Part shown: positions 1-64,000 of the stretch, piece after piece
Position numbering within the stretch: the first letter of the stretch is position 1
Layout: the number at the start of each line of letters is the position of its first letter
Assembly: GCA_964525955.1 (NCBI GenBank)
Contig: CAZGKJ010000001.1
Coordinates: forward strand, 4,069 to 68,068
DNA length: 64,000 nt
Origin: an uncultured Candidatus Bathyarchaeia archaeon
GTDB taxonomy: Archaea; Thermoproteota; Bathyarchaeia; TCS64; B23
Direction of reading: 5' to 3'
Made by a program: the position numbers and the translations under genes
Notes under the pieces: model-generated
The model's database searches: none
What the model saw: only the letters and a program-made list of their open reading frames with translations
Told to the model about the DNA's origin: nothing

Positions 1-1
1 G

Positions 2-637
2 CCGCATCATCCGCTGGATACGCCGGGGAAGGATACTTGGAGGCATAGGGAGGCTGGAGCTGAGGCCTCGGCCATCATAGCCGATGGAAGAGCCGCCATA
101 TTCATCGATCGACCTCTCACACCCGCTGAGGCTCTGGAGGCTCTGGGGCCCCTCGACTTCGTCATCCTCGAAGGCTTCAAATCCATCGAATACATACCAA
201 GAATACTCGTCGTGAGGAAGCCCAGCGAGGTTATGGAGCTCTCCAACGGCTTGGAGATCGCCGTAGTCTCGGGTCAAAGCCTAGAGGGATTGGGGATCGA
301 GGCGCCAACGCTGAGCTTTGATGGGGTTGAGGAGCTCGCCTCCATCGTCGAGGAGAGGGCCATCCCCCTTCTCCCAGGATTGAACTGCGGTGGATGCGGC
401 TATGAGAGCTGCAGGGAGCTCGCCCTCGCAGCCCTCAGGGGTGAGGCCGATCCCTCAAGATGCATTCATTTAAGTGTTGGAGATGTGGTGCTCCGAGTTG
501 ACGGGCGGCGGATACCCCTAAACCCCTATGTGAGGAGGGTCTTCAGAGATGTCCTCAAGGCCCTCGTCGGCACCTTGAGGGGATGCGAGGAGGCTAAGCG
601 GATAGAGGTATCTGTGGAGGCTGAGGGGGATGTCTGA
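2..637 (+). CDS. mobB: Molybdopterin-guanine dinucleotide biosynthesis protein MobB fused to a C-terminal putative Fe-S domain; 5' end lies outside the window
   Basis: Frame 2 is open from the window start. The translation '...PLDFVILEGFKSIEY...' carries the MobB 'EGFK' motif. The C-terminal part has 'LNCGGCGYESC...C', a four-Cys motif typical of the PF04060-type putative Fe-S domain. Confidence 0.6.
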   Translation, partial: PHHPLDTPGKDTWRHREAGAEASAIIADGRAAIFIDRPLTPAEALEALGPLDFVILEGFKSIEYIPRILVVRKPSEVMELSNGLEIAVVSGQSLEGLGIEAPTLSFDGVEELASIVEERAIPLLPGLNCGGCGYESCRELALAALRGEADPSRCIHLSVGDVVLRVDGRRIPLNPYVRRVFRDVLKALVGTLRGCEEAKRIEVSVEAEGDV

Positions 638-1406
638 GGTGCTTTGGATATGCATCGACAGCAACGAGGCCTCCCAGAGGCCTGAGATCGTCAACTATCT
701 CAGGCTTTCGGGATGCGAGGTGGAGATGAGGAGGCTTCCAATCTGCGACTACGTCGTCTCAGATCGCTGCGGAATAGAGCGGAAGGACGCCCATGACCTC
801 GCTAACAGCCTGAAGGATGGAAGACTCTTCAACCAGGCGAGGGAGATCGCAGAGGCCTATGAGAGGCCTATACTGATCCTTGAGGGGAGGCTCACAGCCG
901 TTCTGAGACGTAGCAGGATGAGGCCCTCCTCCCTCTATGGAGCCCTCGCAAGCCTCGCCTTAGACTACGGCTTCTCCATCATACCGACGGCCGACGCCTA
1001 TGCGACGTCGGTTCTACTTCAGAGATTGGCCTATAGGGAGCAGGTGGAGGAGAGGAGGCCGCCGCAGCTTAGAAGCGTGAGTCGACGTATGCCGCTGCAG
1101 GAGCAGCAGCTATTCCTCCTGTCAGGCCTCCCAAACATCGGTCGATCCCTCGCCGAGGATCTCCTAAAACACTTCAACACTCCGATAAGGGTGTTGGAGG
1201 AGCTCGCCTCAGCAGAGATCAAAATCTCGAGAACTGGAAAGACGAGGAGATTGGAGGGCCCTTTAAAGGCGGTGAGGGGGATAGGGCCGAGGATCGTGGA
1301 GGAGGCCAAGAGGCTTTTAACCACACCCTACACTATGAAGGCTGAGGGGGAGGAGGCCCCCGATCTAACCCGATACCTTAAGGGATATGGCTCCCAGGGG
1401 AGTTAA
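630..1406 (+). CDS. XPF/ERCC4-family structure-specific nuclease (short crenarchaeal-type, nuclease + HhH2, no helicase domain)
   Basis: The ERCC4 nuclease signature 'GIERKDAHDL' (ERK motif) is present. The C-terminus has tandem helix-hairpin-helix 'LLSGLPNIGRSLAEDLL'. At 258 aa the length matches crenarchaeal XPF. Confidence 0.75.
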   Translation: MSEVLWICIDSNEASQRPEIVNYLRLSGCEVEMRRLPICDYVVSDRCGIERKDAHDLANSLKDGRLFNQAREIAEAYERPILILEGRLTAVLRRSRMRPSSLYGALASLALDYGFSIIPTADAYATSVLLQRLAYREQVEERRPPQLRSVSRRMPLQEQQLFLLSGLPNIGRSLAEDLLKHFNTPIRVLEELASAEIKISRTGKTRRLEGPLKAVRGIGPRIVEEAKRLLTTPYTMKAEGEEAPDLTRYLKGYGSQGS

Positions 1407-1414
1407 AACTTTAA
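1403..1414 (+). promoter_or_regulatory. TATA-like box (TTAAAACTTTAA) about 25 bp upstream of tRNA-Arg
   Basis: An AT-rich hexamer/octamer sits in an otherwise GC-rich context at the canonical archaeal distance from the tRNA 5' end. Confidence 0.4.
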
Positions 1415-1438
1415 TCACAGCCCTCTCCAAATCTCCGT

Positions 1439-1511
1439 GGGCCCGTAGCCGAGTGGATAAGGCGCCGGCCTTCGGAGCCGGAGAGCAGGGGTTCAAATCC
1501 CCTCGGGCCCG
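1439..1511 (+). tRNA. tRNA-Arg (anticodon TCG)
   Basis: The sequence folds as a cloverleaf by eye. It has a 7-bp acceptor stem GGGCCCG/CGGGCCC, a D-arm GCCG-AGTGGATAA-GGCG, an anticodon stem CCGGC/GCCGG with loop CTTCGGA (anticodon TCG), and a T-arm AGGGG-TTCAAAT-CCCCT. The discriminator is G and no CCA is encoded. Confidence 0.85.
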
Positions 1512-1517
1512 CCTGAG

Positions 1518-3461
1518 GTGGAGGCGATGTCAAATCCGCTGGAATCCCTGAGGGGGGAGTGCCGACGCCTCCTTGAGGGAGGCCTTAGGATGCTCTCCAT
1601 CCCTGAACCCCTTGAGCTTAGCTTCTCCAAGCCCCCAAGCCTTGAGATGGGGGAGATATCAACCTCCATCTGCTTCAGGCTCGCCTCTAAGTTGCATAGG
1701 AGTCCGCAGGAGCTGGCCTCGGAGCTGGCCTCAGCCCTCGATCCATCATCGTCTCAGCTCATCGAGTCCGTTGAGGCTGTTGGAGGCTACATAAACTTCC
1801 ACGCCGATCCAGGTGAGTTCTCGAAGCTGACCCTGGAGACAGCCGTGGAGCTGGATGGGGAGTATGGCTTCCTGAAGGCTGAGAGGGCTGAGAGGGTTAT
1901 GGTGGAGCACACCAGCGCCAACCCGAATGGGCCGATACACATCGGGAACGCCAGGAACTCGATTTTGGGCGACGCCCTTGCGAGGATGCTGAGGAGGCGT
2001 GGACATGAGGTTGCCATACACTTCTACGTCGATGACATGGGTAGGCAGGTGGCCATGGCCACCTATGGGTGGAGACTCCTCGGCAGACCCGAGCCCGAGG
2101 GGCCCCCAGACCTATGGGTTGGCACCATCTACGCCTCCGTGAACGTCATCAAGGAGGTGAAGAGGCTTAAGAGGGAGCTGGAGGAGGCCAAGGCCCTCGA
2201 GGCCTATGCACGGGTCAGCGAGATAAACGCCCAGCTCAGCCACTATGCTGCGGCAGCTCAGGAGCTGAGGGAGAGGGCTCCGCAGATCTTCGATAGCCTC
2301 CTCGAGGCCTTGGAGGATGAGGAGGATCCAGATGGGGAGATTTCGAGGTTGAACGCCGAATATGAGCGTGGCGAATCCGAGGCGAGGAGGGATGTTAGGA
2401 GACTCGTCGAATACTGCTTAGAGGGCTTTAGGGAGGCCCTGGGTGAGATCGGAATCCACTTCGACTCCTGGGACTATGAGAGCGACCTCGTCTGGAGTGG
2501 GGCCGTCGACGAGGTGATAGATAGGCTGAGGAGAACCCCCTACACACGCTTCGAGGATGGGGCTCTAATCCTCGACTGTGAGGCTGTGGCGAGAGATTTG
2601 AAGCTGAAGGAGCGTTGGGGCATAAACCCCCGATACGAGATACCTGAACTCGTCTTGGTGAGGGCTGATGGGACAACCCTCTACACGACGAGGGATATCG
2701 CATATTCACTGTGGAAGTTTGAGAGGGTTGACCGAGTCATCAACGTCATCGGATATGAGCAGAGCACGGCTCAGCTCCAGCTTAGGATAGCCCTCGCAGC
2801 CCTCGGCCATGTTGACATCGCCGATAGACAGCGGCACTACGCCTATAAGTTCGTCATCCTCCCAGGGTTGAAGATGAGCGGCCGATTGGGGCGCTACGTC
2901 ACCCTCAGGGAGGTGGTGGAGAAGGCTGTGGAGCTCGCCTATAGGGAGGTGGATGCGAGGTCGCCTGGGCTTCCGGAGGGTGAGAAGCGTCGCATCGCTG
3001 GGATGGTTGGTCATGGAGCTGTGAAGTATGCCTTGCTGAGCGTCGACCCCATGAAGACCGTAGTCTTCGACTGGGATAGAGTTCTGGACTTCGAGAGGAA
3101 TAGCGCCCCCTTCATCCAATACTCCCACGCCAGGGCCTGCAGCATACTCCGCAAGGCTGGGGATCGACCTAAACCTGACTATGGCCTGCTGAGGGATTTG
3201 AAGGAAAGGGAGCTGGTTCATTTCATAGCCTCCTTCCCCGAAGTCTTCCAGGAGGCCGTTGAGGCCCTCAGCCCCCAGGCCATCGCCTCCTACGCCAACC
3301 AGCTCGCTGATAAGTTCAACAGCTTCTATGCGTCTCATCCCGTCTTGAGGGCTGAGCCTGAGGGCCTGGCTGGGGCGAGGCTGATGCTCGTCGACGCCGT
3401 CAGGGTTGTCCTGAGGAACGCCCTATCGGTTCTTGGCATAGAGGCTCCGGAGCGGATGTAG
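1518..3461 (+). CDS. argS: Arginyl-tRNA synthetase
   Basis: This is a class I aaRS with the HIGH-type motif 'PNGPIHIGNARN'. The 647-aa length and overall similarity fit ArgRS. The start is GTG 1518 or ATG 1527, only 7-16 nt after the tRNA-Arg. Confidence 0.9.
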   Translation: MEAMSNPLESLRGECRRLLEGGLRMLSIPEPLELSFSKPPSLEMGEISTSICFRLASKLHRSPQELASELASALDPSSSQLIESVEAVGGYINFHADPGEFSKLTLETAVELDGEYGFLKAERAERVMVEHTSANPNGPIHIGNARNSILGDALARMLRRRGHEVAIHFYVDDMGRQVAMATYGWRLLGRPEPEGPPDLWVGTIYASVNVIKEVKRLKRELEEAKALEAYARVSEINAQLSHYAAAAQELRERAPQIFDSLLEALEDEEDPDGEISRLNAEYERGESEARRDVRRLVEYCLEGFREALGEIGIHFDSWDYESDLVWSGAVDEVIDRLRRTPYTRFEDGALILDCEAVARDLKLKERWGINPRYEIPELVLVRADGTTLYTTRDIAYSLWKFERVDRVINVIGYEQSTAQLQLRIALAALGHVDIADRQRHYAYKFVILPGLKMSGRLGRYVTLREVVEKAVELAYREVDARSPGLPEGEKRRIAGMVGHGAVKYALLSVDPMKTVVFDWDRVLDFERNSAPFIQYSHARACSILRKAGDRPKPDYGLLRDLKERELVHFIASFPEVFQEAVEALSPQAIASYANQLADKFNSFYASHPVLRAEPEGLAGARLMLVDAVRVVLRNALSVLGIEAPERM

Positions 3462-3472
3462 CTTCGCTCCCT

Positions 3473-3480
3473 TTATATAA
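3473..3480 (+). promoter_or_regulatory. TATA box (TTTATATAA) about 30 bp upstream of the htpX-like start
   Basis: Sequence motif; the spacing is consistent with a leaderless archaeal transcript. Confidence 0.4.
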
Positions 3481-3503
3481 TACCCCTCCACTGAGGCGAT
3501 CTG

Positions 3504-4499
3504 GTGCGCATGAGTCTCTGGAGGCTTAGGCTCTCCATCCTTGGGACCCTCGCCCTCATCATAGGCGTCTCAACCCTCGGCTTCTCCCTACTCCTATGGC
3601 TGCTGGGAGCCTTCAGCCTCCTCACCCTCTGCATATTGACAGCCCTCTTCAACATACTCCAATGGCTGATGGCCCCCTATCTCATCAACGCCATATATGG
3701 GGTGAGGCCTCTCGGGGAGGATGAGCATCCTGAGCTCCATCGGATCGTAGATGAGCTATCTCTGCGTTCAGGTATCGAGAGGCCGAGGTTGATGCTCGCT
3801 GAGATGTCGATTCCCAACGCCTTCGCCTATGGTTCGCCGCTGACCGGTAACATGGTCGCCGTCACCAGGGGCCTATTGAGGCATCTTGAGTTGGAGGAGG
3901 TGGAGGCCGTCATCGGCCATGAGCTTGGTCATATTAGGCATAGGGATGTTCAGGTGATGATGTTCGTCTCCTTCCTCCCCTCCCTCTTCTATCTACTCGC
4001 CAGGTCAACCCTCTACCCCTACTACTATGGCTACTATCCCCGTAGGAGGCGTGGAGACTACTCCGCCCTCGCCCTGGTCGGCGCCATTTCGATGCTCATA
4101 TACTTCATCCTCCTCCTCTTCACCCTCCACCTAAGCAGGCTGAGGGAATACTACGCCGATCAGCATAGCGTCTCCATCGTCGATGATGGGGCGAGGAAGC
4201 TGGCTGAGGCCCTGGCGAAGATATCAACCTCAACCAGCAGGATGGGGCGATCCGAGACGAGGGGACTTGGAAGCTTCAAAACACTCTTCATCTCAGATCC
4301 CGATAGGGCCCTGGCAGATGCGGCTGACCTCCAGAGGCTCCGATATGGTGGAAGAGACGATGAGCTTGTGAGGAGGCTTCTGGAGCGGAAGCTAACCTGG
4401 TTTGATAGATTCATGGAGATCTTCTCTACGCATCCAAATGTAGTTAAGCGGATAAGGGCTCTCCTCGAAGCCTACGGAGGATTCCCCCCAGAATCCTGA
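3504..4499 (+). CDS. htpX: HtpX-like M48 zinc metalloprotease (membrane)
   Basis: An N-terminal hydrophobic region is followed by the HEXXH motif 'GHELGHIRHRD', typical of the M48/HtpX family. The likely true start is ATG 3510. Confidence 0.8.
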   Translation: MRMSLWRLRLSILGTLALIIGVSTLGFSLLLWLLGAFSLLTLCILTALFNILQWLMAPYLINAIYGVRPLGEDEHPELHRIVDELSLRSGIERPRLMLAEMSIPNAFAYGSPLTGNMVAVTRGLLRHLELEEVEAVIGHELGHIRHRDVQVMMFVSFLPSLFYLLARSTLYPYYYGYYPRRRRGDYSALALVGAISMLIYFILLLFTLHLSRLREYYADQHSVSIVDDGARKLAEALAKISTSTSRMGRSETRGLGSFKTLFISDPDRALADAADLQRLRYGGRDDELVRRLLERKLTWFDRFMEIFSTHPNVVKRIRALLEAYGGFPPES

Positions 4500-5052
4500 A
4501 GTCATCCTCCAAAACCCTTAGGAGCTCCTTTGCGTAGAGGGCTGCGGCTGGATGGTAGAGGGGGAAGAGGAGCACCCCTCCCCAGGGGGCCTCAGCCTCG
4601 AAGCATCTGCCGTGAACCCTGCTTATGGAGGGGGCCTCATAGCCGAAGCGTTTCAGGAGGTATCCGGCGGCGGAGTTCCCCATGGGCGCTATCACCCTCG
4701 GCTGGATGATGGCGAGCTGCCTCTCCAGATATGGGGTGCAGGCCTCAACCTCATCAGCCCTCGGCCTCCTATTTCCAGGGGGTCTACACTTCAATATGTT
4801 CCCGATGTAGACATCCTCCCTCCTCAAACCTATATCGGCTAAGAGTCTGTCGAGGAGTCTTCCCGCAGAGCCCACGAAGGGTCTACCCGTCTCATCCTCA
4901 ACCCTTCCAGGGGCCTCCCCCACGAGGAATAGCTCAGCCTCCAGGCTTCCCTCCCCCACGACGGCGTTCTTCCTGAGACTTCCAAGCCTACACTTTCTAC
5001 ATCTCCAAACCTCCTCCGCCAGCTCCCTCATCAACTCCTCCTTCGATGTCAT
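4444..5052 (-). CDS. Uracil-DNA glycosylase, family 4 (thermostable Fe-S UDG)
   Basis: The motifs 'GEAPGRVEDETGRPFVGSAGRLL', N-terminal 'CRKCRL' cysteines and 'HPAAALY' are characteristic of family 4 UDG. The gene is convergent with htpX, overlapping its 3' end by 56 nt. Confidence 0.85.
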   Translation of the reverse strand: MTSKEELMRELAEEVWRCRKCRLGSLRKNAVVGEGSLEAELFLVGEAPGRVEDETGRPFVGSAGRLLDRLLADIGLRREDVYIGNILKCRPPGNRRPRADEVEACTPYLERQLAIIQPRVIAPMGNSAAGYLLKRFGYEAPSISRVHGRCFEAEAPWGGVLLFPLYHPAAALYAKELLRVLEDDFRILGGILRRLRGEPLSA

Positions 5053-5062
5053 CCCCTCACCC

Positions 5063-6245
5063 CTATATGGCTCCCATCTCCCTAAGCCTGCTGATCTCCT
5101 CGAGGCTTAATCCGAGGATCTCCCTTAAAACCCACTCCGTATCCCCACCCAGCCTTGGAGCGGGGCCTCTGGGTCCTGGCCTCGTCTCCGACATCTTAAT
5201 CGGCGATCCCAATAGGTTGACCCTGCCCAATCCAGGCTGGTTTAGTGGGATTATCATCTCCCTCGCCTCAGCTATATGCTCATCCTCAACGATGTCCTTC
5301 ACCGTGTATATTGGAGCCGCTGGAACCCCATGGCCGTTTAGGAGCTCCACGATCTCCTCAACACGCCTCTTAGAAGTCCAGGCCTCTATCTCCCTCCTCA
5401 ACTCCTCATGATGCTCAACCCTATCCGGATTTGTCTTGAATCTCTCATCATCGGCGAGGTCTCTCAGCCCAGTGACCTCTATGAAGCGCCTCCAGATTCG
5501 ATCGTTGGCGACGCCTATGATTACCCATCCGTCCAGCGCCCTGAAGGAGTCGTAGGGGTAGACGAATTCATAGCGGTTGCCGATGCGCCCTGGTATGACG
5601 CCCTCCACGAAGTATCTCTGCGGAATATTCTCAAGGGATGCGAAGACGGAGTCCACCATGGCGACGTCGATGAGCTGCCCCCTGCCGGTTCGCTCTCTCA
5701 TCCATAGGGCCGCCAGTATGCCTATGCAGCAGAAGAGGGCTGCGAGGATGTCGCCGATTGCTGTTCCAACCCTCGTCGGAGGCGAGTCGGGCCAACCCGT
5801 TACGCTGAGGAGGCCTCCCATCGCCTGGGCTATTATGTCGTATGCCGCCCTATGCCTATAGGGCCCCGTCCTCCCGAAGCCTGAGATGGAGGCGTAGATG
5901 ATCCCTGGATTCACCTCCCTGAGGTTTTCGTAGCCGAGGCCTACGCTCCATGGTTCCAGGCCTGAAGTTCTCAAGTAGCACATCGCTCCGCCTCACGAGC
6001 TCCAGGAAGATTCGTCTCCCCTCAGGATGCTTGAGGTTAAGGGTGATGCTCCTCTTCCCCCTGTTGAGATTTATGTAGTATAGGCTCTCCCCATGTAGGA
6101 AGGGTGGGAAGGCCCTTGAGTCGTCTCCCCGACCAGGCGTCTCAACCTTAATCACCTCAGCGCCGAGATCTGCGAGGATCATAGAGCAATAGGGGCCGGC
6201 CAGCACCCTACTTAGATCGAGAACCCTCACGCCGCTTAGATCCAT
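5063..6245 (-). pseudogene. Family III CoA-transferase (CaiB/BaiF-like), split by a frameshift near 5940-5950
   Basis: The N-terminal ORF (6245..5856) reads 'VLDLSRVLAGPYCSMILADLGAEVIKVE...ENFRPGTMER'. The protein then continues in another frame (from ~5945) as 'GLGYENLREVNPGIIYASISGFGRTGP...'. Together these reconstitute the contiguous CaiB-family core, implying a 1-nt indel or a sequencing error. Confidence 0.7.
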
Positions 6246-6295
6246 CCCACCCCATGATGAGATTCCACACTTAAATCGAGGCGGTGAAGATGTAG

Positions 6296-6331
6296 CCTTA
6301 TAAATTTAGGTATCTAATCTATCTAGATAGC
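6296..6331 (+). promoter_or_regulatory. Divergent promoter region with a TATA box (TTATAAA, ~6299-6305) and a perfect 12-bp palindrome CTATCTAGATAG (6319-6330) abutting the PadR start codon
   Basis: Read directly from the sequence. The palindrome lies at the predicted TSS of the PadR-family regulator gene, so it is a plausible autoregulatory operator. Confidence 0.5.
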
Positions 6332-6682
6332 ATGCATCACCCTCATCGCCATCTGAGGTTTCCGATGAGGGGCCTCCTCCACATCACAATCCTCAGCATT
6401 CTAAGGGGTAGGGAGGCTCATGGAGCTGAGATCGGTAGACTCCTCAGAGACCGATATGGCATCACTGTGCCTAAGGCTATGGTCTACGGCCTGTTAAGGC
6501 GTTTGGAGGGGCATGGCCTCGTCTCCTCCCAGTGGAGTGTTGAGGGGAGTGGCCCAGCGAGGAGGATGTATCGGATAACGGAGGAGGGCTTAGACTACCT
6601 CGACGACTCCCTGAATAGGCTTAAGAGGGTTAAGTCCCTCATAGAACTCCTCATATTTGAGGCTGATCCCGGGAGGGTTTAG
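6332..6682 (+). CDS. PadR-family transcriptional regulator
   Basis: The winged-helix signature '...ILSILRGREAHGAEIGRLL...GLLRRLEGHGLVSSQW...RRMYRITEEGLDYL' is present. Confidence 0.85.
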   Translation: MHHPHRHLRFPMRGLLHITILSILRGREAHGAEIGRLLRDRYGITVPKAMVYGLLRRLEGHGLVSSQWSVEGSGPARRMYRITEEGLDYLDDSLNRLKRVKSLIELLIFEADPGRV

Positions 6683-6768
6683 CCCTGACCAAGGGTCGGG
6701 GAAGGAGCTGGAGGGAGACCCTGAGAACGGCGAGGCGTCTACTAAGCTACATCACACCCTACTGGCAG

Positions 6769-8556
6769 TTGAAGGCTATACTGCTGCTCATCGTAGCTAC
6801 GAATATCCTGGAGGTGCTTTCACCCATCATAATCGGCGGCGTCGTCGATCTCGTCGGCACCATCGCAATTGGGAAGCCCCCTGCTGAGAGGGGCGTCGAA
6901 GCCTCCATCTATCGATTGGCTCAGCCCCTATCGCTTTTCATCTCCCATCTCTTCTCCCTCAGCTCTAATCATGCCCTCCTCCTGGTTCTCTCCCTATCCC
7001 TAATCGTCCTCGCAGCCATCACAGGTTTGGGAAACTATCTGAGGCGATATGCCTCAGCCTGGATATCTCAGCGTGGCTCCTTCGAGCTTAGGAGAGACCT
7101 CTACGATGCCCTCCTGAGGCAGTCCTTCCGATTCTATGATCGGCGGAGGACGGGGCAGCTAATAGCGAGGGCGACGGGTGATATAAGGCAGATTGAGCGC
7201 TTCCTCGGCTTCGGCCTCCCAACACTCCTCTCATCGCTCCTCCTCACAATCCTCGTCGTCTCATCCCTCCTCGCCCTCGATTGGAGGCTCACCCTCCTCT
7301 CAGGCGTCGTCCTCCCCTTGATAGCGCTGACGGCTGGTAGATACGCCATGGAGATTGGCCCCCTCTGGTTTGAGGTTCGTGAACGCTTCGGCAGGCTAAC
7401 TTCCATCGTCCAGGAGGTCTTGGCGGCCATCAAGCTGGTGAAGGGCTTCGCCAGGGAGGACTACATGATGGAGCGCTTCTCCAGGGAGTGCGGTGGATAT
7501 CTCAGGGTTCTCATCGACACCGCCAGGGTTAGGGCCATCTATCTCCCACTCTCAACCCTGCTGGCCACCCTTGGGGGAGTCCTCATCATATGGTATGGCG
7601 GCCTGGAGGTCATGCGGGGCATCCTCACCATCGGAGGCCTCGTCGCCTTCTACCTCTACCTAACGAGGCTTCAGTGGCCGATTAGGAGCATAGCCTTCCT
7701 GGTGGGGATGCTTCAGAGGGCTGCCGCCGCAGCTGGGAGGGTCTTTGAGGTTATAGATGCCAGGGAGATGGTGGAGGAGCGGCCAGACGCCGTAGAGCTG
7801 GGCGAGATAAGGGGGGAGGTCGCCCTCAGAGATGTCTGGTTCAGCTACGATGGGGAGCGTATGGTGTTGAAGGGCGTCAGCCTCGAGGTGAAGCCGGGTG
7901 AACGGGTTGCCATCCTCGGCCCTCCGGGTTCTGGGAAGACCTCCATCATAAACCTGATCCCGAGATTCTACGACCCCCAGAGGGGCTCCGTCAAGATAGA
8001 TGGCGTGGATGTCAGGGATGTGAAGCTGAGGTCCCTGAGGCGTCAAATCGGCATCGTGAGGCAGGACCCCTTCATCTTCTCGACGACCATCAGGGAGAAC
8101 ATCTCCTACGGCGCTGAGGGGGCGTCGATGGATGAGATCGTCGAGGCGGCTAAGATGGCGAGGATACACAGCTTCATCGAGGCCCTCCCAGAGGGCTATG
8201 AGACTCGAGTCGGGGAGCGTGGAGTCACCCTCAGCGGGGGTGAGCGTCAGCGCATCGCAATAGCCCGAGTCATCCTGAGGAATCCCAGGATCGTCATCCT
8301 CGACGACTCCACATCGAATATCGACGCCGAGACTGAGGAGGAGATAAGACTCGCCCTCGAGGAGCTCTTCAAGGGTAGAACGGTCATAATCATAACTCAT
8401 AGGGTCTCGATGGCTCGATGGGCCGATCGCATCATCGTTCTGAGGGGTGGCAGGGTCGTGGAGGAGGGCTCCCATGAGGAGCTCCTGATGAGGAGGGGTT
8501 TCTACCATCGCCTATACATGGAGCAGGTGGGTGAGCCAGATGGGTATGGGTCATAG
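6769..8556 (+). CDS. ABC exporter, fused permease/ATPase subunit 1 (MsbA/multidrug type)
   Basis: Six N-terminal TM helices are followed by Walker A 'GPPGSGKTS', the signature 'LSGGERQRIAIARV' and Walker B 'ILDDSTS'. The called TTG start is probably not the true N-terminus. The upstream in-frame peptide '...RETLRTARRLLSYITPYWQL' looks like a native ABC-exporter N-terminus, but no ATG/GTG/TTG exists between the upstream stop (6664) and 6769. Confidence 0.85.
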   Translation: MKAILLLIVATNILEVLSPIIIGGVVDLVGTIAIGKPPAERGVEASIYRLAQPLSLFISHLFSLSSNHALLLVLSLSLIVLAAITGLGNYLRRYASAWISQRGSFELRRDLYDALLRQSFRFYDRRRTGQLIARATGDIRQIERFLGFGLPTLLSSLLLTILVVSSLLALDWRLTLLSGVVLPLIALTAGRYAMEIGPLWFEVRERFGRLTSIVQEVLAAIKLVKGFAREDYMMERFSRECGGYLRVLIDTARVRAIYLPLSTLLATLGGVLIIWYGGLEVMRGILTIGGLVAFYLYLTRLQWPIRSIAFLVGMLQRAAAAAGRVFEVIDAREMVEERPDAVELGEIRGEVALRDVWFSYDGERMVLKGVSLEVKPGERVAILGPPGSGKTSIINLIPRFYDPQRGSVKIDGVDVRDVKLRSLRRQIGIVRQDPFIFSTTIRENISYGAEGASMDEIVEAAKMARIHSFIEALPEGYETRVGERGVTLSGGERQRIAIARVILRNPRIVILDDSTSNIDAETEEEIRLALEELFKGRTVIIITHRVSMARWADRIIVLRGGRVVEEGSHEELLMRRGFYHRLYMEQVGEPDGYGS

Positions 8557-10327
8557 ATGGATTAGGGTGCTGGAGGCTGAGGAGCAGCCGAGACATCTGC
8601 CGGATAGGGTGCTGATAGCGCGGATGCTGAGATATCTCTGGAGTTATAGGGGGAGGATGCTCCTCCTCCTGGGGGCCGTCATCTCAAACACGGCGCTGAG
8701 CCTCATACCGCCTCTACTCCTCGCCTGGGCCATCGACCGATATATCGCAGCCCTCAACCCGAGGGGTCTCACCCTAATCGCCCTCGCCCTCATCGCATTA
8801 GCCCTCGCAAACTACCTATCCCGAATGGCTCAGGGATACCTCATCGGATGGCTGGGTGGGAAGCTCGAATACAACGTCCGAATAGACCTCCTCAGGAGGC
8901 TTCAGAGCCTCTCCCTCGCCTTCTACTCTGATAGGGAGGTTGGAAGCCTCGTCTCAAGGGTTATGAATGATGTCGACAGGATATCGGAGCTCATCACCTC
9001 CGGGGTGGCCAACGCCATCGCCGACGTCGTCACCCTCATCGGCATAGTGGCCATGATGCTCTCGCTTAATCTCCATCTATCGCTGATAACCTTCACGGTT
9101 ATCCCCCTAATCGTCGCCTTCATGCTCCTCTGGGGGCGCAGGGCCAGGGAGGCCTATAGGAGGACGAGGAGAACAATCGCCAGCGTCTCAGCCCTCATAG
9201 AGGAGAGCGTAAGCGGTGTCAGGGAGATAAAGGCCCACACCCATGAGGAGGAGACCAGACGCCGCTTCGACCTCGTCAACATATCGAATCTCGAGGCCAA
9301 CGTCGAGGCCGCGAGGGTTATGGCCGCCTTCTGGCCCATCATCAACGTCTTCGGCGCCCTTGGAAACTGCCTCGTCCTCCTATTCGGAGGAATGGCCGTC
9401 ATGAGGGGCACATTAACCATAGGCATCCTCTTCGCCTTCATGACCTACATCCAGAGATTCTTCCTCCCCATCAGGGATCTAAGCCTCCTCTGGAACAACG
9501 TTCAATCAGCCCTCGCAGCCGCTGAGAGGGTCTTCGACATCCTGGACTCGGAGATGGAGGTGGAGGAGAAGCCGGACGCCGTGGAGCTCCCACCGATCAA
9601 GGGCCTCATAACCTATGAGGATGTGACCTTCGGCTACGACCCCTCTAAACCCGTTTTGAGGGGTGTAAGCCTCACCATAAGGCCTGGCGAGAGGATCGCC
9701 ATCGTAGGCCCAACGGGGGCTGGTAAGACAACCCTCATCAACCTCCTATACCGATTCTATGATCCCCAGAGGGGGAGGATAACAATCGACGGCTACGACC
9801 TGAGGGATGTAACCCTGAGGTCTCTGAGGGGGCAGATGGCCCTCATCCCCCAGGAGCCGATCCTCTTCACCGGAACGGTGATGGAGAATATACGCTTCGG
9901 TAGGCCCGAAGCCTCCGATGAGGAGGTGGTGGAGGCCGCCAGGATGGTGGGCGCCCACAGCTTCATAGAGTCCCTCCCCGAAGGCTATGAGACCGAGGTG
10001 GGTGAGAGGGGTGTGAGGCTGAGCATGGGGGAGAGGCAGCTCCTCTCCCTGGCGAGGGCTGTGCTGGCTGATCCAAGGATCCTGATCCTCGATGAGGCTA
10101 TGTCCAGCGTCGACCCCTACACTGAGGCGGAGGTGAGGAGGGCTTTGAGGCGGATTCTAAGGGGTAGGACGGCCATCATCATTGCCCATAGATTGTCGAT
10201 GGCGAGGGATGCCGATAGGATAATTGTCTTGGATAATGGGCGAGTCGTCGAGGAGGGAACCCATGAGGAGTTGATGAGGCTTGGAGGCCATTATAGGAGG
10301 CTATATGAGAAGCAGTTAGCCCTCTGA
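8531..10327 (+). CDS. ABC exporter, fused permease/ATPase subunit 2 (heterodimer partner)
   Basis: A TM domain is followed by Walker A 'GPTGAGKTT', the signature 'LSMGERQLLSLARA' and Walker B 'ILDEAMS'. The start overlaps the upstream gene, indicating translational coupling. Confidence 0.85.
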   Translation: MSQMGMGHRWIRVLEAEEQPRHLPDRVLIARMLRYLWSYRGRMLLLLGAVISNTALSLIPPLLLAWAIDRYIAALNPRGLTLIALALIALALANYLSRMAQGYLIGWLGGKLEYNVRIDLLRRLQSLSLAFYSDREVGSLVSRVMNDVDRISELITSGVANAIADVVTLIGIVAMMLSLNLHLSLITFTVIPLIVAFMLLWGRRAREAYRRTRRTIASVSALIEESVSGVREIKAHTHEEETRRRFDLVNISNLEANVEAARVMAAFWPIINVFGALGNCLVLLFGGMAVMRGTLTIGILFAFMTYIQRFFLPIRDLSLLWNNVQSALAAAERVFDILDSEMEVEEKPDAVELPPIKGLITYEDVTFGYDPSKPVLRGVSLTIRPGERIAIVGPTGAGKTTLINLLYRFYDPQRGRITIDGYDLRDVTLRSLRGQMALIPQEPILFTGTVMENIRFGRPEASDEEVVEAARMVGAHSFIESLPEGYETEVGERGVRLSMGERQLLSLARAVLADPRILILDEAMSSVDPYTEAEVRRALRRILRGRTAIIIAHRLSMARDADRIIVLDNGRVVEEGTHEELMRLGGHYRRLYEKQLAL

Positions 10328-10645
10328 GGCGGATTTACGTCTGACGATCTCGAGGTATCTCTCATATCTGGGTTTGAGCATCAACCCCTTCTCCGTGATA
10401 TCGTAGTAGCGTCTCCTCTCCCCACCTGGATTGTCGACCTGTCTAACCATCTCGAGGGTGCAGAGCTCCTTCAGATGCCTATAGACGTTTCCGATGTCGT
10501 TGTCTTCGAGGTAGATGTGGAAGTATCTCTTGAGGTCCCTCCAGATTCCATAGCCGTATGAGGGGTCTCCCCTCTCCCGGTTGTGGTGGATGATGGCGAG
10601 TATCTTCATCTTCGTCGATCCCGTGGTCCCCCTCGGCTTCGTCAA
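10316..10645 (-). CDS. PadR-like winged-helix transcriptional regulator
   Basis: The pattern 'GDPSYGYGIWRDL...NVYRHLKELCTLEMVRQ...RRYYDITEKG' matches PadR. The gene is divergent from tfb across an AT-rich promoter region. Confidence 0.6.
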   Translation of the reverse strand: MTKPRGTTGSTKMKILAIIHHNRERGDPSYGYGIWRDLKRYFHIYLEDNDIGNVYRHLKELCTLEMVRQVDNPGGERRRYYDITEKGLMLKPRYERYLEIVRRKSASEG

Positions 10646-10725
10646 GGTGTCTCGGAAACGTTTATAAGAGCGGTGAATATATATAATTTACGAATAGATA
10701 AATTATCCATATACTCCGGCCCGAG

Positions 10726-11664
10726 GTGATGAAGATGAATGAGGAGAGGCTTAGATGCCCCCGCTGCGGGAGCTATGAGTTGATACTCGACCCGGAGGCG
10801 GGGGAGGAGGTCTGCAGTCGATGCGGCCTCGTCGTCAGGGAGGGGATAGTCGACCCAGGGCCGGAGTGGAGGGCCTTCACCGTCGAGGAGAGGGAGGCGA
10901 GGGCGAGGACGGGGCTTGGCTCTTCGTATACGATCTTCGATAAGGGGCTCTCAACCGCCTTCTATGAGGATAGGGATGCAAAGGGTAGGAGGCTCGACTT
11001 CGACACGAGGCTTATGATGAGTAAGCTAAGGCGCTACGACAATAGGTCTAAGATGGATGAGGCTTGGGGTAGGAACCTAAGCATAGCCATGGCCGAGCTG
11101 GATAGATTGGCTGCGAGGCTCCACATACCTGAGGGGGTGAAGGAGGAGGCAGCCCTCATCTATCGCAGGGCCTTGAAGCATGACCTCATCAGGGGCAGAA
11201 GCATCGACGCCTTCGTGGCCGCAAGCCTCTACGCCGCCTGCAGGCTTCAGCGCATACCGAGGTCTCTGAGGAGGATCGCTGAGGAGAGCACCAGGGACTA
11301 CTCCGAGATCGCCAGGACCTATAGGTTGTTGATCAGGGAGCTGAGGCTTAAGATGCCCATCGACGACCCGATGAAGTTTGTCCCAAGCATCGCCTCAAAG
11401 CTGAAGGTGAGGCGGGAGACGGAGCAGTATGCCATAGAGATACTGAGAAAGGCCAGGGAGCGCCATGGACTGGCGGGCAAGGATCCAAGGGGCCTCGCTG
11501 CCGCAGCCCTCTACCTCGCCTGCCTAGAGACCAACGATCGGAGGATCCAGAAGGAGGTGGCGGCGGCCGCCGGGACCACGGAGGTGACGTTGAGGAATCG
11601 GCTTAGGGGGCTGGAGGCCATCCTTGGGGACTCCCTCCCTAATAGGGGTTTAGCCAACCATTAA
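10726..11664 (+). CDS. tfb: Transcription initiation factor TFB (TFIIB homolog)
   Basis: An N-terminal Zn-ribbon 'CPRCGS...CSRCG' is followed by two cyclin-fold repeats, in a ~310-aa protein. Confidence 0.9.
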   Translation: MMKMNEERLRCPRCGSYELILDPEAGEEVCSRCGLVVREGIVDPGPEWRAFTVEEREARARTGLGSSYTIFDKGLSTAFYEDRDAKGRRLDFDTRLMMSKLRRYDNRSKMDEAWGRNLSIAMAELDRLAARLHIPEGVKEEAALIYRRALKHDLIRGRSIDAFVAASLYAACRLQRIPRSLRRIAEESTRDYSEIARTYRLLIRELRLKMPIDDPMKFVPSIASKLKVRRETEQYAIEILRKARERHGLAGKDPRGLAAAALYLACLETNDRRIQKEVAAAAGTTEVTLRNRLRGLEAILGDSLPNRGLANH

Positions 11665-11843
11665 TCCCTTATCAGCTTCCTGATCTCCCCCATGTAGGCC
11701 TGATACTCCCTCTTCCTACAGTCGGAGCATAGATACCTGATCCTCCTCGAGGGGGTGACTATCCGCCGTCTCTCTATGATCCTTACCTCCTCCTCGGTTA
11801 GCTCTCTACCGCAGACTGCGCATCTCTTGGGCATTCTCCTCAC
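11661..11843 (-). CDS. Small zinc-ribbon protein (CxxC...CxxC), hypothetical
   Basis: 60 aa with 'CAVCG...CSDCR'; no further assignment is possible. Confidence 0.35.
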   Translation of the reverse strand: MRRMPKRCAVCGRELTEEEVRIIERRRIVTPSRRIRYLCSDCRKREYQAYMGEIRKLIRD

Positions 11844-12000
11844 CGATAAAGATGGGTTAGCCCTCCTCGGAGGCCTCAGCCTTCAGGAGCTCCTTCAGGG
11901 CTCTCCGCTCCTTTATCTCCTCGTAGACTATGAAGGCTGGCATGAAGACCCATATGGCGACCATGATCCAGAATAGCACCATGTCGATGTCCAAGCCCTC

Positions 12001-13185
12001 TCACCTCCTCCAGAACTTCAGTGAGAATCTCCTCCTCTTCCCCGCGAGCCTCATCTTCGGCGCCGTCCTCCAGTCCACCTTCACCTTCTCCCTCACCAGC
12101 TTTGTGTAGTTGACGCCTGGGATGTATAGCAGCTTCTCGGGGATCAGGCCGTCCGGTCTGAAGATCATGACGACGATCAACAGCACTCCGAGGAGTATCT
12201 GCTCGAAGTAGCTGATGGGGAAGAAGAGTATCTTGTCGAAGAACCACTTGTAGACGATGATGACCCTCCGCATGGCGATGACGAGGGCGCAGCCGAGGAA
12301 GGTTCCAGCGTTGTTCCCCGGGCCTCCTAGGATGAGCATCAGCCATGACCAGTAGGTCCAGTAGGCACGCTGATACATGGCGTCGACGACGTAGGAGTAG
12401 TAGTAGGCCGTCATAACGCCTGGTATGGCTGTGATGGCTGAGGCGAACATGAGGATGTTCCTCCTTATGCCTACGACGTTCTTCCCAACGCTGCTGCAGG
12501 TCACCTCATTCTCCCTTATAGCCCTCATCAGCCTTCCATAGGGGGAGTTTAGCATGGTTCTGAAGATGAAGAAGCAGACGAGTCCTATAGCGAGGGTTAC
12601 GACGGCCGTGATGACCCCCCTATCACCGGGATACCAGGCGAAGACGTTGGGTATCCAGATTCCAAGGGTGCCGCCGCAGATGTAGGGTATGTTCCTGCCG
12701 AAGATCTGTGATGCATCGGCCATGGTGATGAGTGTGATCATCAGGTAGGTGGCCCTCAGCCTTATGGCTGGCACCGAGATCACCCATCCTATAATTGCTC
12801 CGAGAACCATAGCGACGGCTATGGAGAAGAGGAGCAGCGAAACTCCCACTAGGGGATGGTTCTTTAGGAAGTTGTTAACCGTGACGACATTCAACTGGCT
12901 GTTATAGAGCCAGTCGTAGGCTGTCTGGTAGGGGAGGAGCTTTACACCCGCCTTCTGGACCAGCCAGTAGGCCAATCGCAGCGTTATTCCGCTGACGGTG
13001 AAGCCTCCTACGATGACTTGGACGGCGCATCCGAAGTTTGGAATGCCAGCATTTCCATACTGGAAGTTGAGGGCCATGGCGACGATGACGAAGAGGCCGA
13101 AGTACATCGCTATGTCGACGATGAGCCTATTCATTCCGGTGATGGCGGCGACACCTGAGCCAATAACGGCCAACATCTCCATCAC
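12001..13185 (-). CDS. Branched-chain amino acid-type ABC transporter permease (LivM-like)
   Basis: A polytopic membrane protein of the LivM/BPD_transp_2 kind. It is operonic with a LivH-like gene, overlapping it by 4 nt. Confidence 0.75.
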   Translation of the reverse strand: MMEMLAVIGSGVAAITGMNRLIVDIAMYFGLFVIVAMALNFQYGNAGIPNFGCAVQVIVGGFTVSGITLRLAYWLVQKAGVKLLPYQTAYDWLYNSQLNVVTVNNFLKNHPLVGVSLLLFSIAVAMVLGAIIGWVISVPAIRLRATYLMITLITMADASQIFGRNIPYICGGTLGIWIPNVFAWYPGDRGVITAVVTLAIGLVCFFIFRTMLNSPYGRLMRAIRENEVTCSSVGKNVVGIRRNILMFASAITAIPGVMTAYYYSYVVDAMYQRAYWTYWSWLMLILGGPGNNAGTFLGCALVIAMRRVIIVYKWFFDKILFFPISYFEQILLGVLLIVVMIFRPDGLIPEKLLYIPGVNYTKLVREKVKVDWRTAPKMRLAGKRRRFSLKFWRR

Positions 13186-14138
13186 TCCACCTTAATCCCC
13201 AACCTCGATAATAACTCTATCCCCCTCTTACTCTTCGTCAGCCATTCATAGGCTCCCTGTAGGCCTCTGGGCTGGATCAACAGCACGGCGATGAGGAAGA
13301 ACATCGGTATCAATGGCCTATACTCGCCGACCCAGATGCCGAAGATGCCCTGAAGCCACTTCGTCAATAGGATCTCGGAGAGGCCAACGCCGAAGCCTCC
13401 GACTATGGCCCCATAGACGCTCTCCATCCCCCCGAGGAGGCTTCCAGCCATGATGGTGGTGATGATGAGGGCCCCCGAGCCGGGCGTGGCCTGGAACCAC
13501 ATGGGGTACATCGATCCAGCAAGGGCAGCCAACCCGCCGGTGAGGAACCAGGAGTAGAGCTGGGTCCTGTATACGTCGATGCCCAGCACCGAGGCCAGCT
13601 CGGGGTCCTCGGCTACGGCCCTCATGGAGACTCCCAGCCTCGTCTTCGTCAGGAAGGTGTGGAGGAGGATGACGGTGACGATGCAGATGGCGAGGGCGAC
13701 GTAGAAGATGCCCTGCATCCCCCAGAGCCTGAAGTCCCAATCCTTCAGCATGAACTGCATCGTATAGGTGCGATAGATGTCCCTGATCCAGAAGGCGTAG
13801 ATGTAGAGGGTGGCGGTGAGGAATATCTGGATGGCGAGGGTTGAGATGGTGAGGACGATGGCTCCACCCCCCATCTTACCGAGAACCCCGATGACCAGTA
13901 TGTAGACGATGACGCCTATGGCTCCGCCGACGAGGAAGGAGACGGGGAAGGAGAGGTAGGGGTTGAGGCCAAGAATCTTCGTCATGGTGTAGGTGACGTA
14001 GATGCCCCAACCCGCGTAGGTGCCGTGGGCGAAGTTAGGTATCTTGGCCGTCAGGTAGGTCAGCGTGAATCCGATGCTGAGGATGGTGATCTCGCAGGCG
14101 TAGACTATGGCCGCCATCCAGATGGCTGGGAGTATCAT
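13182..14138 (-). CDS. Branched-chain amino acid-type ABC transporter permease (LivH-like)
   Basis: A polytopic membrane protein that precedes the LivM-like gene. Confidence 0.75.
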   Translation of the reverse strand: MILPAIWMAAIVYACEITILSIGFTLTYLTAKIPNFAHGTYAGWGIYVTYTMTKILGLNPYLSFPVSFLVGGAIGVIVYILVIGVLGKMGGGAIVLTISTLAIQIFLTATLYIYAFWIRDIYRTYTMQFMLKDWDFRLWGMQGIFYVALAICIVTVILLHTFLTKTRLGVSMRAVAEDPELASVLGIDVYRTQLYSWFLTGGLAALAGSMYPMWFQATPGSGALIITTIMAGSLLGGMESVYGAIVGGFGVGLSEILLTKWLQGIFGIWVGEYRPLIPMFFLIAVLLIQPRGLQGAYEWLTKSKRGIELLSRLGIKVE

Positions 14139-14294
14139 ACCGCTTCTAAGAAACCCTCAAAGCCCTAAATAAATTTATTTATACCATTCCTCGAAATGTT
14201 AGCGTTAATCAATGTGTAAATAATGGGCCCTTCTAGAAAAAATTATAAAGTTTAATGATGCATATGAATTTGCGAAAAAAGAGGGGATTAGAGC
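14139..14294. promoter_or_regulatory. AT-rich divergent promoter region between the permease operon (-) and the binding-protein/ATPase operon (+)
   Basis: Contains 'AAATTTATTTATA' and 'AAAATTATAAAG' TATA-like elements; it is the only strongly AT-rich stretch locally. Confidence 0.5.
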
Positions 14295-15626
14295 ATGGAG
14301 CGAACTGCGATTGTTCTGGCCGTCGTCCTCCTCATCGTAGGCTTGGGGATCGGCGTAGGCGTCGGGAGATACACCGCTCCAGTGAAGGTGGAGAAGGAGG
14401 TCGTCGAGAAGACCGTCACCGTAGAGGTCAGGCCCCTAGAGGGGAAGACCATCAAATTCGGTGATATCGTGTCCGACACCCCATTGCTGGAGACTTATGA
14501 GCCCTTCCTGAAGGAGGTCGTCCTACGCGATATAAATGAGTATGCGAAGCTCCTTGGCTATGATGTCACCTTCGATGCCCTGTTGGACGACGCTCAGGCG
14601 CAGGCCGCCATCCACCTGGAGAAGGTTCAGAGCTTCAAGGCCATGGGAATCAACTTCCTCGTCTGTGGCCGTTGGTCATCGCAGGCTCAGGCCGCCCTCT
14701 CCTACGTCAACGAAAACGACATGATCATGTTCAGCCCCTCCTCCACCTCCCCGCTGCTCTCCATACCCGATGACAGGCTCTTCAGGATGTGCCCCGACGA
14801 CACGGTTCAGGCCCCAGCCATCGCTGAGATGCTGTGGAGCTGGGGCTGCAAGGCCTGCATCGTCATCCAGCGTGGAGATCCATGGGCCGACGGTATATAC
14901 AACATCTTTGAGAAGGAGTATCCCAAGAGGGGTGGTGTGATCCTCGCTAGGGTGAGGTATGCCGCCGAGGTGACGGAGTTCAGCAGCTACCTCGCCCAGA
15001 TGGAGGAGGTCGCAAAGGAGGCCGTCGAGGAGTATGGCGCCGAGCACGTCGGCATTCTACCCATCTCCTTCGCCGAGATCGCCACCATCGTCACCCAGGC
15101 CGAGGACTACCCGACCATCTACAACCTAATGTGGTTCGGAACCGACGGGACGGCATTCACCATACAGCTCGTTGACGACGCCCCCAGGCAAGCCGACAAG
15201 CTGAAGGTCCTCAGCACCCTGGCGGCCCCGGCGGAGTCTCCTAAGTGGGACTACCTCTTAGAAGAGTACTCTAAACTCGTAGGGAGGCCACCCGACTACT
15301 ATACCGCTTGTGCCTATGACATCTACCTGGCATATGTTCACATAATCCTGGAGGAGCAGACCATCGAGCCCAGTGAGATAGCTGATCACATCATACCCGG
15401 CTGCTATGACCTCTTCGGAACCAGCGGCTGGTGCAGGCTCAACGAGAACGGCGACAGGTATGCGAGTAACTATGACATCTGGGGCTGCGCCTTCATCGGG
15501 GACAAATGCCGCTTCGTCAGGTACGGTCTCTACGATGGCACCACGGGGAAGGTCACCTGGTTCAAGGTTGCCAGAACTCCTGAGGGTCTGGAGACTGAGG
15601 GGCTGACGCCGCCAGGCCACGGTTAA
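14295..15626 (+). CDS. ABC transporter substrate-binding protein (LivK/periplasmic binding protein type I), N-terminally membrane anchored
   Basis: An N-terminal hydrophobic anchor is followed by a large PBP-type domain. It sits in the genomic context of LivHMGF. Confidence 0.7.
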   Translation: MERTAIVLAVVLLIVGLGIGVGVGRYTAPVKVEKEVVEKTVTVEVRPLEGKTIKFGDIVSDTPLLETYEPFLKEVVLRDINEYAKLLGYDVTFDALLDDAQAQAAIHLEKVQSFKAMGINFLVCGRWSSQAQAALSYVNENDMIMFSPSSTSPLLSIPDDRLFRMCPDDTVQAPAIAEMLWSWGCKACIVIQRGDPWADGIYNIFEKEYPKRGGVILARVRYAAEVTEFSSYLAQMEEVAKEAVEEYGAEHVGILPISFAEIATIVTQAEDYPTIYNLMWFGTDGTAFTIQLVDDAPRQADKLKVLSTLAAPAESPKWDYLLEEYSKLVGRPPDYYTACAYDIYLAYVHIILEEQTIEPSEIADHIIPGCYDLFGTSGWCRLNENGDRYASNYDIWGCAFIGDKCRFVRYGLYDGTTGKVTWFKVARTPEGLETEGLTPPGHG

Positions 15627-15632
15627 ACCCAC

Positions 15633-15660
15633 TTTTTTGAGTTTTCCCCTTTATTGGAAT
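15633..15660 (+). terminator. Oligo-T stretch (CTTTTTTGAGTTTTCCCCTTTATT), a likely archaeal intrinsic terminator
   Basis: A T-run immediately after the binding-protein stop. A new TATA-like element (AAAATATTTAAGG) follows before the ATPase gene. Confidence 0.4.
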
Positions 15661-15713
15661 GGGTGAAAAATATTTAAGGTTCTAATTGGGGTTAGTATGG
15701 ATGGTCGAAGGGG

Positions 15714-16475
15714 ATGACTGAGGTTCTCAGGGTTGAGAATGTGAGGAAGTTCTTCGGCAAGTTCGCAGCCGTCGACGGCGTAAGCTTCACCCTCCATGAG
15801 GGGGGGATATACCTCCTCGTCGGCCCAAATGGATGTGGGAAGACGACGCTCGTCAACTGTATCTCAGGCTACTTCAAGCCTGAGGAGGGGCGAATCTACT
15901 ATAGGGGCGTCGACATCACCGATGAGCCGATGTACATCAGGGCCAGGAGGGGATTGGTGAGAACCTTCCAGATCGCATCCCCCTTCATGGCCCTCACAAC
16001 CCTGGAGAATATGCTCGTCGCCCTCCCAGACAACGCCGGTGAGAACATATTCCTCTCCCTCTTCAGACCTACGTGGGTCAACAGCGAGATCAGCGCCGTC
16101 AGGAGGGCCGCGGAGCTCCTGAGGGTTCTCGGCCTGATGCACGTCTGGAATAAGCCAGCTAAAACCCTCAGCGGAGGCGAGCTTAAGCTCCTGGAGATCG
16201 GGAGGGCCCTGATGAGCGGCGGTGAGACCATTCTCCTCGACGAGCCCGTAGGCAGCATCGACCCCAAGCTCTGCCACCAGATCTTCAGCCACATCATAAA
16301 GCTGAGGGATGAGCTCAACATCACCTTCCTCGTCATCGAGCACCGCCTCGAGGTCGCAGCTCAATACGCCGACTGGGTCTTCGCCATGGATAGGGGGAAG
16401 CTCGTCTGCCAGGGTCGAGCTGAGGAGGTCTTCGAGGATCCGAGGGTTATAACCTCATACCTTGGGGAGGAGTGA
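15714..16475 (+). CDS. ABC transporter ATP-binding protein (LivG-like)
   Basis: Walker A 'GPNGCGKTT', signature 'LSGGELKLLEIGRAL' and Walker B 'ILLDEP'. Confidence 0.85.
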   Translation: MTEVLRVENVRKFFGKFAAVDGVSFTLHEGGIYLLVGPNGCGKTTLVNCISGYFKPEEGRIYYRGVDITDEPMYIRARRGLVRTFQIASPFMALTTLENMLVALPDNAGENIFLSLFRPTWVNSEISAVRRAAELLRVLGLMHVWNKPAKTLSGGELKLLEIGRALMSGGETILLDEPVGSIDPKLCHQIFSHIIKLRDELNITFLVIEHRLEVAAQYADWVFAMDRGKLVCQGRAEEVFEDPRVITSYLGEE

Positions 16476-17229
16476 GAATATGGGAAACGTACTTGAGACG
16501 AGGGGTTTAAACGCCGGTTATGGGCCTATCCACGTCCTCTACGACCTCGACTTCGAGGCTCCGGATGAGGCTGTAACCGTCATCGTAGGCCCAAACGGGG
16601 TGGGTAAGACGACGCTGCTGAAGGCCATCATGGGGCTCGTCACCGTATATTCAGGCAAGATCTACTTCCAAGGCCGAGACATAACGAAGATGCCGCCCCA
16701 TGAGAGGACCCGGATCGGCATCGGATACATGCCCCAGGTTGGCAATATCTTCAGCAGATTGACGGTGTGGGAGAACCTGAAGATGGCCGCCTACACGGTG
16801 AGGGATCCAAGCAAGGTTGAGGAGAAGCTGGAGATGATCTTCACGTTGTTCCCGGTGCTGAAGGGCTTCCTACACCGTAAGGCTGGAACCCTCAGCGGAG
16901 GCGAGAGGCAGATGCTCGCTGAGAGCATGGTGCTCATCAGAGATCCGAAGGTGATGCTCGTCGACGAGCCGACGGCGGGATTGATGCCGAAGCTGGTGAC
17001 TGAGGTTATGAAGAAGTTCAAGGAGATGGCTGAGCTGACTGGGCTGCCCGTAATCCTCGTGGAGCAGAGGGCTCGTAGGGCTCTGCAGGTTGGAGACTAT
17101 GCATACATGATGAGGCATGGAAGATTCATCTTCAGGGGAACGGCTCAGGAGCTCCTGAACCATCCGCACCTGACGGAGATGTACCTCGGAGCCATAGAGG
17201 TCAGGGAGCTGAGGTACGTCAAGGAGTAA
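16462..17229 (+). CDS. ABC transporter ATP-binding protein (LivF-like)
   Basis: Walker A 'GPNGVGKTT', signature 'LSGGERQMLAE' and Walker B 'MLVDEP'. Confidence 0.85.
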   Translation: MGRSENMGNVLETRGLNAGYGPIHVLYDLDFEAPDEAVTVIVGPNGVGKTTLLKAIMGLVTVYSGKIYFQGRDITKMPPHERTRIGIGYMPQVGNIFSRLTVWENLKMAAYTVRDPSKVEEKLEMIFTLFPVLKGFLHRKAGTLSGGERQMLAESMVLIRDPKVMLVDEPTAGLMPKLVTEVMKKFKEMAELTGLPVILVEQRARRALQVGDYAYMMRHGRFIFRGTAQELLNHPHLTEMYLGAIEVRELRYVKE

Positions 17230-17234
17230 AGCCC

Positions 17235-17579
17235 CTAATATATCCCTGGTATAAGCCTCCACCTAACCCTCCTCATATATCTCCTATAGGCTTCCCCATA
17301 TCTCCTGAGGAGTTCTCTTTCCTCGCCCCTGATATGTATCGGTATGATGGCGAGGCTCATCAACAGCAGTATCAGGGTCTCGGGAATCGTGATCAGGAGG
17401 GTTAGGCCGACGACGAGGAGGAGGAAGGAGGCGTAGAAGGGGTGGCGGACATAGGCGTAGGGGCCATATGTGATGAGCTCCCCCCTGTAATGGTTTTTCC
17501 AGAATATCCACCATCGGAGGCAGAGGAGGGCGCCTAAGGCTGTGAGGATCGCCCCCATCAGCTGGATCAACGACTGCAT
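17235..17579 (-). CDS. Isoprenylcysteine carboxyl methyltransferase (ICMT)/phospholipid methyltransferase-family membrane protein
   Basis: A membrane protein with the 'YVRHPFY' (RHPxY) motif followed by 'EE..L...G..Y..Y'. Confidence 0.65.
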   Translation of the reverse strand: MQSLIQLMGAILTALGALLCLRWWIFWKNHYRGELITYGPYAYVRHPFYASFLLLVVGLTLLITIPETLILLLMSLAIIPIHIRGEERELLRRYGEAYRRYMRRVRWRLIPGIY

Positions 17580-17753
17580 CGATCAACTTATCCTCCACAT
17601 CTGTAAAATTAGTATGCCCGAGTAGGGCGGGGCAGGTCTACATGATGGACGTATGCCTGAGGTCTTCTCATCTGGGCATGGAACGACATCTACAAGTGTG
17701 ATGATCTGTTGCATCGATGGATTGAGACCTGTGATCTTCGGGGTTGAGAGGGT

Positions 17754-18620
17754 TTAGCTGGATATATGCTCCTCAACCAATCTCTGAAGCGTCTGAGCCC
17801 TCATCTCGGCGAGGGAGAGGAGTTCGCTGAGGGTCTCCGGCGTCGGGTAGGCCGCCTCCAGGGCGACCTTCCTCGCATCCAGGTAGGCCCTTGATAGGAT
17901 CAGTGGAAGCGTCTCAGCAGTCGGGTAGGCCGCCTCAACGGCCACTCGGAGGGCGTCGGAGTAGGCCTTCATCAACTCCTCTCTATAGGCCTCGACATCT
18001 ATCTGGAGCTCCTCCCTTGGGATGACCCTGCCATGGTCGTAGACGGCCTTGATCTCCAATCCCATCTCCGCAACCCTCATCCCAAGTCGGCTGAGAACCT
18101 CTGCGAGGTCTCTGGAGATGATGTCCCCAGGCTTTGCGACGACGGTGTCCCTGGCAACCCAGATGCTTCCACTCTCGATGCGGGTTCTCACCCCGAGGGA
18201 GGCGAGCTGGCTTAGGATCGGCCCTGGGGAGAGACCCGTGTTCCCGGCTGGTATGACTATCTCCTCGGAGGCTACGTCTCCGGGCTTTGCGAAGACCTTC
18301 ACCTTATTCCTGCTGAGGGTCATCGCCAATTCGAAGGGGTTTCCGTTGTAGAAGATGAAGATGTTCTGCCCCTTTATGGCGTTGAAGAACTCTTCGATGT
18401 TAGGCATCTCCAGCTTCTCCATCGCCCGCCTCATCAAGGTGTTCTTGATGACCCTGAAGATCATCCTCCCCCTCAGCTTCTTCCTCAGGTCTTGGAGCAT
18501 CCTGCTCCCTATCTTGTGGAGGTCGGCGGCGCCTATCACCTCATACTCCTTCAGAAGTCTAAGGGCCTCCTCAACGATTCGAGCCTTCCTCTCCCTCGCC
18601 CTCCTACTCATCGCTTCCAC
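17754..18620 (-). CDS. rplP0: Ribosomal protein P0 (uL10)
   Basis: The sequence is similar to uL10/P0 and sits in the conserved L11-L1-P0 order. Confidence 0.85.
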   Translation of the reverse strand: MEAMSRRARERKARIVEEALRLLKEYEVIGAADLHKIGSRMLQDLRKKLRGRMIFRVIKNTLMRRAMEKLEMPNIEEFFNAIKGQNIFIFYNGNPFELAMTLSRNKVKVFAKPGDVASEEIVIPAGNTGLSPGPILSQLASLGVRTRIESGSIWVARDTVVAKPGDIISRDLAEVLSRLGMRVAEMGLEIKAVYDHGRVIPREELQIDVEAYREELMKAYSDALRVAVEAAYPTAETLPLILSRAYLDARKVALEAAYPTPETLSELLSLAEMRAQTLQRLVEEHISS

Positions 18621-18621
18621 C

Positions 18622-19266
18622 TCATATGAGTTTCACAGCCGGCCCCATTGTGAGCTTCAGGTAGGCTGACTTTATGTTTCCCATCCCCTTCTTAAGGGTC
18701 CTCAGGAGGGTTGAGAAGACCGCCTCTATGTTCTCAGCCACCTCCTCATCGCTCATCCCCTCCTTTCCGACGATGCACATCACGTAGGGCTTATCCCTAC
18801 TCCTGAGGACCACCATCCTCCTCTCCCTCTCCATAACCTCCTCCATCGATGCCTGGGGTGGAACCGGTGTGGGCATCTTACCCCTCGGCCCGAGGATTGG
18901 GCCTACGATGCGGCCTATTAGGGGCATGAGCGGAGCCTCTGCGAGGAAGATGTCATAGTCCTTAAGCCTCCTCTTCACCTCCTTCCTGTCCCCAGCTATG
19001 CTCTGGAGCTCATTTGGATCTATAACCTCATCTGCCCCAGCCTCCCTGGCTCTGAGGGCGAGGTCTCCAGAGGCGAAGACGAGGACTCTTCGTTTACCGA
19101 CTCCGTTTGGAAGTCTCACCTTCAGGTTAATCCTATTCTCAGGCCTCTTCAGATCGATGTCCTTCAGGTTGATCATCAACTCTATCGACTGCTCGAATCG
19201 GCGTTTTGGAGCCGTCTTCCTCGCCTCCCTCAAGGCCTCGAGTATTCTCTCCCGTGGAATCGACAT
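18622..19266 (-). CDS. rpl1: Ribosomal protein L1 (uL1)
   Basis: Sequence similarity to uL1 and the conserved neighbourhood. Confidence 0.85.
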   Translation of the reverse strand: MSIPRERILEALREARKTAPKRRFEQSIELMINLKDIDLKRPENRINLKVRLPNGVGKRRVLVFASGDLALRAREAGADEVIDPNELQSIAGDRKEVKRRLKDYDIFLAEAPLMPLIGRIVGPILGPRGKMPTPVPPQASMEEVMERERRMVVLRSRDKPYVMCIVGKEGMSDEEVAENIEAVFSTLLRTLKKGMGNIKSAYLKLTMGPAVKLI

Positions 19267-19300
19267 TCAGCCCCCCTCCTCCGATGCCCGATATAAAGCT

Positions 19301-19786
19301 TTACTCCCCTCCAAGCTTGTCATCGTAGGCCCCTTCATCTATAAGTCTTAAAACCTCCTTCACGGGTTTCCCGTCGACGGTTATCCCCATGCTGAGGCAG
19401 CTTCCCAATATCTCCTTCACAGCCCCCTTAAGGGTGGCGGCGAGGAGGTCATCCCACTTCTTCTTAGCTATCTCCACCACCTGGTCGAAGGTTAGGTTTC
19501 CGACGAACTCCCGTTTAGGGTCTGGGGAGCCCTTCGACAGGCCGAGGATCTGGGTGATATGTGCATAGGTTGAGAGGGAGCCGAGCTTGACGGTGAACTC
19601 CTTCGTGTCGGTGTCGACGGTCACCTCCACCGGGACCTTCACGCCCTTATAGGCTGCTGTGGCCTCGTTGATCTTCTTGACAACCATCATCACATTTATG
19701 CCGAGGGGTCCTATCGCAGGCCCTATCGGGGGTCCCCCCGTCGCCTTCCCGCCTGTGACTATGAATTTGAAGGTCTTCTTCACCAT
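19301..19786 (-). CDS. rpl11: Ribosomal protein L11 (uL11)
   Basis: 'TGGKATGGPPIGPAIGPLGIN' is the canonical L11 N-terminal motif. Confidence 0.9.
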   Translation of the reverse strand: MVKKTFKFIVTGGKATGGPPIGPAIGPLGINVMMVVKKINEATAAYKGVKVPVEVTVDTDTKEFTVKLGSLSTYAHITQILGLSKGSPDPKREFVGNLTFDQVVEIAKKKWDDLLAATLKGAVKEILGSCLSMGITVDGKPVKEVLRLIDEGAYDDKLGGE

Positions 19787-20235
19787 TACCCCTCCCTCAC
19801 CTCCCTCACATAGTCTGCGTGAACCGTTATTGGAAGCGTGTAGCTCGCCTCCAGTAGCTCTATTGTCACCTCCTCCTTAGCCTCATCGATCCTGATGATT
19901 CGGGCCTGCATCCCCTTGAAGGGGCCTGCCACAATCTCCACGATGGCTCCCTCCCTCAACCCCTCAATAGCCGGCTTGGTCTCAAGGTAGTGGTCCACCT
20001 CAGCTGGATTTACGACGCCTGGAACTCGTCCTCTGATGTGTCTCATACCTCTGATGAGTTCATCGACCATGTGGGGCATAGCTGCCTCAACTATGATGTA
20101 GCCTTTAAGCTCGGCTGGGGCGAGGATGGAGGCTATCGGCAGGCCCTCCACCTCAGCCCTGTCGGCGAGCATCATAGCCACGTTTCGCTCCTGGCCAACC
20201 GTAACCTTCACTGCGTAGAGGGGCATCCCATACAC
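19786..20235 (-). CDS. spt5: Transcription elongation factor Spt5 (NusG homolog)
   Basis: The protein has NGN and KOW domains and the conserved position SecE-Spt5-L11. Confidence 0.85.
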   Translation of the reverse strand: MYGMPLYAVKVTVGQERNVAMMLADRAEVEGLPIASILAPAELKGYIIVEAAMPHMVDELIRGMRHIRGRVPGVVNPAEVDHYLETKPAIEGLREGAIVEIVAGPFKGMQARIIRIDEAKEEVTIELLEASYTLPITVHADYVREVREG

Positions 20236-20285
20236 CTTTGAGACGCTAACATACTCTCCAGAGGGGAGAATTAAACCTTATTGGT

Positions 20286-20456
20286 CTATATGCCCTGGAG
20301 GGTTACTGCTAGCAGCCTGATGAGGTAGCCTATTCCGCCGATTAGGGCGACGCCTATTAGGCAGACTTTAACGCTGAGCCAGAAGGTTCTGCGATCAGGC
20401 TTTGAGATGGTTTTAAGCAGTCTTGAGGCTGATGTGAGGAAGTCTCTGAGACCCAT
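20286..20456 (-). CDS. secE: Preprotein translocase subunit SecE (Sec61-gamma)
   Basis: A 56-aa ORF absent from the supplied track. The RC translation is 'MGLRDFLTSASRLLKTISKPDRRTFWLSVKVCLIGVALIGGIGYLIRLLAVTLQGI', a single-TM protein at the conserved position upstream of spt5. Confidence 0.75.
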   Translation of the reverse strand: MGLRDFLTSASRLLKTISKPDRRTFWLSVKVCLIGVALIGGIGYLIRLLAVTLQGI

Positions 20457-20491
20457 CCGACGCTCCTAATCATCGGGGAGCCTTAAAACCT

Positions 20492-21394
20492 TTATGGGAG
20501 CAGCCTATCCAGCAGCCATTCCGGGTTGAAGGGTTGGAGGTCGTCGTATCCCTGACCTGTCCCGAGGTATAGGATGGGCTTACCTGTTGAGTAGGCGACG
20601 CTTAGGCTTGAACCCCCCCTCGCATCGGCGTCCACCTTAGTTATGATAGCTGCATCGAAGCCCACCTCCCTGTCGAAGGTCTCAGCCTGCTCGACGGCGT
20701 CGTTCCCCGTCAAGGCGTCGACGACGAGGATCGTCATGTCGGGCTCTATAACCCTCTTTATCTTCCGTAGCTCCTCCATCAGGTTTCGATTTGTCTGCAT
20801 CCTCCCAGCGGTGTCGATGAGCACTGCATCATAGCCCCTCGCCCTCGCATGCTCCACTGCGTCGTAGCTGACCGCCGCTGGATCAGCTCCATATCGATGT
20901 CTGATCACCCTCAGCCCAAGCCTCCTGGCGTGCTCCTCCAGCTGCTCTATGGCTCCAGCCCTGTAGGTGTCACCTGAGGCGAGGACTCCTCTATAGCCGT
21001 GTCTCATCAGTAGCCGTGCCACCTTCGCTATAGTCGTCGTCTTCCCCGTCCCATTTACGCCTATGAAGAGGAGGATCAACGGCTCATGGCTCCTATGCTT
21101 CTCCTCAGCCAGTTTCAATAGATCCTTAGAGGGGGTCTTCAATATCCCCTTGATGGCCCCTCTCAGGGCGTCTCTAACTATCTCGCCTCGGTCTCCGAAG
21201 CGGGGTGCCTCCAGGCCTTGGAGGCGTCTCCTAAGCTCCGATCCTATATGCTCGGCGACCTTCAGGGCTACGTCGTTCGAGACGAGTTGGAGTTGGAGGT
21301 CCCAGAGGATTTGGTCGAGCTCCTCCTCCGTGAAGCTCTTCTTCGAGAGTTTATCCACTAATCCCCTCAGGCTCTCCCTAAGTCTCTCGAACAC
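20492..21394 (-). CDS. ftsY: Signal recognition particle receptor FtsY
   Basis: An SRP-GTPase NG domain with 'GVNGTGKTTTIAKVA', 'DTAGR' and 'TKVDADARGG'. Confidence 0.9.
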   Translation of the reverse strand: MFERLRESLRGLVDKLSKKSFTEEELDQILWDLQLQLVSNDVALKVAEHIGSELRRRLQGLEAPRFGDRGEIVRDALRGAIKGILKTPSKDLLKLAEEKHRSHEPLILLFIGVNGTGKTTTIAKVARLLMRHGYRGVLASGDTYRAGAIEQLEEHARRLGLRVIRHRYGADPAAVSYDAVEHARARGYDAVLIDTAGRMQTNRNLMEELRKIKRVIEPDMTILVVDALTGNDAVEQAETFDREVGFDAAIITKVDADARGGSSLSVAYSTGKPILYLGTGQGYDDLQPFNPEWLLDRLLP

Positions 21395-21830
21395 CTGCTC
21401 CCCCTCTCAGCTCAGCTGCGAGTCTGCTTATCCCCTCTTGATGTATCTCTATCTGCATTAGTAGTTGCCGTAGCTGTTGCTCCACGGCCTTAGATGTTCT
21501 CTCAACCTCCTCCAATCTATCTGTTATATCCTCCAGAGCCTTCTCAGGTTTCATCTCCACGGAGACGTCGGCCCCTATGCCCACGATCACCCTGCTGACT
21601 TCTCCGAGTCTTGCGTCTATGTAGGTTCCCCCTCCGATGGGTATGAGAATTGGGGTTCCCTCCCTCATCTCCTTCAGCGTCTTCAGGGCTGACTCAGCGA
21701 TCCTCAGTTCAGCCTCCATAGTTTTCAGGAGCTCTAATCGCTGTTGGAGGGTCTCAGCTGAGCTCTGCATCAGTCTCAGCTCCGCTATGAGTCTCCTTAG
21801 GGTCTCCTCCTTCTCAGCTCTCCCGCTCAA
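21378..21830 (-). CDS. pfdA: Prefoldin alpha subunit
   Basis: Coiled-coil/beta-hairpin architecture in the conserved LX-PfdA-FtsY context. Confidence 0.75.
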   Translation of the reverse strand: MSGRAEKEETLRRLIAELRLMQSSAETLQQRLELLKTMEAELRIAESALKTLKEMREGTPILIPIGGGTYIDARLGEVSRVIVGIGADVSVEMKPEKALEDITDRLEEVERTSKAVEQQLRQLLMQIEIHQEGISRLAAELRGGAGVRET

Positions 21831-22017
21831 TCTCCTCCACCTCTAATATCTTGATCTGAAATCTCTTCGCCCTATGTCTGCTTCCCAGCTCGCAGTATAT
21901 CCTCTCCAGGGCGTCTCTGAGCCTCGTAGCCGGTATCTCCTTCTCGAATCTCATCGGCTCCAAGAGCTGAGGCTTCCTGATCTCACCCTTAATCCTGTAT
22001 ATCTTCACCTCTCTCAA
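21814..22017 (-). CDS. rplX: Ribosomal protein LX (L18Ae/eL20-like)
   Basis: A small basic protein at the conserved position between L31e and prefoldin alpha. Confidence 0.6.
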   Translation of the reverse strand: MREVKIYRIKGEIRKPQLLEPMRFEKEIPATRLRDALERIYCELGSRHRAKRFQIKILEVEEIERES

Positions 22018-22294
22018 CTCCCCTCCCCTCGGCGAGGGTGACCCTTACGACGCCTTCCCCATCCCTCGTCATCTTCACCCTTATCCGCCTCGGGGGTCTC
22101 TGTATCCCCCTCCTCCAGATGGCCTCGTTGACCTCTGGATCTATGATTATCTCCGTCGGCTTCATATGCCTCTCAACGAACTCTCGGAGCACCCTCACCG
22201 CCTTCTCAGCCCTCTTCCACCTGGGAGCCGCCCAAGCCTTCTTCAGTGGAACGGTGTATATACGCTCCTCAACAATCTCGGACATCCTCCTCAC
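21989..22294 (-). CDS. rpl31e: Ribosomal protein L31e
   Basis: The pattern '...IIIDPEVNEAIWRRGIQRPPRRIRVK...' is L31e-like. Confidence 0.8.
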   Translation of the reverse strand: MRRMSEIVEERIYTVPLKKAWAAPRWKRAEKAVRVLREFVERHMKPTEIIIDPEVNEAIWRRGIQRPPRRIRVKMTRDGEGVVRVTLAEGRGVERGEDIQD

Positions 22295-22453
22295 CTAATC
22301 CTTCAGCCTGCTCCTCCTCCAGTGTCTACGGCTCTTAGGGCTGGAGCGGACCTCCCCCACGGTTTTTAGAATGATCCAGGCTGGAACCGGTCTATTCTGC
22401 TTCCCAGCCTTAGCCAGCCTTAGCTTATAGGCCAGGGGCTTATATCTACCCAT
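22295..22453 (-). CDS. rpl39e: Ribosomal protein L39e
   Basis: A 52-aa ORF not in the supplied track. The RC translation is '[52 protein letters not shown]', directly upstream of L31e as in other archaea. Confidence 0.8.
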
Positions 22454-22455
22454 AC

Positions 22456-22779
22456 TCAAACCCTCCTAATCCTGATCTCCCTCCTCTGCTGAGCCTGTAT
22501 CTGGGCCAGTAGTCTTCGAAGCATCTCATCGGTTATCGGCAGCTTTATCCTCCCCGTCCTCGCGGCCTGGATGAGTTGGAGCTCCAGCTGCTCCGCGTAG
22601 TCGGGTCTAACCATCCTTATATTCGTCAATCTCTGCCTCGCTTTTGGGGTGAGGATTCTCCAGAGGAGGAGCTGCTTCTGAGCCTCAGCCTCCCTGCGGA
22701 GCTCCTCCTCCCTCTGCTTGGCCTGGAGCTCCATCAGCCTCCTCAACTTAAGCCTCTCAAGCTCCTCATCTGAGGCCAT
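22456..22779 (-). CDS. PDCD5/TFAR19-like DNA-binding protein
   Basis: A charged helical protein conserved downstream of S19e in archaea ('...[23 protein letters not shown]...'). Confidence 0.6.
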
Positions 22780-22788
22780 TCAACCACC

Positions 22789-23244
22789 TCAGTAGGCCTT
22801 AAGCTCCGGTATCTGCCTCTCAAGCTCCCTCTTGATCCTCGCAGCCAGGGCATCGAGAAGGCTTCTACCCTTAGGTGTGAGTATGCGGCCTCTATTCCCA
22901 TCCTTCTCGGCGAGGCCGGCCTCCTCAAGCTGTTGGAGTATATGCCTTATAATCGAGCCGCCAGCCCTCCTGAAGTGAGCTGGCTTGACGCCTCTGCGCT
23001 TACGGCCTCCATAGAGCTTCCTCAGCCTTGAAACCCCTATTGGGCCTTTTATGTAGAGCTTCCTCAGTATGGAGGCCGCTCTCACATACCACCAATCAGG
23101 ATTGTGGGGGGCCCTCTCTACGTGGGAGCCCGTCTTCACATAGGCTGCCCACTCCGGTGGCTTAACCTCCCTCACATTCTCCTTTAGGTATTTAGACAGC
23201 CTATCTATCAATATGTCCGCCGGGACATCGTAGACCGTTGTCAA
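22789..23244 (-). CDS. rps19e: Ribosomal protein S19e
   Basis: '...[34 protein letters not shown]...' is the S19e signature. Confidence 0.85.
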
Positions 23245-23305
23245 CTCTGACCCCTTTCCCCCGAAGCGCTAAAGAATTGGAGATGAACCGACATAAATAT
23301 ATTCC

Positions 23306-24079
23306 CTACCCACCCCTCAGCTTTCTAAGGGTCTCACGGCATCCATAGCTCATCAGGGAGACGTCGCTTCCGATGCCGATGAATCTGAAGCCCATATCGA
23401 TGAGCTCCCTGAGATGTTCAACGCCCAATCCATAGGCGATGCCCGGCGCCACCCCCGCCGCCTCCGAGGCCTCTATGACCTTCCGCATCATCTCCACCAC
23501 CTCGGGGTGGAATGGTTGACCCTTATGCCCCGTCGAGGTGGAGAGGTCTGTTGGCCCTATGAATGTGGCGTCTACACCGTCGACGGAGACGATCTCCTCG
23601 ACGTTCTCAACGGCCCTACCAGTCTCGATCTGGACGGCGACGAACATCTCATCGTTCACATGGTCGAGATACTCCTTTGTTGAGACGCCCCACGCCGACG
23701 CAGGCCGCCCAGGGGCGCATCCCCTAACCCCCTCCGGTGGATAGCGGGTATACCTAACCGCATTCTCAGCCGCCTCACGGGTCTCGACGAGGGGAACGAC
23801 GACGCCGAGGGCTCCCGTATCCAGAGCCCTCTTGATGGCGTTCATATCGTTCCATACGACCCTGATCAGGGGGGTGGCCCCTGAGCCGCAGACCTCCCTC
23901 ACCAATAGGTCGAGGGTCTCAAAGCTGGCGGCTCCATGCTCCATGTCGAAGAGAACCCAGTCGACGCCGCTTCGAGCCAGGCTCCTCACAGAGACTGGAT
24001 GTAGTATATGAACCCATGCTCCGAGGCAGGTCTCACCCCGCTTAAGCCTCCACTTCAACTCATTCCTCAGCCTCGACAT
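23306..24079 (-). CDS. HpcH/HpaI-family aldolase (2-keto-3-deoxy-acid aldolase/citrate-lyase-beta-like)
   Basis: A TIM-barrel aldolase pattern: '...CLGAWV...VDWVLFDMEHG...GVVVPLVET.EAA...'. Confidence 0.65.
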   Translation of the reverse strand: MSRLRNELKWRLKRGETCLGAWVHILHPVSVRSLARSGVDWVLFDMEHGAASFETLDLLVREVCGSGATPLIRVVWNDMNAIKRALDTGALGVVVPLVETREAAENAVRYTRYPPEGVRGCAPGRPASAWGVSTKEYLDHVNDEMFVAVQIETGRAVENVEEIVSVDGVDATFIGPTDLSTSTGHKGQPFHPEVVEMMRKVIEASEAAGVAPGIAYGLGVEHLRELIDMGFRFIGIGSDVSLMSYGCRETLRKLRGG

Positions 24080-24149
24080 GGTGAATCCTAATGGCTCAAG
24101 GGGATTTAACCCTACCCAGAACAGTTAAAATCATCTCCAGCCCATATCC

Positions 24150-24938
24150 TTGGTTCGGATGCTCCGGGAGGTCTTGGAGGTTCTTGAGGAGGAGGCTGAG
24201 CGATGGGGTTTGAGGGGCGTCATCGGCTTCGCCCCCTTCAAAGATGTCTACAAAGCCCTTATGTCGATTCAGAGGAGGAGGCTTGAGGAGCTCTGCGGCG
24301 ATGCGGGGGGCGTCATGCGGAGCGCCATCTCCATTGCCTACGCCTATCCCAGAGATGTCATCGACGCCATACCCATGGAGGGATACCGGGATTCATGGAA
24401 CATCTACGCCAGGGCCTATCATAGATTGAATAGGGCTCTGAACCAGACGGCGGAGAGGGTCGCCGAGTTCGTCGATGGGGTCGCCGTCCCCGCAACCCTC
24501 GAGGGCTTCACGGATAGAGTTGAGCATGTGAGGGACTTCTACGCCGCAACTGTCTCCCATAGGGTGGCAGCGGAGCTGGCTGGCATCGGCTGGAGGGGGA
24601 AGAGCGGATTGATTGTGAATCCCCGATATGCCTCCGCGATAAGATTGGCCACCATCTACACCCCCCTGGAGTTCACATCAACGGGGCCTTCGGAGGGAGA
24701 CTGCGCCGACTGTCGAGCCTGCCTCGAGGCCTGTCCACTGCTAAGGGCTGAGAGGCTCAGCGAGGATTATAGGGAGCTATGTCGACGATATATCATCGCC
24801 CTTGAGAAACGTGGATTGGAGGCCGATGTCTGCGGACGCTGTGTGAGGGCCTGCGTCGAATCCTTCGAATCTGGATATATGAGTCGACACTTAAACCCGG
24901 ATTGGATTAGGAGGCCCTACTACATCGACATAGATTGA
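24150..24938 (+). CDS. QueG/reductive-dehalogenase-like Fe-S protein (DUF1730 + 4Fe-4S ferredoxin motifs)
   Basis: 'AGIGWRGKSGLIVNP.YASAIRLATIYT' resembles the epoxyqueuosine-reductase family core. It is followed by 'CADCRACLEACP' and 'CGRCVRAC' cysteine clusters. Confidence 0.55.
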   Translation: MVRMLREVLEVLEEEAERWGLRGVIGFAPFKDVYKALMSIQRRRLEELCGDAGGVMRSAISIAYAYPRDVIDAIPMEGYRDSWNIYARAYHRLNRALNQTAERVAEFVDGVAVPATLEGFTDRVEHVRDFYAATVSHRVAAELAGIGWRGKSGLIVNPRYASAIRLATIYTPLEFTSTGPSEGDCADCRACLEACPLLRAERLSEDYRELCRRYIIALEKRGLEADVCGRCVRACVESFESGYMSRHLNPDWIRRPYYIDID

Positions 24939-24977
24939 GGCGAGAGCCTTCTTACAGCCGCTGTAATTCCAGGTTTC

Positions 24978-25877
24978 TTAGGGGATTTTGAAGAGGGGGT
25001 GTTCCCTGCTGAGTTTTAGGCCTCCCCTCATCGCTGGGAAGGCGTAGGCGGCGTCCACCATGGCGACGGCTGGATAGACGTAGGGGGCCTCCTCTATCGG
25101 GCCGTAGAGGAGGAAGTCTGCTCCGAGGGCTGCTGCCACGGCGTTGACGGCCGCCACCGCCGGCCTCCTGGCTTTGATCCCCATCTTCTTTTTAAGGCCC
25201 CTCCATAGGCCTATGGCGTTGTGGGGGCCGCATCCGGCTGGTAGTCCCCACTTGGACTTGGCCTCAGGTATGGCTTGGAGGGCTGCTCCGAGGCTTGGTA
25301 TGTCCATCACGAAGGTGTCCAGGATCGGCTTCTCGACGCCGTAATCCTTAATGGTTTCAAGAAGTTTTTGGAGGGCTTTGATCCTGCCGGCTGCGGTGAG
25401 GTCTGAGACGTTGTAGGCGAGGAGGATGGCGCATTCAACCCCCGCATCCCTTATTGCTTCGAGTTCATTCTTCTCACAGCCTGGCAGCAGGGAGTTGTAG
25501 ACGATACGTTTTGTGAGCCCCACCTCCCCAGCCCATTTCAGGGCTTCGATCCTCACCTCCGGCGTTGGCCCGCCGAGGAGTAGGGGCTCATCGGTGACGT
25601 CGGCTGCGAATTCGAGGTATCTCTTCAAGGCCTCGGAGGTTGCTCCCTCCACGTCGAGCATGGAGGGGTTTCCCGTCCGATCTGAGAACTCCTCCTGAAG
25701 CCTTATGAGCTCCTCAGCCTTCTCCTCGTCGAAGACTCCTCGGCGATCATCCTCGACGATCCTATGCTTCTTGTAGAATATTGTGCCTATCAGCACCGTA
25801 GGGTCTCGACCTGGTATCCCACCGACCTTTACTCCTGCGATCTCGAAGATCTTCTGTTCAGCCTCCAGCCTCATCAA
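24978..25877 (-). CDS. MtrH-family methyltransferase (methylcorrinoid:tetrahydromethanopterin/tetrahydrofolate methyltransferase-like)
   Basis: The N-terminal 'FEIAGVKVGGIPGRDPTVLIGTIF' matches the MtrH/pterin-binding methyltransferase signature. It is the last gene of an operon with an MttB-family gene. Confidence 0.7.
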   Translation of the reverse strand: MMRLEAEQKIFEIAGVKVGGIPGRDPTVLIGTIFYKKHRIVEDDRRGVFDEEKAEELIRLQEEFSDRTGNPSMLDVEGATSEALKRYLEFAADVTDEPLLLGGPTPEVRIEALKWAGEVGLTKRIVYNSLLPGCEKNELEAIRDAGVECAILLAYNVSDLTAAGRIKALQKLLETIKDYGVEKPILDTFVMDIPSLGAALQAIPEAKSKWGLPAGCGPHNAIGLWRGLKKKMGIKARRPAVAAVNAVAAALGADFLLYGPIEEAPYVYPAVAMVDAAYAFPAMRGGLKLSREHPLFKIP

Positions 25878-27000
25878 CCTGCTCCACCACCTCGACGCCT
25901 CGCTTATGGAGCTCCATCAGTATCTCCTCGAAGATCCGAGGCTTCAGACCCAGCTTCTCAGGGGGTATCACACCCCTCTCCCCTATTCGCCCCCTCGCCA
26001 ATAGCTGGGCCACTATGGAGGTGGTGTAGCCCGTCGTCCTCGCCATAGCCGTGACGCCTCTCGCCCTGTCGTATCTGTCGAGGAGGTGGAATCTGATGGT
26101 CTTCTCAGCTCCATCCTTCAGACCCTTAACCTCCACCATCATCGCCAGGAGGTCTCCCACCTCCGGCATCCTGAGATGCTTCTCCAGCAGCCTCGCCGTG
26201 AAGCGCTTAGGTGAGACCTTCACCCCCTCAACCTCTATGGGTTCGTCGTCGAAGAGGCCTAGGTCTCTGAGCAGCTTAACCTTCTCCACATGCCCTGGAT
26301 ACCGGAGCGTCTTCTCATACATGCTCTCCACTCCCTTGAAGGTGTCGATGAGGGTTCTCAGGCCATCTGTGTAGAAGGCCTCCAAACGGCCGAGCCCTGG
26401 GAACTCGATCTCCTCGAGGCCGCTGAGAGCTGGAACCTCGACGACTCTGCCTCCCTCGACGATGCGGACGGGCCGCATATACTCGTCGATGAGTCCCTCA
26501 GCAGACCATGTTATCGTATAGCCCAGCGGTGGAACCGGCCTCTCCGGTATGCCTCCGACGAGTATGTGGGCCTCCCTAACCTCGTCGAGCTTCGAGGCCC
26601 CATAGCCCACCAGCATATTCGACAGCCCTGGAGCCACACCGCAGTCGGGGATGAGCGTCATCCCCCTCCGTCGAGCCTCCTCGTCGAGGATCAGCGGATT
26701 CTCAGGTGTGTAGGAGACATCCACCATGTCCACGCCCACCTCGACGGCGGCCTCCATGGCGTTGAAGCCGTAGTCCCCTGGAAGCGCCCCAACGGCGATG
26801 TCGAATCCCCTTAAGGCTTGGGCTATGCTCCCCCTACTTGAGGCGTCGACGGTCATCCACTCCCCGCCGATCTCCCCTGCCACCCGTCGGGCCGCCGTCT
26901 CAAATTTATCTGCGACGGTTATCTCAGCCTCCAGCGACTCGGAGAGGTCTCTGGCGATGGTGGAGCCGATCTTTCCGCAGCCGATGACTATGATTCGCAT
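25858..27000 (-). CDS. Saccharopine-dehydrogenase-family NAD(P)-dependent oxidoreductase
   Basis: An N-terminal Rossmann 'MRIIVIGCGKIGSTIARDL' is followed by a Sacchrp_dh-like C-terminal domain. The likely start is the internal Met at ~27000; the ORF track begins at 27063. Confidence 0.6.
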   Translation of the reverse strand: MRIIVIGCGKIGSTIARDLSESLEAEITVADKFETAARRVAGEIGGEWMTVDASSRGSIAQALRGFDIAVGALPGDYGFNAMEAAVEVGVDMVDVSYTPENPLILDEEARRRGMTLIPDCGVAPGLSNMLVGYGASKLDEVREAHILVGGIPERPVPPLGYTITWSAEGLIDEYMRPVRIVEGGRVVEVPALSGLEEIEFPGLGRLEAFYTDGLRTLIDTFKGVESMYEKTLRYPGHVEKVKLLRDLGLFDDEPIEVEGVKVSPKRFTARLLEKHLRMPEVGDLLAMMVEVKGLKDGAEKTIRFHLLDRYDRARGVTAMARTTGYTTSIVAQLLARGRIGERGVIPPEKLGLKPRIFEEILMELHKRGVEVVEQVDEAGG

Positions 27001-27004
27001 CCCC

Positions 27005-28462
27005 TCACACCTCCGACCTCTCAAGGTTGTATCTTTTGAAGATGGAGTTGAGCACCTCCTCAAGCGCCTGTGCCCTCTCCTCCGGCATCGGCTTGGGCTG
27101 ATGCTCCCTCAGCAGCCTCTCCACCCGTTCCTTGGCCCTGGTGATGATGTCCTTTGATCCGGCTTTCTTCCAGGCGTCTATGGTGAGTCTGCAGACCACA
27201 TCTGAGGGGATATATCTCTCTCTTCTGAAGTGCTTCATCGTATGCCTCTCACCCAGATAGTGGCCTCCTGGGCCCACCTTCTCTATGACGTCCAGAGCCA
27301 GGGTCTCCTCATCGACATCTATGCCCTCTAGGAGCCTATAGGCCATGGCGCACAGCTCGTCGTCGATGACAAGCTTCTCCAGGGACTGACAGTTCTCCTC
27401 AACCAGCATACCTGGGCCTGAGACTACGTTTACTCCCGTCAGCGCAGCCATCAAGATGCCGAGGGCTGACTCAAAGCAGCTCTGCCCGTCGACGACCTTT
27501 GAGTCGCTTAGGCCGAGGTATCCATGGGTTGGGAGTCCATAGTATTTCCCGATCTCGGCTCCTGCGCAGGCCGTCATCATCGCCTCTATGGCTCCAAGCC
27601 TCGCTGTGGCGTATCTCATGTCGAAGAGTGTTGGGGAGCCGCCGTAGACGATGGGTGTCCCAGCCCTCCTGAGCTGGGTGATGACGATGCCGGTGATGAT
27701 CTCAGCGTTCGACTGGACGAGGGTTCCGGCGAGGGTGGCGGGGCTTGTCGCCCCTATCTGAGGCGCCGGAATGATCTCAGCCGGTATCCCCCTGTCGGCG
27801 AGGTCTATGAGGTTTTGAGCCGTTACGTCGCCCCAGATGAGCGGTGATGTGGGGCAGCAGTCGAAGATGGCTCTGGGTCTGCGTCTCAACTCCTCTGGGC
27901 CTCCTACGGCTGCGTTTAGCATCTCAGCCATATCGATGAGGCCTCTCTTCGAGAATGCCCCGGTGATGATGGGCTTATCAGAATTCCTCAAAACGATATA
28001 CAGCCTATAGAGGTCTGCAACCACCTCTGGGACGTCTGAGGGGACGATGGCTGTGCTCTGAGCCTCGATGTGTTCAAGGGCATCGGCCAATCGCACCAGC
28101 TTCTCCAAGTCTCTTGAGGTTCCCCTCCTTATCTCTCCGGTCTCTGAGTCTAAGACGTATATGGCTGCTGAGCCTGGGTTGTAGACGACGTTGTCTCCTC
28201 CGATTAGGAGGGTCTTATCCCCGTCTCTGCTGTATAGCTCGATTTCGGATGGAGCCTTCTTCAGGCATTCAGTCGCCAGCTCCTCGGGTATCTTCACCCG
28301 TCTATCCTCCACTTCGCATCCATTTTCCCCAAGCAGTTTCAGGGCGTTTTCGTTTCTAACCTCTACGCCGACCCTCTCCAGAATCCTCATGGTTGAGGAG
28401 TGTATCTCCTCTATCTCCTCCCTCTCCAGAAGTCTGAATCCCCTAACCATGTCCTTCATCAA
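27005..28462 (-). CDS. MttB-superfamily methyltransferase (non-pyrrolysine quaternary-amine/trimethylamine:corrinoid methyltransferase-like)
   Basis: 485 aa with an MttB-like N-terminus ('...LLEREEIEEIHSSTMRILERVGVEV...') and a TIM-barrel body. The ORF is continuous with no in-frame TAG, so it belongs to the non-Pyl branch (MtgB/MtcB/MtpB-like). Confidence 0.7.
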   Translation of the reverse strand: MMKDMVRGFRLLEREEIEEIHSSTMRILERVGVEVRNENALKLLGENGCEVEDRRVKIPEELATECLKKAPSEIELYSRDGDKTLLIGGDNVVYNPGSAAIYVLDSETGEIRRGTSRDLEKLVRLADALEHIEAQSTAIVPSDVPEVVADLYRLYIVLRNSDKPIITGAFSKRGLIDMAEMLNAAVGGPEELRRRPRAIFDCCPTSPLIWGDVTAQNLIDLADRGIPAEIIPAPQIGATSPATLAGTLVQSNAEIITGIVITQLRRAGTPIVYGGSPTLFDMRYATARLGAIEAMMTACAGAEIGKYYGLPTHGYLGLSDSKVVDGQSCFESALGILMAALTGVNVVSGPGMLVEENCQSLEKLVIDDELCAMAYRLLEGIDVDEETLALDVIEKVGPGGHYLGERHTMKHFRRERYIPSDVVCRLTIDAWKKAGSKDIITRAKERVERLLREHQPKPMPEERAQALEEVLNSIFKRYNLERSEV

Positions 28463-28787
28463 TCTGCTCTCTAATCAATTAAGTTTGACGATAACCTCTC
28501 CAGTTGAGTATGAAGGGGTGGGGTCTCCATCACATCGCCCTGCATAGGCGTGGGATTTAGGGTGACGCTCTGGAAATAACTTTAAGTGTGAAGCTATACT
28601 TCTAGGCACCCACTCCCCTTAATTAGGAGCTGTTGTGAAACGCTTCTAAAAATGGTTGATATGCGAACTCTTAACGAGTTATTCTGGCCCTTTCCGTTCT
28701 GAATCTGACCAACTGGACTAATTCGTGGTAGAGGTTTTTAATGTCACTTGGATTTAACCCTAGAGGTTGAAGTATGTATTTCTCCAT

Positions 28788-31658
28788 CTAATATCTGACG
28801 GGATTTCGGGCTTCATGCTCTATATCCATGGGCCTCATCGAGAGAAGCTTTTCAACGGTCTCTAAGAAGTCTCTCGTTTCTCCTCTTCTATCCAACTCGT
28901 CTCGAAGCCATAGAGGATCTATAACAGGTATGCATTCATAGTCTATTACGTTAACGTCTAGAGCACCTTGACCAAGGTTTGTTCGACCGATAACCTCCAT
29001 ACTAGTGTAGGTGGTTATAGAGTTTAATGTAGCAAAGATGAAGCGTGGGTCTAGACTCTTATACTTATCTTTTAACCTTCCTCCGAAAAATCTCTTGTCT
29101 ATCTGCGCACCAGTAATATTGTTCATGTATATTGCGAAATTCTTGTGAATTGCATTTTTAAATATGAACATCGCTCCAGAGGTATCTGGCAATCTAACCC
29201 ACGTCGGCTCATCTATATATTTGACGATGGTTGGGAACCTCCTATTTGTTTTATGTTCTTCGATCACGAATCTATGGCACCATTCCACATAACGTTTAAT
29301 ACCAGGTGCATCTACATCATTAATATTCCCTACCCATATAACGTAATCATCCCTTCTCCGTCTAGGAAGTCTATCTATCCTATAAGTTGAACCTCGAATA
29401 TGTGCGAGTCTCATAAGAGGTCTTAAATACCGTTTTTCCAGCTTCAAAAGTGTTCTAGATATAACACTTTTAAGCTCTAGATAGTTTTCGTCCTCCCTAT
29501 AATACCTCCAGTACTTCGATGGGAGATAGAATAGTTCATTCGCATTAGTAGTGAGTCCTCGATATATTTCAAGCACATCTTTCAATAACACCATTGGTAT
29601 TTCATCTCTGATAAAACCGAATATAAGATTGAGGTATGTTTTTGATCCTCTGAATATACCCCACTTCCCTAGCCTCTCTTCAATCTCCTGAAGGGCTCTC
29701 TTTCTAACGGCTATAACTCTCATATCCTCATTCTCTAGGATCGAATAATTTTCAGCTTCGAGACTACACGAGTCTGCATAAGAGTAAAGACCCTCTATTC
29801 CCTCATAATACCTCTCGTTAGCTGTATAGTCCACAGATGGAGGTGGATCTCCTATTAAGCTTCGCAGAGGCTTCTTAAGGAAGATGAACCTTAATACATG
29901 ATCTGGACTCCTATCTTTTTCAGCAACTATGATATTAGTTATTATCTCAGCATCTTCAAACCACTTCTCAACAAGTGACTCCACAACATAGTGGATCATG
30001 AAGTTTTCCATAAGCCATCTCTTTAAAGGCGAACCATACTCAGCGTTCATCCAAGAGTTTTCAACTATAAACCCTAGTCTCCCCCCTTCCTCCAGTAGTT
30101 TCCCCCCTCCAACTAGGAAGTAAGCGTATATCGAAGCCTTCTTGCTCCAGCCTGAGATATCTGATACCGCCTTCATGAGATACTCCTTATATCTTCTGTC
30201 GTAAAACGCCATAGCCATCTCCTCTTGTCTGGTATACGGTGGATTGGTGACGACATAACTGTACCCTGGGGGGAGCTCTATTTTGAAGAAGTCGCCGTGA
30301 TGAATCTTAGGAGTATACCTGTACATTTTCTTAATCTCTTCAAGTGCTTGAATGTATAGGTTGATCTTGGAGAGCATGGAAGCTAGCTTATCTATGTCAA
30401 TCCCCTCAACGAACTCGAAGACATCCCTCTCTAAACCATATTTTATTCTCCAGAGGTTTAAAGCTCTGACCAGGAAAGTGCCAGAACCACAGGCTAGATC
30501 TAAAATGCGACCAGGTTTATCTAATGTAGCTGTGAGTATGAGGTCTACGATCTTTGTGTCTGTGTAATGCTGCCCTAAAAGATGTCTCCTCTCTTCATAA
30601 ATCAGCCCCTCGAAAATCCTACCGATCACGTCTACGTTTATCTCGCCCCACCGTATCTGATTAAGATAGGAGAGGAGTTGTTTTATCGATGATAAGGAAG
30701 GCTCTACGATAGGAAGTCTATCCACAACATTTGTGCCAAATATCTCCTCAAAGTCGCCGGTTCTCTCAATCGCATACTCAAATAACATATCGAATATTTT
30801 CTTAAATAGCTGTGCATCCGATATGTCGCCTATGGAGGAAAGGTTTTCACGTAGTTTAGCAGCCATTTCAGCATCTATACTTTGAAGCACCATATAGAAG
30901 AGCATTTTAAGCGATAAAGTGTAAAGCTGTTCCTTCAACATCAACATAAGATAGTTCCGAAGCTCGGAGTCATTTCGAGGGCTTTCAAGCCCCCTTTCCT
31001 TTCGCCAACTCTCAAAGCACTTTCTCACCTCTAATTCGCTTCGATATAAATACTCAAGCCTGGTTAACCCCCGTGATGCTCCCTCCTCAATATACCTTCT
31101 TATAGTATAGATAACCTCCGTGCTTAGATCAAGTGTTTTCCCTTCAAGGATTTCCCTAAACCTAAGTAAGAACATTTCAAGATTCCTTCTGGCTTCTCTA
31201 TTCACAGATATCTGCTTATAATCATTTATTGACCTAACCCATGGCATTATCTGAAATGGAAAATCAGAAACAGGAACCCAAATCCTTGTACGCCTCCCAT
31301 GAATATACTCCAAAAGAGTAGGTTGACGCTTCCTAAAAGTAATATATCTGAAGACTTTCAAATATCGCATGTTATGTGTCGCATAAAACTGTAAACCCAT
31401 GTTCTTCCTATACCATTCAGCATATCTTAAAGCCTGCTCGTTCAACTCAGGATCACTTAGTAGAATTTCCGGTCTCTTAACCTCGATCACAGCCACGGGT
31501 TCACCCTTATAGTAAAGTTTAACGTCAGGCTTACCGGAAGGGGTGCGCCAGTTGGCTTCGGCATCAAAGCCTAAACCTTCTCCTACTTCCTTAATAACAG
31601 AGATGAGTTCCGTTACATAGGTCTCTTCTGTAGGCTCCTCAACCATAATATTCAACAA
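28788..31658 (-). CDS. Type IIG restriction-modification enzyme (fused PD-(D/E)xK endonuclease + gamma-class N6-adenine DNA methyltransferase + TRD; MmeI-like)
   Basis: The N-terminus has 'GKPDVKLYYKGEPVAVIEVKRPE' (PD...EVK nuclease motif). The central MTase has motif I 'LDLACGSGTFL' and motif IV 'VVTNPPYT'. The 956-aa single polypeptide is markedly more AT-rich than its flanks. Confidence 0.75.
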   Translation of the reverse strand: MLNIMVEEPTEETYVTELISVIKEVGEGLGFDAEANWRTPSGKPDVKLYYKGEPVAVIEVKRPEILLSDPELNEQALRYAEWYRKNMGLQFYATHNMRYLKVFRYITFRKRQPTLLEYIHGRRTRIWVPVSDFPFQIMPWVRSINDYKQISVNREARRNLEMFLLRFREILEGKTLDLSTEVIYTIRRYIEEGASRGLTRLEYLYRSELEVRKCFESWRKERGLESPRNDSELRNYLMLMLKEQLYTLSLKMLFYMVLQSIDAEMAAKLRENLSSIGDISDAQLFKKIFDMLFEYAIERTGDFEEIFGTNVVDRLPIVEPSLSSIKQLLSYLNQIRWGEINVDVIGRIFEGLIYEERRHLLGQHYTDTKIVDLILTATLDKPGRILDLACGSGTFLVRALNLWRIKYGLERDVFEFVEGIDIDKLASMLSKINLYIQALEEIKKMYRYTPKIHHGDFFKIELPPGYSYVVTNPPYTRQEEMAMAFYDRRYKEYLMKAVSDISGWSKKASIYAYFLVGGGKLLEEGGRLGFIVENSWMNAEYGSPLKRWLMENFMIHYVVESLVEKWFEDAEIITNIIVAEKDRSPDHVLRFIFLKKPLRSLIGDPPPSVDYTANERYYEGIEGLYSYADSCSLEAENYSILENEDMRVIAVRKRALQEIEERLGKWGIFRGSKTYLNLIFGFIRDEIPMVLLKDVLEIYRGLTTNANELFYLPSKYWRYYREDENYLELKSVISRTLLKLEKRYLRPLMRLAHIRGSTYRIDRLPRRRRDDYVIWVGNINDVDAPGIKRYVEWCHRFVIEEHKTNRRFPTIVKYIDEPTWVRLPDTSGAMFIFKNAIHKNFAIYMNNITGAQIDKRFFGGRLKDKYKSLDPRFIFATLNSITTYTSMEVIGRTNLGQGALDVNVIDYECIPVIDPLWLRDELDRRGETRDFLETVEKLLSMRPMDIEHEARNPVRY

Positions 31659-31753
31659 TCATTAACTAAATACAACTTATAAACTAATCCAAATCGCCCT
31701 CCCTTGCTAAGGGTGTAAAGCCTAGCCTAAATAGAGGGAAAATTCTGGGGCCT

Positions 31754-32500
31754 TCATACTCCTATGCAGGGCGCCAGGTAGTAGATGAGCTTCCCCTTCG
31801 GTATCTCGAAGTTCAGCTTGATGGGCATATCCGTTGAGAGCTCCAGTGTGGCTACCTCGCTGGAGGCTGAGGCCGCATTTATGATGTCTTGGAGGTAGCT
31901 TAGGGTGAAGGTGGCTGAGCTCGGCTCCTCCACCTTCAGCTCCAATAGGTCTTCGGCCTCGAGTGTCCAGACGCTGGAGACGCTTCCGATGTCGCCCTCG
32001 GCGCTGATCTTGAATTCCTCCTCGTTGATCTCCAGCTTCACATGCTCCCCGACGAGGGAGGCATCCTTAATCGCCCTCTTCAGGCTTGGGGTCAGTATCC
32101 TCGCTGAGGCTTTGAAGAATATCTTCGGCGTCGGGGTCTCCTCTTCCAGGGGTTCGAGGAGGGGCATGAGGAATCTCCGCTTGTGGCCTCCCCTCATACA
32201 CTCTATGGAGAGCCTCCCCTCCTGGAGGGTCATCTTAACCTGCTCCCCCCTCTCAACCCTGTCGAGGAATTTCAGGAGCTCCCTTATGTTGACGGTCAGC
32301 CTCGTCTCCTCATCGCAGAGATATTCATCGAAGAAGTCCCTCGGCAATTCGAAGTCCACCATGGCGACGTGGCTTGGATCCATGGCGAGGAGCTTCATCT
32401 CCTCCTCATCGATGTTGAAGCTCCCCTCCTCCACGATGACGGAGAGGGCCTTAACGAGCCTCTTGAAGGCGTCTATGCTGGAGAGCTGAACCTCGAACAA
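31754..32500 (-). CDS. pcna: DNA polymerase sliding clamp PCNA
   Basis: A 248-aa protein with PCNA-like N- and C-terminal domains ('MFEVQLSSIDAFKRLVKALSVIVEEGSFNIDEEEMKL...'). Confidence 0.85.
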   Translation of the reverse strand: MFEVQLSSIDAFKRLVKALSVIVEEGSFNIDEEEMKLLAMDPSHVAMVDFELPRDFFDEYLCDEETRLTVNIRELLKFLDRVERGEQVKMTLQEGRLSIECMRGGHKRRFLMPLLEPLEEETPTPKIFFKASARILTPSLKRAIKDASLVGEHVKLEINEEEFKISAEGDIGSVSSVWTLEAEDLLELKVEEPSSATFTLSYLQDIINAASASSEVATLELSTDMPIKLNFEIPKGKLIYYLAPCIGV

Positions 32501-32560
32501 GGCCTTTCACCCTATTGATTGCGACGCTAAATAATTGGGTGATGATGTTTAAATCCTTTC

Positions 32561-32881
32561 TCAGGTGTATTCACGCCAGGTGTAGCCGCATTTAGTGCAG
32601 CGGTAGAACTGGGTGGTGCTCTCATCGATGCCCCTGGTCTGAACCATCCACCAGTAGGCCTTGTTGTTTCCACATTTGGGGCATTCGACGGTGACCTGAG
32701 GCATGGTTCTGAGGTTCCTCTCCTCCTCTCCAACCATCACGATCTTATCGGTCTCAGGTGTGCTCTTCTGATAGAGGATGTCTGCCTCCATCGATTCCTC
32801 GTATCCGCATCTTGGACATCTATATGCCCTCTCCTTCCTGTCGAATATGAGGGCTGAACCACACTTCGGGCAGAACCTCAT
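32561..32881 (-). CDS. tfs: Transcription factor S (TFS)/RNA polymerase subunit M
   Basis: An N-terminal Zn-ribbon 'CPKCGS...CPRCG' and a C-terminal TFIIS-type ribbon 'CPKCGN...QTRGIDESTTQFYRCTKCGYTW'. Confidence 0.85.
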   Translation of the reverse strand: MRFCPKCGSALIFDRKERAYRCPRCGYEESMEADILYQKSTPETDKIVMVGEEERNLRTMPQVTVECPKCGNNKAYWWMVQTRGIDESTTQFYRCTKCGYTWREYT

Positions 32882-32929
32882 CTCCTTAGAACCTCTCCCA
32901 GCGTTTTCCTTTACGCCTATAACCGCCTT

Positions 32930-33454
32930 TTAAGTCTTTTGATCGAGGGCTGAGGCTATAATCCCCGCAACCCTCAAGGCCTCCGGCATCTCCTCCCCCT
33001 CCCTCGTCGCAACCCTGAGGATCGAGGCGGCCTCCCTGCTTCTGAGACCTATTGAGAGAACCCTTAGCCTTCGACACCCCAGCTTCATCTCGAAGTCTAT
33101 CGAGTATATCCCCTCCGGAGGCTGGGGCCATGAAGAATCTATGGATAAGGCGATGACGGGCCTCTCAGCCTCCCTGCACAGCCTATATGGATTCAGCCTT
33201 AGACCTCCGAGGAGCTCCTGGTGGAGGGTGATAACCCTGATCTGGGGGTGGTGGCTTGACCCCCTGATCATCTCCACAACTCTCTGGGTTGGGTCGGCTT
33301 CTCCTCCCTGGATGTTTGTGGCGATGACTCCGTCAAGCCATAGGGAGCCTCTGTAGATGACTCCCACAACGGTTTGAGGCTCCCCCCTCTTCTTGGAGGC
33401 GATGCCTAAAACCCTTATTTCCCTCTTAACCTTCCTAATCCTCGCTATCTCCAT
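32930..33454 (-). CDS. DUF99/UPF0215-family protein
   Basis: 'VLGIASKKRGEPQTVVGVIYRGSLWLDGV' resembles the DUF99 N-terminal pattern. Confidence 0.45.
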   Translation of the reverse strand: MEIARIRKVKREIRVLGIASKKRGEPQTVVGVIYRGSLWLDGVIATNIQGGEADPTQRVVEMIRGSSHHPQIRVITLHQELLGGLRLNPYRLCREAERPVIALSIDSSWPQPPEGIYSIDFEMKLGCRRLRVLSIGLRSREAASILRVATREGEEMPEALRVAGIIASALDQKT

Positions 33455-33743
33455 CGCCCTTAATTCGCTCCAGCTCCTCTTTGAAGGCTGAGAGGAACTC
33501 CTTAAGCTCCCCCTTAGCCCTCTCAGCTGCGTCGATGATGGCCTGTTCAGGGGTTTTATCCCCCTTCATCTCTATGAAGAGGATGGAGTAGTCCATTAGG
33601 GGGTGGGGCTTGGCGTATCCAGCCATCTTCACCTCCTCATCCCTCAGTAGGGAGCTCTGGAGGAGGTTCAACAGCGTATGCCCCTCCCCTCCCACCGCCA
33701 GCTCGAGGTGGCCTTCCCTACGTTTAAGAACCTTCAATCTCAT
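33435..33743 (-). CDS. rpoL: DNA-directed RNA polymerase subunit L (Rpb11 homolog)
   Basis: '...GHTLLNLLQSSLLRDEEVKMAGYAKPHPL...' is the RpoL signature, and the gene is adjacent to Csl4 as in other archaea. Confidence 0.8.
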   Translation of the reverse strand: MRLKVLKRREGHLELAVGGEGHTLLNLLQSSLLRDEEVKMAGYAKPHPLMDYSILFIEMKGDKTPEQAIIDAAERAKGELKEFLSAFKEELERIKGDGDSED

Positions 33744-34330
33744 GCCAACTCCTCCATCCCATAGGTCTTGGCGATCTTCCTCCTCTCAACCCTGCCGCAT
33801 CGGGGGCAGATAAGTCTCATCCCCCTCTGCTGAAGCAGTGAGCCACACTTTGAGCAGAAGGCGTATATGACGCCGTATCTCGCCCCCTCTATGGAGAGCT
33901 GTATAAACCTATTCCTCGTGTTTATCACCCGTGCCTTCACTATATCACCGCTTCTAAGGGCTAGATTCATATTCTTCACTTCCAGCCCAACGCTGGAGAT
34001 GTGGATCACCCCAGTGAAGGGAGGTGAGACCTCCACACCCCTTATGTAGAATATCTCGACATTCGCCGTCCTCCTCTTCACGGAGCCGACCTCGCCGATG
34101 ACGTCTAAACCCTCCACGGGGAGGATGGGCGTCCTCGTCCTCTTCGAGACCCTAACCTCCCTCCGCTCCAGGTCGAATTTGACGTCTCCAAGCTCAGCTG
34201 AGCGGACGACGCCATCCTCCTCATAGGCCCCAGGGCCATTAAGGAACTCCTCTATCACAGCGAGCTTATCCCCCGGGAAGACGAGTCCGCTTCTCAGCCC
34301 CTTCACACCCCTCGACATGGCGGCCTCCAC
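33740..34330 (-). CDS. csl4: Exosome complex subunit Csl4
   Basis: An S1 domain plus a C-terminal Zn-ribbon 'CSKCGS...CPRCG'. Confidence 0.8.
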   Translation of the reverse strand: MEAAMSRGVKGLRSGLVFPGDKLAVIEEFLNGPGAYEEDGVVRSAELGDVKFDLERREVRVSKRTRTPILPVEGLDVIGEVGSVKRRTANVEIFYIRGVEVSPPFTGVIHISSVGLEVKNMNLALRSGDIVKARVINTRNRFIQLSIEGARYGVIYAFCSKCGSLLQQRGMRLICPRCGRVERRKIAKTYGMEELA

Positions 34331-34362
34331 CGGTCGCCCAACTAATTCTCATCGGCCTCAAT

Positions 34363-35001
34363 TTAAACCCTTAGGCCCTCAACCCTATAGAGATCAACCT
34401 CTACAAGTCTCTTGGATTTACGGTGAAACCTGAACATGTGGGGTATCTCCATCTCCATCTTGAATATGGCTGAGACCCTCCCCCCACTCCGCTCTATATA
34501 TCTCCGTATGAACTCCCTCGTGCTGCTCTTATGTATGCTGTAAATCGCCCTCGCAACTCTCAGAGCCTCTTCGAGGAACTCTACGTCGGCGTGTCGACGC
34601 CTCGTTCCGAAGGGTGGATTCATCACGACGGTGTCGAAGACGGCTCTGAGGGGGGCGATGTCGCCGATGATGAGATGGAGTCGATCAAGGACTCCAGCCC
34701 TTAGAGCGTTCTCCCTCGCTGTGGAGATTGCTGTTGGGTCGATGTCGACTCCTACGACGGCCTCCGCGTCGAGCATCAGGGCCCCTATGCCCAGACGCCC
34801 AGTGCCGCAGCCGAGGTCTGCGATGAGCCTCCCCTTTATGTCATCGTAGATGTATCGGGCTGTGAAGAGGAGTTCGGCTGCCACCTTCGGCGGCGTCGTA
34901 TACTGCTCCAGCCATGGATCTGGATGTGGATGTGGCTTTAGGCTTCTCAGGGCCTCCTCCAGCCTTCTCCTGGGTATGATGCCTTCAGCATCTCCCCCCA
35001 C
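34363..35001 (-). CDS. N6-adenine-type (NPPF) RNA/protein methyltransferase, class I SAM-dependent
   Basis: Motif I 'IADLGCGTGRLG' and motif IV 'VVMNPPFG'. The start is uncertain: GTG ~35001, or the track's ATG 35091, which overlaps dph2 by 144 nt. Confidence 0.65.
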   Translation of the reverse strand: MGGDAEGIIPRRRLEEALRSLKPHPHPDPWLEQYTTPPKVAAELLFTARYIYDDIKGRLIADLGCGTGRLGIGALMLDAEAVVGVDIDPTAISTARENALRAGVLDRLHLIIGDIAPLRAVFDTVVMNPPFGTRRRHADVEFLEEALRVARAIYSIHKSSTREFIRRYIERSGGRVSAIFKMEMEIPHMFRFHRKSKRLVEVDLYRVEGLRV

Positions 35002-35975
35002 CCTATCACCCCCATCATGGCGTAGGCCTCTCTCAGGGTGATCATCGGCCTCCTGAGGTCTGGTAGGCCGTCTATGGCGATTCTTGGGCATGCCGTATCT
35101 ATGAAGGCGTCGAACTCCGTGAAGTCGTTTAGGGTTTCAGCCCTCACGACGTCGAGGGTGATGATGCCTGCTCTATATCCCCTATCCTCCAGCTTCCTCC
35201 TCAGCCTCTCAGCCTCCCTGATTCTATTCTGACCCGGCTTAACGCTGACGATGATCCCTATGCTCCTCGCCCTCCTCACCCCCTCTACGGCGGCCATCCT
35301 CCTCCTCACCATCCTCATCATCTCCTCACGCCCTATCCTGGACACCTCTCCGGTGTAGGGGTCTGCGGCCACAACCTCCCTATCCGTAGCGAGGGCGAGG
35401 CCGAGGGGGTGGAAGCGTCCACCGCCGATGAAGAGGAATCCGTCAACCGCCTCAGCTATGGATTGGGCTGTTGAGTAGTCGCAGCCTAACACCTGTCCAT
35501 CATAGGGAGTCCATCTCCTTCCCCCGCCGATTTTGGGTGTGAATCCCCGACGCCTCAGGTATTCAGCCACCTCCCGTAGTAGGTGGACGTGCTGGATCGT
35601 CGACGCCAGGCCGATTCTCCTCCAGTCTTCGAGTTGATTGATGGCCTTGTTTAGGAGCTCCTCCACGTCGAAGTCGGCTCTCAGCTCCACGTAGACGACT
35701 GGTATCCCCATGTCGGGGAGCATCCTATTATGGCCGTAGTGAACTATGAGGTCTACGCCGAGGCTCTCCGCCTCATGTATGGCGATGTCGCATCCCCCAT
35801 AGCAGGTTCCACCGGAGATGTAGACCGTGGCATCGACCTCGGCCTCTATCTCCCTCGCCAGCCGGAGGGCCCTGGGCCTCAAGCCCTCTGGTAGCTGTAT
35901 CAGAACCCTCTTGGCCCCCCTCTCAGCTATCTCGTCGATGACTCTCCCAATCTCGAAGTTGTAGGAGACCGTCAA
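34947..35975 (-). CDS. dph2: Diphthamide biosynthesis enzyme Dph2 (2-(3-amino-3-carboxypropyl)histidine synthase)
   Basis: Overall similarity plus the conserved cysteines of this radical-SAM-like family ('...VYISGGTCYGGCD...'). Confidence 0.8.
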   Translation of the reverse strand: MTVSYNFEIGRVIDEIAERGAKRVLIQLPEGLRPRALRLAREIEAEVDATVYISGGTCYGGCDIAIHEAESLGVDLIVHYGHNRMLPDMGIPVVYVELRADFDVEELLNKAINQLEDWRRIGLASTIQHVHLLREVAEYLRRRGFTPKIGGGRRWTPYDGQVLGCDYSTAQSIAEAVDGFLFIGGGRFHPLGLALATDREVVAADPYTGEVSRIGREEMMRMVRRRMAAVEGVRRARSIGIIVSVKPGQNRIREAERLRRKLEDRGYRAGIITLDVVRAETLNDFTEFDAFIDTACPRIAIDGLPDLRRPMITLREAYAMMGVIGWGEMLKASYPGEGWRRP

Positions 35976-36016
35976 CCCTATCCAGTTTAGGGGTTTGAGG
36001 CTTATAATCTGCCGTC

Positions 36017-36532
36017 TTAGTGGGCTGTGGAGAGTGGGGTGATCCTGATCCTGCAGGGTATCGGGAATTTGGCTGAGGCCCTCCTCAAGGCCTCCTTGGC
36101 GATGTTCACCGAGTCTCCATCCACCTTTACGATCATAAGTCTCTGTCCACGTCTAACCCTCGCCGCCGTTCCAGCTGGCTTGCCATAGGGTCTTCGCATC
36201 CCATCCTGGAATCTGTCTGCCTGGGCGACGGCGAGCCTCCTCTTCTCCCTCAAAATGTGATGTGGATAGGGGACGATCTGGAGGAGGTAGTTATCCCTCC
36301 CCAGATTCCTCTCCAGATACCTGTTGGCGGCCAGCCTCGCAGCTTCGAGGGCGTTATGCCTTATCTGGGCGTCCTTCAGGTTTAGGAGCTCCACAAGGTA
36401 TTCATACTCCCTGTTTGGGTTTCCCATGGTGAACTTGACTATTCTGAGGCCTGGGACTCCCCCTATATACTCCCTCCTGGTGTAGGGCATCCTCTTTATC
36501 GGCCTATAGTTCCTCGCCCTCAAATCCATCAA
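36017..36532 (-). CDS. rpl10e: Ribosomal protein L10e (uL16)
   Basis: '...NYRPIKRMPYTRREYIGGVPGLRIVKF.MGN...' is L10e-like. Confidence 0.85.
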   Translation of the reverse strand: MMDLRARNYRPIKRMPYTRREYIGGVPGLRIVKFTMGNPNREYEYLVELLNLKDAQIRHNALEAARLAANRYLERNLGRDNYLLQIVPYPHHILREKRRLAVAQADRFQDGMRRPYGKPAGTAARVRRGQRLMIVKVDGDSVNIAKEALRRASAKFPIPCRIRITPLSTAH

Positions 36533-36562
36533 TCCTCCCCTATGGAGATTTAAAAAGCTGAC

Positions 36563-37126
36563 TCATGCAGACCTTGTGAAGAGGAAGTATTTCTCATCCT
36601 CTGAGAGCTCCTTCAGAACCCTCCTCGCCAACAGCTTAACGGGGTCGGGGATGTTCACCCTACTCTGGAGATCCTCGAAGCTCTCGAAGGGTTTGCGCTC
36701 CCGCTCCTCCAGTATCTGCCACATCAACTTCTTCCCTATCCCCGGAATCAGTTCGAGGGCGTGCATCTTCGGGGTTACGGGCTGAGACCTATTGAAGAAC
36801 TCTATAAACCGCTTCTCATTTGATCTGATTATCCTCTCTATTATGCCTGGGAGCTCAGCCTTAGCTGTGGCCGTCAACTCATCGTAGGAGATGCGTCCAA
36901 GGATGTGGTCCACCTTTGTTCTGCCGATCCTGCCGACGTAGAGGCGCTCCCCTATATCGATCTTCGCATCCCTCTTCGGCGTGGCCTCAAGCAGCGTGAA
37001 GTAGGTCTCGCCGACGAGCTGTATTATGCCTCTTCCATAGCCGTATCTAGGGGCGCCTGGCCTACCATGCGGCAATTTATCCAGGACGTATGCATATTCC
37101 TCGTATTTTTTACCCTCTCTCTCCAT
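36563..37126 (-). CDS. DUF655-family protein (conserved archaeal, predicted RNA-binding)
   Basis: It holds the conserved position downstream of RpoF-L21e, and its C-terminal helix-hairpin-helix resembles DUF655. Confidence 0.5.
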   Translation of the reverse strand: MEREGKKYEEYAYVLDKLPHGRPGAPRYGYGRGIIQLVGETYFTLLEATPKRDAKIDIGERLYVGRIGRTKVDHILGRISYDELTATAKAELPGIIERIIRSNEKRFIEFFNRSQPVTPKMHALELIPGIGKKLMWQILEERERKPFESFEDLQSRVNIPDPVKLLARRVLKELSEDEKYFLFTRSA

Positions 37127-37139
37127 CTCTGCCTCCCCG

Positions 37140-37469
37140 CTATTGAGAAGTAGTCTTAGACCTGTATTTCTCTATGATCCTCATCAGATTCTCCATGGTT
37201 TCCTTAGATATTATGCGCTGTCTACCGAGGAAGGTTCTCAGCTCCTCAACGCTTCCTGGGAGGCAGTTGGCTATCTGAACCGCCATGCTCCTCTCCAATC
37301 CGCTCTCCACGAGCTCCTCCACGAGCTTGCCGGCCTCCTCGGCGGGGAGCTTTGAGAACTTCAATGCATAGTCGAGAACCCTCCTCTGGAGTGGGTCGAG
37401 CTCCCCTATGGATTCGAGTATCTTCCTCGCCTCCGGTATGGTGATCTCTCTCCGCTCTATGATGGTCAT
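37140..37469 (-). CDS. rpoF: DNA-directed RNA polymerase subunit F (Rpb4 homolog)
   Basis: Size, a helical HRDC-like sequence and the conserved L21e-RpoF neighbourhood. Confidence 0.7.
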   Translation of the reverse strand: MTIIERREITIPEARKILESIGELDPLQRRVLDYALKFSKLPAEEAGKLVEELVESGLERSMAVQIANCLPGSVEELRTFLGRQRIISKETMENLMRIIEKYRSKTTSQ

Positions 37470-37771
37470 GTCATATGCCTCCTGAGGTGCTCCGGCCTGG
37501 CGATGATGAGCTTCACCCTCTTCCTCTGCGGTATCTCTATGACGTAGGCCTTCCCACGCTTCTCCACTATGGTTCCAACTCTACCCTGGTATCTCCTGTG
37601 GGGCATACCCTTGTGAACCGTTGGGTTGATGTCTATGATGACCCGTTCTCCTATCTCATAGCTCTCCAGAAGCCTGCTGAGGGGTATCTTACCCCTCTCC
37701 CGAATGGGTTTGCGGAGCTTCCTCCTCGTCTTCCTCCTCGGCCCCTTAGAGTGCCTCCCCATCTCCATCAT
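37466..37771 (-). CDS. rpl21e: Ribosomal protein L21e
   Basis: 'MMEMGRHSKGPRRKTRRKL...' is the L21e N-terminus. Confidence 0.85.
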   Translation of the reverse strand: MMEMGRHSKGPRRKTRRKLRKPIRERGKIPLSRLLESYEIGERVIIDINPTVHKGMPHRRYQGRVGTIVEKRGKAYVIEIPQRKRVKLIIARPEHLRRHMT

Positions 37772-39093
37772 CCTAACCTGAATCGTTGAAGCTGTCTGAG
37801 GAGTCTACCCCTACCCCTCAGCTGCTTCAGCATCTTTCTCATGGCGTTATACTGTTTTATAAGTTCTCTCACATCCCTCTCCTCCGTCCCGCTTCCCCTG
37901 GCTATACGCCTGATCCTGGAGGCGTTGAGTATGCGTGGATTCTCCCTCTCCTCAGGGGTCATAGACTGTATTATGACCCTCCACTTATCGAGGCGCTCCT
38001 CGGCTACGTCGAAGACATCGCTGGGGAGCTCGTAGCCGAAGCCTGGGAGCATGGAGATTACCCTCCTCAGGGATCCAAGCTTCCTCATAGCCTCAAGCTG
38101 TCCATATAGGTCTTCGAGGGTGAACTTCCCTGAGAGGATGGCCATCGCATCCCGCTCCGAGACCTCAAGCTCAGCCTCCCTCACCCTCTTAACGAGGCCC
38201 TCTATATCTCCCATGCCGAGGAGGCGCCCTATAAATCTCGGCGGATCAAATGGTTCGAGGTCTTCGACGTCCTCGCCGGTTCCTATGAATTTTATAGGTG
38301 CCCCCGTGACTGCGACGCTTGATAGGGCTCCTCCCCCTCTCGCTGAGCCGTCGAGCTTTGCTACGATTATAGACCCTATATCTGTGGCTTCCTTGAAGGC
38401 CCTCGCCTGGGAGGCCGCCTGCTGCCCTATGGTGGCGTCGATGACGAGGATGACCTCCCTCGGCTTGACTGCCTCAGCCATCCTCCGCATCTCATCGAGG
38501 AGGGGCTTCTCCTCCTTATGCCTCCCAGAGGTGTCGATGATGACCGCTTCATGATCCCTGAAATGCTCCACGCCCCTCCTGGCGATCTCTATGGGGTCTC
38601 GGCATGTTGGGTCTCCGTAGAAGTCGACATTTATCCTCTCGGCGAGCTGTTTGAGCTGCTCGTAGGCTCCAGGTCTGAAGGTGTCTGCGCATATCAGCGC
38701 CGTCTTGAATCCCCTCTTCTGCAGATATCTCGCCAGCTTCGCCGCCGTGGTCGTCTTCCCCGAGCCCTGGATCCCTATGAGCATGTAGATGTTCTGGGCT
38801 CCAGGTTTGAGGTTTAGGGGTTGGGGCTTCTCCCCCACCAATCTCGTCAGCTCGTCGTATATGACTCTGATGAGATGCTCCCTCCGGCTTATTCCTGGGG
38901 GGAGCTCCTCGAAGGCCCTCTCCTCTATCCGCTGGGAGAGCTCGAAGACGAGGCGGACATCGACATCCGCCTGGAGGAGGGCCCGCTGGAAATCCCTTAT
39001 GAGCGCCTTAACTACCTCCCTATCAACCGTTGGAGCTCTAAGCATCCTCTTTATGGCGTCGTAGAGCGATGAACCCAGCTTCTCCAGCACCAT
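37768..39093 (-). CDS. srp54: Signal recognition particle protein SRP54
   Basis: An NG domain with 'GIQGSGKTTTAAKLA' and 'DTSGR', plus a C-terminal M domain. Confidence 0.9.
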   Translation of the reverse strand: MVLEKLGSSLYDAIKRMLRAPTVDREVVKALIRDFQRALLQADVDVRLVFELSQRIEERAFEELPPGISRREHLIRVIYDELTRLVGEKPQPLNLKPGAQNIYMLIGIQGSGKTTTAAKLARYLQKRGFKTALICADTFRPGAYEQLKQLAERINVDFYGDPTCRDPIEIARRGVEHFRDHEAVIIDTSGRHKEEKPLLDEMRRMAEAVKPREVILVIDATIGQQAASQARAFKEATDIGSIIVAKLDGSARGGGALSSVAVTGAPIKFIGTGEDVEDLEPFDPPRFIGRLLGMGDIEGLVKRVREAELEVSERDAMAILSGKFTLEDLYGQLEAMRKLGSLRRVISMLPGFGYELPSDVFDVAEERLDKWRVIIQSMTPEERENPRILNASRIRRIARGSGTEERDVRELIKQYNAMRKMLKQLRGRGRLLRQLQRFRLG

Positions 39094-39108
39094 TCCATTC
39101 TTCCCTAC

Positions 39109-40059
39109 CTAATCTCCCTCACCTTCATGTAAAGGTTGCTCAACCCTCTCCAGGGCGGCCGCAACTATCAGGGGGAAGAGAACAGTCGCATCGCCGTAGA
39201 CGTCGACGATGCATTCTCCCTTAACCTTCCCCCAGCTGATGGCCTCTCTAAGCGGCGCCCCGCTTAGGCTTCCATCCTCAGCCCTGGCGGTTGTGATCTG
39301 AACCGCCGCGTCGAGGCCTCCCCTCAGCGTATTCATGTATAGGGTGTGATGCTTTGGGACGCCCCCGCCGAGGATGATTGCCCCCGCCTTCCTGGCGTCG
39401 TAGACCAGCTCTGCGAAGTGCTCGAAGTCCTTGAGGGGGTTTATTCTGAGCGTCCTCCGCTGGGAGTACACCCATAGGGGTATCCCAATCATGGAGTCTA
39501 ATAGGGCTGGGCTGAAGATTGGGACATCCCTCAGGGCGGCGCATCTCAGAATAGAGTCCTCATCCCTCAGCCTCAACCCGATCTCATGTAGAAGACCCCA
39601 TATCGAGGTCTCTCTACGCTTCTCCTCGGGTATTTCGTCGAGGATTTCATAGAGGAAGCGTTCAAGCTCCTGGAAGATCTTAACCTCTATGTAGATGTCG
39701 TAGGCCCTTGAGATCCCCCTCTCCCTAAGCCTCTCATCGTCGGCCTCTGGGCTTCCGGATCGATGTTCACCTCCCATCGCCTCTATCAGGTCGTGGACCA
39801 GGTTTGCCCCGCTGGTTACGACGGCGTCTATGTAGCCTCCCCTTATCAGGTCTGAGATGATTAGGCGTAGTCCAGCTGGGACGAGGGGGCCTGATAGGGA
39901 GAGGAAGGTGGTGTAGTCCTCGTCGCTGAACATCTCAGCCACTATCTCCACGGCCCTCGCAACCCTTCCAGCCCCTATTACCCCCGCCCTTCCGAGCTCC
40001 TCAGCTAATCTACCCACGGTCATTCCAGCTCTGAGGCGTATTGGTTGGATCCTCCTCAT
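39109..40059 (-). CDS. dys: Deoxyhypusine synthase
   Basis: Overall similarity ('...YIDAVVTSGANLVHDLIEAMG...GGGVPKHH...'), and the gene lies directly upstream of its substrate aIF5A. Confidence 0.8.
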   Translation of the reverse strand: MRRIQPIRLRAGMTVGRLAEELGRAGVIGAGRVARAVEIVAEMFSDEDYTTFLSLSGPLVPAGLRLIISDLIRGGYIDAVVTSGANLVHDLIEAMGGEHRSGSPEADDERLRERGISRAYDIYIEVKIFQELERFLYEILDEIPEEKRRETSIWGLLHEIGLRLRDEDSILRCAALRDVPIFSPALLDSMIGIPLWVYSQRRTLRINPLKDFEHFAELVYDARKAGAIILGGGVPKHHTLYMNTLRGGLDAAVQITTARAEDGSLSGAPLREAISWGKVKGECIVDVYGDATVLFPLIVAAALERVEQPLHEGEGD

Positions 40060-40063
40060 CCCC

Positions 40064-40462
40064 TCAGCCCTTCACCCTCACCAGCTTCCTATGCCCCATT
40101 ATATTCCAGTATTCAACCTCCCTCCCAACTTCGAGCCTCGACTTCAACTCCTCATCCGATGGCTGTGGAACCTCGAAGACCTCATAGGTCTCGAGATCCA
40201 TCAGCTGGACGTAGTCGGGGGTGATGGAGACTATCTGGCCTCGCCGCTTGTCGACGATCGGTATCTCTATGGTGGCGTCGACGGGGCTTACGAAGCTCTT
40301 CTTACTGCCGTCGAGGAGGCTGACGGCTATACATCTGAACTTGGCGCTCCCATGCTTCCCAGGCTTGCTCTTCTGGATCGAGAGTATCTGACATGGCTCT
40401 CCGTCGATGACTGCGTAGGAGCCAACCTTCAACTCCCCAACCCTACCGATCCTATATGCCAT
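40064..40462 (-). CDS. Translation initiation factor 5A (aIF5A)
   Basis: 'MAYRIGRVGELKVGSYAVIDGEPCQI...KSKPGKHGSAK' includes the hypusine-site lysine motif. The start is taken at the internal Met rather than the track's upstream ATG. Confidence 0.85.
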   Translation of the reverse strand: MAYRIGRVGELKVGSYAVIDGEPCQILSIQKSKPGKHGSAKFRCIAVSLLDGSKKSFVSPVDATIEIPIVDKRRGQIVSITPDYVQLMDLETYEVFEVPQPSDEELKSRLEVGREVEYWNIMGHRKLVRVKG

Positions 40463-40519
40463 GGAGAGTCCACCAGCCCATGAGAGAGTATATGAGGGGA
40501 GATAAATCATTTCCGTGGT

Positions 40520-40915
40520 TTAAACCCTTATAACCTCAACCCCCTCCTCTGAGGCGGCCCTCGACTGCCTCTCATCGGATGTTAGGAGGGGAACATCCAT
40601 CTCCCTTGCTAAGGCTATGAAGAGCGAGTCGTAGAGGGTTATCCTCCTCCTGATGGCTATCTTGAAGGCCTCCCCGATCAGCTCTCTCTGGTCGGCGAGC
40701 CTCAATATCTCCCATCTCATAAGCTCCTCCACCACCCTTGAAGCCATCTCCTCATCGACTTCTCCCCTCATAACTCTCTTCCATAGGGCGTTACACGCCT
40801 CCTTCAACGCCATCTCGAGGGATATTCCCCCCTCCTCAAGCCTTCTCCTAACCCCCTCCCATCCCTCCTCTCTAAGTAGATATTTGGATAGGGCTGAGGA
40901 GTCAACGGCTATCAC
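40520..40915 (-). CDS. vapC: PIN-domain ribonuclease toxin VapC
   Basis: The PIN acidic residues start with 'MIAVDSSAL' and continue through '...YDSLFIALAREMDVPLLTSDE'. Confidence 0.75.
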   Translation of the reverse strand: MIAVDSSALSKYLLREEGWEGVRRRLEEGGISLEMALKEACNALWKRVMRGEVDEEMASRVVEELMRWEILRLADQRELIGEAFKIAIRRRITLYDSLFIALAREMDVPLLTSDERQSRAASEEGVEVIRV

Positions 40916-41129
40916 GGTCCTCCCTCACACTCCTCGCCGAGAATCCCCTCGATGCCGGCGGCATCTCCCTGAGCAGCTCATCAAGCCTCTCCAGCCCCCT
41001 CCTAACCTTGATCCTCCAGGCCATCTCCTCCAGATAGTTTCTGACAGCGGCGCCTATGTCAATCCCCTCCCTCTCCAATAGCTCCTTCACCTCCCTCTTC
41101 ACCCTCACGCTCACAACCTCGGACATCAT
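40902..41129 (-). CDS. vapB: VapB-type antitoxin (75 aa)
   Basis: 'MMSEVVSVRVKREVKELLEREGIDIGAAVRNYLEEMAW...' is a typical DNA-binding antitoxin N-terminus. Its stop overlaps the vapC start. Confidence 0.65.
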   Translation of the reverse strand: MMSEVVSVRVKREVKELLEREGIDIGAAVRNYLEEMAWRIKVRRGLERLDELLREMPPASRGFSARSVREDRDSR

Positions 41130-41189
41130 ATACGGAATCGTATACGTAGATATAAACATGGTGTATACAAATCGGGGCGGAAGGGTTTT

Positions 41190-41573
41190 ATGTCGGTATG
41201 CGGATTGGATGTCGCTGTTGGCTGGGTGGAGGCTGTGGGTGAGAGGTGGATTAGGGAGTGTGAGGAGTTTCTCAGGCAGATAAGGGAGAATAGGATGGCT
41301 GAGAATCCAGATCGCCTCGACCTGGTGAGGTCGATGCATGTCGCCCTCCTGGCCCTGAATCACAGCGTGATTGGATGGCTCCAATATGTGAACAACCCCG
41401 ACATCATGGGTAAATTCACCCTCGAGGAGCTTAGGGAGATGTCTCAGTATCTAAACAAGTTCGCCGAGGACTTCATCGAGTATGACATCAAGGTGACGAA
41501 GGCGGGGATGGAGAAGGGGCTTAGGGAGCTGGAGGAGGAGAGGGGGGAGGAGGATCAGCCCTTCTACATATAG
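41190..41573 (+). CDS. Hypothetical protein (127 aa, helical, acidic C-terminus)
   Basis: ORF only; no recognisable motif. Confidence 0.3.
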   Translation: MSVCGLDVAVGWVEAVGERWIRECEEFLRQIRENRMAENPDRLDLVRSMHVALLALNHSVIGWLQYVNNPDIMGKFTLEELREMSQYLNKFAEDFIEYDIKVTKAGMEKGLRELEEERGEEDQPFYI

Positions 41574-41584
41574 CGCCTCCACGC

Positions 41585-43576
41585 TCAGTATTTGATTTTG
41601 TATATGAGGACGAAGTGATGCTCCGATGCGAAGACGAGTTCGAAGTGATCCGGGTTTGCAGTTATCGTCATCAGCTTGTAGAGGGTTGAGTTATAGAATC
41701 TCTCCGTGTATCTCCTATTGCTGTAGTAGTCTGTGAGGTTTAGACCCGCTATCTGAACCATCCAGCTCCACTTCACATTGTCGCCGAAGGGCCACTGCTC
41801 CCTCGGATTGTTGGGGTTGAAGGTGGCGAAGACGAGGATGTGCGTCGCCCCATATCGTTTGAGTATCTCGAGGGATGTGGGTTCATCCATCATCATTATG
41901 AGGGCGATCTGGGCGATCTGGCGTTGAATCCTCGTCGATCCATCGGCGAGGGTTCGCTTACCAGCGACGGTCTCTATCCAGTATCCGTAGTCCCACCAGG
42001 AGACGACTATGGCGTCCTCAGGTAGGTTATCCCTCATCCACGTCAAGGCTTGAATCCAATCTTGTGGGTATTCCCCCCCGATCTTGACGGGGACGGCTGA
42101 GGAGGCGAAGGTTCCAGGCCTATAGGAGGTGGAGGCGGCCCTCCAGATGATTGGGAGGGTCGCCATGAGGAGGATGATTATGAAGAGTGTGGAGGCCTCA
42201 CGGCTAACTCCCATAACCCTCCTCCGCCGTTCCCTCCCCCATCCGGCGGCGAGCTGTAGATGGGATGAGAGGAGCTCAACGAGGCCGTAGGAGGCCATGA
42301 GGGAGGCTGGAACCGAGAGGATGAGGGTCAACCTGATCATGGAGCCAGCGAAGTAGAGGGCTGAGATGTAGAAGAGGAGCATGTAGAGTTTGCGCTCATC
42401 GAGATTTCTCAACGCAATGTAGCAGCCGAAGATGGAGAGGGGGAGGAGGAAGCCGAAGTCGAGGAAGAAGCTGGTCCAGACAGCCCTCTTATGCTCAGCC
42501 ACCGACTCCAATAGGGGGCTCTGAGGCCTCTTGGAGGGGTTTATGACGCTGAGGAACTTACCCGTCAAAGGCCTGGCGACTCCGAGGTATTGGAGCAGGG
42601 ATGCAACCCCTATGACGGCGACCACGAGGATGAGGGAGGGGATGATGAGGCGCCTCAAGGCTATCCTCCGCCTTATCGCCTCATAGGCTACGAGTGTGAG
42701 GACGAGGAAGAGGACCGTGATGTTCTCCACGCTGAGGAGGAATCTCGGCCCCAGCTTTGGGACGAAGATGGCGAAGAGGTAGCCCACAAACATCGTTAGG
42801 CAGTAGGAGGTGAGGATGCGTCTATCATAATGCCCAGTGAAGAGGGTTGAGAGGACGTAGAGGGCGAGGAGCCCTGTCACATACTTTGAGGCGCCCCAGG
42901 AGGCGTAGAGATAGGCCAGGGATAGCCCAGCGAGAATAGAGTATAGAAGCCTCCAACCCAGAGGGCGGTTGCGGTCTATGGAGCGGAGGAATAGCAGCGG
43001 CGTGAGGGCCATGCCGAAGATGCCTATGTTCTCGGTGTCGAAGAAGCCGAGGCTTGTTCTGCTTATGAAGGCTGGACTTACGGCGACGAAGAGGGAGGCG
43101 AAGATGCCTATGGTTCCAACTCCAAGGTCTCGGCCGAGGAGATAGACAACTATGCAGGTGATGGCGGCCATCAGTATTGGGAAGTGGATGCAGACATCTC
43201 GAAGGGAGACATCTACACCGAGGGCTCTTAGAGCCATGTAGAGGGCTGCGGCTGAGAAGGGGAGGCCTGGGAAGGAGCTGTGGGGGATATCCCTCCCTAT
43301 GGGATACCAGCTGAGGCTGTCATGCCAGCTGAACCAGGCCTTGAAGCCGTTTTCAACGACGTATTCGGCCACCCTATACTGGAAGAAGGGGTCGTAGGCT
43401 GTGAGGTAGGCGCCCCATCGGAGGGGGAGCTCCCTCAACGCTACGGCGACGAAGAGTATGAGGATGAGAGCTGAGAATTCAACGAGTCTGCGTCTATCGA
43501 TCTCTAATCTCAACCCTGCGAGGGTCTTAAGCGATCCAAGGCGTCCAAGGGATTCCTTAAGGCCGCTTATAGGCAT
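41585..43576 (-). CDS. aglB: Dolichyl-phosphooligosaccharide-protein glycosyltransferase AglB (STT3-family oligosaccharyltransferase)
   Basis: A polytopic N-terminal domain and the hallmark 'WWDYGYWI' motif in the C-terminal domain. The start is placed at Met59 of the track ORF (MPISGLKE...) to avoid overlap with the divergent neighbour. Confidence 0.8.
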   Translation of the reverse strand: MPISGLKESLGRLGSLKTLAGLRLEIDRRRLVEFSALILILFVAVALRELPLRWGAYLTAYDPFFQYRVAEYVVENGFKAWFSWHDSLSWYPIGRDIPHSSFPGLPFSAAALYMALRALGVDVSLRDVCIHFPILMAAITCIVVYLLGRDLGVGTIGIFASLFVAVSPAFISRTSLGFFDTENIGIFGMALTPLLFLRSIDRNRPLGWRLLYSILAGLSLAYLYASWGASKYVTGLLALYVLSTLFTGHYDRRILTSYCLTMFVGYLFAIFVPKLGPRFLLSVENITVLFLVLTLVAYEAIRRRIALRRLIIPSLILVVAVIGVASLLQYLGVARPLTGKFLSVINPSKRPQSPLLESVAEHKRAVWTSFFLDFGFLLPLSIFGCYIALRNLDERKLYMLLFYISALYFAGSMIRLTLILSVPASLMASYGLVELLSSHLQLAAGWGRERRRRVMGVSREASTLFIIILLMATLPIIWRAASTSYRPGTFASSAVPVKIGGEYPQDWIQALTWMRDNLPEDAIVVSWWDYGYWIETVAGKRTLADGSTRIQRQIAQIALIMMMDEPTSLEILKRYGATHILVFATFNPNNPREQWPFGDNVKWSWMVQIAGLNLTDYYSNRRYTERFYNSTLYKLMTITANPDHFELVFASEHHFVLIYKIKY

Positions 43577-43622
43577 CCGCCCCTGATAGCTTTTAGAATA
43601 GTTGGGGAGACTTTTATTTAAC

Positions 43623-44726
43623 TTGCCATCCCTCGGCTTCATCGTAAACCCGATCGCTGGAATGGGTGGGAGAGTCGGATTAAAGGGGACGGACGGAGAG
43701 GAGGCTCTGAGAGAGGCTCTGAGGCGGGGGGCTAAGCCCTGGTCCCCCATCAGGGCGAGGGAGTTCCTGAGACATTTAGGTGAGGAAGGTCGATCAGCGA
43801 GATGGCTGACATGGAGCGGTGAGATGGGGGAGGAGCTCCTCAGAGAGGTGGGCTACAGCTTTGAGGTTGTTGGATACGCCTCGAAGCCGACGACGGCTGA
43901 GGATACGAAGAGGGCGGCGAGGAGGATGGCTGAGATGGGCGTCAGCCTCATCGTCTTCGCAGGGGGCGATGGAACCGCCTGCGACATAGTTGAGGCCATA
44001 GATATGGAGACCCCAATCCTCGGGATACCCGCTGGGGTTAAGATGTTCAGCGCCGTCTTCCCCCCAACGCCGAGGGCTGCAGCTCAGCTCCTCATCAAAT
44101 ACCTAAATGGCGAGACCCGGATCGTTGAGAGGGAGGTTATGGATGTCGATGAGGAGGCCTATAGGGCTGGGAGATTGACAGCCGTCCTAAAGGGCTGCGC
44201 CAAAACCCCATACGCCCCAAATCTACTGCTTGGAGGTAAGGAGACGGTGGTGGCCGTGGATGAGGAGTTGATGAAGGAATCCATAGCTGCGAGGGTTGTG
44301 GAGATGATGAGGCCTGGGGTCAACTACATATTGGGTCCAGGGTCGACGGTGGCGAAGGTGGCGGAGCTCCTCGGCGTTGATAAGACCCTGCTTGGCATAG
44401 ACGTTGTCAGGGATGGGAGGCTTATCGTGCGGGATGCCTCGGAGGAAGACCTATTGAGGGTTGTTGAGGAGGCTGAGACCTGGATAATAATCTCACCCCT
44501 CGGAGGCCAGGGCTCCCTGCTGGGGAGGGGGAATCAGCCGATAAGTCCGAGAATCCTACGCAGAGTCGGCTTGGATCACATCATCGTCATCGCCACCCCG
44601 AATAAGTTGAGGGGTCTCAAAGCCCTAACCGTCGATACGGGTGACCCAGGTCTCGATGAGGCTCTAAGGGGTTATCGCCGCGTCATCACCGGCTACCATG
44701 AGGAGAGGGTGATGAGGATTCGATAG
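43623..44726 (+). CDS. ATP-NAD kinase-family protein (COG3199-like)
   Basis: 'GFIVNPIAGMGG' at the N-terminus and the 'GGDGT' motif ('LIVFAGGDGTACD'). The probable start is TTG 43623. Confidence 0.55.
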   Translation: MPSLGFIVNPIAGMGGRVGLKGTDGEEALREALRRGAKPWSPIRAREFLRHLGEEGRSARWLTWSGEMGEELLREVGYSFEVVGYASKPTTAEDTKRAARRMAEMGVSLIVFAGGDGTACDIVEAIDMETPILGIPAGVKMFSAVFPPTPRAAAQLLIKYLNGETRIVEREVMDVDEEAYRAGRLTAVLKGCAKTPYAPNLLLGGKETVVAVDEELMKESIAARVVEMMRPGVNYILGPGSTVAKVAELLGVDKTLLGIDVVRDGRLIVRDASEEDLLRVVEEAETWIIISPLGGQGSLLGRGNQPISPRILRRVGLDHIIVIATPNKLRGLKALTVDTGDPGLDEALRGYRRVITGYHEERVMRIR

Positions 44727-44818
44727 GCTGAGCTATTCGTCGAGGATTTCGAAGCTTATCTCCAGAAGCTCTCTCGATGGTCGATATGTGTTGATCAACC
44801 CTCTAGAAGGATTGGTCT

Positions 44819-45508
44819 CTAATAGCCGTAGTAGAGTCTGGAGGCGAGGAACTCCGGAAGCCCAAGCCGTCTCATCCTCTCAGCCACCTCATCGATGTCG
44901 TATTCAACTCTTCTATGATGAATGGAGACTTCACCCCCATCGACCTCGATGAGCATGTAGCTCGCCCTCGGATCGCCATCCCTCGGCTGGCCAACCGAGC
45001 CGGGATTCGCCAGCCGTCGATCATCCACCTCGATGAGGTAGGGGACATGGGTATGCCCGAGGAGAAGCAGATCAGCTCCAGCCATCTCCAGAAGCCTATC
45101 GGCATAGATGTAGGCCTCATGGGGGAAGATATACTCATTTAAGGGGTCTCTTGGGCTGCCATGATATAATGCGATGCGGACGCCCTCAACCTCCAGGCTG
45201 AGGCTTTGGGGTAGCCCTCCCAGCCATCTGATGGCGTCTAAGCTGAGGAGTCTGCGATTGATGTGGACGGCCTCCGCTGCGTAGGGGTTGAAGCCCCATG
45301 TCTCACCGGAGACCACCGCTGCGTCGTGATTTCCGGCTATGCATCGGAAGCCATGCATCCTCACCCTTGAGATGCACTCACCTGGATTTGGGCCGTAGCC
45401 CACTATGTCTCCGAGGCAGAGGGCCATATCCCAGCTCCCCGCATCCCTCAACACCTCGTCGAGGGCTGTGAGGTTGCTGTGGATGTCGCCCAGCGCCAAC
45501 AGCTTCAA
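44819..45508 (-). CDS. Calcineurin-like metallophosphoesterase (MJ0936/YfcE-like)
   Basis: Motifs 'GDIHSN', 'GDIVGYGP' and 'GNHD' are present. Confidence 0.8.
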   Translation of the reverse strand: MKLLALGDIHSNLTALDEVLRDAGSWDMALCLGDIVGYGPNPGECISRVRMHGFRCIAGNHDAAVVSGETWGFNPYAAEAVHINRRLLSLDAIRWLGGLPQSLSLEVEGVRIALYHGSPRDPLNEYIFPHEAYIYADRLLEMAGADLLLLGHTHVPYLIEVDDRRLANPGSVGQPRDGDPRASYMLIEVDGGEVSIHHRRVEYDIDEVAERMRRLGLPEFLASRLYYGY

Positions 45509-45572
45509 GTCGACACCCTCTAATAGTTGGAGGGGGAATGCTTAACATCTCCCCTCGCCTAAACTCTATCAA

Positions 45573-45899
45573 ATGGGTTTGGAGCTATCGACGGCGGAGG
45601 CCCTCCTAGAGGATCGCCCCCTCAAGGCCGCCCTACTGGAGTTGGGGAACGCAGTCATCGCCCTCTTCTGGCTTGGAGATGAGCCGAGGCTGGGAACGCT
45701 CACCATCTCCATGCCTGGAGGCGTCTCATCACCCCTCCTCGGCGATCGAGACCGAGTTCTCAGTCAGGTCATCGCTGAGCGCCTCGCCCACCTCTATGGG
45801 AAGATGGCCCTCGTCTCCATAAATCTCCCCCCAGACCTCGAGGTCTCCGCCGGTAGGGTGCTGCTTAAGCTGGTTGGGGAGCTGGTGAGGGAGCGTTGA
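45573..45899 (+). CDS. Hypothetical protein (108 aa), first gene of the mevalonate-pathway operon
   Basis: ORF whose stop overlaps the UbiD-like start; no motif was recognised. Confidence 0.3.
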   Translation: MGLELSTAEALLEDRPLKAALLELGNAVIALFWLGDEPRLGTLTISMPGGVSSPLLGDRDRVLSQVIAERLAHLYGKMALVSINLPPDLEVSAGRVLLKLVGELVRER

Positions 45900-47239
45900 G
45901 CGATCTAAGGGGCTTCCTCAGGGAGCTTGACTCGAGGGGGGAGCTCCTCCACATAGATGAGGAGCTATCAACCCGATTCGAGGTCGCCGCCGTTATGAAG
46001 CATCTCGACGGCAGACCCCTCCTATTCACGAGGATCGAGGGCTATGAGAGCAGAATCGCTGCGGGTCTCTGCTCCAATAGGCGTCTAATCCAAGAGGCCT
46101 TAGGCGTTGAGGGCCTGGAGCTCTATGAGAGACTCCTCTCAGCCGTGAGGAATCCGAGGAGATGCGAAGTCGGCGACGGCCCCGTGAAGGAGAGAGCGGT
46201 GGATAGGCCAAGGCTGAGCCAATTCCCCATCCTCACCCACTTCGAGGGGGATCCAGGCCCCTACATCACATCGGCAGCCCTCTACGCCAGGACTCCCGAC
46301 GGCGAGATAGAAAACGTCTCCATACATCGCCTCCTCGTCCTCGACGACCATAGATTGACCCTCAGGATAGTTCCAAGACATCTCTATCGAATCGTTGAGG
46401 CGGCGAGGGAGGGCGGCGTAGAGAGCATAGATGTCAGCATCTCCATAGGGCTTCACCCAGCCATTCTCCTCGCAGCGTCGACGCCCGCCCCCTACGGAGT
46501 CTCGGAGTTCGATGTGGCCAACGCCCTCCTGGATGGAGGCCTCAAACTGACGGAGTGTGAGCATATCGACGCCCTGGCTCCGGCTGACGCAGAGCTGGTT
46601 TTAGAGGGGCGTTTGAAGGTGGATGAGACTGCTGTTGAGGGGCCCTTCGTCGATTTGACTGGAACCTACGACGTTGAGCGGAGTCAGCCGGTCATCGAGG
46701 TTGTCGGAGCCATGTATAGGGCTGACTACATCTATCAGGCACTCCTCCCCTCCGGGATGGAGCATCGCCTATTGATGGGCCTCCCCAGGGAGGCTAAGAT
46801 ATGGGACTACGTCCGAGGTGTGACGCCTCATGTCAGGGGTGTAAACCTCACATCTGGGGGATGTGGATGGCTCCACTGCGTCGTCAGCATCCGGAAGGTT
46901 CGGGAGGGAGACCCTAAGAATGTTTTGATGGCCGTCTTCGCAGCCCATCCAAGCCTTAAGCACGCCGTCGTCGTCGATGAGGACATCGACCCCTACAACC
47001 CTGAGGAGGTTGAGTGGGCCATAGCGACGAGATTCAGGGGTGATGAGGATCTGTTGATCATACCTCATGTCAGGGTTTCAAGCCTCGATCCGGCTTCGGA
47101 TCAGAGGCTTGAGCTCGGCTGTAAGGTGGGCGTCGACGCCACGAGGCCGCTGTCTAAGCCTGAACGCCACTTTAAGAGGGCTGAGATACCTGTTTCGGAG
47201 CGTGTTAGACGGCTTTTGGGGAGGCTGGGATGTATCTAA
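45896..47239 (+). CDS. UbiD-family decarboxylase, probable trans-anhydromevalonate-5-phosphate decarboxylase of the archaeal mevalonate pathway
   Basis: It has a UbiD-family N-terminus ('...LLHIDEELSTRFEVAAVMKHLDGRPLLFTRIEGY...'). It lies immediately upstream of the AcnX large and small subunits, the pairing described for the archaeal-type mevalonate pathway. Confidence 0.65.
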   Translation: MSDLRGFLRELDSRGELLHIDEELSTRFEVAAVMKHLDGRPLLFTRIEGYESRIAAGLCSNRRLIQEALGVEGLELYERLLSAVRNPRRCEVGDGPVKERAVDRPRLSQFPILTHFEGDPGPYITSAALYARTPDGEIENVSIHRLLVLDDHRLTLRIVPRHLYRIVEAAREGGVESIDVSISIGLHPAILLAASTPAPYGVSEFDVANALLDGGLKLTECEHIDALAPADAELVLEGRLKVDETAVEGPFVDLTGTYDVERSQPVIEVVGAMYRADYIYQALLPSGMEHRLLMGLPREAKIWDYVRGVTPHVRGVNLTSGGCGWLHCVVSIRKVREGDPKNVLMAVFAAHPSLKHAVVVDEDIDPYNPEEVEWAIATRFRGDEDLLIIPHVRVSSLDPASDQRLELGCKVGVDATRPLSKPERHFKRAEIPVSERVRRLLGRLGCI

Positions 47240-48420
47240 CCCGACTTGAGGAGGAGATGCTTGAAGGCGAGATGGGGGAGGCCGTGGCGAGGGCCATGAG
47301 CCTCCTCGTCGCCCTCGGGGAGGTCTTCGAGGCTGAGAGGCTAATCGAAGTGGAGAGCGCCCACATCTCAGGAGTCTCCTATAAGAATCTCGGCGAAGCT
47401 GGATTGGAGTATCTCGAGGAGCAGGCTGAGCTGGGGGCCCATGTGCGTATAAGGGCGACGCTCAACCCAGCTGGAATGGACTTGGAGCGGTGGGGGGAGA
47501 TGGGTGTCTCCCCTGAATTCGCTGAGGGTCAGCTTAGGGTGATCGAGGCCTATAGGCGTATGGGCGTTGAGGCCACCTGCACCTGTACACCCTATCTCAT
47601 AGGTCATAGGCCGAGGGCTGGAAGCCAGGTCGCCTGGGCTGAGTCCTCAGCCGTCGCCTACGCCAACTCCGTTCTCGGCGCCAGAACTAATAGGGAGACT
47701 GGGCCTACAGCCCTCGCCTCAGCTATCACGGGTAGGGCTCCTCTACACGGATATCGATTGGAGGAGAATAGGAGGCCGAGCATCATCATCGATGTGAAGG
47801 CCCACCTCAGCTCCAAATTCGATTATGGAGCCCTCGGCTACCTCATCGGAGAGATCGCAGGTCGAAGCGTCCCCTACATCAGGGGTTTGAGGGGTGCAAG
47901 CATAGAGCAGCTTAAAGCCCTCTCAGCGGCCATAGCCACCTCAGGTGGTGTGGCCCTCTACCACATCGAGGGCTTAACCCCCGAGGCCAGGAGGATGACT
48001 CGACACCTTGGGGATTTGGAGCATATACCAATAAAGCCCGACGGCCTGAGGGAGGTGGCTGAACGCTTCCAGGGGGCTGGGGAGGAGGCCATAATCTGCG
48101 TCGGCTGCCCCCACTGCAGCCTCAGGGAGCTGATGGAGGTCGCCATGCTGCTGGAGCGTCGAAGCTGTGAGAGGTTATGGGTCTTCACAAGCAGGGATGT
48201 CTACATGAAGGCTGAGCGGCTGGGCATAGTCAGGGCCATCGAGGAGGCTGGGGGCAGGGTCTACCGGGATACCTGCATGGTGGTTGCGCCTCTTAGGGAG
48301 ATGGGGTGGAGGGAGGTGGCGACGAACAGCTTTAAGGCGGCCCACTACCTCTCCTCCATGGGCCTCACGGTTCAGGTTGCGCCTCTAAGGGAGCTTCTGG
48401 GGAGGGGTCATGAGGATTAG
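47230..48420 (+). CDS. Aconitase X catalytic (large) subunit, probable phosphomevalonate dehydratase large subunit
   Basis: AcnX/DUF521-like sequence ('...AHISGVSYKNLGEAGLEYLEE...CTCTPYL...'). Confidence 0.65.
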   Translation: MYLTRLEEEMLEGEMGEAVARAMSLLVALGEVFEAERLIEVESAHISGVSYKNLGEAGLEYLEEQAELGAHVRIRATLNPAGMDLERWGEMGVSPEFAEGQLRVIEAYRRMGVEATCTCTPYLIGHRPRAGSQVAWAESSAVAYANSVLGARTNRETGPTALASAITGRAPLHGYRLEENRRPSIIIDVKAHLSSKFDYGALGYLIGEIAGRSVPYIRGLRGASIEQLKALSAAIATSGGVALYHIEGLTPEARRMTRHLGDLEHIPIKPDGLREVAERFQGAGEEAIICVGCPHCSLRELMEVAMLLERRSCERLWVFTSRDVYMKAERLGIVRAIEEAGGRVYRDTCMVVAPLREMGWREVATNSFKAAHYLSSMGLTVQVAPLRELLGRGHED

Positions 48421-48805
48421 GGGTAGAAGGATAGTCGGCGGATACGCTGAGGGGGAGGCCATAATAAGCGGCGCACCCTTCAGCTTCTACGGCGGCGTAG
48501 ACCCCGACACAGGTGTCATAACTGAGCCTGGCCATCCCCTTGAGGGTGAGAGCATAGCTGGAAAGGTCTTCATCTTCCCCCATGGGAGGGGAAGCACCGT
48601 TGGCTGCTACATAATCTATCGTATGCATCGTCGGGGGACGGCTCCGGCGGCCATCATAAACCTGGAGACGGAGACGATCATCGCCACGGGATGCGCCATG
48701 GCTGGAATCCCACTTATGGATCGCCTTGAGGAGAATCCGTTGAGGCTGCTTAGGAACGGTGATCTCGTCGCCGTCAACGCCGATGAGGGATATATAGAGA
48801 TTTAG
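48410..48805 (+). CDS. Aconitase X swivel (small) subunit, probable phosphomevalonate dehydratase small subunit
   Basis: DUF126-like sequence ('...GEAIISGAPFSFYGGVDPDTGVI...GKVFIFPHGRGSTVG...'). Confidence 0.65.
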   Translation: MRIRGRRIVGGYAEGEAIISGAPFSFYGGVDPDTGVITEPGHPLEGESIAGKVFIFPHGRGSTVGCYIIYRMHRRGTAPAAIINLETETIIATGCAMAGIPLMDRLEENPLRLLRNGDLVAVNADEGYIEI

Positions 48806-50055
48806 CCAAAGGCCTCGAGGAGTTTTCCCGCTTCTCTCCTGACCTTATCCAAGTCCTCAGCCCTACAATAGACCCTGAGGATGTTTATATATCCCAGTAG
48901 GATGGGGGCGAGGGGTGAGACATCGCTGAAGTTTACACATCTCTTCGAGCCGTCGGGTTCCCTGATGAACAGCCTGATCTCCTCCGGCCTACTGCTTCCA
49001 GGGTTGTAGGGGACTGATGGGGCTGTTGAGACGTCGATGATGAGGAAGCGGCAATCGGCTCCAGCCTCCTCAGCCAGTCTCTCCTCAAGCTCCTTCCTCG
49101 TCTCCCCTCTCAGCCTAAGGCTTTGGATCTCCTCCTCCCCGAGGAAGCGTTCATAGGCGCATTTCAGCAGCCTCCTCCCCCTCAGCATCTCAGCCATCCT
49201 CCTCGCCGTCTCCAGCTCCTCATCGCCTCTCAGGCTTAGGAGCATGGATAGAACCCCCTCATCGTCGAGTTTGAGGTAGTCGTCGAGGGATTTGAATTCG
49301 GTTAGGCTGAGGGCTTCATCAGCCAGCTCCAACGCCCTGATAAGCATCACCGATGCAGATCTAACCGTTCTGTGGAAGTAGACGGCCTTGAACATCTCAT
49401 ATCTTGCGATGAGGAAGGCTTCAAGGGCGTAGAGGGCCGCTATATCCATGGAGAGAACTCCGTCTAAGACGTCGACCGAGTCTATAAGCCTACGGACGTC
49501 AACCCTTCCATACTCGACGCCGGTGTAGTAGCTGTCCCTGACGAGGTAGTCAAGTGTATCGGCGCTGAACTGACCGGCCACAACCTGATTGAGGAAGCCC
49601 CTGCCAGGGAGCTGGCCAACCGAGAGCTCCGAGACCTCGGAGGGTTTGAAGCCATAGTCTTTGAGGACGTCGGCGATCATCGTCTCCCCTATGATTCTAC
49701 GCCCCATACCCTCGTGGCTCAGCCCCTTTTTCTCGAGGAGCTCCTCGAAGAGGTGGCTGAAGGGGCCGTGTCCGACGTCGTGGAGCAATCCAGCCAATCT
49801 GAGAAGCCTCACATCATCTTCCTCTATGAGGCCGAGGTCTCTGAGCCGTTCGCCGAAGAGTCCTGATAGATGCATGACTCCAAGGCTGTGCTGAAACCTG
49901 CTATGCTCAGCCCCCGGATAGGTTAGATAGGCCACCCCAAGCTGCCTTATACGCCTCAACCTCTGAACCGGCCAGGTATCGAGAACCCCCCTCTCAGCCT
50001 CCGATAGCTCTATGTAGCCGTGTATGGGGTCTTTGATTTCCCCCCACTTCATCAC
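48802..50055 (-). CDS. HD-domain phosphohydrolase (dNTP triphosphohydrolase-like)
   Basis: HD motif 'FQHSLGV...LHDVGHGPFSH'. Confidence 0.7.
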   Translation of the reverse strand: MMKWGEIKDPIHGYIELSEAERGVLDTWPVQRLRRIRQLGVAYLTYPGAEHSRFQHSLGVMHLSGLFGERLRDLGLIEEDDVRLLRLAGLLHDVGHGPFSHLFEELLEKKGLSHEGMGRRIIGETMIADVLKDYGFKPSEVSELSVGQLPGRGFLNQVVAGQFSADTLDYLVRDSYYTGVEYGRVDVRRLIDSVDVLDGVLSMDIAALYALEAFLIARYEMFKAVYFHRTVRSASVMLIRALELADEALSLTEFKSLDDYLKLDDEGVLSMLLSLRGDEELETARRMAEMLRGRRLLKCAYERFLGEEEIQSLRLRGETRKELEERLAEEAGADCRFLIIDVSTAPSVPYNPGSSRPEEIRLFIREPDGSKRCVNFSDVSPLAPILLGYINILRVYCRAEDLDKVRREAGKLLEAFG

Positions 50056-50093
50056 TCACCTTTACCCTCCGAGACCTTTAAAGCTGCTCAAAG

Positions 50094-50726
50094 ATGTTTT
50101 ATCCATCTCCGTCGACTCCCTATGGGATGACCCCTCGACGTGGACTCTTCATCGTCCTCGAGGGAGTAGATGGCTGCGGCAAATCTACTCAGGGGAGACT
50201 TCTCGCCGAGAGGTTGAGGGGGCTGGGCTACGAGGTGGTGGAGACCCATGAACCCAGCGACGGCCCAATCGGCCGTCTGCTCAGGGAGAGGAGTGAGGAG
50301 GGCCTCCGATTCCCTCCATTGGTGGAGGCGCTTCTATACGCCGCCGATAGGCTCCACCACGTTGAGGAGGTTGTCAAGCCAGCTTTGAGGGCTGGATGTA
50401 TAGTGGTCTCTGAACGCTATTTCCACTCCTCCATCGCATATCAGGGTGCTGGAGGCGTCGATGTCGATTGGATTAGGATGCTGAACCGCTATGCGCTGAG
50501 GCCTGATCTCGTCGTTTTCCTCGATGTGGAGCCTGAGACGGCTCTTGAGAGGTTGAGGGATAGGCGTCTAACGGCCTATGAGGACTATGAGACCCAGAGG
50601 AGGGTGAGGGAGATATATCTAAGGCTTGTTGAGGCTGGGGAGCTGGTTAGGGTTGATGCGGAGAGGCCTGTTGAGGAGGTTCATGAGGAGCTCTTCAAAC
50701 TCGTTATGGAGCTGATGAGACGTTGA
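50094..50726 (+). CDS. tmk: Thymidylate kinase
   Basis: P-loop 'LEGVDGCGKSTQ' and a DRY-like motif ('ADRLHH'). The likely start is the internal Met ~50127. Confidence 0.8.
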   Translation: MFYPSPSTPYGMTPRRGLFIVLEGVDGCGKSTQGRLLAERLRGLGYEVVETHEPSDGPIGRLLRERSEEGLRFPPLVEALLYAADRLHHVEEVVKPALRAGCIVVSERYFHSSIAYQGAGGVDVDWIRMLNRYALRPDLVVFLDVEPETALERLRDRRLTAYEDYETQRRVREIYLRLVEAGELVRVDAERPVEEVHEELFKLVMELMRR

Positions 50727-50730
50727 GATT

Positions 50731-51081
50731 CTACTTCTTCAGCCTCCTAAGCCTCTGGAGCGATGTCAGGAGCGTTGAGATGGATTCAGCTATCTCCCTG
50801 ATCCTCTCCGGCTCTTCTTCCTCTGATAGGAGGCCGCTCAGCCTCGACAGCTTCCTGAGGATGGCTCCCTCAAGGTTCTCCCATAGGAGCTCCCGTTGGA
50901 CGACGGCTGTCTCATCTTCACCTTCCCTCAATATGATGACTCGCTTCTGGCATCTGGCGCACCATATCTCACCGCTCTTCAACCTGAATAGGGGCGATCC
51001 GCATTCTGGGCAGTTGTAGCTGAGCATCGTCGCCCCTGAGCGTAGGAGTTTAGCCATCTCCCTTGCCCAGTCGGATGACAA
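50731..51081 (-). CDS. Zn-ribbon protein of the autoantigen-p27/UPF0148 family
   Basis: 'YNCPECGSPLFRLKSGEIWCARCQ' ribbon followed by a helical tail. Confidence 0.45.
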   Translation of the reverse strand: MSSDWAREMAKLLRSGATMLSYNCPECGSPLFRLKSGEIWCARCQKRVIILREGEDETAVVQRELLWENLEGAILRKLSRLSGLLSEEEEPERIREIAESISTLLTSLQRLRRLKK

Positions 51082-51140
51082 CTCTAGCCAACTCGATATG
51101 GTCTGAGACCCTTTATAGGTTTAGGGTTTGGAAAAAGGGG

Positions 51141-52307
51141 TTAGGCCTTAAGGGCCTTCACGTAGTCCTCTATCCTATTGGCCGCCTCCTCCAACACCTC
51201 TATCGGCTTGACGAGGGGTATTCGGACATGCCCCTCACCGTGGGGGCCGAAGGCGGCTCCTGGGACTATGGCCACCCTCTTCTTCTCCATCAAGTCCTCG
51301 CAGAACTTGAAGCTGGACTTTGAGACCTCTGAGATGTCTGGGAAGAGGTAGAAGGCCCCCTCAGGCTTTGGGCAGTTGATTCCCTCTATCTCGTTTAGGC
51401 GTTTAACGAGATACTCCCTCCGCCTATTATACTCCTCAGCCATCTTCTCTATCGGCTCCCATGGCCCAGTTAGGGCTGCCACCCCTGCGACCTGGACGTG
51501 GGCCGCTGGGCATAGAACCATGTTTCCCTGTATCTTCAGCATCTGCTCTACGAGGCCTCCAGGGGCGATGAGGTAGCCGAGCCTCCAACCCGTCATGGCG
51601 AAGGTCTTTGAGAAGCTTACAACCACGACCGTCCTCTCCTTCATCCCAGGTATGGAGGCTATGCTCACAAATCTTCGACCATCCCAGATGAATTCGCTGT
51701 ATATCTCATCTGAGATGATGAGGAGGTCATGCTCCTCGGCTAGGTCTGCCACCCCTTTAAGCTCCTCCTCCGTGAAGACCGTCCCCGTCGGGTTGTTTGG
51801 GGAGCAGAGGATGATTATCTTCGTCTTATCCGTTATCCTGGCCTTAATCTCCTCGAGGTCGAGGTGGAAGCCCTCCGCCTTGAGGGGGAATCTCACCGGC
51901 TTTCCACCAAGGAATCTCACCGTTGGGACGTAAATCAGATAGCTTGGATCGGGGATGAGAGCCTCATCTCCAGGCTCAACGGTGGAGGCGAGGGTGAGAT
52001 ACAGCGCCTGCTGGCTTCCAGGGGTGACTATAACCTCCCTCTCCGGATCGACCTCTACGCTGAACTTCTTATAGTAGGCCGCTATGGCCTCCCTGAGTTG
52101 GGGTATGCCCTGAGTCGGCGTGTAGTGGGTCATCCCCTCCCTCAGAGCCTTGACGGCCGCCTCGACGATGTGGCTGGGCGTCGGGAAGTCTGGGTCTCCA
52201 CCTGCGAGGACGACGACATCCTTCAGCATCATGAGGGCCGCTGCAAGCCTCCTAATCAGCGATGGCTCCATCTCCCTTAGAACCTTCACCGCCCACCGCT
52301 CACTCAT
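51141..52307 (-). CDS. Class I/II PLP-dependent aminotransferase (aspartate aminotransferase-like)
   Basis: '...CSPNNPTG...' and 'SFSKTFAMTGWRLGY', the PLP-lysine motif region. Confidence 0.8.
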   Translation of the reverse strand: MSERWAVKVLREMEPSLIRRLAAALMMLKDVVVLAGGDPDFPTPSHIVEAAVKALREGMTHYTPTQGIPQLREAIAAYYKKFSVEVDPEREVIVTPGSQQALYLTLASTVEPGDEALIPDPSYLIYVPTVRFLGGKPVRFPLKAEGFHLDLEEIKARITDKTKIIILCSPNNPTGTVFTEEELKGVADLAEEHDLLIISDEIYSEFIWDGRRFVSIASIPGMKERTVVVVSFSKTFAMTGWRLGYLIAPGGLVEQMLKIQGNMVLCPAAHVQVAGVAALTGPWEPIEKMAEEYNRRREYLVKRLNEIEGINCPKPEGAFYLFPDISEVSKSSFKFCEDLMEKKRVAIVPGAAFGPHGEGHVRIPLVKPIEVLEEAANRIEDYVKALKA

Positions 52308-52340
52308 GGGGCTCCCTCAGATGGAGTCCTCGAGGCCCTA

Positions 52341-53216
52341 TTAAAGCTGTCGAGTTCTACTCCTCCAGAGGCTTAGCCTCCTCTCAGCCTCTGCTCTATG
52401 CTCCCTTATGAGGTTTGGAAGCCTCCTCACCAGGTTGAGGTTCTCCTCCAACCTCCCCCGGTATAGCTCACCGAGCCTTGGGTGGAGCTCCTCCAGCAGC
52501 CTGAGGCATCTCCGACCCATGGAGACGGCCTCCGGGCAGCTTGGGCTGCAGGGGAAGAAGTAGGAGACGAAGTAGGCCATGGCATTCGCTTCGCCCTCCT
52601 CCAGCTGTCTATAGGCTCTCTCCTCAACCTCTAAGCCCATGGATCTCTCCCTGGCGTATCGCTCCACGCAGCATTGAGGGTATCCGAGGAGTCTCCCCAT
52701 CTCAGCAACCCAATCGGCCTCAAGCTCCTCTGGATATGCCAGATATATGCCGAGGCCTCTCGGCCTCTTCATGGCCTCTCTCCTCAGCCTCTCCCTCCTA
52801 TCCATAAGCCTCCTCAGCCTCTTCTCGACGCCTCTCTCCCTGTATAGGTAGAGCTCCCTAACCGTCGGCCTCACCTCGTCTACCCGCCATCTGAGGCCGA
52901 GGCGCTCAGCCCATCCTATATGGGCCTTATACTCCTCCGAGGCCTCAACAACCTCTCTGTATGCCCTCCGCATGGCCCTCTTCACATCCCTGATGGCTCC
53001 TCTATCACCCCTCCTAATCCTTAGGAGGGTTGGATAGATCCTCTCGTCGATTATTCTCCCCATCTCCCCTCCGCTTGGGAGCTCGGCGGGTATGGTTATC
53101 TGGGAGCAGGGTCTGACGCCGAGGTAGACGAGTAGATAGTCCTCCAGCTTCACGCCGAGCCTCAGCCTACCGTCTTCGAGGAGCTCCTCCACGTCTCCCT
53201 CATCTAATCTCTTCAC
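52341..53216 (-). CDS. DUF483-family protein
   Basis: Conserved 'GYPQCCVERY' plus additional Cys ('FFPCSPSCPEA'). Confidence 0.4.
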   Translation of the reverse strand: MKRLDEGDVEELLEDGRLRLGVKLEDYLLVYLGVRPCSQITIPAELPSGGEMGRIIDERIYPTLLRIRRGDRGAIRDVKRAMRRAYREVVEASEEYKAHIGWAERLGLRWRVDEVRPTVRELYLYRERGVEKRLRRLMDRRERLRREAMKRPRGLGIYLAYPEELEADWVAEMGRLLGYPQCCVERYARERSMGLEVEERAYRQLEEGEANAMAYFVSYFFPCSPSCPEAVSMGRRCLRLLEELHPRLGELYRGRLEENLNLVRRLPNLIREHRAEAERRLSLWRSRTRQL

Positions 53217-53279
53217 ATCTGGAATGTCATCTAACTCCTTAATAGTTGATGTGAAAACAAAGGGGGTTTTTCAGGCCCT

Positions 53280-53930
53280 TTACATGGGTGCTATCTTCAG
53301 GACTTGGAGGAAGAACTGCGCCCTGCCGGAGAGCATCGCCATCCTGAAGAGGACGGTGTTGCCGAAGTATGCTCCAAGGCCGATCATGATGATCCAGCGT
53401 CCAAGCCTCGTCGCATAGCCCATTCCACCCCTATGCTCCCATGTCAGGACGAAGTACATGACGGCGCAGATGGTTCCTATCGCTATGTAGATGTAGTTCC
53501 ACCAGTCAACAGCCCCCGCCCCAGTGGCCGGCGGGGTGATCGTCGAGATCACCTGGTTTGTGATGTTGGGTATGAGGACTCCCCTCATACCGAGTCCGAA
53601 GCCGGCTCCTACGAGGATGGCGATTGGATATCGGCTTATCCACCTATACTTCGGCGTCAATAGGAAGAACATCATGAAGCCGAGGATGATGGGTATGACG
53701 TACCAGACCTTCCCCTGCATTAGAGGCGGCCCAACCATCCTTATCGTCGTCGTAATCGTCGTCCTCACGAGCATGATGGCCAGCATCAATCCGACGTAGG
53801 TGTGCTCCGCGAACCTGAAGGCAGGATTCTCCTTATACAGCGGGTAGCTGTAGATCATCAGCATCAGCAGCCATGCAATCCACAGGCCAGCGATTCCAGC
53901 TGGATCGGTTGGGTAGGGCATCCACCTCAC
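53280..53930 (-). CDS. Uncharacterized polytopic membrane protein, cassette A subunit 4/4 (paralog of 61190..61816)
   Basis: About 6 hydrophobic helices. The motifs 'FRFAEHTY', 'PKYRWISRYPIAILVGAGFGLGMRG' and 'GRWIIM...YFGNT' are shared with the cassette-B protein. Its stop overlaps the upstream gene. Confidence 0.5.
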   Translation of the reverse strand: MRWMPYPTDPAGIAGLWIAWLLMLMIYSYPLYKENPAFRFAEHTYVGLMLAIMLVRTTITTTIRMVGPPLMQGKVWYVIPIILGFMMFFLLTPKYRWISRYPIAILVGAGFGLGMRGVLIPNITNQVISTITPPATGAGAVDWWNYIYIAIGTICAVMYFVLTWEHRGGMGYATRLGRWIIMIGLGAYFGNTVLFRMAMLSGRAQFFLQVLKIAPM

Positions 53931-54766
53931 CTCCTCCTACCCCTGCTGGCGAAGTAGCCGATGTTCGCCAGCACTACGGCTATGATGACGAGGATGTGGG
54001 AGATGTTTATGGCTCCCATCCTGATGGTTGCCTCACCAGGCTCTCCGATGAGCTTCTCCAATTCAGCTCCTCCCCTGACTCCGACGCTCATACCGAAGAG
54101 GACTCCGGACTTGTAGAAGGGCATGTAGCTGGAGCCCAGCATCGCGATCCCTATCTCGGCGACGGGTACACCATAGGGGATGCGCCACTGCCTGATGTAG
54201 TAGTCGCAGACGTCGCCGGTGTCTCCGGAGAGAACCAGCTTGATATCCGTCGCCTTGTCGACGTTCTTCATCATCGGAATCTCGTCGAGGGGCGTCCCAT
54301 AGTTATCCGTCTCGAATATGCTTCTAATCGAGGAGGCGAGCTGGGCTACGGCCGCCTCCTGGTAGGGGTAGTATCCAAGGTAGACGTAGTCCTCTCCATA
54401 CTTTAGGTCCTTGAAGTAGTCCTCGCACCTCCTCAGAACCTCCTCATAGCTCAGGTCGACGTCGTAGTAGGCTCCCCAGAAGATGATCTTGGCGCCCTCC
54501 TTTATCAGGAGCTTTGTGCAGGCGGCGAAGGCTGGCATACACTCAGGCCAGGCGCTCACTCCGAAGGCTATATTCATCACGACTACGTCTCCAGGCTCCA
54601 CCATCTCTATTATGCCCTCATAGAGGTCTCTGGTGGATGGGCTGATGCTGATGGGGAACATGATGGGCCTGATGAAGGGTATCATGAGGCCGATGAACAG
54701 TATCCAGTAGAAGACTCGGCGATCAATCCTCGCCAGCTTCTCCCAGAAGGTGAGCTCCTCACTCAT
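53927..54766 (-). CDS. Uncharacterized bitopic membrane protein (N- and C-terminal TM, central soluble domain), cassette A subunit 3/4 (paralog of 61813..62655)
   Basis: Hydrophobic N-terminus 'VFYWILFIGLMIPFI' and C-terminus 'ILVIIAVVLANIGYF'. The central domain aligns along its length with the cassette-B protein. Confidence 0.5.
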   Translation of the reverse strand: MSEELTFWEKLARIDRRVFYWILFIGLMIPFIRPIMFPISISPSTRDLYEGIIEMVEPGDVVVMNIAFGVSAWPECMPAFAACTKLLIKEGAKIIFWGAYYDVDLSYEEVLRRCEDYFKDLKYGEDYVYLGYYPYQEAAVAQLASSIRSIFETDNYGTPLDEIPMMKNVDKATDIKLVLSGDTGDVCDYYIRQWRIPYGVPVAEIGIAMLGSSYMPFYKSGVLFGMSVGVRGGAELEKLIGEPGEATIRMGAINISHILVIIAVVLANIGYFASRGRRR

Positions 54767-55425
54767 TCACCAGCCACCTCCCCATAGAATCCTCTCTCCC
54801 TGCCCAGCAGCGCCCTGAATCCGTAGGCGAGCATGCCGAAGGCTGCGACGATTAGGAAGCATCTCATCCCAGGCACCTGACCATAGTCGAGGAACCATCG
54901 CCCTATCACCGGTATGCCGCTCCAGATGACTCCCCCTATCGGGGCGTTGGTTAGGATGACGAAGCAGCCTGCGATGAGCAGCAGGGCCGCATCTATGTTC
55001 CTCGCCCTGAAGGCCCTGTAGGCGGCTGAGAAGATGTAGAATCCCGTGATGGCGTATAGAGTTTGGCCCAGGCTTGTGTAAGGCCACGTGAAGAGCCAGT
55101 TGTAGAGGAGGTTAGTCATGGCATCCTGCTTTGTGACATAGCCCGCGAGGCCACTGAAGAGAGTGATGAGGAAGATGATCCATAGCCAGATACTGAAGGG
55201 CCATAGTCCAGCCCTCCTCTTCTGGATGTTCTTGGCATGCTCAGACAGCAGCCTTATGGCTCCCAATGCGATGGAGATGTTCGCGATGATGGTGGCCCAG
55301 GTTCGAAGCTCCTCAGCGACGTTCCAGGTGCCTATGAAGAAGAACTCTATGAACATCAGTATGGTGACTATGGCGGTTATGAGGTAGACAACCTCCCTCC
55401 TCAAAACCTCAGCCATATTCACCAC
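54763..55425 (-). CDS. Uncharacterized polytopic membrane protein, cassette A subunit 2/4 (paralog of 62658..63293)
   Basis: About 6 hydrophobic helices. 'AYRAFRARNIDAALLL' is matched by 'AYKALRIRNIDSLFLF' in cassette B. Confidence 0.5.
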   Translation of the reverse strand: MVNMAEVLRREVVYLITAIVTILMFIEFFFIGTWNVAEELRTWATIIANISIALGAIRLLSEHAKNIQKRRAGLWPFSIWLWIIFLITLFSGLAGYVTKQDAMTNLLYNWLFTWPYTSLGQTLYAITGFYIFSAAYRAFRARNIDAALLLIAGCFVILTNAPIGGVIWSGIPVIGRWFLDYGQVPGMRCFLIVAAFGMLAYGFRALLGRERGFYGEVAGE

Positions 55426-56231
55426 CTCAAAACGTTTATCAGCGCTGGATTCCTGGCGAAGCCGAGTATGAAGCCGATGATCATCAAGGCGATCAATATG
55501 AACTTCATTATGTCCTCACCTCTAAGGCAGCCGAGGATGTCTGGATCCTTGCTGATGGAGGCTCCGGCGGCGTATAGCTCCTCGGCCAGCAGGACGTAGT
55601 CGCAGGTGGCGACGAGGAAGGGCATCTGGTGGGTGTTGGCGGTTCCACCGATCTGGAAGGCTCCGATGGTGTTGCCGCCCTCACCCATTACGACGGACTC
55701 GTAGTAGAAGCCTCCTATCAGGAAGTTTGTTGCAGGCCTCTCCCTCTGGAAGTAGCCGAGGACGGCCGTCAGGTATGGTGACTGACCGGCGATGAAGTGT
55801 ATCATGTCTGGGGAGAACTCCTCAGGCTTCCCCTCAGCCATGTAGGCTGTTCGGAGAGTCTCCTCTGTGAGGGGGAGCGCCGTCGGGATGGGCATGAAGA
55901 CGTCGAGCTTCACACCCGTCCTGGCGCACTCCCTCGCTATGTAGCCGAGGATGCTTATAGCAGCCAGAACCTGTGGACCCTGCGTGGGGTCGTTCAGGTC
56001 TCCGGCGATGCCGGGTGTGAACATCACCGGCCTACCCATCTCAGCGGCCCTGCCGATCCCCTCAGGTATGGCGGCCATGGGTGGAAGCGTTCTGACCGGG
56101 ATCTCCCTTCCCTTCCTGCCGAGATACATGAATATGTAGAAGAGGATGTAGGAGAGCACCAGTATTACGAGGGCCATCCCTCTCCCTGAGACGATGATGG
56201 CCATATCCTCTTCCTCCCTTTTCCCCACCAT
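55419..56231 (-). CDS. Uncharacterized bitopic membrane protein, cassette A subunit 1/4 (paralog of 63303..>64000)
   Basis: N-terminal TM, then a soluble domain ('...GRAAEMGRPVMFTPGIAG...IGGTANTHQMPFLVATCDYVLLAEE...'), then a C-terminal TM. It aligns with the cassette-B protein ('GRAVEMGRPVFDIIGMG...IGGTARLYQIPFFAAVCDYVLIGEE'). Confidence 0.5.
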   Translation of the reverse strand: MVGKREEEDMAIIVSGRGMALVILVLSYILFYIFMYLGRKGREIPVRTLPPMAAIPEGIGRAAEMGRPVMFTPGIAGDLNDPTQGPQVLAAISILGYIARECARTGVKLDVFMPIPTALPLTEETLRTAYMAEGKPEEFSPDMIHFIAGQSPYLTAVLGYFQRERPATNFLIGGFYYESVVMGEGGNTIGAFQIGGTANTHQMPFLVATCDYVLLAEELYAAGASISKDPDILGCLRGEDIMKFILIALMIIGFILGFARNPALINVLRW

Positions 56232-56339
56232 CCAGAGCCTTTAGACCCTGGACAGCTAATAGAGATGAATAATTCATTTTATATAAGTTTTCATGGGTCC
56301 CTCTTCACTTATAAAATCAAGTTAATAATGAGGGGATAG

Positions 56340-57497
56340 TCACTCCTCGATGATCTCAACATTCGCCCTCGGCACCGTAACTATTCTGCCATCCTCAAGT
56401 TCGACCTCTAAGACCCTCACGTAGGATTCGGTCTCCACCTGCTGCAGGTCTATCGGCAGGCTGTGCACTCGGCCTATAGCTCCGAAGTAGGGAGCCCTGA
56501 TGATGCGTACAGGGGTTCCAGGAACCATTCCAGCCGCCAACTCGTCGCCGCTCTTCTCCTCGTAGAACTCGCTGTGGGGTATGATGACCTCAGGCCTCAT
56601 GACGCCGGCCCTGATCTGGGTGGCGCCGTTTGCTGCTGCCTTATAGCCGTCGAAGCTCTTGAAGAGGTTAAAGGCCCTACGGCTCATGCGTAGCCTGCCG
56701 AAGCCCTCGGTGATGATGAGCGTGAGCCCCACCTCCTCATGTCCCGTGATGGCGACTCCGATCTCCTCCCCCATGAACTCCGTTAGGTCTCTATGCCTAA
56801 TGCCTCCGGCGACGATGCAGGAGACTCCAACCTCCACACCCTTCCTCAGGGCGTCGAGGGTGACGAGGGAGCCCCCTACGAGGATCGCCCCCTTGTCATC
56901 ATCCGATATATGGTCTGCGGTGAGCTCCTCATCAGGTGAGTCGACGGCCATCTTTATGACTCCATGGGTCTCGCCGCCGATGCCGAAGATTCCCTGCACG
57001 AAGGCTGCGTTCGTCTCTATGACCGCACCCTCATTTGGGAGCACCTCGACGACCTTTCCAGGTATATAGGCATCGACCTCCAGGGGGACTGGAGGCTTCC
57101 TTATGACCACCTGACCCGTGATGTCGGAGATGGACTCTATGACTCCGTCGACTGGTGAGACGACGTCTCGCTTTATGAGGCCGAAGAAGGCTCTGTAGTG
57201 GGCGATTATATCCCCCTCCTTCACCTCATCCCCCACCTTCTTCATCATGTATCTCGGCACATCCTCGGGTTCGATGCCGAGTAGTAGTGCGACCTTGACG
57301 ATCTCGGGTTCACCGGCCAGCTCCGTTCTCGCTACGATTGTTTTGAAGTCTACCTCATCCCCCTCCTCGACGAGGACCTTTCCAGGTATTGGAAGCCTCC
57401 TCATCTTCCTGACGAGCATCGCCCTCTTAACCTTCAGACCTGGGGTGTAGGCGTATGCCTCCCTTGAAACCCTCCTCTTCCCCTTGGCCTTAGGCAT
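56340..57497 (-). CDS. Uncharacterized 385-aa soluble protein with repeated beta-rich (barrel-sandwich/biotinyl-lipoyl-like) segments
   Basis: Patterns such as 'KVGDEVKEGDIIA' and 'VDGVIESISDITGQVV' are repeated. No catalytic motif was recognised. Its start abuts the ASKHA ATPase gene's stop (1-nt gap). Confidence 0.35.
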   Translation of the reverse strand: MPKAKGKRRVSREAYAYTPGLKVKRAMLVRKMRRLPIPGKVLVEEGDEVDFKTIVARTELAGEPEIVKVALLLGIEPEDVPRYMMKKVGDEVKEGDIIAHYRAFFGLIKRDVVSPVDGVIESISDITGQVVIRKPPVPLEVDAYIPGKVVEVLPNEGAVIETNAAFVQGIFGIGGETHGVIKMAVDSPDEELTADHISDDDKGAILVGGSLVTLDALRKGVEVGVSCIVAGGIRHRDLTEFMGEEIGVAITGHEEVGLTLIITEGFGRLRMSRRAFNLFKSFDGYKAAANGATQIRAGVMRPEVIIPHSEFYEEKSGDELAAGMVPGTPVRIIRAPYFGAIGRVHSLPIDLQQVETESYVRVLEVELEDGRIVTVPRANVEIIEE

Positions 57498-57498
57498 C

Positions 57499-59334
57499 TC
57501 ACACCAACTCCCTCAGCTTATCCTCCGGGTACATATCGATGTCGAGGAACCATTTAAGCAGAGTCTCCCTCCGCTCTTTATCGTTCTCCGGAAGCTGTAG
57601 GGGTCTACCCCTTGCGTCGAGGAGTATGCCTACGACGCCTCCCATGGCTGTTCCCTCCACCCTCTTTCCAGGCCCCCTCCCAACGTCGAAGCCCCTCCTC
57701 GGCGATATGGTCACCTTCGCCTCCTCCCTCTCCGGCAGCTCTATACGCTTAATCTCTCCGAAGTGCATCTCCTCCGTCAGGGTCTCCCCATTCGGCATCT
57801 CGATCTCAACCGTCATGACTGGGTCACCCTTATTCGCAACGCCTCTCGGCGCGATGACTGTTCCAAGTCTGACGAGGCAGTCCTTGTCGAAGATCTGCCA
57901 GGCCGCCTCCCAGTATACGGTTGATAGGACTCCGAGGTGGGGCATCATGAAGACGCTGTCCTGGAACATCCATGTTATGCCCTCAGGTTGGAAGGCGTCT
58001 GTGAGGATGAGCATCGACTGGACTCTGCGTGGGGCGTGGCTCAGCAGTCCTCCGGTTCCGGCGATTATGTCGATCTTCATGAGGTCTATGTAGGTCTCGG
58101 CCAGCGCCTGCTCGAACATGTCGCTTATCGTCCTCTCTATCTTTGCGCCCTTCAGCCTCGTCGCTATGGTCTTGTGATGCTCCAATCCGAGTCTCAGGGC
58201 TTCACGGGCGACGGAGTGCTCGACGATGAGGTCGTCGAGGGTCTGTGGGATGGTTGTCGGCCTAATCATCTTATTCATCAGTCTGCTCGCCACCTCCTCC
58301 TCATCCATTTCGAAGGGGAGCCATCGCATTATGTTCTCGATGCCAGCCGTCTTCATCACGTTGCAGATGCTGTAGCTCATACCCAGGTTGGCGCTTACGC
58401 TCCTGACGAACTTGCCCTCGAAGACGGAGTAGACATTCGTCGTAGCCCCTCCGAGGCCGACGCCGAGGACGTTCTTCTCGAAGACCTTGGCGATGAGCTG
58501 CATCGCCATCCCCTCACCGGCTGGCGTAGGCATTATGTCGATGTCAGTCCACTTCATCAGCTTCAGATAGCCAGGTGCATGGCTCATCACGTGCTCCATG
58601 AAGAGCTCATGGATCGCCCTACGGGCGGGCTCAGTGTTCTCCACCTCTAGGACTGGTCTGATGTTGTCGACGATGGTGAGCGCGAATACTTCGCCGAGCA
58701 GCTTCTTTATCTGAGGCCTCAGATCCCTGTTTCCGGCGTAGACTATTGGGAGCTTATAGCCGAGGCCGAGCCTGGGCTTAGGCTCAGCCGCCTTTAGCAT
58801 CTCGGCGATCTCCATCACGTGGGTTGTGGCTCCCCCATCGGTTCCTCCGGCGAGTAGGATCATGTCGGGTCTGAGGCTTCTAATCCTCTGAATCTTCTTG
58901 TAGACCGGTCTCCCATCGTCTTGGGCGATGACGTCCATAACTATGGCTCCTGCTCCGAGGGCAGCCCTGTTGGCGCTCTCAGCCGTCATGGTCTTTATGA
59001 GGCCTGCCACCATCATCTGTAGGCCTCCACCAGCGCTGCTGGTTGTGCAGTATAGGTCGACGCCTCTCTCACCGTCGAAGGGGACGACTATGCCGCTTCC
59101 ATCCTCAGCCAGTATCTTATGTCCCGTGAGCTCCTCCACCTCCCTGACGGCGTTCCTGACGCCGAGGGTGACATCCTCATAGGGGGCCTCAACCGTCGTG
59201 GGTGCTTCACCTGCTATGACGAATCTCCATCCCTCCGGCTTGCGCTCGAAGAATCTCGCCTTAGTTGTGGTGCTGCCTACATCTGTGGCGAGGATATACT
59301 TCATCTCCTCCTTCGGCTTCCTAAGCCTCGCCAT
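57499..59334 (-). CDS. MutL/EutA-like ASKHA-superfamily ATPase (611 aa)
   Basis: The N-terminal 'ILATDVGSTTTKARF' matches the glutamate-mutase MutL / EutA-reactivase / BadF-BcrA-type phosphate-1 motif. The length is consistent with a duplicated actin-like fold. Confidence 0.55.
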   Translation of the reverse strand: MARLRKPKEEMKYILATDVGSTTTKARFFERKPEGWRFVIAGEAPTTVEAPYEDVTLGVRNAVREVEELTGHKILAEDGSGIVVPFDGERGVDLYCTTSSAGGGLQMMVAGLIKTMTAESANRAALGAGAIVMDVIAQDDGRPVYKKIQRIRSLRPDMILLAGGTDGGATTHVMEIAEMLKAAEPKPRLGLGYKLPIVYAGNRDLRPQIKKLLGEVFALTIVDNIRPVLEVENTEPARRAIHELFMEHVMSHAPGYLKLMKWTDIDIMPTPAGEGMAMQLIAKVFEKNVLGVGLGGATTNVYSVFEGKFVRSVSANLGMSYSICNVMKTAGIENIMRWLPFEMDEEEVASRLMNKMIRPTTIPQTLDDLIVEHSVAREALRLGLEHHKTIATRLKGAKIERTISDMFEQALAETYIDLMKIDIIAGTGGLLSHAPRRVQSMLILTDAFQPEGITWMFQDSVFMMPHLGVLSTVYWEAAWQIFDKDCLVRLGTVIAPRGVANKGDPVMTVEIEMPNGETLTEEMHFGEIKRIELPEREEAKVTISPRRGFDVGRGPGKRVEGTAMGGVVGILLDARGRPLQLPENDKERRETLLKWFLDIDMYPEDKLRELV

Positions 59335-59394
59335 GGCACTCCTATATTAACCGAAGGGTCTTCCTTAAATCTTTAGTGAGAGGATCATCCTGTA

Positions 59395-60735
59395 ATGGGC
59401 GTAGAGGAGCTCTGGAGATTTAAGGCTCCGAGGATAGTTGTGGAGCCTCCAGGCCCCAGGGTGAGGGAGATACTCAAGGCCGTCGGTCTCCCACCCTCAG
59501 CCTATAGGCATCCCCTCGTCGAGGAGGCTGGAGGCGTCTGGATCAGGGATCCGGATGGAAATGTCTTCCTCGACTTCATCTCAAGCCGATGCGTCGTCAA
59601 CGTCGGCCATAGGCATCCGAGGGTGCTGGAGGCCATCGGACGTCAGATGGAGGCGGCAACCCATGGCTGGGTGGAGGCGAGGCATAGGCTGGATAGGGAG
59701 CTGGCGAGGATCACCCCAGGCAGCTTTGAGAAGAGAGTCTACTACGCCCTAACTGGCTCCGCCGCTAATGACTGCGCCCTCAAGCTTGCGAGGTGGGCGA
59801 CGGGTCGGCCCTACATCATCGCCTTCGCAGGAGCCTTCCACGGCATGACCTATGGAGCCCTCAGCCTAAGCTCCTATAAGACCTGGATGATCAGGGGCTT
59901 CGGCCCAAATCTCCCAGGCGTCTATCACATGCCCTATCCCAACTGCTATAGATGCCCCTTTGGCCTTCAATATCCAGACTGCGATCTAAGATGCCTCCAC
60001 TACATAGAGGACTACGCCTTCAAGAGCTATCTCCCACCAGATGAGGTGGCAGCAGTCTTCATAGAGCCGATAGCTGGAGACGCCGGCTGGATCGTCCCAC
60101 CGGAGGGCTATCTACAGGGCCTGAAGGAGCTCTGTGAGAGGTATGGAATCCTCCTCGTCGATGAGGAGGTTCAGACTGGCTTCGGCAGGACTGGACGATG
60201 GTTCGCCTGCGAGCATTGGAGTGTGGAGCCCGACATCATCATCCTGGGTAAAGCCCTTGGAGGTGGTGTTCCCCTAAGCGCCGTCGTCGCCAGGGCGGAG
60301 CTCCATATCCATGGCGGAGAGCATTTCAGGCATGGCCACACCTTCGATGCCTTCCCCCTCGGCTGTGCGGCCGCCCTGGCCAACATCGAGGTGATAGAGG
60401 AGGAGGGCCTCATCGAGAGGGCTGAGAGGCTTGGAGCCTATCTCATGGATAGGCTTAGGGAGATGATGGGGAGGCATAGCATCGTCGGCGATGTGAGGGG
60501 TAGGGGACTCCTCATCGGCGTTGAGATCGTCGGCGATAAGGCCTCCAAGAGGCCTGATGCCGAGGCCGCTGACCGGATATGCGTCGAGGCCTTCAAGAGG
60601 GGTCTATACATCATAAGGATGGGCTCCTTTGGAACAGGCGTTCTCAGGGTGGCTCCGCCGCTGGTCATAACGAGGGAGCAGCTCGATGAGGCCCTCAGAA
60701 TCCTCGACGAGTCTATAGGGGCGGTGGAGGCTTAG
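59395..60735 (+). CDS. Class III PLP-dependent aminotransferase (GABA/acetylornithine aminotransferase family)
   Basis: '...YALTGSAANDCALKLAR...' and 'LLVDEEVQTGFGRTGRWFA', with '...IIILGKALGGG' as the PLP-lysine region. Confidence 0.8.
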   Translation: MGVEELWRFKAPRIVVEPPGPRVREILKAVGLPPSAYRHPLVEEAGGVWIRDPDGNVFLDFISSRCVVNVGHRHPRVLEAIGRQMEAATHGWVEARHRLDRELARITPGSFEKRVYYALTGSAANDCALKLARWATGRPYIIAFAGAFHGMTYGALSLSSYKTWMIRGFGPNLPGVYHMPYPNCYRCPFGLQYPDCDLRCLHYIEDYAFKSYLPPDEVAAVFIEPIAGDAGWIVPPEGYLQGLKELCERYGILLVDEEVQTGFGRTGRWFACEHWSVEPDIIILGKALGGGVPLSAVVARAELHIHGGEHFRHGHTFDAFPLGCAAALANIEVIEEEGLIERAERLGAYLMDRLREMMGRHSIVGDVRGRGLLIGVEIVGDKASKRPDAEAADRICVEAFKRGLYIIRMGSFGTGVLRVAPPLVITREQLDEALRILDESIGAVEA

Positions 60736-61112
60736 AGGAAGGGGATTAGACGCCTCCAACCCTTCTTTTTCCCAGCTTCTCCAGATTGGGTGGTCTCCTC
60801 AGTCTCCGCCGCCTCAACCTCCTCCGCCGACATCTCCTCGAGGATCGTTATTAGACGCTCTATGTTCTCCCTCTTCTCGAATATCCTGAAGAACTTCTCC
60901 CCGCTTATGCTGATCTCCTCTCCGAGGGCTGGTAGGAATGGTGAGATGAAGAACTTTCCGAGCTCCCCTCCAATATATACGAGGGGTTTGAAGCTCTCGA
61001 GGAACAGTATGGCTGCAGCGTCCATCCCATATTTATGGATGACGCTCGCCACCTTTCTGATAACCCTCTCCTCCTCCTCGGGGGTGATCTCGAGTCGATC
61101 CCACCAGAACAA
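60732..61112 (-). CDS. Hypothetical protein (126 aa, acidic C-terminal tail)
   Basis: ORF only. It has its own TATA-like element (TTATAAAG, read on the minus strand) ~61125-61135. Confidence 0.3.
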   Translation of the reverse strand: MFWWDRLEITPEEEERVIRKVASVIHKYGMDAAAILFLESFKPLVYIGGELGKFFISPFLPALGEEISISGEKFFRIFEKRENIERLITILEEMSAEEVEAAETEETTQSGEAGKKKGWRRLIPFL

Positions 61113-61189
61113 CTCTTCCAGAATCTCCTCCCCAACGATATGTTATAAAGTTAACCACCTCTGGATTTGAGAAAAAGGTTGGCCCTCAG

Positions 61190-61816
61190 TTAGTGGATGA
61201 TTCCCAGCCAGTCCCTCAGCAGGAATATGATTCTCCCCTGATACATCGAGAACCTCGTCATTATCGTGTTTCCGAAGGCTCCTCCGAAGGCGGCGAGCAT
61301 CATCCATCTCCCTATCTTCGGAATCCAGCCTGCAGCCCCCTTGTGTATCCCCTCGTATGTGAAGATGAAGTGCGTTAGAGCCGTGACTGTTCCAACGAAG
61401 ACTATTATGTTGTTGAGTGTTCCGAGGGGCGTCGTCGCTATTAGGGGCTTGGCCGTAGCTGCGATCTGCTTGATGAAGTCTGCGTGGATGGCTCCCCTAA
61501 TCGATATGCCGACTCCTATCCCGACGAGGAAGGCGATGGGGTAGCGGTATATCCAGTAGTATTTGGGGTGATATCTGGTGTAGATGAGGATGCCGAGGAT
61601 TATCGGAATCCAGTAGCTCGGCTCCCCACCGGCTATATGAGTCCATCCATATAGGATGACGTTCTTAACACCCATCACTATGGCGTGGCCGGCCGCTGCT
61701 CCTATGAAGGTGTACTCGGCGAATCTGAAGAATATGTTGTCCCTGAAGGCGTAGCTTGTCGCCACTATTGTGAAGAAGGCTGCGATCCAGACGCCAACAT
61801 CCGTTGAGACCATCAC
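61190..61816 (-). CDS. Uncharacterized polytopic membrane protein, cassette B subunit 4/4 (paralog of 53280..53930)
   Basis: Shares 'FRFAEYTF', 'PKYYWIYRYPIAFLVGIGVGISIRG' and 'GRWMML...AFGNT' with its cassette-A partner. Confidence 0.5.
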   Translation of the reverse strand: MMVSTDVGVWIAAFFTIVATSYAFRDNIFFRFAEYTFIGAAAGHAIVMGVKNVILYGWTHIAGGEPSYWIPIILGILIYTRYHPKYYWIYRYPIAFLVGIGVGISIRGAIHADFIKQIAATAKPLIATTPLGTLNNIIVFVGTVTALTHFIFTYEGIHKGAAGWIPKIGRWMMLAAFGGAFGNTIMTRFSMYQGRIIFLLRDWLGIIH

Positions 61817-62655
61817 TTCTCACCCTCCCTCTTAGATAATCTGGAGCCCCAGTAGGAGATGTTGCCGATGATGATGAAGATGAGGACGATGGTTTGAGTT
61901 GCGCTCAGGATGTCCGTCGCCCTCATGGCGTCCCCTGGGTGGTGGGTCATATACTCCATGTCCGCAGCCCCCTTGATGCCGTCGAGGATGCCCTTGAGGG
62001 CTCCGGCGTCGTAGTATGGCTTTAGGGATGGGGTCATCATGCTTAGGAATCCGCCGACGACTGGGAGCTTGTATCGGCTGTAGGCCTGGTAGACCCATCC
62101 CTCGGCTATCCCCCCGCTCGTCGTTAAGTAGGCCACCAGGGCGAAGCTCTCCGGGCCGGTTATCTCCTGGAGTAGCGGTATCTGCTCGATGGATGTTCCA
62201 TAGTAGTCCTCCTTCACCGCCGTGTGTATGTCGCCGAGGACGGCTGCCATAGCCGTCTGCTCCCCGGCTATGTATCCGAGGAATACATAGTCCCTCCCAT
62301 ACTCTGCTCCATAGTTCTTCTCAGGCTTCACCTTCTCCATGATCAATGGATACATCATCGATCCCTCCAGCGCCGTCGCCATGATGACGATCTTCAGATG
62401 CTTCTCGAACATCTGGTGGAGGGCTGCGATGGCGCATGGGCCGAGGGTTGGATAGCCCCCTGAGCCGAATCCTATGTCGAAGAGGACTATTGAGCCCTCT
62501 GGTAGGGAGTCGACGGTGTTATACCAGTCCTTAGACATCTTCCCAACCATTATTGGCAGTCCGAAGGGTCTGATCGCTGGAACTATCATCGCTATCAGAA
62601 CGATCGTCAGAACTATCTCCCTTGGGATAGCCGCTAACTTCTCCCACATGGACAT
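61813..62655 (-). CDS. Uncharacterized bitopic membrane protein, cassette B subunit 3/4 (paralog of 53927..54766)
   Basis: Same N-TM / soluble / C-TM architecture as its cassette-A partner, and it aligns along its full length. Confidence 0.5.
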   Translation of the reverse strand: MSMWEKLAAIPREIVLTIVLIAMIVPAIRPFGLPIMVGKMSKDWYNTVDSLPEGSIVLFDIGFGSGGYPTLGPCAIAALHQMFEKHLKIVIMATALEGSMMYPLIMEKVKPEKNYGAEYGRDYVFLGYIAGEQTAMAAVLGDIHTAVKEDYYGTSIEQIPLLQEITGPESFALVAYLTTSGGIAEGWVYQAYSRYKLPVVGGFLSMMTPSLKPYYDAGALKGILDGIKGAADMEYMTHHPGDAMRATDILSATQTIVLIFIIIGNISYWGSRLSKREGEK

Positions 62656-62657
62656 CT

Positions 62658-63293
62658 CTACGCCCTCCCCAAATATCCCCTCTCCAATCCCAGGATGGTT
62701 CTGATGCCTAGAACTACTGCGCCTATGCCGACTCCGATCCTTATGCCCCTATAGGCTCCGCTTATAATCGTCTTGAATATCCACTCCCTGGTGTAGAAGA
62801 ATCCTGGGAGGGCGGCTGGGAACATCGGGGTGTTTCCGAGGACGACGAAGATGGCTGTTAGGAATAGGAATAGGGAGTCGATGTTCCTTATCCTCAAGGC
62901 CTTGTAGGCTCCTATAGCCATGTAGAAGCATAGGGATGAATACATCGTTGCGCCGAGGGGTAGCATTATGGCGTTGTATATCCACTTATACTGCCAGCTT
63001 GCATCGAACTTCCCAGTTGATAGGCCGACTACGACGAATACTATCAGCATGAATAGGAGCCATCCACTTAGGGGCCATAGCTCCCCCCTCTCAGCTATAC
63101 GCTTCCCATGAACTCTGAATAGGTTGACGGCTCCAACTCCCAGGGCGAAGGCGGTGACGACGATCCCCCAATTCTTCAGAACCGTGAATGTCCCCCTTAT
63201 GGCTGGGACGGTTGTGTAGAAGTCGAGCACCGCTATCACGCCAACTATGAAGGTTATTAGAAGGGGGATATACTTCCTAACAACCTCCGACAT
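62658..63293 (-). CDS. Uncharacterized polytopic membrane protein, cassette B subunit 2/4 (paralog of 54763..55425)
   Basis: Hydrophobic profile and shared motifs with its cassette-A partner. Confidence 0.5.
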   Translation of the reverse strand: MSEVVRKYIPLLITFIVGVIAVLDFYTTVPAIRGTFTVLKNWGIVVTAFALGVGAVNLFRVHGKRIAERGELWPLSGWLLFMLIVFVVVGLSTGKFDASWQYKWIYNAIMLPLGATMYSSLCFYMAIGAYKALRIRNIDSLFLFLTAIFVVLGNTPMFPAALPGFFYTREWIFKTIISGAYRGIRIGVGIGAVVLGIRTILGLERGYLGRA

Positions 63294-63302
63294 ATTCCCA
63301 CC

Positions 63303-64000
63303 TCATATACTCATAAGCTGTGAGACCCATGGGAGACCTGCCGTAGCCAGTATCGCGCCGATGACCCCGAGGATGATGGCGGCTATCTTATACCAGTCCT
63401 GGCAGGCTATTGAACCTGTTTGGAGGGGGTCTCCAGATAGGTAGGCTCCAGCTGCGAATGTCTCCTCACCTATTAGGACGTAGTCGCAGACGGCTGCGAA
63501 GAAGGGTATCTGATATAGCCTCGCCGTCCCCCCGATCTCTAAGGCCCCCAATCTATCGAAGGTCTCGGCGAACATCATTGACTCAGCCCAGAAGGGGCCG
63601 ACCATTATCACGGAGGCGGGCTTCAGCCTCGAAGCCATGCCGAGTATTCCGCTGGCCCAGGCGAATTGGGTTCCTGAGAGGTAGGGGAGCTGCTCATCCA
63701 CATTTAGCTCCTCTATCTTACCCTCAGCTAGGTATCCCTCCCTAACCATCTCTATGGCCACGGGCATCACGTCGACCGATGCCTGTGGGGCGTATAGCTT
63801 CGCCCCAAGCCTTGCACATAGGTGGGCGACGTAGTTTAGAACCGATAGTCCAGCGACTGTTTGGGTTGCATATATGTCGGTGAATGTCCCCATCCCTATT
63901 ATGTCGAATACGGGCCTCCCCATCTCAACGGCTCTTCCAACCGCCTCCTCCATGGCGTCTAAGGCTGGCAGCCGCCTGATCCTCACCTTACCCCTCTTCC
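63303..64000 (-). CDS. Uncharacterized bitopic membrane protein, cassette B subunit 1/4 (paralog of 55419..56231); N-terminus lies beyond the window end
   Basis: The reading frame stays open to position 64000 ('...KRGKGVRIRRLPALD...'). It aligns with the cassette-A protein starting from that protein's residue ~45, so about 40+ residues and any upstream genes are outside the window. Confidence 0.5.
   Translation of the reverse strand, partial: KRGKVRIRRLPALDAMEEAVGRAVEMGRPVFDIIGMGTFTDIYATQTVAGLSVLNYVAHLCARLGAKLYAPQASVDVMPVAIEMVREGYLAEGKIEELNVDEQLPYLSGTQFAWASGILGMASRLKPASVIMVGPFWAESMMFAETFDRLGALEIGGTARLYQIPFFAAVCDYVLIGEETFAAGAYLSGDPLQTGSIACQDWYKIAAIILGVIGAILATAGLPWVSQLMSI

Follow-up and report, generated by a model that had tools for sequence, protein, structure and literature searches.

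A PAC4/LpdD-fold protein as a candidate UbiD helper at the head of an archaeal-type mevalonate operon in Bathyarchaeia

What is the role of a small protein whose gene leads an operon for a UbiD-family decarboxylase and a split AcnX dehydratase, and does this operon serve the mevalonate pathway? The window analysed here is a stretch of 64,000 nucleotides from an uncultured Bathyarchaeia archaeon. Within it, the ORF listing gives four overlapping genes on the + strand between positions 45573 and 48805: orfX (45573-45899, 108 aa, ATG start), a UbiD-family gene (45896-47239, 447 aa, TTG start), and the genes for AcnX-L (47230-48420, 396 aa) and AcnX-S (48410-48805, 131 aa). A first-pass annotation of this DNA had described the same layout, and its boundaries were borne out, including the overlaps 47230/47239 and 48410/48420 (10 and 11 bp) and the overlap of the orfX stop with the UbiD start (4 bp, TTGA). 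Our reading of the whole, to which we assign a probability of about 0.5, is that this is an archaeal mevalonate operon and that orfX encodes a prFMN chaperone or maturation helper dedicated to the UbiD enzyme.

A GGAGG-like motif precedes all three internal starts, and no Shine-Dalgarno-like motif was found in the inspected sequence upstream of the orfX ATG. This fits a transcript that is predicted to begin with orfX and to be leaderless or to have a short leader. The presumed promoter region is the 64-bp divergent intergenic region (45509-45572) between orfX and a metallophosphoesterase gene on the - strand. The operon is set among housekeeping genes (tRNA synthetase, ABC transporters, ribosomal proteins and similar); these remaining ORFs of the window were recognised only from their translations.

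The sequences of the two AcnX proteins support their assignment as the large and small subunit of a phosphomevalonate dehydratase (PMDh), which here is split over tandem genes. The large subunit (AcnX type II, formerly DUF521) matches AcnX PF04412 with 514.5 bits, and the small subunit (formerly DUF126) matches AcnX_swivel PF01989 with 117.1 bits and NF003046 with 166.7 bits (cut-off 163). Against 7cnr_A, the PMDh of T. kodakarensis (TkPMDh), AcnX-L scored 347.6 bits (E=1e-102), compared with 213.9-219.1 bits against the type-I AcnX structures 7d2r, 7cnq and 7cnp; the NCBIfam model for the C3LHyp dehydratase gave 295 bits where 700 are required. All three [4Fe-4S] cysteines are retained in alignment with those of TkPMDh, namely C119 (CTPY), C293 (GCPH) and C349 (DTCMVV). 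They are the counterparts of C122, C297 and C356, the cluster ligands of ApPMDh (PMC10040528). Dehydratase activity is thus predicted for the pair.

The UbiD protein has the full architecture of its family, with UbiD_N (55.8 bits), UbiD (195.1) and UbiD_C (130.3) all above cut-off, and it scores 397 bits against TIGR00148 (cut-off 245). It stays far below all specific equivalog cut-offs of NCBIfam (e.g. 251.7 vs 650, 178.8 vs 495.9, 135.5 vs 788); none was reached for aromatic-acid, ubiquinone or menaquinone decarboxylases, MqnL-type, VdcC or phenylphosphate carboxylase. NCBIfam hence does not place it among the aromatic-acid decarboxylases. The nearest solved structure in the PDB search was 6h6v (325 bits), which we take to be PtHmfF, a furan-dicarboxylate decarboxylase. 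One could therefore regard the protein as an HmfF-like (hetero)aromatic-acid decarboxylase and not as an anhydromevalonate phosphate decarboxylase (AMPD), in which case the cluster would not be a mevalonate operon; NCBIfam holds no AMPD-specific model. However, this structural match is uninformative because the PDB contains no AMPD structure. The UbiD gene is translationally coupled, through the 10-bp overlap, to a bona fide PMDh pair in the arrangement of M. mazei MM_1524-1526. The same UbiD and AcnX cluster is kept in Nitrososphaerota, whose UbiDs are 39% identical to the one studied here. Moreover, the gene lies among housekeeping genes, and no aromatic-catabolic genes were found in its neighbourhood in the window. 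We regard the HmfF-like assignment as highly improbable; homology and context support the UbiD protein as an AMPD.

The locus is thus supported as an archaeal-type mevalonate operon of the trans-anhydromevalonate-phosphate branch, as the first-pass annotation had proposed from UbiD and split AcnX. PMDh, with its [4Fe-4S] cluster, would dehydrate mevalonate 5-phosphate to trans-anhydromevalonate 5-phosphate, which AMPD would decarboxylate to isopentenyl phosphate using prenylated FMN (prFMN). The cofactor would be made by a UbiX encoded outside this locus. Flavoprotein (UbiX), GHMP-kinase and amino-acid-kinase domains were all absent from those window ORFs that are covered by a Pfam scan or by precomputed annotation. 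That no UbiX gene is nearby had been remarked on before and is correct, but it is not a peculiarity: the prFMN synthase gene also lies away from the AMPD and PMDh genes in M. mazei, A. pernix and T. kodakarensis. Likewise, the three-gene signature is real but not new, since AMPD, PMDh-L and PMDh-S are already known as the cluster MM_1526, MM_1525 and MM_1524 in M. mazei. Our locus shares with this cluster and with the A. pernix pathway enzymes the adjacency of the three enzyme genes, the conserved PMDh cysteine ligands and the location of UbiX elsewhere. It differs in the fourth gene at its head, which in Bathyarchaeia and Nitrososphaerota is the one most tightly conserved beside UbiD. In the published cluster descriptions covered by a limited literature search, no PAC4/LpdD-like gene is reported with AMPD/PMDh clusters. 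The novelty is confined to orfX.

orfX is a real gene and not a chance ORF, because it has 50 homologues with 44-97% identity, its family comprises 123 cluster representatives in 1.84 billion proteins, and its dN/dS of about 0.14-0.19 indicates purifying selection. In the homologue surveys the family was limited to Bathyarchaeia and Nitrososphaerota. The protein contains no Cys and has no NCBIfam match at E<=0.01. The first-pass annotation had suggested a profile search with the 108-aa protein; in the PDB, the family profile matched human PAC4 only (E=5.9e-10). PAC4 was also matched at E<=0.01 by 60 of 80 family members. Against the PAC4 family PF16093, orfX itself reached 23.4 bits and the Cenarchaeum homologue 30.3 bits, both under the gathering cut-off of 31; despite this, homology to PAC4 is supported at the profile level. 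A confident AlphaFold model of orfX has a Pba3/Pba4-like fold, a six-stranded sheet with two helices, and matches only PAC3, PAC4, Pba3/4 and LpdD. Its structural alignments with LpdD have 13-16% identity.

Family alignments of 80 and 23 sequences proved too diverse to yield patterns for the retrieval of loci, and the position of orfX next to UbiD was surveyed across genomes through tight orfX subgroups. The counts are therefore biased to members in which the LGTLAVA/LLGDRN or YLR/MKTL motifs are retained, and loci on four short contigs (L070, L071, L073, L074) were uninformative. In four lineages, orfX was directly upstream of UbiD at 6/6, 2/2, 6/6 and 17/17 loci. The same order, as a rule with the 4-bp overlap, occurs in Bathyarchaeia, soil Nitrososphaerales and Cenarchaeum-type genomes, between unrelated flanks; AcnX is not always retained beside the pair. 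Because the link between orfX and the UbiD gene persists in two classes of archaea, orfX probably acts as a helper of the UbiD decarboxylase that had not been recognised before. In the Bathyarchaeum clade, orfX is followed by an FAD-dependent gene, mostly at gaps of 100-160 bp. In the orfX tree these loci group together without interruption, so this arrangement looks like a single rearrangement and we do not consider it a functional link. A distant member of the family adjoins only genes for UPF0147, p27, ERCC4 and HD proteins.

The co-occurrence of orfX with this operon across archaea, a check proposed earlier, therefore held in several lineages but not throughout. In one large Bathyarchaeia clade, clade 2, most species no longer have the two genes side by side: an intact UbiD adjoins orfX in only 13 of 58, UbiD remnants in four, and no UbiD in the other 41. 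Since orfX is equally conserved with or without an adjacent UbiD, its function does not require co-transcription with UbiD and might even be independent of UbiD. Could orfX then be an archaeal PAC4-type chaperone, acting on the proteasome or another complex and unrelated to UbiD, with the adjacency reflecting inherited gene order? PAC4 is its sole relative at the sequence level. Purifying selection on orfX is the same whether or not UbiD is adjacent, the four UbiD remnants lie beside an intact orfX, and the distant member has no UbiD neighbour. Yet three deeply separated lineages, with flanks that have nothing in common, all keep the pair in one orientation and with a tight junction, whereas neutral synteny should decay along with the flanks. 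PAC4/PSMG4 and PAC3/PSMG3 (yeast Pba4 and Pba3; PF16093 and PF10178) are assembly chaperones of the eukaryotic 20S proteasome. Unlike these, orfX falls under the Pfam cut-off and is genomically linked to a decarboxylase: neither the gene clusters that recur around orfX nor the precomputed annotations there include a proteasome gene, and no PbaA/B or PAC3-like paralogue was found in any of the neighbourhoods examined. In particular, no paralogue that could be a PAC3-like second subunit was present among the ORFs lying upstream on the same strand in the Nitrososphaerota loci. Archaeal 20S proteasomes built from one alpha and one beta type self-assemble, so there is little need for a PAC3/4-type factor, and orfX occurs in archaea with self-assembling proteasomes. 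Finally, LpdD acts on UbiD enzymes, and no other prokaryotic protein of this fold has a known function. A role unrelated to UbiD is in our opinion improbable.

A second alternative, to which we grant somewhat more weight while still thinking it unlikely, is that orfX serves AMPD as a structural subunit in stoichiometric amounts or as a factor in oligomer assembly, in the manner of VdcD or of PAC3/PAC4. The 4-bp overlap of start and stop favours co-translation with UbiD at matched levels, as is typical of subunits; proteins of the PAC3/PAC4 fold act through binding to surfaces of partner proteins; and the characterised UbiD, HmfF and AroY enzymes are hexamers. A small obligate subunit in a UbiD enzyme also has a precedent, namely VdcD/BsdD/EcdD, the small subunit of VdcC-type phenolic acid decarboxylases, which is needed for the activity of its partner and like orfX is a small protein encoded next to a UbiD-family gene. 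VdcD, however, is a Cys-containing zinc-binding protein and an integral part of the enzyme, whereas orfX has another fold, no Cys and no match to the VdcD model. The separation of orfX from UbiD in most clade-2 species would be unusual for an obligate subunit. The restriction of the family to Bathyarchaeia and Nitrososphaerota also speaks against this role, as AMPD is reported from most archaea, and so does the M. mazei enzyme, which is functional without such a partner. A Cys-rich 81-aa ORF upstream of the marine orfX was considered for a VdcD-like role as well; it had no Pfam or NCBIfam match and the idea is unsupported.

We thus return to orfX as a helper in cofactor supply. The first-pass annotation had put the small ORF forward as a candidate accessory factor, and the PAC4/LpdD fold together with the coupling to UbiD in several lineages strengthens this view. 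The closest functional parallel is LpdD of Lactobacillus plantarum (lp_0272; PDB 8PO5, 8PZO), the prFMNH2-binding chaperone of the gallate decarboxylase LpdBCD (PMC10865409). Judged from fold and gene linkage alone, a chaperone mechanism seems most likely for orfX. By analogy with LpdD, it would capture reduced prFMN and pass it to apo-AMPD; alternatively, it would aid cofactor loading or maturation in another way, so that active holo-AMPD forms. The two proteins have in common the Pba3/Pba4-like fold and a gene tied to the UbiD/UbiX system, but they differ in much else. LpdD is bacterial and serves an aromatic-acid decarboxylase, and its gene is co-transcribed with UbiX; orfX is archaeal and coupled to the UbiD gene itself, and its putative partner AMPD belongs to primary metabolism. 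The prFMN maturases PhdC/YclD, which raise the fraction of active holo-UbiD, are like orfX accessory-type proteins encoded alongside UbiD/UbiX genes. They are, however, flavin-binding oxidative maturases of another fold, to which orfX shows no similarity.

Several observations count against the chaperone role. LpdD was not listed at E<=10 in PDB sequence searches with three family profiles (A1, A2, A7), so no sequence similarity to it is detectable, and by sequence the closest protein remains eukaryotic PAC4 with its role in proteasome assembly. LpdD has a conserved metal (Mn) site of His35, His61 and Asp63, which cannot exist in orfX because its family has no conserved His; this is concluded from the 80-sequence alignment, where no column exceeds 21% His. 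The single His of orfX, His73, is not conserved. The linkage of orfX to UbiD, where that of LpdD is to UbiX, and the scarcity of intact neighbouring UbiD genes in clade 2 likewise argue against it. In addition, M. mazei AMPD works in E. coli when only a prFMN synthase is added, so a helper of the orfX type is not generally needed.

A bolder proposal is that orfX stands for an archaeal branch of the PAC3/PAC4 superfamily, and that one ancient chaperone lineage, ancestrally devoted to maturing UbiD-type, prFMN-dependent decarboxylases, unites bacterial LpdD with the orfX family and with eukaryotic PAC4. On this view the proteasome-assembly chaperones PAC3/PAC4 would derive from a chaperone of cofactor or enzyme maturation, and orfX would be a required fifth component, not known before, for AMPD activation in the archaeal mevalonate pathway of Bathyarchaeia and ammonia-oxidising Nitrososphaerota. 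We consider this doubtful, though slightly less so than the subunit role.

Without a helper role for orfX, nothing would set this locus apart from other archaeal mevalonate operons. With such a role, orfX would be a new and directly testable component, in Bathyarchaeia and ammonia-oxidising archaea, of the pathway to all isoprenoid lipid precursors of most archaea, in which AMPD is the prFMN-dependent step. The AMPD cofactor is oxygen-sensitive, and the ammonia-oxidising archaea, being aerobes, have to keep prFMNH2 protected. No prFMNH2-binding chaperone other than LpdD has been described so far, and LpdD is reported to be rare; to find its fold and gene linkage again in another family, unrelated in sequence, would suggest this fold as a general solution. 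UbiD enzymes are sought as biocatalysts for (de)carboxylation and are often inactive on isolation, and orfX proteins could then provide new engineering parts, also for the ATP-saving archaeal mevalonate pathway. PAC3 and PAC4 are treated as eukaryotic, and in the literature covered by our limited search the only archaeal homologues named are those of PAC1/PAC2 (PbaA/PbaB). An archaeal relative of PAC4 that is detectable by sequence and tied to a decarboxylase thus offers a concrete hypothesis for the origin of PAC3/PAC4.

The four ORFs listed in the first-pass annotation were all found at their positions on the plus strand: orfX (108 aa, 45573-45899), a UbiD gene (447 aa, 45896-47239), the AcnX large subunit (396 aa, 47230-48420) and the AcnX swivel subunit (131 aa, 48410-48805). 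Its naming of the three enzyme genes was borne out by Pfam and NCBIfam. The UbiD protein has the complete Pfam architecture (UbiD_N, UbiD, UbiD_C) and scored 397 bits with TIGR00148 (cut-off 245), the large subunit matched PF04412 with 514.5 bits, and the swivel subunit matched PF01989 with 117 bits and NF003046 with 166.7 bits (cut-off 163). The genes overlap as claimed: the orfX stop and the UbiD start share the 4 bp TTGA, and the two following junctions overlap by 10 bp (UbiD/AcnX-L) and 11 bp (AcnX-L/AcnX-S). A GGAGG-like motif precedes every internal start and none precedes orfX, as would be expected for the leading gene of a single transcript. A 31-kb ENA metagenome contig encodes an identical UbiD protein in unchanged gene order. 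The surroundings are of housekeeping type (SRP54, deoxyhypusine synthase, aIF5A, AglB/STT3, NAD kinase, an HD protein and thymidylate kinase).

Elsewhere in the window, positions 28001-32000 form a low-GC island (GC 0.43-0.44 versus 0.54-0.59 around it) with an ORF at 28788-31658 (-) for a 956-aa fused restriction-modification enzyme of the Eco57I/N6_Mtase type; it has the appearance of a defence gene that was acquired horizontally and set between housekeeping genes. A run of three genes at 24978-28462 (-) may be a methyl-transfer module of this Bathyarchaeon: their products are an MtrH-like methyltransferase (314 bits), a protein resembling saccharopine dehydrogenase and a protein of the MttB family (trimethylamine methyltransferase superfamily, 359.6 bits). 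A four-gene membrane-protein cluster occurs twice, at 53280-56231 (-) and 61190-63986 (-); from their translations the copies appear paralogous. Pfam recognised only one member, as DUF6754. Between the copies lie genes for a MutL-type protein (PF13941), a barrel-sandwich protein and a class-III aminotransferase.

The archaeal-type mevalonate pathway, to which the operon had been assigned, is the dominant route across archaea (PMC11052028). AcnX-L matched the phosphomevalonate dehydratase (PMDh) structure of T.kodakarensis, 7cnr, with 347.6 bits (E=1e-102), compared with 213.9-219.1 bits for type-I cis-3-hydroxy-L-proline dehydratases. Its Cys119 (CTPY), Cys293 (GCPH) and Cys349 (DTCMVV) line up with the T.kodakarensis cysteines and are the counterparts of A.pernix PMDh C122, C297 and C356, which mutagenesis identified as [4Fe-4S] ligands (PMC10040528). 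The same gene arrangement is found in M.mazei, where MM_1526 is the anhydromevalonate phosphate decarboxylase (AMPD) and MM_1525 and MM_1524 are the large and small PMDh subunits (PMC12547664); hence the UbiD-AcnXL-AcnXS module is not new. Together, the 7cnr match, the cysteines and the M.mazei arrangement support the pathway assignment at the level of sequence. That the UbiD gene encodes something other than AMPD seems highly improbable to us. The UbiD protein stayed below every NCBIfam cut-off for VdcC, menaquinone, ubiquinone and phenylphosphate enzymes. Its nearest solved structure, in a PDB that holds no AMPD for comparison, was 6h6v (325 bits), which we take to be PtHmfF.

The annotation had also remarked on a missing UbiX. 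Indeed no UbiX, and likewise no GHMP kinase or IPK-type domain, was found among those ORFs of the window that were scanned with Pfam or had precomputed annotation, but this is no anomaly, since the prFMN synthase of M.mazei (MM_1871) is also distant (PMC12547664) and in A.pernix and T.kodakarensis the decarboxylase lies far from its UbiX partner (PMC8184944).

orfX is a real gene. Its 50 homologues share 44-97% identity, the nearest being labelled Candidatus Bathyarchaeota, and the motifs LGNAV.A.FW, EPRLGT, LLGDRD and GKMALVS are strongly conserved. With a dN/dS of 0.14-0.19 the gene is under purifying selection. An exhaustive search of 1.84 billion cluster representatives gave only 123 matches to its profile.

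At the sequence level, the sole known relative of orfX is the eukaryotic proteasome assembly chaperone PAC4. The family profile found PAC4 among all PDB sequences at E=1.8e-6, and a profile of 80 sequences did so at E=5.9e-10 over a 66-residue alignment without gaps, with no other PDB sequence below E=10. PAC4 was matched by 60 of the 80 family members and PF21758 ("PAC_bac") by 10. The window orfX itself reached 23.4 bits with PF16093 (PAC4), under the cut-off of 31. The similarity is not hidden, because some database entries of the family already carry automatic PF16093 hits. orfX is homologous to PAC4, yet it lacks a proteasome context: no proteasome genes were seen among the recurrent neighbour gene clusters and precomputed annotations of the orfX loci, and no PAC3-like paralogue among the same-strand ORFs upstream of orfX in the Nitrososphaerota loci.

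An AlphaFold2 prediction from 29 sequences gave a confident model (pLDDT 89.4, pTM 0.83) of six strands and two helices. With this model, Foldseek retrieved from the PDB LpdD (8pzh_A, E=1.8e-6), PAC4 (8qyj_M, E=3.8e-6) and 8po5 (TM 0.69); below E=0.03 only LpdD, PAC3, PAC4 and Pba3/Pba4 were found, and the next unrelated match was at E ~0.6. A VdcD-like identity of orfX was rejected. LpdD is a small protein of the L.plantarum gallate decarboxylase system with a Pba3/4-like fold, which binds only reduced prFMN, helps to activate UbiD enzymes and is rarely found beside UbiD genes (Gahloth et al., PMC10865409). As reported for LpdD, the conserved residues of orfX (N26, G35-G41, P48-S52, L55-D60, G76-K77) fall mostly in loops of the predicted model. 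Among known systems LpdD would be the likeliest functional analogue of orfX, although no sequence similarity between the two was detected and the LpdD His/His/Asp metal site is missing from the orfX family, which has no conserved His.

Near and middling relatives within Bathyarchaeia (46-60% identity) all have the order orfX-UbiD-AcnXL-AcnXS, but their flanks are just as constant, and conserved synteny within one class proves little. A second, deeply diverged clade of Bathyarchaeia (clade 2) was retrieved by scanning one genome per GTDB species, which gave 59 loci, 58 of them assessable. Counted per species, which are not independent events, intact UbiD lies directly downstream of orfX in 13 of the 58 loci (11 with a 4-bp overlap), four have UbiD fragments only, and in 41 UbiD is absent from the 6 kb around orfX. 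Conservation extends to the genes upstream (Clp1-like kinase, DUF460-like gene, CarS, RadB, HhH-GPD glycosylase), whereas the downstream gene varies. The largest group without UbiD has an FAD-dependent gene after orfX, and its members stand together as a single unbroken block of a neighbour-joining orfX tree; therefore this arrangement probably reflects a single rearrangement. A functional link is also disfavoured by the loose gaps, mostly 100-160 bp. The UbiD-adjacent loci are scattered elsewhere in the tree and include the basal members, so orfX-UbiD adjacency is ancestral.

Several further observations concern these Bathyarchaeia loci (numbered L, with coordinates within each locus). The FAD-dependent protein of the Bathyarchaeum-like clade has 509 aa (PF21688 and other FAD/NAD-binding families), is encoded on the same strand as orfX and is often followed by a DUF6989-like gene (L020, L026, L027, L030-L034, L036-L038, L040, L041, L043, L045, L047, L048, L051, L058, L062). 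In four species all that is left of UbiD beside an intact orfX is short pieces or a remnant with several frameshifts (L013 and L028, both 6372-6721; L029, 6360-6533; L057, 6435-7746); orfX of L013 and L028 differ by dN 0.018 and dS 0.072. AMPD may have been relocated or replaced in these lineages, and a published survey reports a haloarchaea-type PMD in some Bathyarchaeia. Further Thermoproteota genomes with orfX away from UbiD are CP070820, CP070826, CP070791, CP070730 and CP070679. Where UbiD-AcnX is missing, an HD/HD_assoc_2 gene often directly follows orfX (L007, L016, L019, L025, L056, L071), and several of the loci have genes for thymidylate kinase and p27 beyond it. In the window these genes are found just past the far end of the operon, which gives the impression of a clean excision of UbiD-AcnX. 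P0112, a predicted protein of 115 aa, consists of the N-terminal half of an orfX homologue (to the LLGD-type loop) that continues in frame into the start of a UbiD (LRGFLREID...); whether deletion allele or assembly chimera, it shows the adjacency once more. One contig with a typical Bathyarchaeia orfX locus (L017, CAYGAW010000052.1, 67% identity) was probably mis-binned, since its MAG bears the label 'uncultured Anaerolineales bacterium'.

What decides the matter is the evidence from beyond Bathyarchaeia. Nitrososphaerota have the family members that diverge most, and in one such MAG orfX-UbiD-AcnXL-AcnXS is flanked by a glycosyltransferase gene and a gene of the beta-lactamase fold. On soil and peat metagenome contigs of the same subgroup UbiD follows orfX by 9-18 bp in 17 of 19 cases, the other two contigs ending less than 70 bp past orfX, and both AcnX genes come next wherever the sequence extends far enough. 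Cenarchaeum-type genomes, including Mb-scale contigs, have a 4-bp orfX/UbiD overlap, with the pair placed between PhoU and argininosuccinate lyase/primase genes and no AcnX nearby; on a TARA ocean contig orfX overlaps by 4 bp an ORF whose translation resembles the N-terminus of UbiD. The Nitrososphaerota UbiDs share 39% identity and their NCBIfam pattern with the window UbiD and therefore seem, as far as can be told, to be the same orthologue. Since the pair is kept in Bathyarchaeia and Nitrososphaerota despite unrelated flanks, orfX-UbiD is the conserved unit. Co-occurrence of orfX with the operon across archaea, raised in the annotation, was scored as adjacency: the pair is found in both groups but not at the 41 clade-2 loci, in motif-based surveys biased towards well-conserved orfX members.

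Upstream of orfX, the marine Cenarchaeum/TARA group has a conserved Cys-rich ORF of 81-101 aa ending 6-16 bp ahead of it (L075-L080, 5750-5995 (+); L072, 417-722 (+)). It is zinc-ribbon-like with several CxxC-type pairs, matches none of the Pfam and NCBIfam models, among them VdcD, and possibly forms a three-gene unit with orfX and UbiD. In thirteen soil Nitrososphaerales-type loci, another conserved ORF, hydrophobic and 118-142 aa long (88 aa in a copy cut at a contig end), lies on the same strand 1-319 bp upstream (e.g. L068, 1454-1810 (+)), probably a small membrane protein, without a family match. In two Cenarchaeum-type genomes OrfB_IS605/Cas12f-like TnpB genes (L077, 1-1065; L079, 11480-12333) stand in for part of the otherwise conserved flank a few kb from orfX-UbiD.

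In the best-supported interpretation, to which we give a probability of about 0.5, orfX serves the AMPD-type UbiD as its dedicated accessory, most likely an LpdD-like one. It would hold reduced prFMN and pass it to the apo-enzyme, or help in another way with cofactor loading and maturation. The PAC4/LpdD fold and the conserved UbiD coupling point towards the accessory factor suggested by the annotation; the loop position of the conserved residues and the accessory maturase reported as helpful to PtHmfF are supporting details. We do not put the probability higher because the opposing evidence is substantial. Besides the missing LpdD similarity and metal site, orfX stands apart from UbiD, even beside degraded UbiD, in most clade-2 species under equal constraint, and M.mazei AMPD works in E.coli with only prFMN synthase added (PMC12547664). 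The 4-bp coupling would also be compatible with orfX being a stoichiometric AMPD subunit or a factor that assembles AMPD oligomers, which we consider rather unlikely. Separation from UbiD in clade 2, together with the PAC4 homology, would also fit a PAC4-type chaperone without any relation to UbiD; yet the pair is kept in three lineages with different flanks, which makes this quite unlikely.

None of the open-access literature that was searched describes a PAC4/LpdD-like protein as partner to AMPD in archaea, or any homologue of PAC3/PAC4 there; the only ones named are PbaA/B, which are homologous to PAC1/PAC2. Very tentatively, LpdD, orfX and PAC4 could represent one ancient chaperone lineage, and the eukaryotic proteasome chaperones might then derive from a UbiD/prFMN maturation factor. 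To the already known enzyme module, orfX adds a small protein that is associated with UbiD and has a PAC3/4-like fold.

Follow-up and report, generated by a model that had tools for sequence, protein, structure and literature searches.

The gene cluster and its flanking genes

Six ORFs, designated A to F, lie on the minus strand of the window (the whole stretch of 64 000 nucleotides that was analysed), and the ORF listing places them exactly where the original prediction had them: A at 57499..59334 (611 aa), B at 56340..57497 (385 aa), C at 55419..56231 (270 aa), D at 54763..55425 (220 aa), E at 53927..54766 (279 aa) and F at 53280..53930 (216 aa). The A stop and the B start are 1 nt apart, and the predicted stop/start overlaps at 55425/55419, 54766/54763 and 53930/53927 are present, amounting to 7 nt for C/D and 4 nt for both D/E and E/F. 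Between B and C there is an intergenic gap of 108 nt, in which a TATA-like element, TTATATAAAA (56277..56286, minus strand), was read from the sequence. By inference only, this element is a possible internal promoter for C–F, in which case A–B and C–F may be two transcripts. Homologues of each of the six genes are recognisable at the protein level in dozens of independent loci, where gene order is conserved, and an independent gene caller yields the same calls in a relative that is 82 % identical (L169); we are therefore highly confident that A–F are real genes in a conserved cluster and did not arise by chance. The true start of C is probably Met10 (window position 56204), as its equivalent is the start both in homologues and in the L169 gene call, and a GGAGG lies 8 nt upstream of it; homologues of D start at the equivalent of Met4.

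The original prediction missed further parts of the locus. The first, X126 (60732..61112, minus strand), encodes a 126-aa protein with a conserved hydrophobic hairpin (ILFLESxKPL...SPFLP) and no Pfam match. Its homologues form an A-type and a C-type clade. In genome loci they adjoin A on its upstream side in 14 cases and C in 20; in metagenome loci 39 of 74 are upstream of A and 8 are between B and C. Because these homologues adjoin A or C, we regard X126 as part of the system and as its leader gene. The second, Y291 (52341..53216, minus strand), encodes a Cys-rich DUF483 protein (PF04467, E=2e-9); in nearly all Bathyarchaeia loci the gene immediately downstream of F encodes a protein of this type, and such a gene follows F in 36 archaeal loci and in no bacterial locus. 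The third is a paralogous set of membrane genes, also on the minus strand and taken from the ORF listing, comprising F2 (61190–61816), E2 (61813–62655), D2 (62658–63293) and C2 (63303 to beyond the window end at 64000), whose products are 28–39 % identical to C, D, E and F. This double-set layout was also seen in L001, L004, L005, L016 and L169.

Predicted properties of the encoded proteins

The A gene product is an actin-fold ASKHA ATPase of the Pfam MutL/GlmL family (PF13941, E=4e-119, residues 14–486), and the MutL/EutA-type DVGSTTTK motif noted in the original prediction was located at residues 18–25. Its C-terminus bears an additional domain of about 125 aa. The ASKHA motifs ATDvGSTTTKA, AGGTDGG, GGATTN and GTGGLLSHAPRR are all invariant in archaeal and bacterial A homologues (53–57 % identity between A and the latter), which argues that A is competent as an ATPase. 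A search of the PDB found neither sequence relatives of A nor a solved structure for any PF13941 member. The B protein had been described as soluble and beta-rich, and this was upheld by the lack of TM segments in hydropathy analysis and by a good AF2 model that is mostly beta and shows three domains: a barrel-sandwich hybrid at the N-terminus, a swivelling beta/beta/alpha domain in the centre and a KOW/SH3-like domain at the C-terminus.

Hydropathy analysis likewise bore out the proposed alternation of bitopic and polytopic membrane proteins, with two TM segments in each of C and E, one per end, and about five in each of D and F, which are taken to have about five to six. The distribution of K/R residues is consistent with the predicted orientations. 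C is predicted to have an external N-terminus, a TM segment, a cytoplasmic Rossmann/USP-like domain of ~200 aa, a second TM segment and an external C-terminus; some of its relatives have extracellular-type domains fused outside both TM segments, and one has a signal peptide and an exported domain ahead of TM1. The predicted topology of E is an internal N-terminus, a TM segment, an extracytoplasmic alpha/beta domain of ~210 aa, a TM segment and an internal C-terminus, with a conserved DRR ahead of TM1 and a K/R-rich tail after the last TM segment; its profile similarity to C is weak (hhalign probability 21 %). Conserved motifs were found in D, which is encoded between C and E in every case (F(Y/F)IxSAAYRAFRARNxDA and a C-terminal R..LG.ERG), and in F (KENxxxRxAEH, SRxP and GRxxxMxxFGAxFGxTVxxRxSxLxGR).

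The sole Pfam match among C–F is that of C to DUF6754 (PF20539), which is full-length (E=3e-71). No Pfam family was found for D, E or F, even when 75 diverse members were scanned, and no NCBIfam family for D; nor were PDB sequence relatives or solved structures found for the membrane proteins. Judged by sequence, D, E and F thus represent families uncharacterised so far, and C belongs to a family that has a name only. As the original prediction had maintained, none of C–F matched the Rnf/Nqr, Mrp, ECF, Oad or ABC families, and a motif scan of A–F found no Walker A, ABC signature, SGAT or biotinyl MKM motif. In neither sequence nor fold does any subunit resemble known transporters, channels or pumps, and the system matched neither defence-system models nor known respiratory families.

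Gene order and neighbourhood in other genomes

The genes C–D–E–F occur together and in unchanged order in all 72 C-anchored loci, which represent Bathyarchaeia, Methanomethylicia and at least eight bacterial groups. In the C-anchored genomes, A–B lie within 10 kb of C–F in 13 of 23 Bathyarchaeia loci and near C–F in just one of nine bacterial loci. The A-anchored metagenome loci, which by A identity make up at least five mutually divergent groups of bacterial type (GC 32–67 %), have B after A in 43 of 60 cases and C–D–E–F after A–B in 22 of 37. The pairing of ATPase and membrane genes, loss of which elsewhere would have told against the original prediction, is therefore retained, and the linkage of A–B with C–F was additionally seen in Bathyarchaeia and in an Armatimonadia MAG. 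In about half of the loci with A–B–C–F, B and C overlap or are ≤5 nt apart. The arrangements observed were X–A–B–C–D–E–F, A–B–X–C–D–E–F, C–D–E–F–A–B (L081) and, in the Armatimonadia locus L065, C–F followed by two genes and then A–B. That linkage is kept while gene order varies argues for function and not for inherited synteny.

The cluster is therefore conserved, but the proposed six-gene operon is not an obligatory block, as C–D–E–F occur without A–B and B occurs without partners in Armatimonadota and Fervidibacter. The occurrence of C–F alone in many bacteria and archaea indicates a self-sufficient module: the core is C–F with or without X126, and A–B are a frequent accessory.

Possible functions and comparison with known systems

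What the locus encodes is a membrane-associated system that is conserved and has not been described so far; its novelty had been proposed in the original prediction, and the literature searched contained no mention of DUF6754 or its companion families, whether of function, structure or any paper. Its function is unknown. Our best guess, a tentative one held with less than even confidence, is that C–F with A–B constitute a multi-subunit transporter or translocase of a new kind, in which the cytoplasmic module depends on ATP. It is likely that C–F form one complex, although we have no model of a complex and physical interaction is untested. That such a complex functions in transport or translocation is inferred, not shown, and falls only a little short of an even chance; that A–B physically dock on it, similarly an inference, is possible but the most doubtful of these proposals.

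Under this working hypothesis, a four-subunit integral membrane complex, usually with X126 alongside, would be the core of a translocation pathway of a new type, for solutes or polymers. The outward alpha/beta domain of E would bind substrate, D and F would form the route across, their conserved E/R/N residues perhaps coupling to ions, and the cytoplasmic domain of C may serve as a docking or regulatory site. The A–B module, which in Bathyarchaeia and a number of bacterial lineages is joined to this core and is frequently coupled to it translationally, might use ATP to drive the core, might use it to gate the core, or might act on imported substrate at once, like glycerol kinase behind GlpF. 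ATP cannot be the obligatory energy source, since most C-anchored bacterial loci have C–F without A–B. The transporter reading is supported by the transporter-like slot that C–F occupy in catabolic operons: in L074 they follow GntR/UTRA and precede an M24 prolidase and an ornithine cyclodeaminase, in L059 and L087 Amidohydro_3 follows F, in L081 the surroundings are M20, M28 and amidohydrolase genes, and in Eisenbacteria a sigma-54 activator lies upstream. Two bacterial groups, however, have phospholipid-synthesis genes and RlpA as neighbours, and other loci have glycosyltransferase or plain housekeeping neighbours, so that contexts are inconsistent. This inconsistency, the lack of transporter likeness, the solitary B genes, the 17 of 60 A-like genes with other neighbours and the B–C gap with its TATA-like element are all observations that run against a transporter-plus-ATPase view.

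In an alternative explanation, which we consider unlikely though the strongest of the rivals, the two modules share a pathway without contact. Here, C–F would be a secondary, ion-coupled uptake transporter and A–B a soluble enzyme that depends on ATP and has its relatives in the hydantoinase/oxoprolinase ASKHA branch; its substrates would be peptides, cyclic amides or other nitrogen compounds brought in by the transporter, and the modules would be adjacent only through serving one catabolic route. In Bathyarchaeia, A–B and C–F are indeed often 0.3–8.5 kb apart, with M14 carboxypeptidase and SIMPL protein genes among those intervening; creatininase-family, Amidohydro_1/3, M20, M28 and class-III aminotransferase genes recur nearby, and many genomes have C–F without A–B. 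Bacterial clusters, however, often couple B and C translationally and have neighbours that are not catabolic, and paralogous X126 proteins are found at the head of both modules. The evidence from B itself is divided: its conservation is extreme and its invariant motifs are enzyme-like, yet the alignment of homologues contains no invariant His, Cys or Lys, and no known catalytic family was matched.

Slightly less probable still is a cell-envelope or membrane-biogenesis machine, in which C–F would translocate or organise lipids, lipid-linked intermediates or surface polymers, with A and B as a cytoplasmic scaffold or motor in the manner of MreB–MreCD or PilM–PilNO. Neighbouring genes lend this some support: one bacterial group has CdsA, RlpA and the lipid kinase YegS/DAGK immediately upstream, and another has PlsY, CDP-alcohol phosphatidyltransferase and a KpsF-like isomerase upstream, but these two groups are of related contigs, so the association may be inherited synteny, and archaeal loci have no such lipid-gene neighbours. 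GT1, GT2 and GT4 glycosyltransferases and an NTP-transferase also adjoin C–F in Armatimonadia, Eisenbacteria and Zixibacteria-like loci, and exported domains of the kinds that characterise surface proteins (propeller, FN3, PKD and Ig) occur in fusion with DUF6754 proteins. No homology to MreC/D or PilN/O emerged, and polymerisation is not a known property of the MutL/GlmL family.

A further reading, to which the original prediction's remark on MutL/EutA-type reactivases leads, is very improbable: that A serves a radical or B12 enzyme as reactivase or chaperone, that B contributes a DdrA-like swivelling domain in trans, and that the membrane genes merely happen to lie nearby. The scores of A are far under the equivalog cutoffs (218 against 475 for GlmL, 214 against 600 for Or-4), the conserved partner of A–B is C–F, and the analysis found no evidence for such a client: genes for B12-binding proteins, mutases, EAL or glycyl-radical enzymes are absent from the annotated neighbours (window, L081–L088 and L169). 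An ion pump of a divergent Rnf/Nqr-like or decarboxylase type, in which B would be an NqrA/RnfC-like peripheral subunit, is close to refuted, as the likeness is confined to the common barrel-sandwich hybrid fold, FMN, Fe–S and biotin motifs and conserved Cys clusters are lacking, and C–F matched no Rnf, Nqr, Oad or Mrp subunit.

Comparison with known systems places A closest to GlmL/MutL of glutamate mutase and Or-4 of ornithine degradation, with which it shares PF13941 end to end as well as the ASKHA motifs, among them DxGSTxxK (phosphate-1). It differs in being about 150 aa longer, with its C-terminal domain, in scoring well below the NCBIfam GlmL, Or-4 and glmL_fam cutoffs and in adjoining no mutase, being paired instead with B and the membrane genes. 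In contrast to the diol and glycerol dehydratase reactivases DdrAB/GdrAB, to which no sequence homology was found, the swivelling domain is here on a separate protein together with a barrel-sandwich hybrid and KOW domain, and no B12 enzyme client is nearby. B also differs from NqrA/RnfC of Na+-NQR and Rnf in the remainder of the protein and in lacking cofactor motifs, with membrane partners unrelated to NqrB–E or RnfADEG, and from the phosphohistidine swivel domains (PTS Enzyme I, PPDK, rifampin phosphotransferase) and RraA-like proteins in lacking the phosphorylatable His, no His of B being invariant at all. C and C2 (E=3e-68) are full-length members of DUF6754, whose constant partners D, E and F are outside Pfam. 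GlpF–GlpK pairs a membrane facilitator with an ASKHA kinase, and in PilM–PilN/O and MreB–MreC/D an actin-like ATPase docks on bitopic membrane proteins. No homology was found between their membrane partners or ATPase subfamilies and the proteins described here, and the likeness is one of functional analogy only: in each case an actin-fold ATPase is encoded with a small membrane complex, on which it presumably acts.

Gene order around the locus

All six open reading frames of the original prediction, which had described an unrecognised operon joining a MutL/EutA-like ATPase to membrane subunits, lie on the minus strand where it had placed them: A, an ASKHA ATPase (59334-57499, 611 aa), B, a soluble protein (57497-56340, 385 aa), C, a bitopic DUF6754 protein (56231-55419, 270 aa), D, a polytopic membrane protein (55425-54763, 220 aa), E, a further bitopic protein (54766-53927, 279 aa), and F, again polytopic (53930-53280, 216 aa). 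The stop codon of A and the start of B are 1 nt apart, and the overlaps at C/D, D/E and E/F are 7, 4 and 4 nt, respectively. In homologues, C starts at the equivalent of Met10 (window position 56204, with GGAGG upstream), as it also does in the independent gene call from L169, an 82 %-identical relative, and D starts at the equivalent of Met4. B and C are separated by 108 nt, and this gap contains a TATA-like element, TTATATAAAA (56286-56277, minus strand), so that A-B and C-F are perhaps separate transcripts in this member of the Bathyarchaeia; an internal promoter for C-F may lie at this element, as an inference only. This arrangement differs from that of many bacterial clusters, where B and C overlap.

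The wider minus-strand layout is C2-D2-E2-F2, X126, a divergent class-III aminotransferase, A-B, C-D-E-F and a DUF483 protein, and independent gene calls in L169 give the same layout. The C2-D2-E2-F2 genes (61190-64000, minus strand) are a paralogous second set with 28-39 % identity to the first, cut by the end of the window, and it is this second set (D2, F2) to which the bacterial D and F proteins are nearer. X126 (60732-61112, minus strand) encodes a 126-aa hydrophobic hairpin protein without a Pfam family. Between it and A, the plus-strand aminotransferase gene (59395-60735) recurs in L001, L003, L041 and L169, L001 (Candidatus Bathyarchaeota MAG AUK253) being the closest locus, with a 97 % identical C and an identical gene order. 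Directly downstream of F lies the gene for the Cys-rich DUF483 protein (52341-53216, minus strand), which recurs at this 3' position in 36 Bathyarchaeia loci but in none of the bacterial ones, and which is followed by a class I/II aminotransferase gene (51141-52307, minus strand).

Elsewhere in the window, GC falls to 43-44 %, against about 57 %, in an island at approximately 28000-32000, where a minus-strand ORF of 956 aa (28788-31658) combines N6_Mtase with Eco57I methylase domains and probably encodes a restriction-modification enzyme gained by horizontal transfer. An STT3/AglB oligosaccharyltransferase homologue of 721 aa is encoded at 41585-43750 (minus strand). A UbiD-family decarboxylase gene followed by one for Aconitase X (45896-48420, plus strand) is syntenic in L169; the archaeal modified mevalonate pathway typically includes this pair.

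Linkage of A-B to the membrane gene set

Conservation of the cluster was assessed in two sets of loci, one anchored on C (80 genome loci, with the presence of A-B scored within 10 kb where the flank sufficed) and one anchored on A (80 metagenome loci that share 54-69 % identity with a bacterial A). In the C-anchored set, C-D-E-F were always together and in constant order, an order kept in Bathyarchaeia, Methanomethylicia, Eisenbacteria, Armatimonadota, Bacillota, Zixibacteria, Ignavibacteriales and others. A-B lay within 10 kb in 13 of the 23 Bathyarchaeia loci with enough flank, at distances of 116 bp to 8.5 kb, and in only one of nine bacterial loci, a result that, taken alone, would indicate a loose, lineage-specific neighbourhood. 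Our initial leaning, on the strength of those nine loci, was towards chance juxtaposition of A-B and C-F, and this was overturned by the A-anchored scan. Here, B followed A in 43 of the 60 loci with room, and C(-D-E-F) followed A-B in 22 of 37, with B and C overlapping or no more than 5 nt apart in about half; the other 17 of the 60 A-like genes had unrelated neighbours. Judged by the identity of A, the full clusters form five or more groups; they range from 32 to 67 % GC and carry C proteins of bacterial type.

The linkage of A-B and C-F persists across differing arrangements, which include X126-A-B-C-D-E-F, A-B-X126-C-D-E-F, C-D-E-F-A-B (L081) and, in the Armatimonadia locus L065, C-F followed, two genes on, by A-B. 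X126 heads A-B in 14 cases and C-F in 20, and is often itself preceded by a gene for a 154-aa protein; its family, with archaeal and bacterial members aligning over a conserved hydrophobic hairpin, divides into two paralogous clades, an A-type and a C-type. The proposed six-gene unit stands in so far as the linkage of A-B to C-F recurs in the A-anchored loci, without being an invariable block, as A-B are often absent beside C-F. The self-sufficient core is C-F, with or without X126, and A-B are a frequent accessory, often translationally coupled to it.

Features of the encoded proteins

A matches the Pfam MutL/GlmL family (PF13941) over residues 14-486 with 398.8 bits (cutoff 27; E=4e-119) and, judged by sequence, is a full-length, divergent member of it, carrying an additional C-terminal domain of about 125 aa. 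It falls below the NF040745 GlmL equivalog cutoff (218.3 against 475 bits) and under other NCBIfam cutoffs (Or-4, 214 against 600; glmL_fam, 154 against 204). The DVGSTTTK motif noted in the original prediction is present at residues 18-25 and, together with AGGTDGG, GGATTN and GTGGLLSHAP, does not vary among 11-16 homologues from archaea and bacteria, whose identity between the two domains is 51-57 %. With its phosphate-1, phosphate-2 and adenosine motifs conserved, A qualifies as an ASKHA protein, ATP hydrolysis itself being inferred. No MutL/GlmL-family member was found in the PDB by sequence with A as query.

The family of B is very large (at least 8000 and 7036 word-limited matches) and extremely conserved, with invariant QGIFGIGGE, IGVAITGxE, TEGFG, GATQIRAGVxRPE and VPRANVE motifs. 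Hydropathy gives no transmembrane segment, and a Biotin_lipoyl match is below cutoff. The central domain is a swivelling beta/beta/alpha domain with its best likeness to RraA (8.8), followed by the mobile domains of rifampin phosphotransferase, PTS Enzyme I and Bacillus stearothermophilus pyruvate kinase (8.0-8.7), the AcnX small subunit (7.9) and the diol dehydratase reactivase DdrA (7.0), and the C-terminal domain is a KOW/SH3 barrel (Spt5, NusG and eL27, about 7.5); no full-length match was found to any compared structure. B also occurs alone, without A or C-F, in three Armatimonadota/Fervidibacter-type loci (L084, L085 and L086; B at 10001-11143), in the first of which a methyltransferase gene lies directly upstream, and the relative P0442 carries a fused SAM methyltransferase.

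The transmembrane segments counted by hydropathy, one at each end of C and E and about five each in D and F, agree with the alternation of bitopic and polytopic subunits that had been predicted. C matches DUF6754 (PF20539) with 239.9 bits (E=3e-71) and C2 with 230 bits (cutoff 27), both over their full length, and the profile retrieves 2317 clusters from 1.84 billion representatives. In many DUF6754 proteins, PQQ-propeller, FN3, PKD or Ig domains precede the first transmembrane segment or follow the last; long exported extensions occur in P0146, P0184, P0239, P0220, P0225, P0268 and L107:13038-14315, and in the bacterial C of L107 a Sec signal peptide and an exported FN3-like domain lie ahead of TM1. 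From these flanking exported domains, the signal peptide and a K/R cluster after TM1, we infer that the termini of C are outside and its conserved domain of ~200 aa is cytoplasmic. An AF2 model (pLDDT 73) gives this protein a Rossmann-like alpha/beta domain; residues 176-212 are its most conserved stretch, yet the sole disordered part of the model. From a conserved DRR ahead of TM1 and a K/R tail behind the last transmembrane segment, the alpha/beta domain of E is inferred to face outwards, in a topology opposite to that of C.

D and F have distinctive conserved motifs, and D, E, F, X126 and the 154-aa protein have no Pfam match, even in a scan of 75 diverse members; B, D, E, F and X126 have no curated family. 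PDB searches for A, B, C and E, whether by single sequence or by profile, returned nothing significant. The four membrane proteins show no detectable relatedness to one another, and pairwise comparison by hhalign of C, D, E, F, X126, the DUF483 protein (Y291) and B revealed no internal duplication, C and E pairing at only 21 % probability. Walker A, LSGGQ, SGAT and biotinyl MKM motifs are absent from all proteins, as had been claimed for Walker and FMN motifs, and the membrane subunits remain as unmappable as first described, since only DUF6754 was matched, by C, and no known transporter or respiratory family.

Possible function and relation to known systems

Anatomy, topology and conserved linkage are established, function being inferred. 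The best-supported reading, every functional step of which is inferred, is that C-F with A-B would form a machine of several subunits for translocation, of a new kind. In it, E may bind through its outward domain, D and F may form the path, and the inward domain of C, Rossmann-like and perhaps akin to the HUP-class nucleotide-binding domains of universal stress proteins (USP), may be a docking or regulatory site, while A-B, as an ATP-dependent module, would drive or gate the core or at once process what enters. The stronger proposal regards X126-A-B-C-D-E-F, which is conserved in both Bathyarchaeia and several bacterial phyla, as a membrane transporter or translocase of a new class, with a core outside known superfamilies, powered or gated by an ASKHA ATPase through a swivelling-domain adaptor; it is advanced only tentatively, and we consider it unlikely as it stands.

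A possibility that deserves slightly more credence, if still a doubtful one, is that the modules are coupled only at pathway level, as a secondary transporter and a soluble ATP-dependent enzyme; the frequent absence of A-B beside C-F has to be set beside the near or overlapping B and C genes. Gene neighbourhoods diverge in direction, being catabolic or uptake-like on one side and envelope- or lipid-related on the other. Bathyarchaeia loci are surrounded by M20, M28, amidohydrolase, creatininase and M14 peptidase genes, of which the creatininase-family, amidohydrolase and M20 genes recur near loci related to that of the window. Amidohydro_3 follows F in L059 and L087, and in a Eubacteriales MAG the order is GntR/UTRA, C-F, M24 prolidase/creatinase and ornithine cyclodeaminase; Eisenbacteria have a sigma-54/GAF activator upstream. 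In one bacterial group (L125, L133, L137, L146 and L168), genes for RlpA-DPBB, a YegS/DAGK lipid kinase and CdsA lie just before A; another has PlsY, CDP-alcohol phosphatidyltransferase and KpsF-like genes upstream and, in L107, L111, L112, L113 and L142, a 426-aa Memo-like protein directly after F. Glycosyltransferases neighbour C-F elsewhere. The actin-fold protein might instead scaffold a machine for envelope or lipid biogenesis, a reading that is in our view improbable, at about the level of the ASKHA-powered class.

That A-B are a reactivase of a B12 or radical enzyme, at which the original prediction hinted, we judge very improbable: A fails the GlmL equivalog tests, and no client enzyme lies nearby. 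As the methylaspartate mutase accessory protein, GlmL would be expected beside or between the glutamate mutase subunit genes glmS and glmE, and A is not so placed; no mutase or B12-binding protein lies beside it, its neighbours being aminotransferases, DUF483, membrane genes, an HD protein and AcnX/UbiD, and no cognate B12 or radical enzyme, as expected of DdrAB, GdrAB or EutA, was found within ~10 kb in the window, L081-L088 or L169. An Rnf/Nqr-like or decarboxylase pump is the least credible reading, as the only shared feature is the common barrel-sandwich hybrid fold.

Comparison with individual families was equally negative. C, D, E, F and 75 diverse relatives have no Pfam or NCBIfam match to RnfA/D/E/G or NqrB-E, and B does not meet the full domain set and cofactor motifs required of an RnfC/NqrA-type peripheral subunit; a redox complex is unlikely, given the lack of conserved Cys or His clusters and of cofactor motifs. 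An ABC or ECF identity was rejected for want of Walker A, LSGGQ or family matches, and an Oad/Gcd/Mmd identity because B lacks biotinyl MKM and a Biotin_lipoyl match above cutoff and no OadB-like match was found. B also lacks the phosphorylatable His of GGxT(S/C)H, which rules out a PEP-utilising or PTS phosphocarrier, and a PADLOC-DB 2.0 scan of eight proteins gave only a non-significant AbiEi match (E=0.0086, 0 stretches). Across all components, Pfam, NCBIfam and PADLOC scans yielded matches to MutL and DUF6754 alone, and to no known transporter, respiratory complex, secretion or defence system.

Operons that are conserved but lack a known function are common enough; what distinguishes this one is its large orphan families, its presence in both prokaryotic domains and its pairing of an actin-fold ATPase with a membrane complex. 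It unites D, E, F, X126 and the 154-aa leader, none with a Pfam entry, with DUF6754 (>2300 clusters) and B (>7000 homologues) in one recurrent cluster, common to Bathyarchaeia, an abundant uncultured archaeal class, and several bacterial lineages, and its definition provides a first testable context for these families and a second, non-B12 context for the biochemically obscure GlmL/MutL ATPases. Were the modules linked only at pathway level, the C-F complex would still be a new transporter architecture, one that could bear on the uptake of peptides or other substrates by sediment archaea. As a system, the cluster appears to be new, having no described counterpart as a whole in Pfam, NCBIfam, PADLOC, the PDB or the searchable literature, a view that a known transporter fold in D or F would qualify. 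Should A couple to the membrane core, it would represent a new way to energise or regulate membrane transport, and a machine powered or gated by an ASKHA ATPase would use an energy coupling distinct from that of ABC, P-type, V/F-type and AAA+ motors.

Follow-up and report, generated by a model that had tools for sequence, protein, structure and literature searches.

A diverged second copy of a conserved four-gene membrane cassette in a Bathyarchaeia archaeon, and its possible antiparallel organisation

The window analysed here is a stretch of 64,000 nucleotides from an uncultured Candidatus Bathyarchaeia archaeon (contig CAZGKJ010000001.1, positions 4,069 to 68,068). At its end (61190->64000), four minus-strand genes, B1-B2-B3-B4, constitute cassette B, and the order bitopic, polytopic, bitopic, polytopic given by the initial annotation was borne out, as were its coordinates (Table 1). 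The four genes belong to families referred to as F1 (bitopic, with domain DUF6754), F2 (6-TM), F3 (bitopic) and F4 (6-TM). B1 is truncated at the window end, where about 29 N-terminal residues are missing; the full-length protein has 260 aa in sequence L001 (1793-2575), which is 97 % identical. Cassette A spans positions 53280-56231, and a single pair of genes, coding for a MutL-family ATPase and its soluble partner P385, lies between cassettes B and A. The two cassettes together have six gene junctions: three are 4-nt overlaps, among them that of the B4 start with the B3 stop, one is a 7-nt overlap, and at the other two the genes are separated by 2 and 9 nt.

Table 1. Genes of cassettes A and B and of the linked proteins in the window (identities and E-values between cassettes from BLASTP).
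Gene (family)	Positions	Strand	Description
DUF483 protein	52341..53216	-	291 aa; PF04467, 2e-9; usual last gene of the supercluster
A4 (F4)	53280..53930	-	216 aa; 4-nt overlap with A3
A3 (F3)	53927..54766	-	279 aa; 4-nt overlap with A2; AlphaFold pLDDT 90.5
A2 (F2)	54763..55425	-	220 aa, six TM; 7-nt overlap with A1
A1 (F1)	55419..56231	-	270-aa DUF6754 protein; PF20539, 3e-71; AlphaFold pLDDT 91.6
P385	56340..57497	-	385-aa soluble partner; N-terminal barrel-sandwich hybrid domain
MutL/GlmL-family ASKHA ATPase	57499..59334	-	611 aa; PF13941, 4e-119, full length
S126	60732..61112	-	small acidic 126-aa protein, conserved fifth gene
B4 (F4)	61190..61816	-	208 aa, six hydrophobic peaks, predicted N-out/C-out; 35.7 % identity to A4, E 5e-36
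B3 (F3)	61813..62655	-	280-aa bitopic protein; Rossmann-like domain predicted extracellular; 27.4 % identity to A3, E 1e-42
B2 (F2)	62658..63293	-	211 aa, six hydrophobic peaks, predicted N-in/C-in; 31.2 % identity to A2, E 2e-28
B1 (F1)	63303..64000	-	bitopic DUF6754 protein; PF20539, 1.1e-68; cytoplasmic Rossmann-like domain predicted between N-terminal and C-terminal TM helices; 38.4 % identity to A1 over 232 aa, E 5e-49

Similarity between the partners of the two cassettes far exceeds a compositional level, and cassette B is almost certainly a paralogue of cassette A, judging from the pairwise alignments. The proposal that it is a diverged copy was thus confirmed (E 5e-49 to 2e-28), but its partners are 27-38 % identical rather than the 35-45 % originally estimated. 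In a tree of concatenated F1-F4 sequences (neighbour-joining, midpoint-rooted and without bootstrap), the A and B clades were closer to each other than either was to the main bacterial group, which supports a duplication at the level of the cassette; one further sequence, L132, adjoined the B clade. The A copy is an extra paralogue in some Bathyarchaeia.

More than 100 loci share the order F1-F2-F3-F4; they belong to Bathyarchaeia, Cloacimonadota, Poribacteria, Symbiobacterium and others, the operon being common to Bathyarchaeia and at least five bacterial phyla. Cassettes A and B can each occur alone, and the commoner layout is B1-B4, S126, MutL, P385. A rearranged order, F1-F4 followed by MutL and P385, characterises Symbiobacterium. 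Relatives of F2 formed at least 2599 clusters at 90 % identity, every one annotated as hypothetical, and those of F4 formed 2096 representative clusters (50 % identity) at E<=1e-3.

Database searches assigned only one of the four families. B1 and A1 scored 231.6 and 239.9 bits, respectively, against the model of DUF6754 (PF20539), whose gathering threshold is 27 bits. No Pfam match was obtained for F2, F3 and F4, nor any NCBIfam match for F1-F4, apart from generic LysM-type matches for the ectodomain of Poribacteria F1. Pfam, NCBIfam and the PDB contained no transporter, redox or secretion family that any of the four matched, and PDB sequence searches with six proteins and with profiles retrieved no relative. 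PADLOC reported no anti-phage defence match, barring a spurious one (E 0.009). A literature search retrieved no paper on DUF6754, PF20539, PF13941 or the association of an ASKHA protein with a barrel-sandwich domain, and nothing related under GlmL with glutamate mutase.

Several genes accompany the cassettes. S126, without Pfam or NCBIfam match, comes after B4 at 25 of the 31 loci that could be assessed; it is located 3' of B4 in archaea and 5' of F1 in two bacterial loci, and homologues were identified in L016 (a bacterium), L022 (Armatimonadota) and L007. The MutL gene comes after B4 and S126 in half of the 20 assessable loci (10/20), and its product displays the N-terminal ASKHA phosphate-1 motif DVGSTTTK together with other readable Gly-rich motifs of ASKHA type. 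P385 starts 1 nt beyond the MutL stop; all 14 P385 homologues matched RnfC_N (best E 4e-8), while the copy in the window scored 19.5 bits, under the 25.6 cut-off. The DUF483 gene, whose product has no NCBIfam match, is the gene after A4 at 9 of the 11 loci that could be assessed and is found directly 3' of the 385-aa gene in L084. It had been left open whether a second ASKHA/385-aa pair precedes B1: none was present 5' of B1 in L001, where divergent small DUF3792-like membrane-protein genes occupy this position, or in four loci with at least 9.6 kb upstream. MutL and P385 were also absent within 10 kb of the Cloacimonadota and Poribacteria loci, indicating that the ATPase is a non-universal partner, and no neighbourhood theme was shared by the loci of Poribacteria, Verrucomicrobiota, Symbiobacterium and L016.

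Charge distribution and gene fusions point to opposite orientations of the two halves of the cassette. In F1, K+R counts were 1.6 before and 2.9 after TM1, and bacterial members carry either a signal peptide and about 690 aa or two LysM domains N-terminal to TM1. In F3, the counts were 3.0 before TM1, 0.4 after TM1 and 3.4 after TM2. A Tat signal was also considered for F3 on account of its conserved D-R-R, and was judged weak since B-type proteins have P-R-E at this position. The loop sums of F2 (11.7 versus 5.0) are strongly biased towards an N-in topology, with which an extra N-terminal TM followed by RMVPSRFRK in L016 and a loop-1 insert of about 350 aa in L027 both agree. The bias of F4 is weak by itself (7.5 versus 5.9); an extra TM7 followed by EKRPWPK in L004 and L008, and an extra N-terminal TM preceded by NARR in L027, agree with N-out. 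Taken together, charge bias and fusions would place the F1 domain inside, the F3 domain outside, the F2 N-terminus inside and the F4 N-terminus outside, so that the halves F1-F2 and F3-F4 are predicted to be antiparallel. In the soluble domains of both F1 and F3, the conserved residues concentrate where the strands end C-terminally, the usual ligand site of Rossmann-like folds, and few conserved charged residues were observed within the TM segments of F1-F4.

The initial annotation further proposed that the eight proteins reduce to two ancestral families, an assumption that fared differently for the bitopic and the polytopic pair. Pairwise BLASTP of A1 with A3, as of A2 with A4, yielded only 9-residue seeds (E about 0.9). 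At the profile level, hhalign comparisons of F1 with F3 gave scores of 30-32 (P 1-2e-3, probability 14-22 %) across four alignment variants, always over one stretch (A1 residues 46-152 versus A3 39-139), which is in register with predicted helix 0, strand 1, helix 1, strand 2, helix 2 and strand 3. With the domains only, the score was 27.4, against a maximum of 23.0 for column shuffles (0/100) and 12.9 for the reversed control. The AlphaFold models of A1 and A3 follow an identical plan, consisting of a TM, a helix, six strand-helix units and a TM; the C-terminal halves alone gave no profile signal. Because Rossmann-like folds frequently cross-match weakly, this signal is suggestive but falls short of proof, and profiles and models hint that F1 and F3 may be homologous through an older tandem duplication.

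For F2 and F4, early profile signals (P 0.027, then 0.009, then 0.006) were lost once 150 diverse F4 representatives had been added: the score fell to 16.0 (P 0.14), less than the nulls obtained by shuffling (26.5) and by reversal (23.7), and the alignment was not colinear. For this pair, that is the outcome which the initial annotation had named as refuting its proposal. Alignments of 16 sequences gave P 0.1 in a different region, the C-terminal halves alone gave no signal, and the hydropathy correlation (0.54, versus 0.45 for the reversed control) was non-discriminating. The profile similarity was rejected with the deeper alignment and proper nulls, and the sequences leave a common origin of F2 and F4 unsupported.

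Short motifs had been taken as a further sign of common ancestry, and all quoted strings were indeed found: TRLGRWIIM in A4, VIGRWFLDY in A2 and KIGRWMML in B4 for 'GRW', VCDYYIRQW in A3, TCDYVLLAEE in A1 and VCDYVLIGEE in B1 for 'CDY'. Family-wide counts and secondary-structure mapping led to their rejection as homology markers. 'CDY' is general in F1 (C 112/113, D 110/113, Y 112/113) and lineage-specific in F3 (C 9/67, D 11/67, Y 32/67). In the AlphaFold models it lies in strand 6 of A1 (210-212) versus the start of helix 4 in A3 (187-189), and the two sites are therefore non-equivalent. Likewise, F4 conserves 'G[KR]W' as a whole (64, 63 and 54 of 67), whereas F2 conserves only its Trp (65/66, as against 15/66 for G and 8/66 for R).

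The best overall explanation, to which we would give a probability of about 0.55, is that cassette B is a paralogue of a tight four-gene operon coding for an antiparallel ligand-handling complex, with cassettes A and B flanking one ATPase pair. Judging from operon structure alone, the F1-F4 proteins probably form a complex. They may assemble as 16 helices in two antiparallel halves, the first made of F1 (N-terminus outside, Rossmann-like domain in the cytoplasm) and F2 (N-in), the second of F3 (N-terminus inside, Rossmann-like domain outside) and F4 (N-out). What such a complex does can only be inferred, and transport is a tentative suggestion. Speculatively, a ligand-handling translocation or coupling system could be envisaged in which F3 would bind the substrate externally, F2 and F4 would provide the membrane path, and F1 would offer a cytoplasmic site and, in archaea and Symbiobacterium, also dock S126, the ATPase and its 385-aa partner. 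In this scheme, cassettes A and B would probably differ in ligand specificity while using one common ATPase pair. Supporting the explanation as a whole are the paralogy, the gene order preserved across archaea and bacteria, the start/stop overlaps, the linkage to S126, MutL and P385, the models of A1 and A3, the topology data and the conserved residues; against it count the paucity of conserved charged residues in the TM segments, the missing matches to transporter, redox or secretion families, the weak charge bias of F4 and the loci without MutL and P385.

A more ambitious model, that of the initial annotation in full, derives the whole system from one pair of bitopic and polytopic genes, which would first have been copied in tandem (F1F2 giving F3F4) and later copied again as a cassette, to yield a pseudo-symmetric machine. 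The stable weak F1/F3 match and the identical predicted secondary-structure plan speak for it, as do the equal lengths of F2 and F4 with their six similarly placed hydrophobic peaks. The halves are, moreover, flipped as whole units (F1 versus F3, F2 versus F4), the expected product of fixing an ancestral dual-topology module. Since the two halves face opposite ways, pseudo-symmetry is plausible in an antiparallel form only. The failure of the F2/F4 comparison against its nulls, the silent C-terminal halves of both pairs, the shift of region in the smaller alignments, the loss of the motif evidence and the uninformative hydropathy correlation make the full nested model unlikely. It is very doubtful that the cassettes represent a new class of machine, in which antiparallel halves from one ancestral bitopic Rossmann and 6-TM module would expose homologous ligand-binding domains on opposite faces and in which, for archaea and some Firmicutes, a GlmL-type ASKHA ATPase would be the motor in place of one of ABC, P-type or V-type.

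The bacterial fusions raise another possibility, that of a cell-envelope machine anchoring, building or remodelling a surface layer, for which the ASKHA protein in the cytoplasm would serve as an actin-type organiser (compare MreB/MreCD/RodZ or PilMNO). Poribacteria F1 with its two LysM domains, Cloacimonadota F1 with a signal peptide and an ectodomain of about 690 aa, whose motifs suggest FN3-like repeats unmatched by Pfam, and Verrucomicrobiota F2 with an external insert of about 350 aa are consistent with such a role. However, ectodomains are lacking in the archaeal core proteins, MutL falls within the hydantoinase/GlmL branch of ASKHA proteins and not within the actin branch, the genes flanking the cluster vary between phyla, and peptidoglycan is not known from Bathyarchaeia; we consider this reading quite unlikely.

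A cobalamin- or redox-linked membrane system, be it a device for taking up or loading corrinoids or an ion-coupled complex of Rnf/Nqr type, is improbable: the ATPase comes from a family of B12-mutase accessory proteins, B12-binding radical-SAM genes adjoin the cassette in Bathyarchaeia and Cloacimonadota, P385 has an RnfC_N-type domain, a Rex-like repressor gene lies 3' of the operon in 36 Cloacimonadota loci and the antiparallel 6-TM proteins are reminiscent of RnfA/RnfE, but Pfam detected neither an Rnf-Nqr nor an FMN-binding, Fe-S or B12-binding domain in F1-F4 or P385, and the B12 radical-SAM link was rejected because it rests on neighbours that are 20-25 % identical between phyla, have no counterpart within this window and belong to a class probably abundant in these genomes.

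The cassette comprises four co-inherited membrane families in a fixed operon, three of them matching no Pfam or NCBIfam model and none with a solved relative. The predicted architecture, with a Rossmann-like domain on each face, opposed 6-TM subunits and a recurrent ASKHA link, found no match among the characterised families of transporters or of respiratory, secretion or defence proteins in the libraries searched. The A/B pair with its common ATPase represents a natural handle on specificity, and the system is experimentally approachable since Symbiobacterium thermophilum, a cultivable species, carries a single-copy version.

Comparison with known systems reveals partial likenesses. DUF6754 is an uncharacterised Pfam family, and in its bacterial members the domain forms the C-terminal part of large surface proteins; the fixed partners of B1 and A1 (F2, F3 and F4) matched no Pfam or NCBIfam model in these searches. 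Uptake systems with membrane-anchored binding proteins (ABC, TRAP, TTT) differ from the cassette, which lacks an ABC ATPase as well as permease domains of DctQM or TctAB type; F3 is single-lobed instead of two-lobed and has a membrane anchor at each end, and the only nearby ATPase is of the ASKHA type. In its full-length match to Pfam MutL, this 611-aa ATPase resembles the GlmL/MutL accessory proteins of B12-dependent glutamate mutase and ornithine aminomutase, but its scores stay far under the equivalog cut-offs of NCBIfam (218 bits versus at least 475 for the GlmL model NF040745; 214 versus 600), it has an extra C-terminal domain of about 125 aa and it is linked to membrane cassettes instead of mutase subunits, none of which was detected among the cluster genes or the scanned flanking genes. 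With Rnf/Nqr, no relation of sequence or fold was apparent: at E<=0.1, Pfam and NCBIfam gave no PF02508, FMN-binding or Fe-S match, only RnfC_N of P385, flavin-binding matches were also lacking, and homology of F2 and F4 is not demonstrable. The resemblance to Rnf/Nqr lies in P385 as a peripheral subunit with an RnfC_N/NqrA_N-type barrel-sandwich domain, in a bitopic subunit with an external alpha/beta domain and in two small polytopic subunits (about 200-220 aa) of opposite orientation. Such inverted topology is known from NqrD/NqrE, from RnfA/RnfE, an antiparallel 6-TM pair, and from EmrE-type pairs, and it is predicted here for F2 and F4 from a charge bias that is strong in the former and weak in the latter.

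The four proteins encoded by the membrane-gene cassette at the window end (cassette B, B1 to B4) were compared by BLASTP with their positional partners in cassette A (A1 to A4). Identities were 38.4 % for A1/B1 (E 5e-49), 31.2 % for A2/B2 (E 2e-28), 27.4 % for A3/B3 (E 1e-42) and 35.7 % for A4/B4 (E 5e-36). These values upheld the reading of cassette B as a diverged copy of cassette A, although the 35-45 % identity initially claimed was too high (measured range 27.4-38.4 %). The cassette duplication is real, and composition cannot account for the similarity. The partner pairs are hereafter called families F1 (A1/B1, bitopic), F2 (A2/B2, six TM helices), F3 (A3/B3, bitopic) and F4 (A4/B4, six TM helices). 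Neighboring genes overlap by 7 nt at A1/A2 and by 4 nt each at A2/A3, A3/A4 and B3/B4, with gaps of 9 nt (B1/B2) and 2 nt (B2/B3) in cassette B, tight junctions typical of subunits produced together.

Genes of the two cassettes and of their neighborhood in the window
Gene	Position	Strand	Remarks
B1	63303->64000	-	cut by window end; full length 260 aa per 97 %-identical contig L001
B2	62658-63293	-	211 aa
B3	61813-62655	-	280 aa
B4	61190-61816	-	208 aa
S126	60732-61112	-	small acidic protein, 126 aa; without family assignment
Class-III aminotransferase	59395-60735	+	between S126 and MutL, opposite strand
MutL-family ASKHA protein	57499-59334	-	PF13941 (4e-119); upstream of A1
P385	56340-57497	-	385 aa; upstream of A1
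A1	55419-56231	-	cassette A, downstream of B on the same strand
A2	54763-55425	-	cassette A
A3	53927-54766	-	cassette A
A4	53280-53930	-	cassette A
DUF483 protein	52341-53216	-	Cys-rich (GYPQCC, CSPSCP); closing gene of the supercluster

The window contig is part of a Bathyarchaeota MAG. The question of a second ASKHA/385-aa pair beyond its end was settled by L001, in which the complete B1 is preceded by two divergent genes for small DUF3792-like membrane proteins and by no such pair; likewise, neither MutL nor P385 was found in the 9.6-10 kb upstream of B1 in L076, L080, L081 and L091. The sole MutL-P385 pair lies between cassettes B and A. The recurrent layout is B1-B4, S126, MutL, P385: S126 comes after B4 in 25 of the 31 assessable loci, and MutL follows within 2.5 kb in 10 of 20. 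The aminotransferase gene, present at this place in the window and L001 and absent from most related loci, looks like a local insertion. The DUF483 gene closes the supercluster in 9/11 A-type loci and directly follows P385 in L084, suggesting insertion of the A cassette between these two genes, or its loss from there elsewhere. Upstream of F1, homologues of S126 turn up in the bacterial locus L016 and in L022 (Armatimonadota); this conserved fifth gene, found beside F1 in bacteria and after B4 in archaea, therefore belongs to the system in both domains. Genes for small DUF3792-like four-helix membrane proteins recur beside cassettes (L001:960-1742; L004:216-620, 4165-4614 and 9397-9810), the three L004 copies bracketing B and A.

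Co-occurrence and substitution of the two cassettes were both observed among related loci. A and B stand together in the window, L001, L004, L008 and L076; B is accompanied by MutL and P385 without A in L077, L080, L084 and L131. Locus L005 carries MutL, P385 and A, without B within 4 kb upstream, and L010 has A alone on a 1-Mb contig. A neighbor-joining tree of concatenated F1-F4 sequences, which was midpoint-rooted without bootstrap support and is indicative only, grouped the A cassettes in one clade and the B cassettes in another, closer to each other than either was to the main bacterial group; the B clade was deeper and more diverse, and was adjoined by L132, a single sequence of unknown origin. 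It is worth noting that one metagenomic contig, L104, bears two divergently oriented B-type cassettes (607-3497, minus strand; 9583-11844, plus strand), one about 48 % and the other about 75 % identical to that of the window; cassette multiplication therefore occurred more than once.

The initial annotation had further proposed that the system as a whole arose by nested duplication of a polytopic and bitopic pair. For the bitopic families, profile-profile comparison (hhalign) of F1 and F3 scored 29.9 (P 0.002) initially, 31.9 after the alignments were extended (P 9.8e-4, probability 21.8 %, 93 columns, A1 50-152 against A3 43-139) and 30.5-31.5 with still larger sequence sets. This signal is weak, stable over alignment variants and located in the same stretch each time. 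The soluble domains alone scored 27.4, against a column-shuffle maximum of 23.0 (0/100) and 12.9 for the reversed control. The aligned stretch is in step with helix 0, strand 1, helix 1, strand 2, helix 2 and strand 3 of the confident AlphaFold models (pLDDT 91.6 for A1, 90.5 for A3), which predict a common plan, in which a single helix and then six strand-helix units lie between TM helices at the two termini. However, the C-terminal halves alone gave no profile signal and Bathyarchaeia-only alignments yielded P 0.14. Remote homology of F1 and F3, and with it this half of the proposal, is plausible and slightly favored, if unproven.

The polytopic half found no support. F2 and F4 are alike in length (about 210-220 aa) and in the placement of six hydrophobic peaks, and early hhalign comparisons, matching TM2 and TM3, were of marginal significance (P 0.027, 0.009 and 0.006). 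With 16 diverse sequences aligned, P was 0.1 in a different region, and addition of 150 diverse F4 representatives gave a non-colinear score of 16.0 (P 0.14), below both shuffled (26.5) and reversed (23.7) controls. Common ancestry of F2 and F4 is not supported; the annotation had itself named lack of a significant profile score as refuting, and by that standard this half of the claim fails. The motifs do not argue for common ancestry of either pair: 'CDY' is near-invariant in F1 and rare in F3 (C in 9/67), where it falls in a different structural element, and 'G[KR]W' is a conserved feature of F4, F2 keeping just the Trp.

Membrane orientations were predicted from charge and accessory segments. 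The F1 ectodomains (LysM, or about 690 aa with a signal peptide) are N-terminal to TM1 and Lys+Arg counts are 2.9 after TM1 versus 1.6 before, and the Rossmann-like domain is therefore predicted to be cytoplasmic. F3 (3.0 before TM1, 0.4 after TM1, 3.4 after TM2) would be N-in/C-in with its domain outside. F2 would be N-in, with loop sums of 11.7 for this model versus 5.0; L016 has an additional N-terminal TM ahead of RMVPSRFRK, and L027 an insertion of about 350 aa in loop 1. The bias of F4 is weak (7.5 versus 5.9); extra segments, TM7 followed by EKRPWPK in L004 and L008 and an N-terminal TM preceded by NARR in L027, point to N-out. The two halves of the putative complex would consequently be antiparallel, a picture drawn from sequence throughout. 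In F1, residues shared by 93 % or more of 165 sequences (G60, R61, E64, G74, R163, G173, F175, E178, E184, Q202, P204, C210, D211, Y212, E217, E218) lie mainly just after strands or at helix N-termini, where this fold classically has its ligand crevice. F3 shows similar clustering (G124, D126, G131, D154, G229, G232, E237), with N268 in TM2; F2 is marked by a near-invariant motif on the cytoplasmic side, Y136-x3-R140-A-R142, besides H63, W177 and R188, and F4 conserves G84, F160, G186 and R196. Before TM1, A-type and bacterial F3 proteins carry [WF]E[RK]L..[LI]-D-R-R-[WVI]-[IV]-Y (in the window from 54766 downward; R16 in 103/109, R17 in 61/109), replaced by P-R-E in B-type proteins; D-R-R may represent a twin-arginine signal of Tat-like type that the B lineage has lost.

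Scanning genomes with A1 and metagenomes with B1 yielded 134 loci in total. The order F1-F2-F3-F4 was found in Bathyarchaeia, one Culexarchaeia MAG, Symbiobacterium, Cloacimonadota, Poribacteria and the unclassified bacterial locus L016, whereas Verrucomicrobiota display the permuted order F2-F3-F4-F1 and Armatimonadota contributed only a single short contig with S126 and F1. In Cloacimonadota, F1 forms the C-terminal portion of larger proteins (about 950 aa) that also comprise a signal peptide and a 690-aa (approximate) ectodomain; F4 is followed by another large gene of this type, giving bigF1-F2-F3-F4-bigF1' (L017-L074, L135, L136). F3 is there lengthened to about 395 aa by an insert of about 115 aa. 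A Rex-like repressor gene follows this operon in 36 loci; farther along, at least 8 loci have a gene for a B12-binding radical-SAM protein, which either directly adjoins bigF1' or comes after Rex. Such genes also occur near the Bathyarchaeia A cassette (L005:8292-9743; L013:5995-7455; L008:13481-15001 and L009:7430-8779, both minus strand), with just 20-25 % identity to the Cloacimonadota ones. Poribacteria F1 has two LysM domains. The first external loop of the Verrucomicrobiota F2 (L027:617-2395) is enlarged by an insert of about 350 aa, without Pfam match, whose repeated 'DG..WEK' motifs look propeller-like. Family F4 comprises 2096 clusters at 50 % identity (E<=1e-3) and F2 at least 2599 at 90 % identity.

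Elsewhere in the window, a low-GC island (about 28000-32000; GC 0.43 versus 0.57 elsewhere) holds a 956-aa ORF (28788-31658, minus strand) that combines N6_Mtase and Eco57I-type methylase domains and is probably a type IIG restriction-modification gene gained by horizontal transfer. It is flanked by an MTTB-family methyltransferase homologue (trimethylamine-type, corrinoid-dependent; 7e-108; 27005-28462, minus strand) and a PCNA gene (31754-32500, minus strand).

Only F1 matched a Pfam family (DUF6754); F2, F3 and F4 matched no Pfam, NCBIfam or PADLOC model, and no mention of DUF6754, PF20539 or PF13941 was found in the literature searched. By eye, MutL shows an N-terminal ASKHA phosphate-1 motif (DVGSTTTK) and further Gly-rich ASKHA-type motifs; its assignment as a GlmL equivalog was rejected (218 bits versus a cut-off of 475). 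P385 contains an RnfC_N-type barrel-sandwich domain, matched by 14/14 homologues (best E 4e-8), and weakly resembles (E 0.013) the phosphate-binding part of NanE-type TIM barrels. PDB relatives of either protein were not detectable by sequence, nor was a functional link to any characterized class found. Architecture and linkage tentatively suggest a ligand-handling translocation or coupling complex (probability about 0.3), in which F3 would be the outside binding domain, F2 and F4 would form a 12-helix path and F1 would offer a cytoplasmic site recruiting MutL, P385 and S126. An envelope machine is an unlikely alternative reading, and a cobalamin- or redox-linked system less likely still. The system itself is outside every known kind tested.
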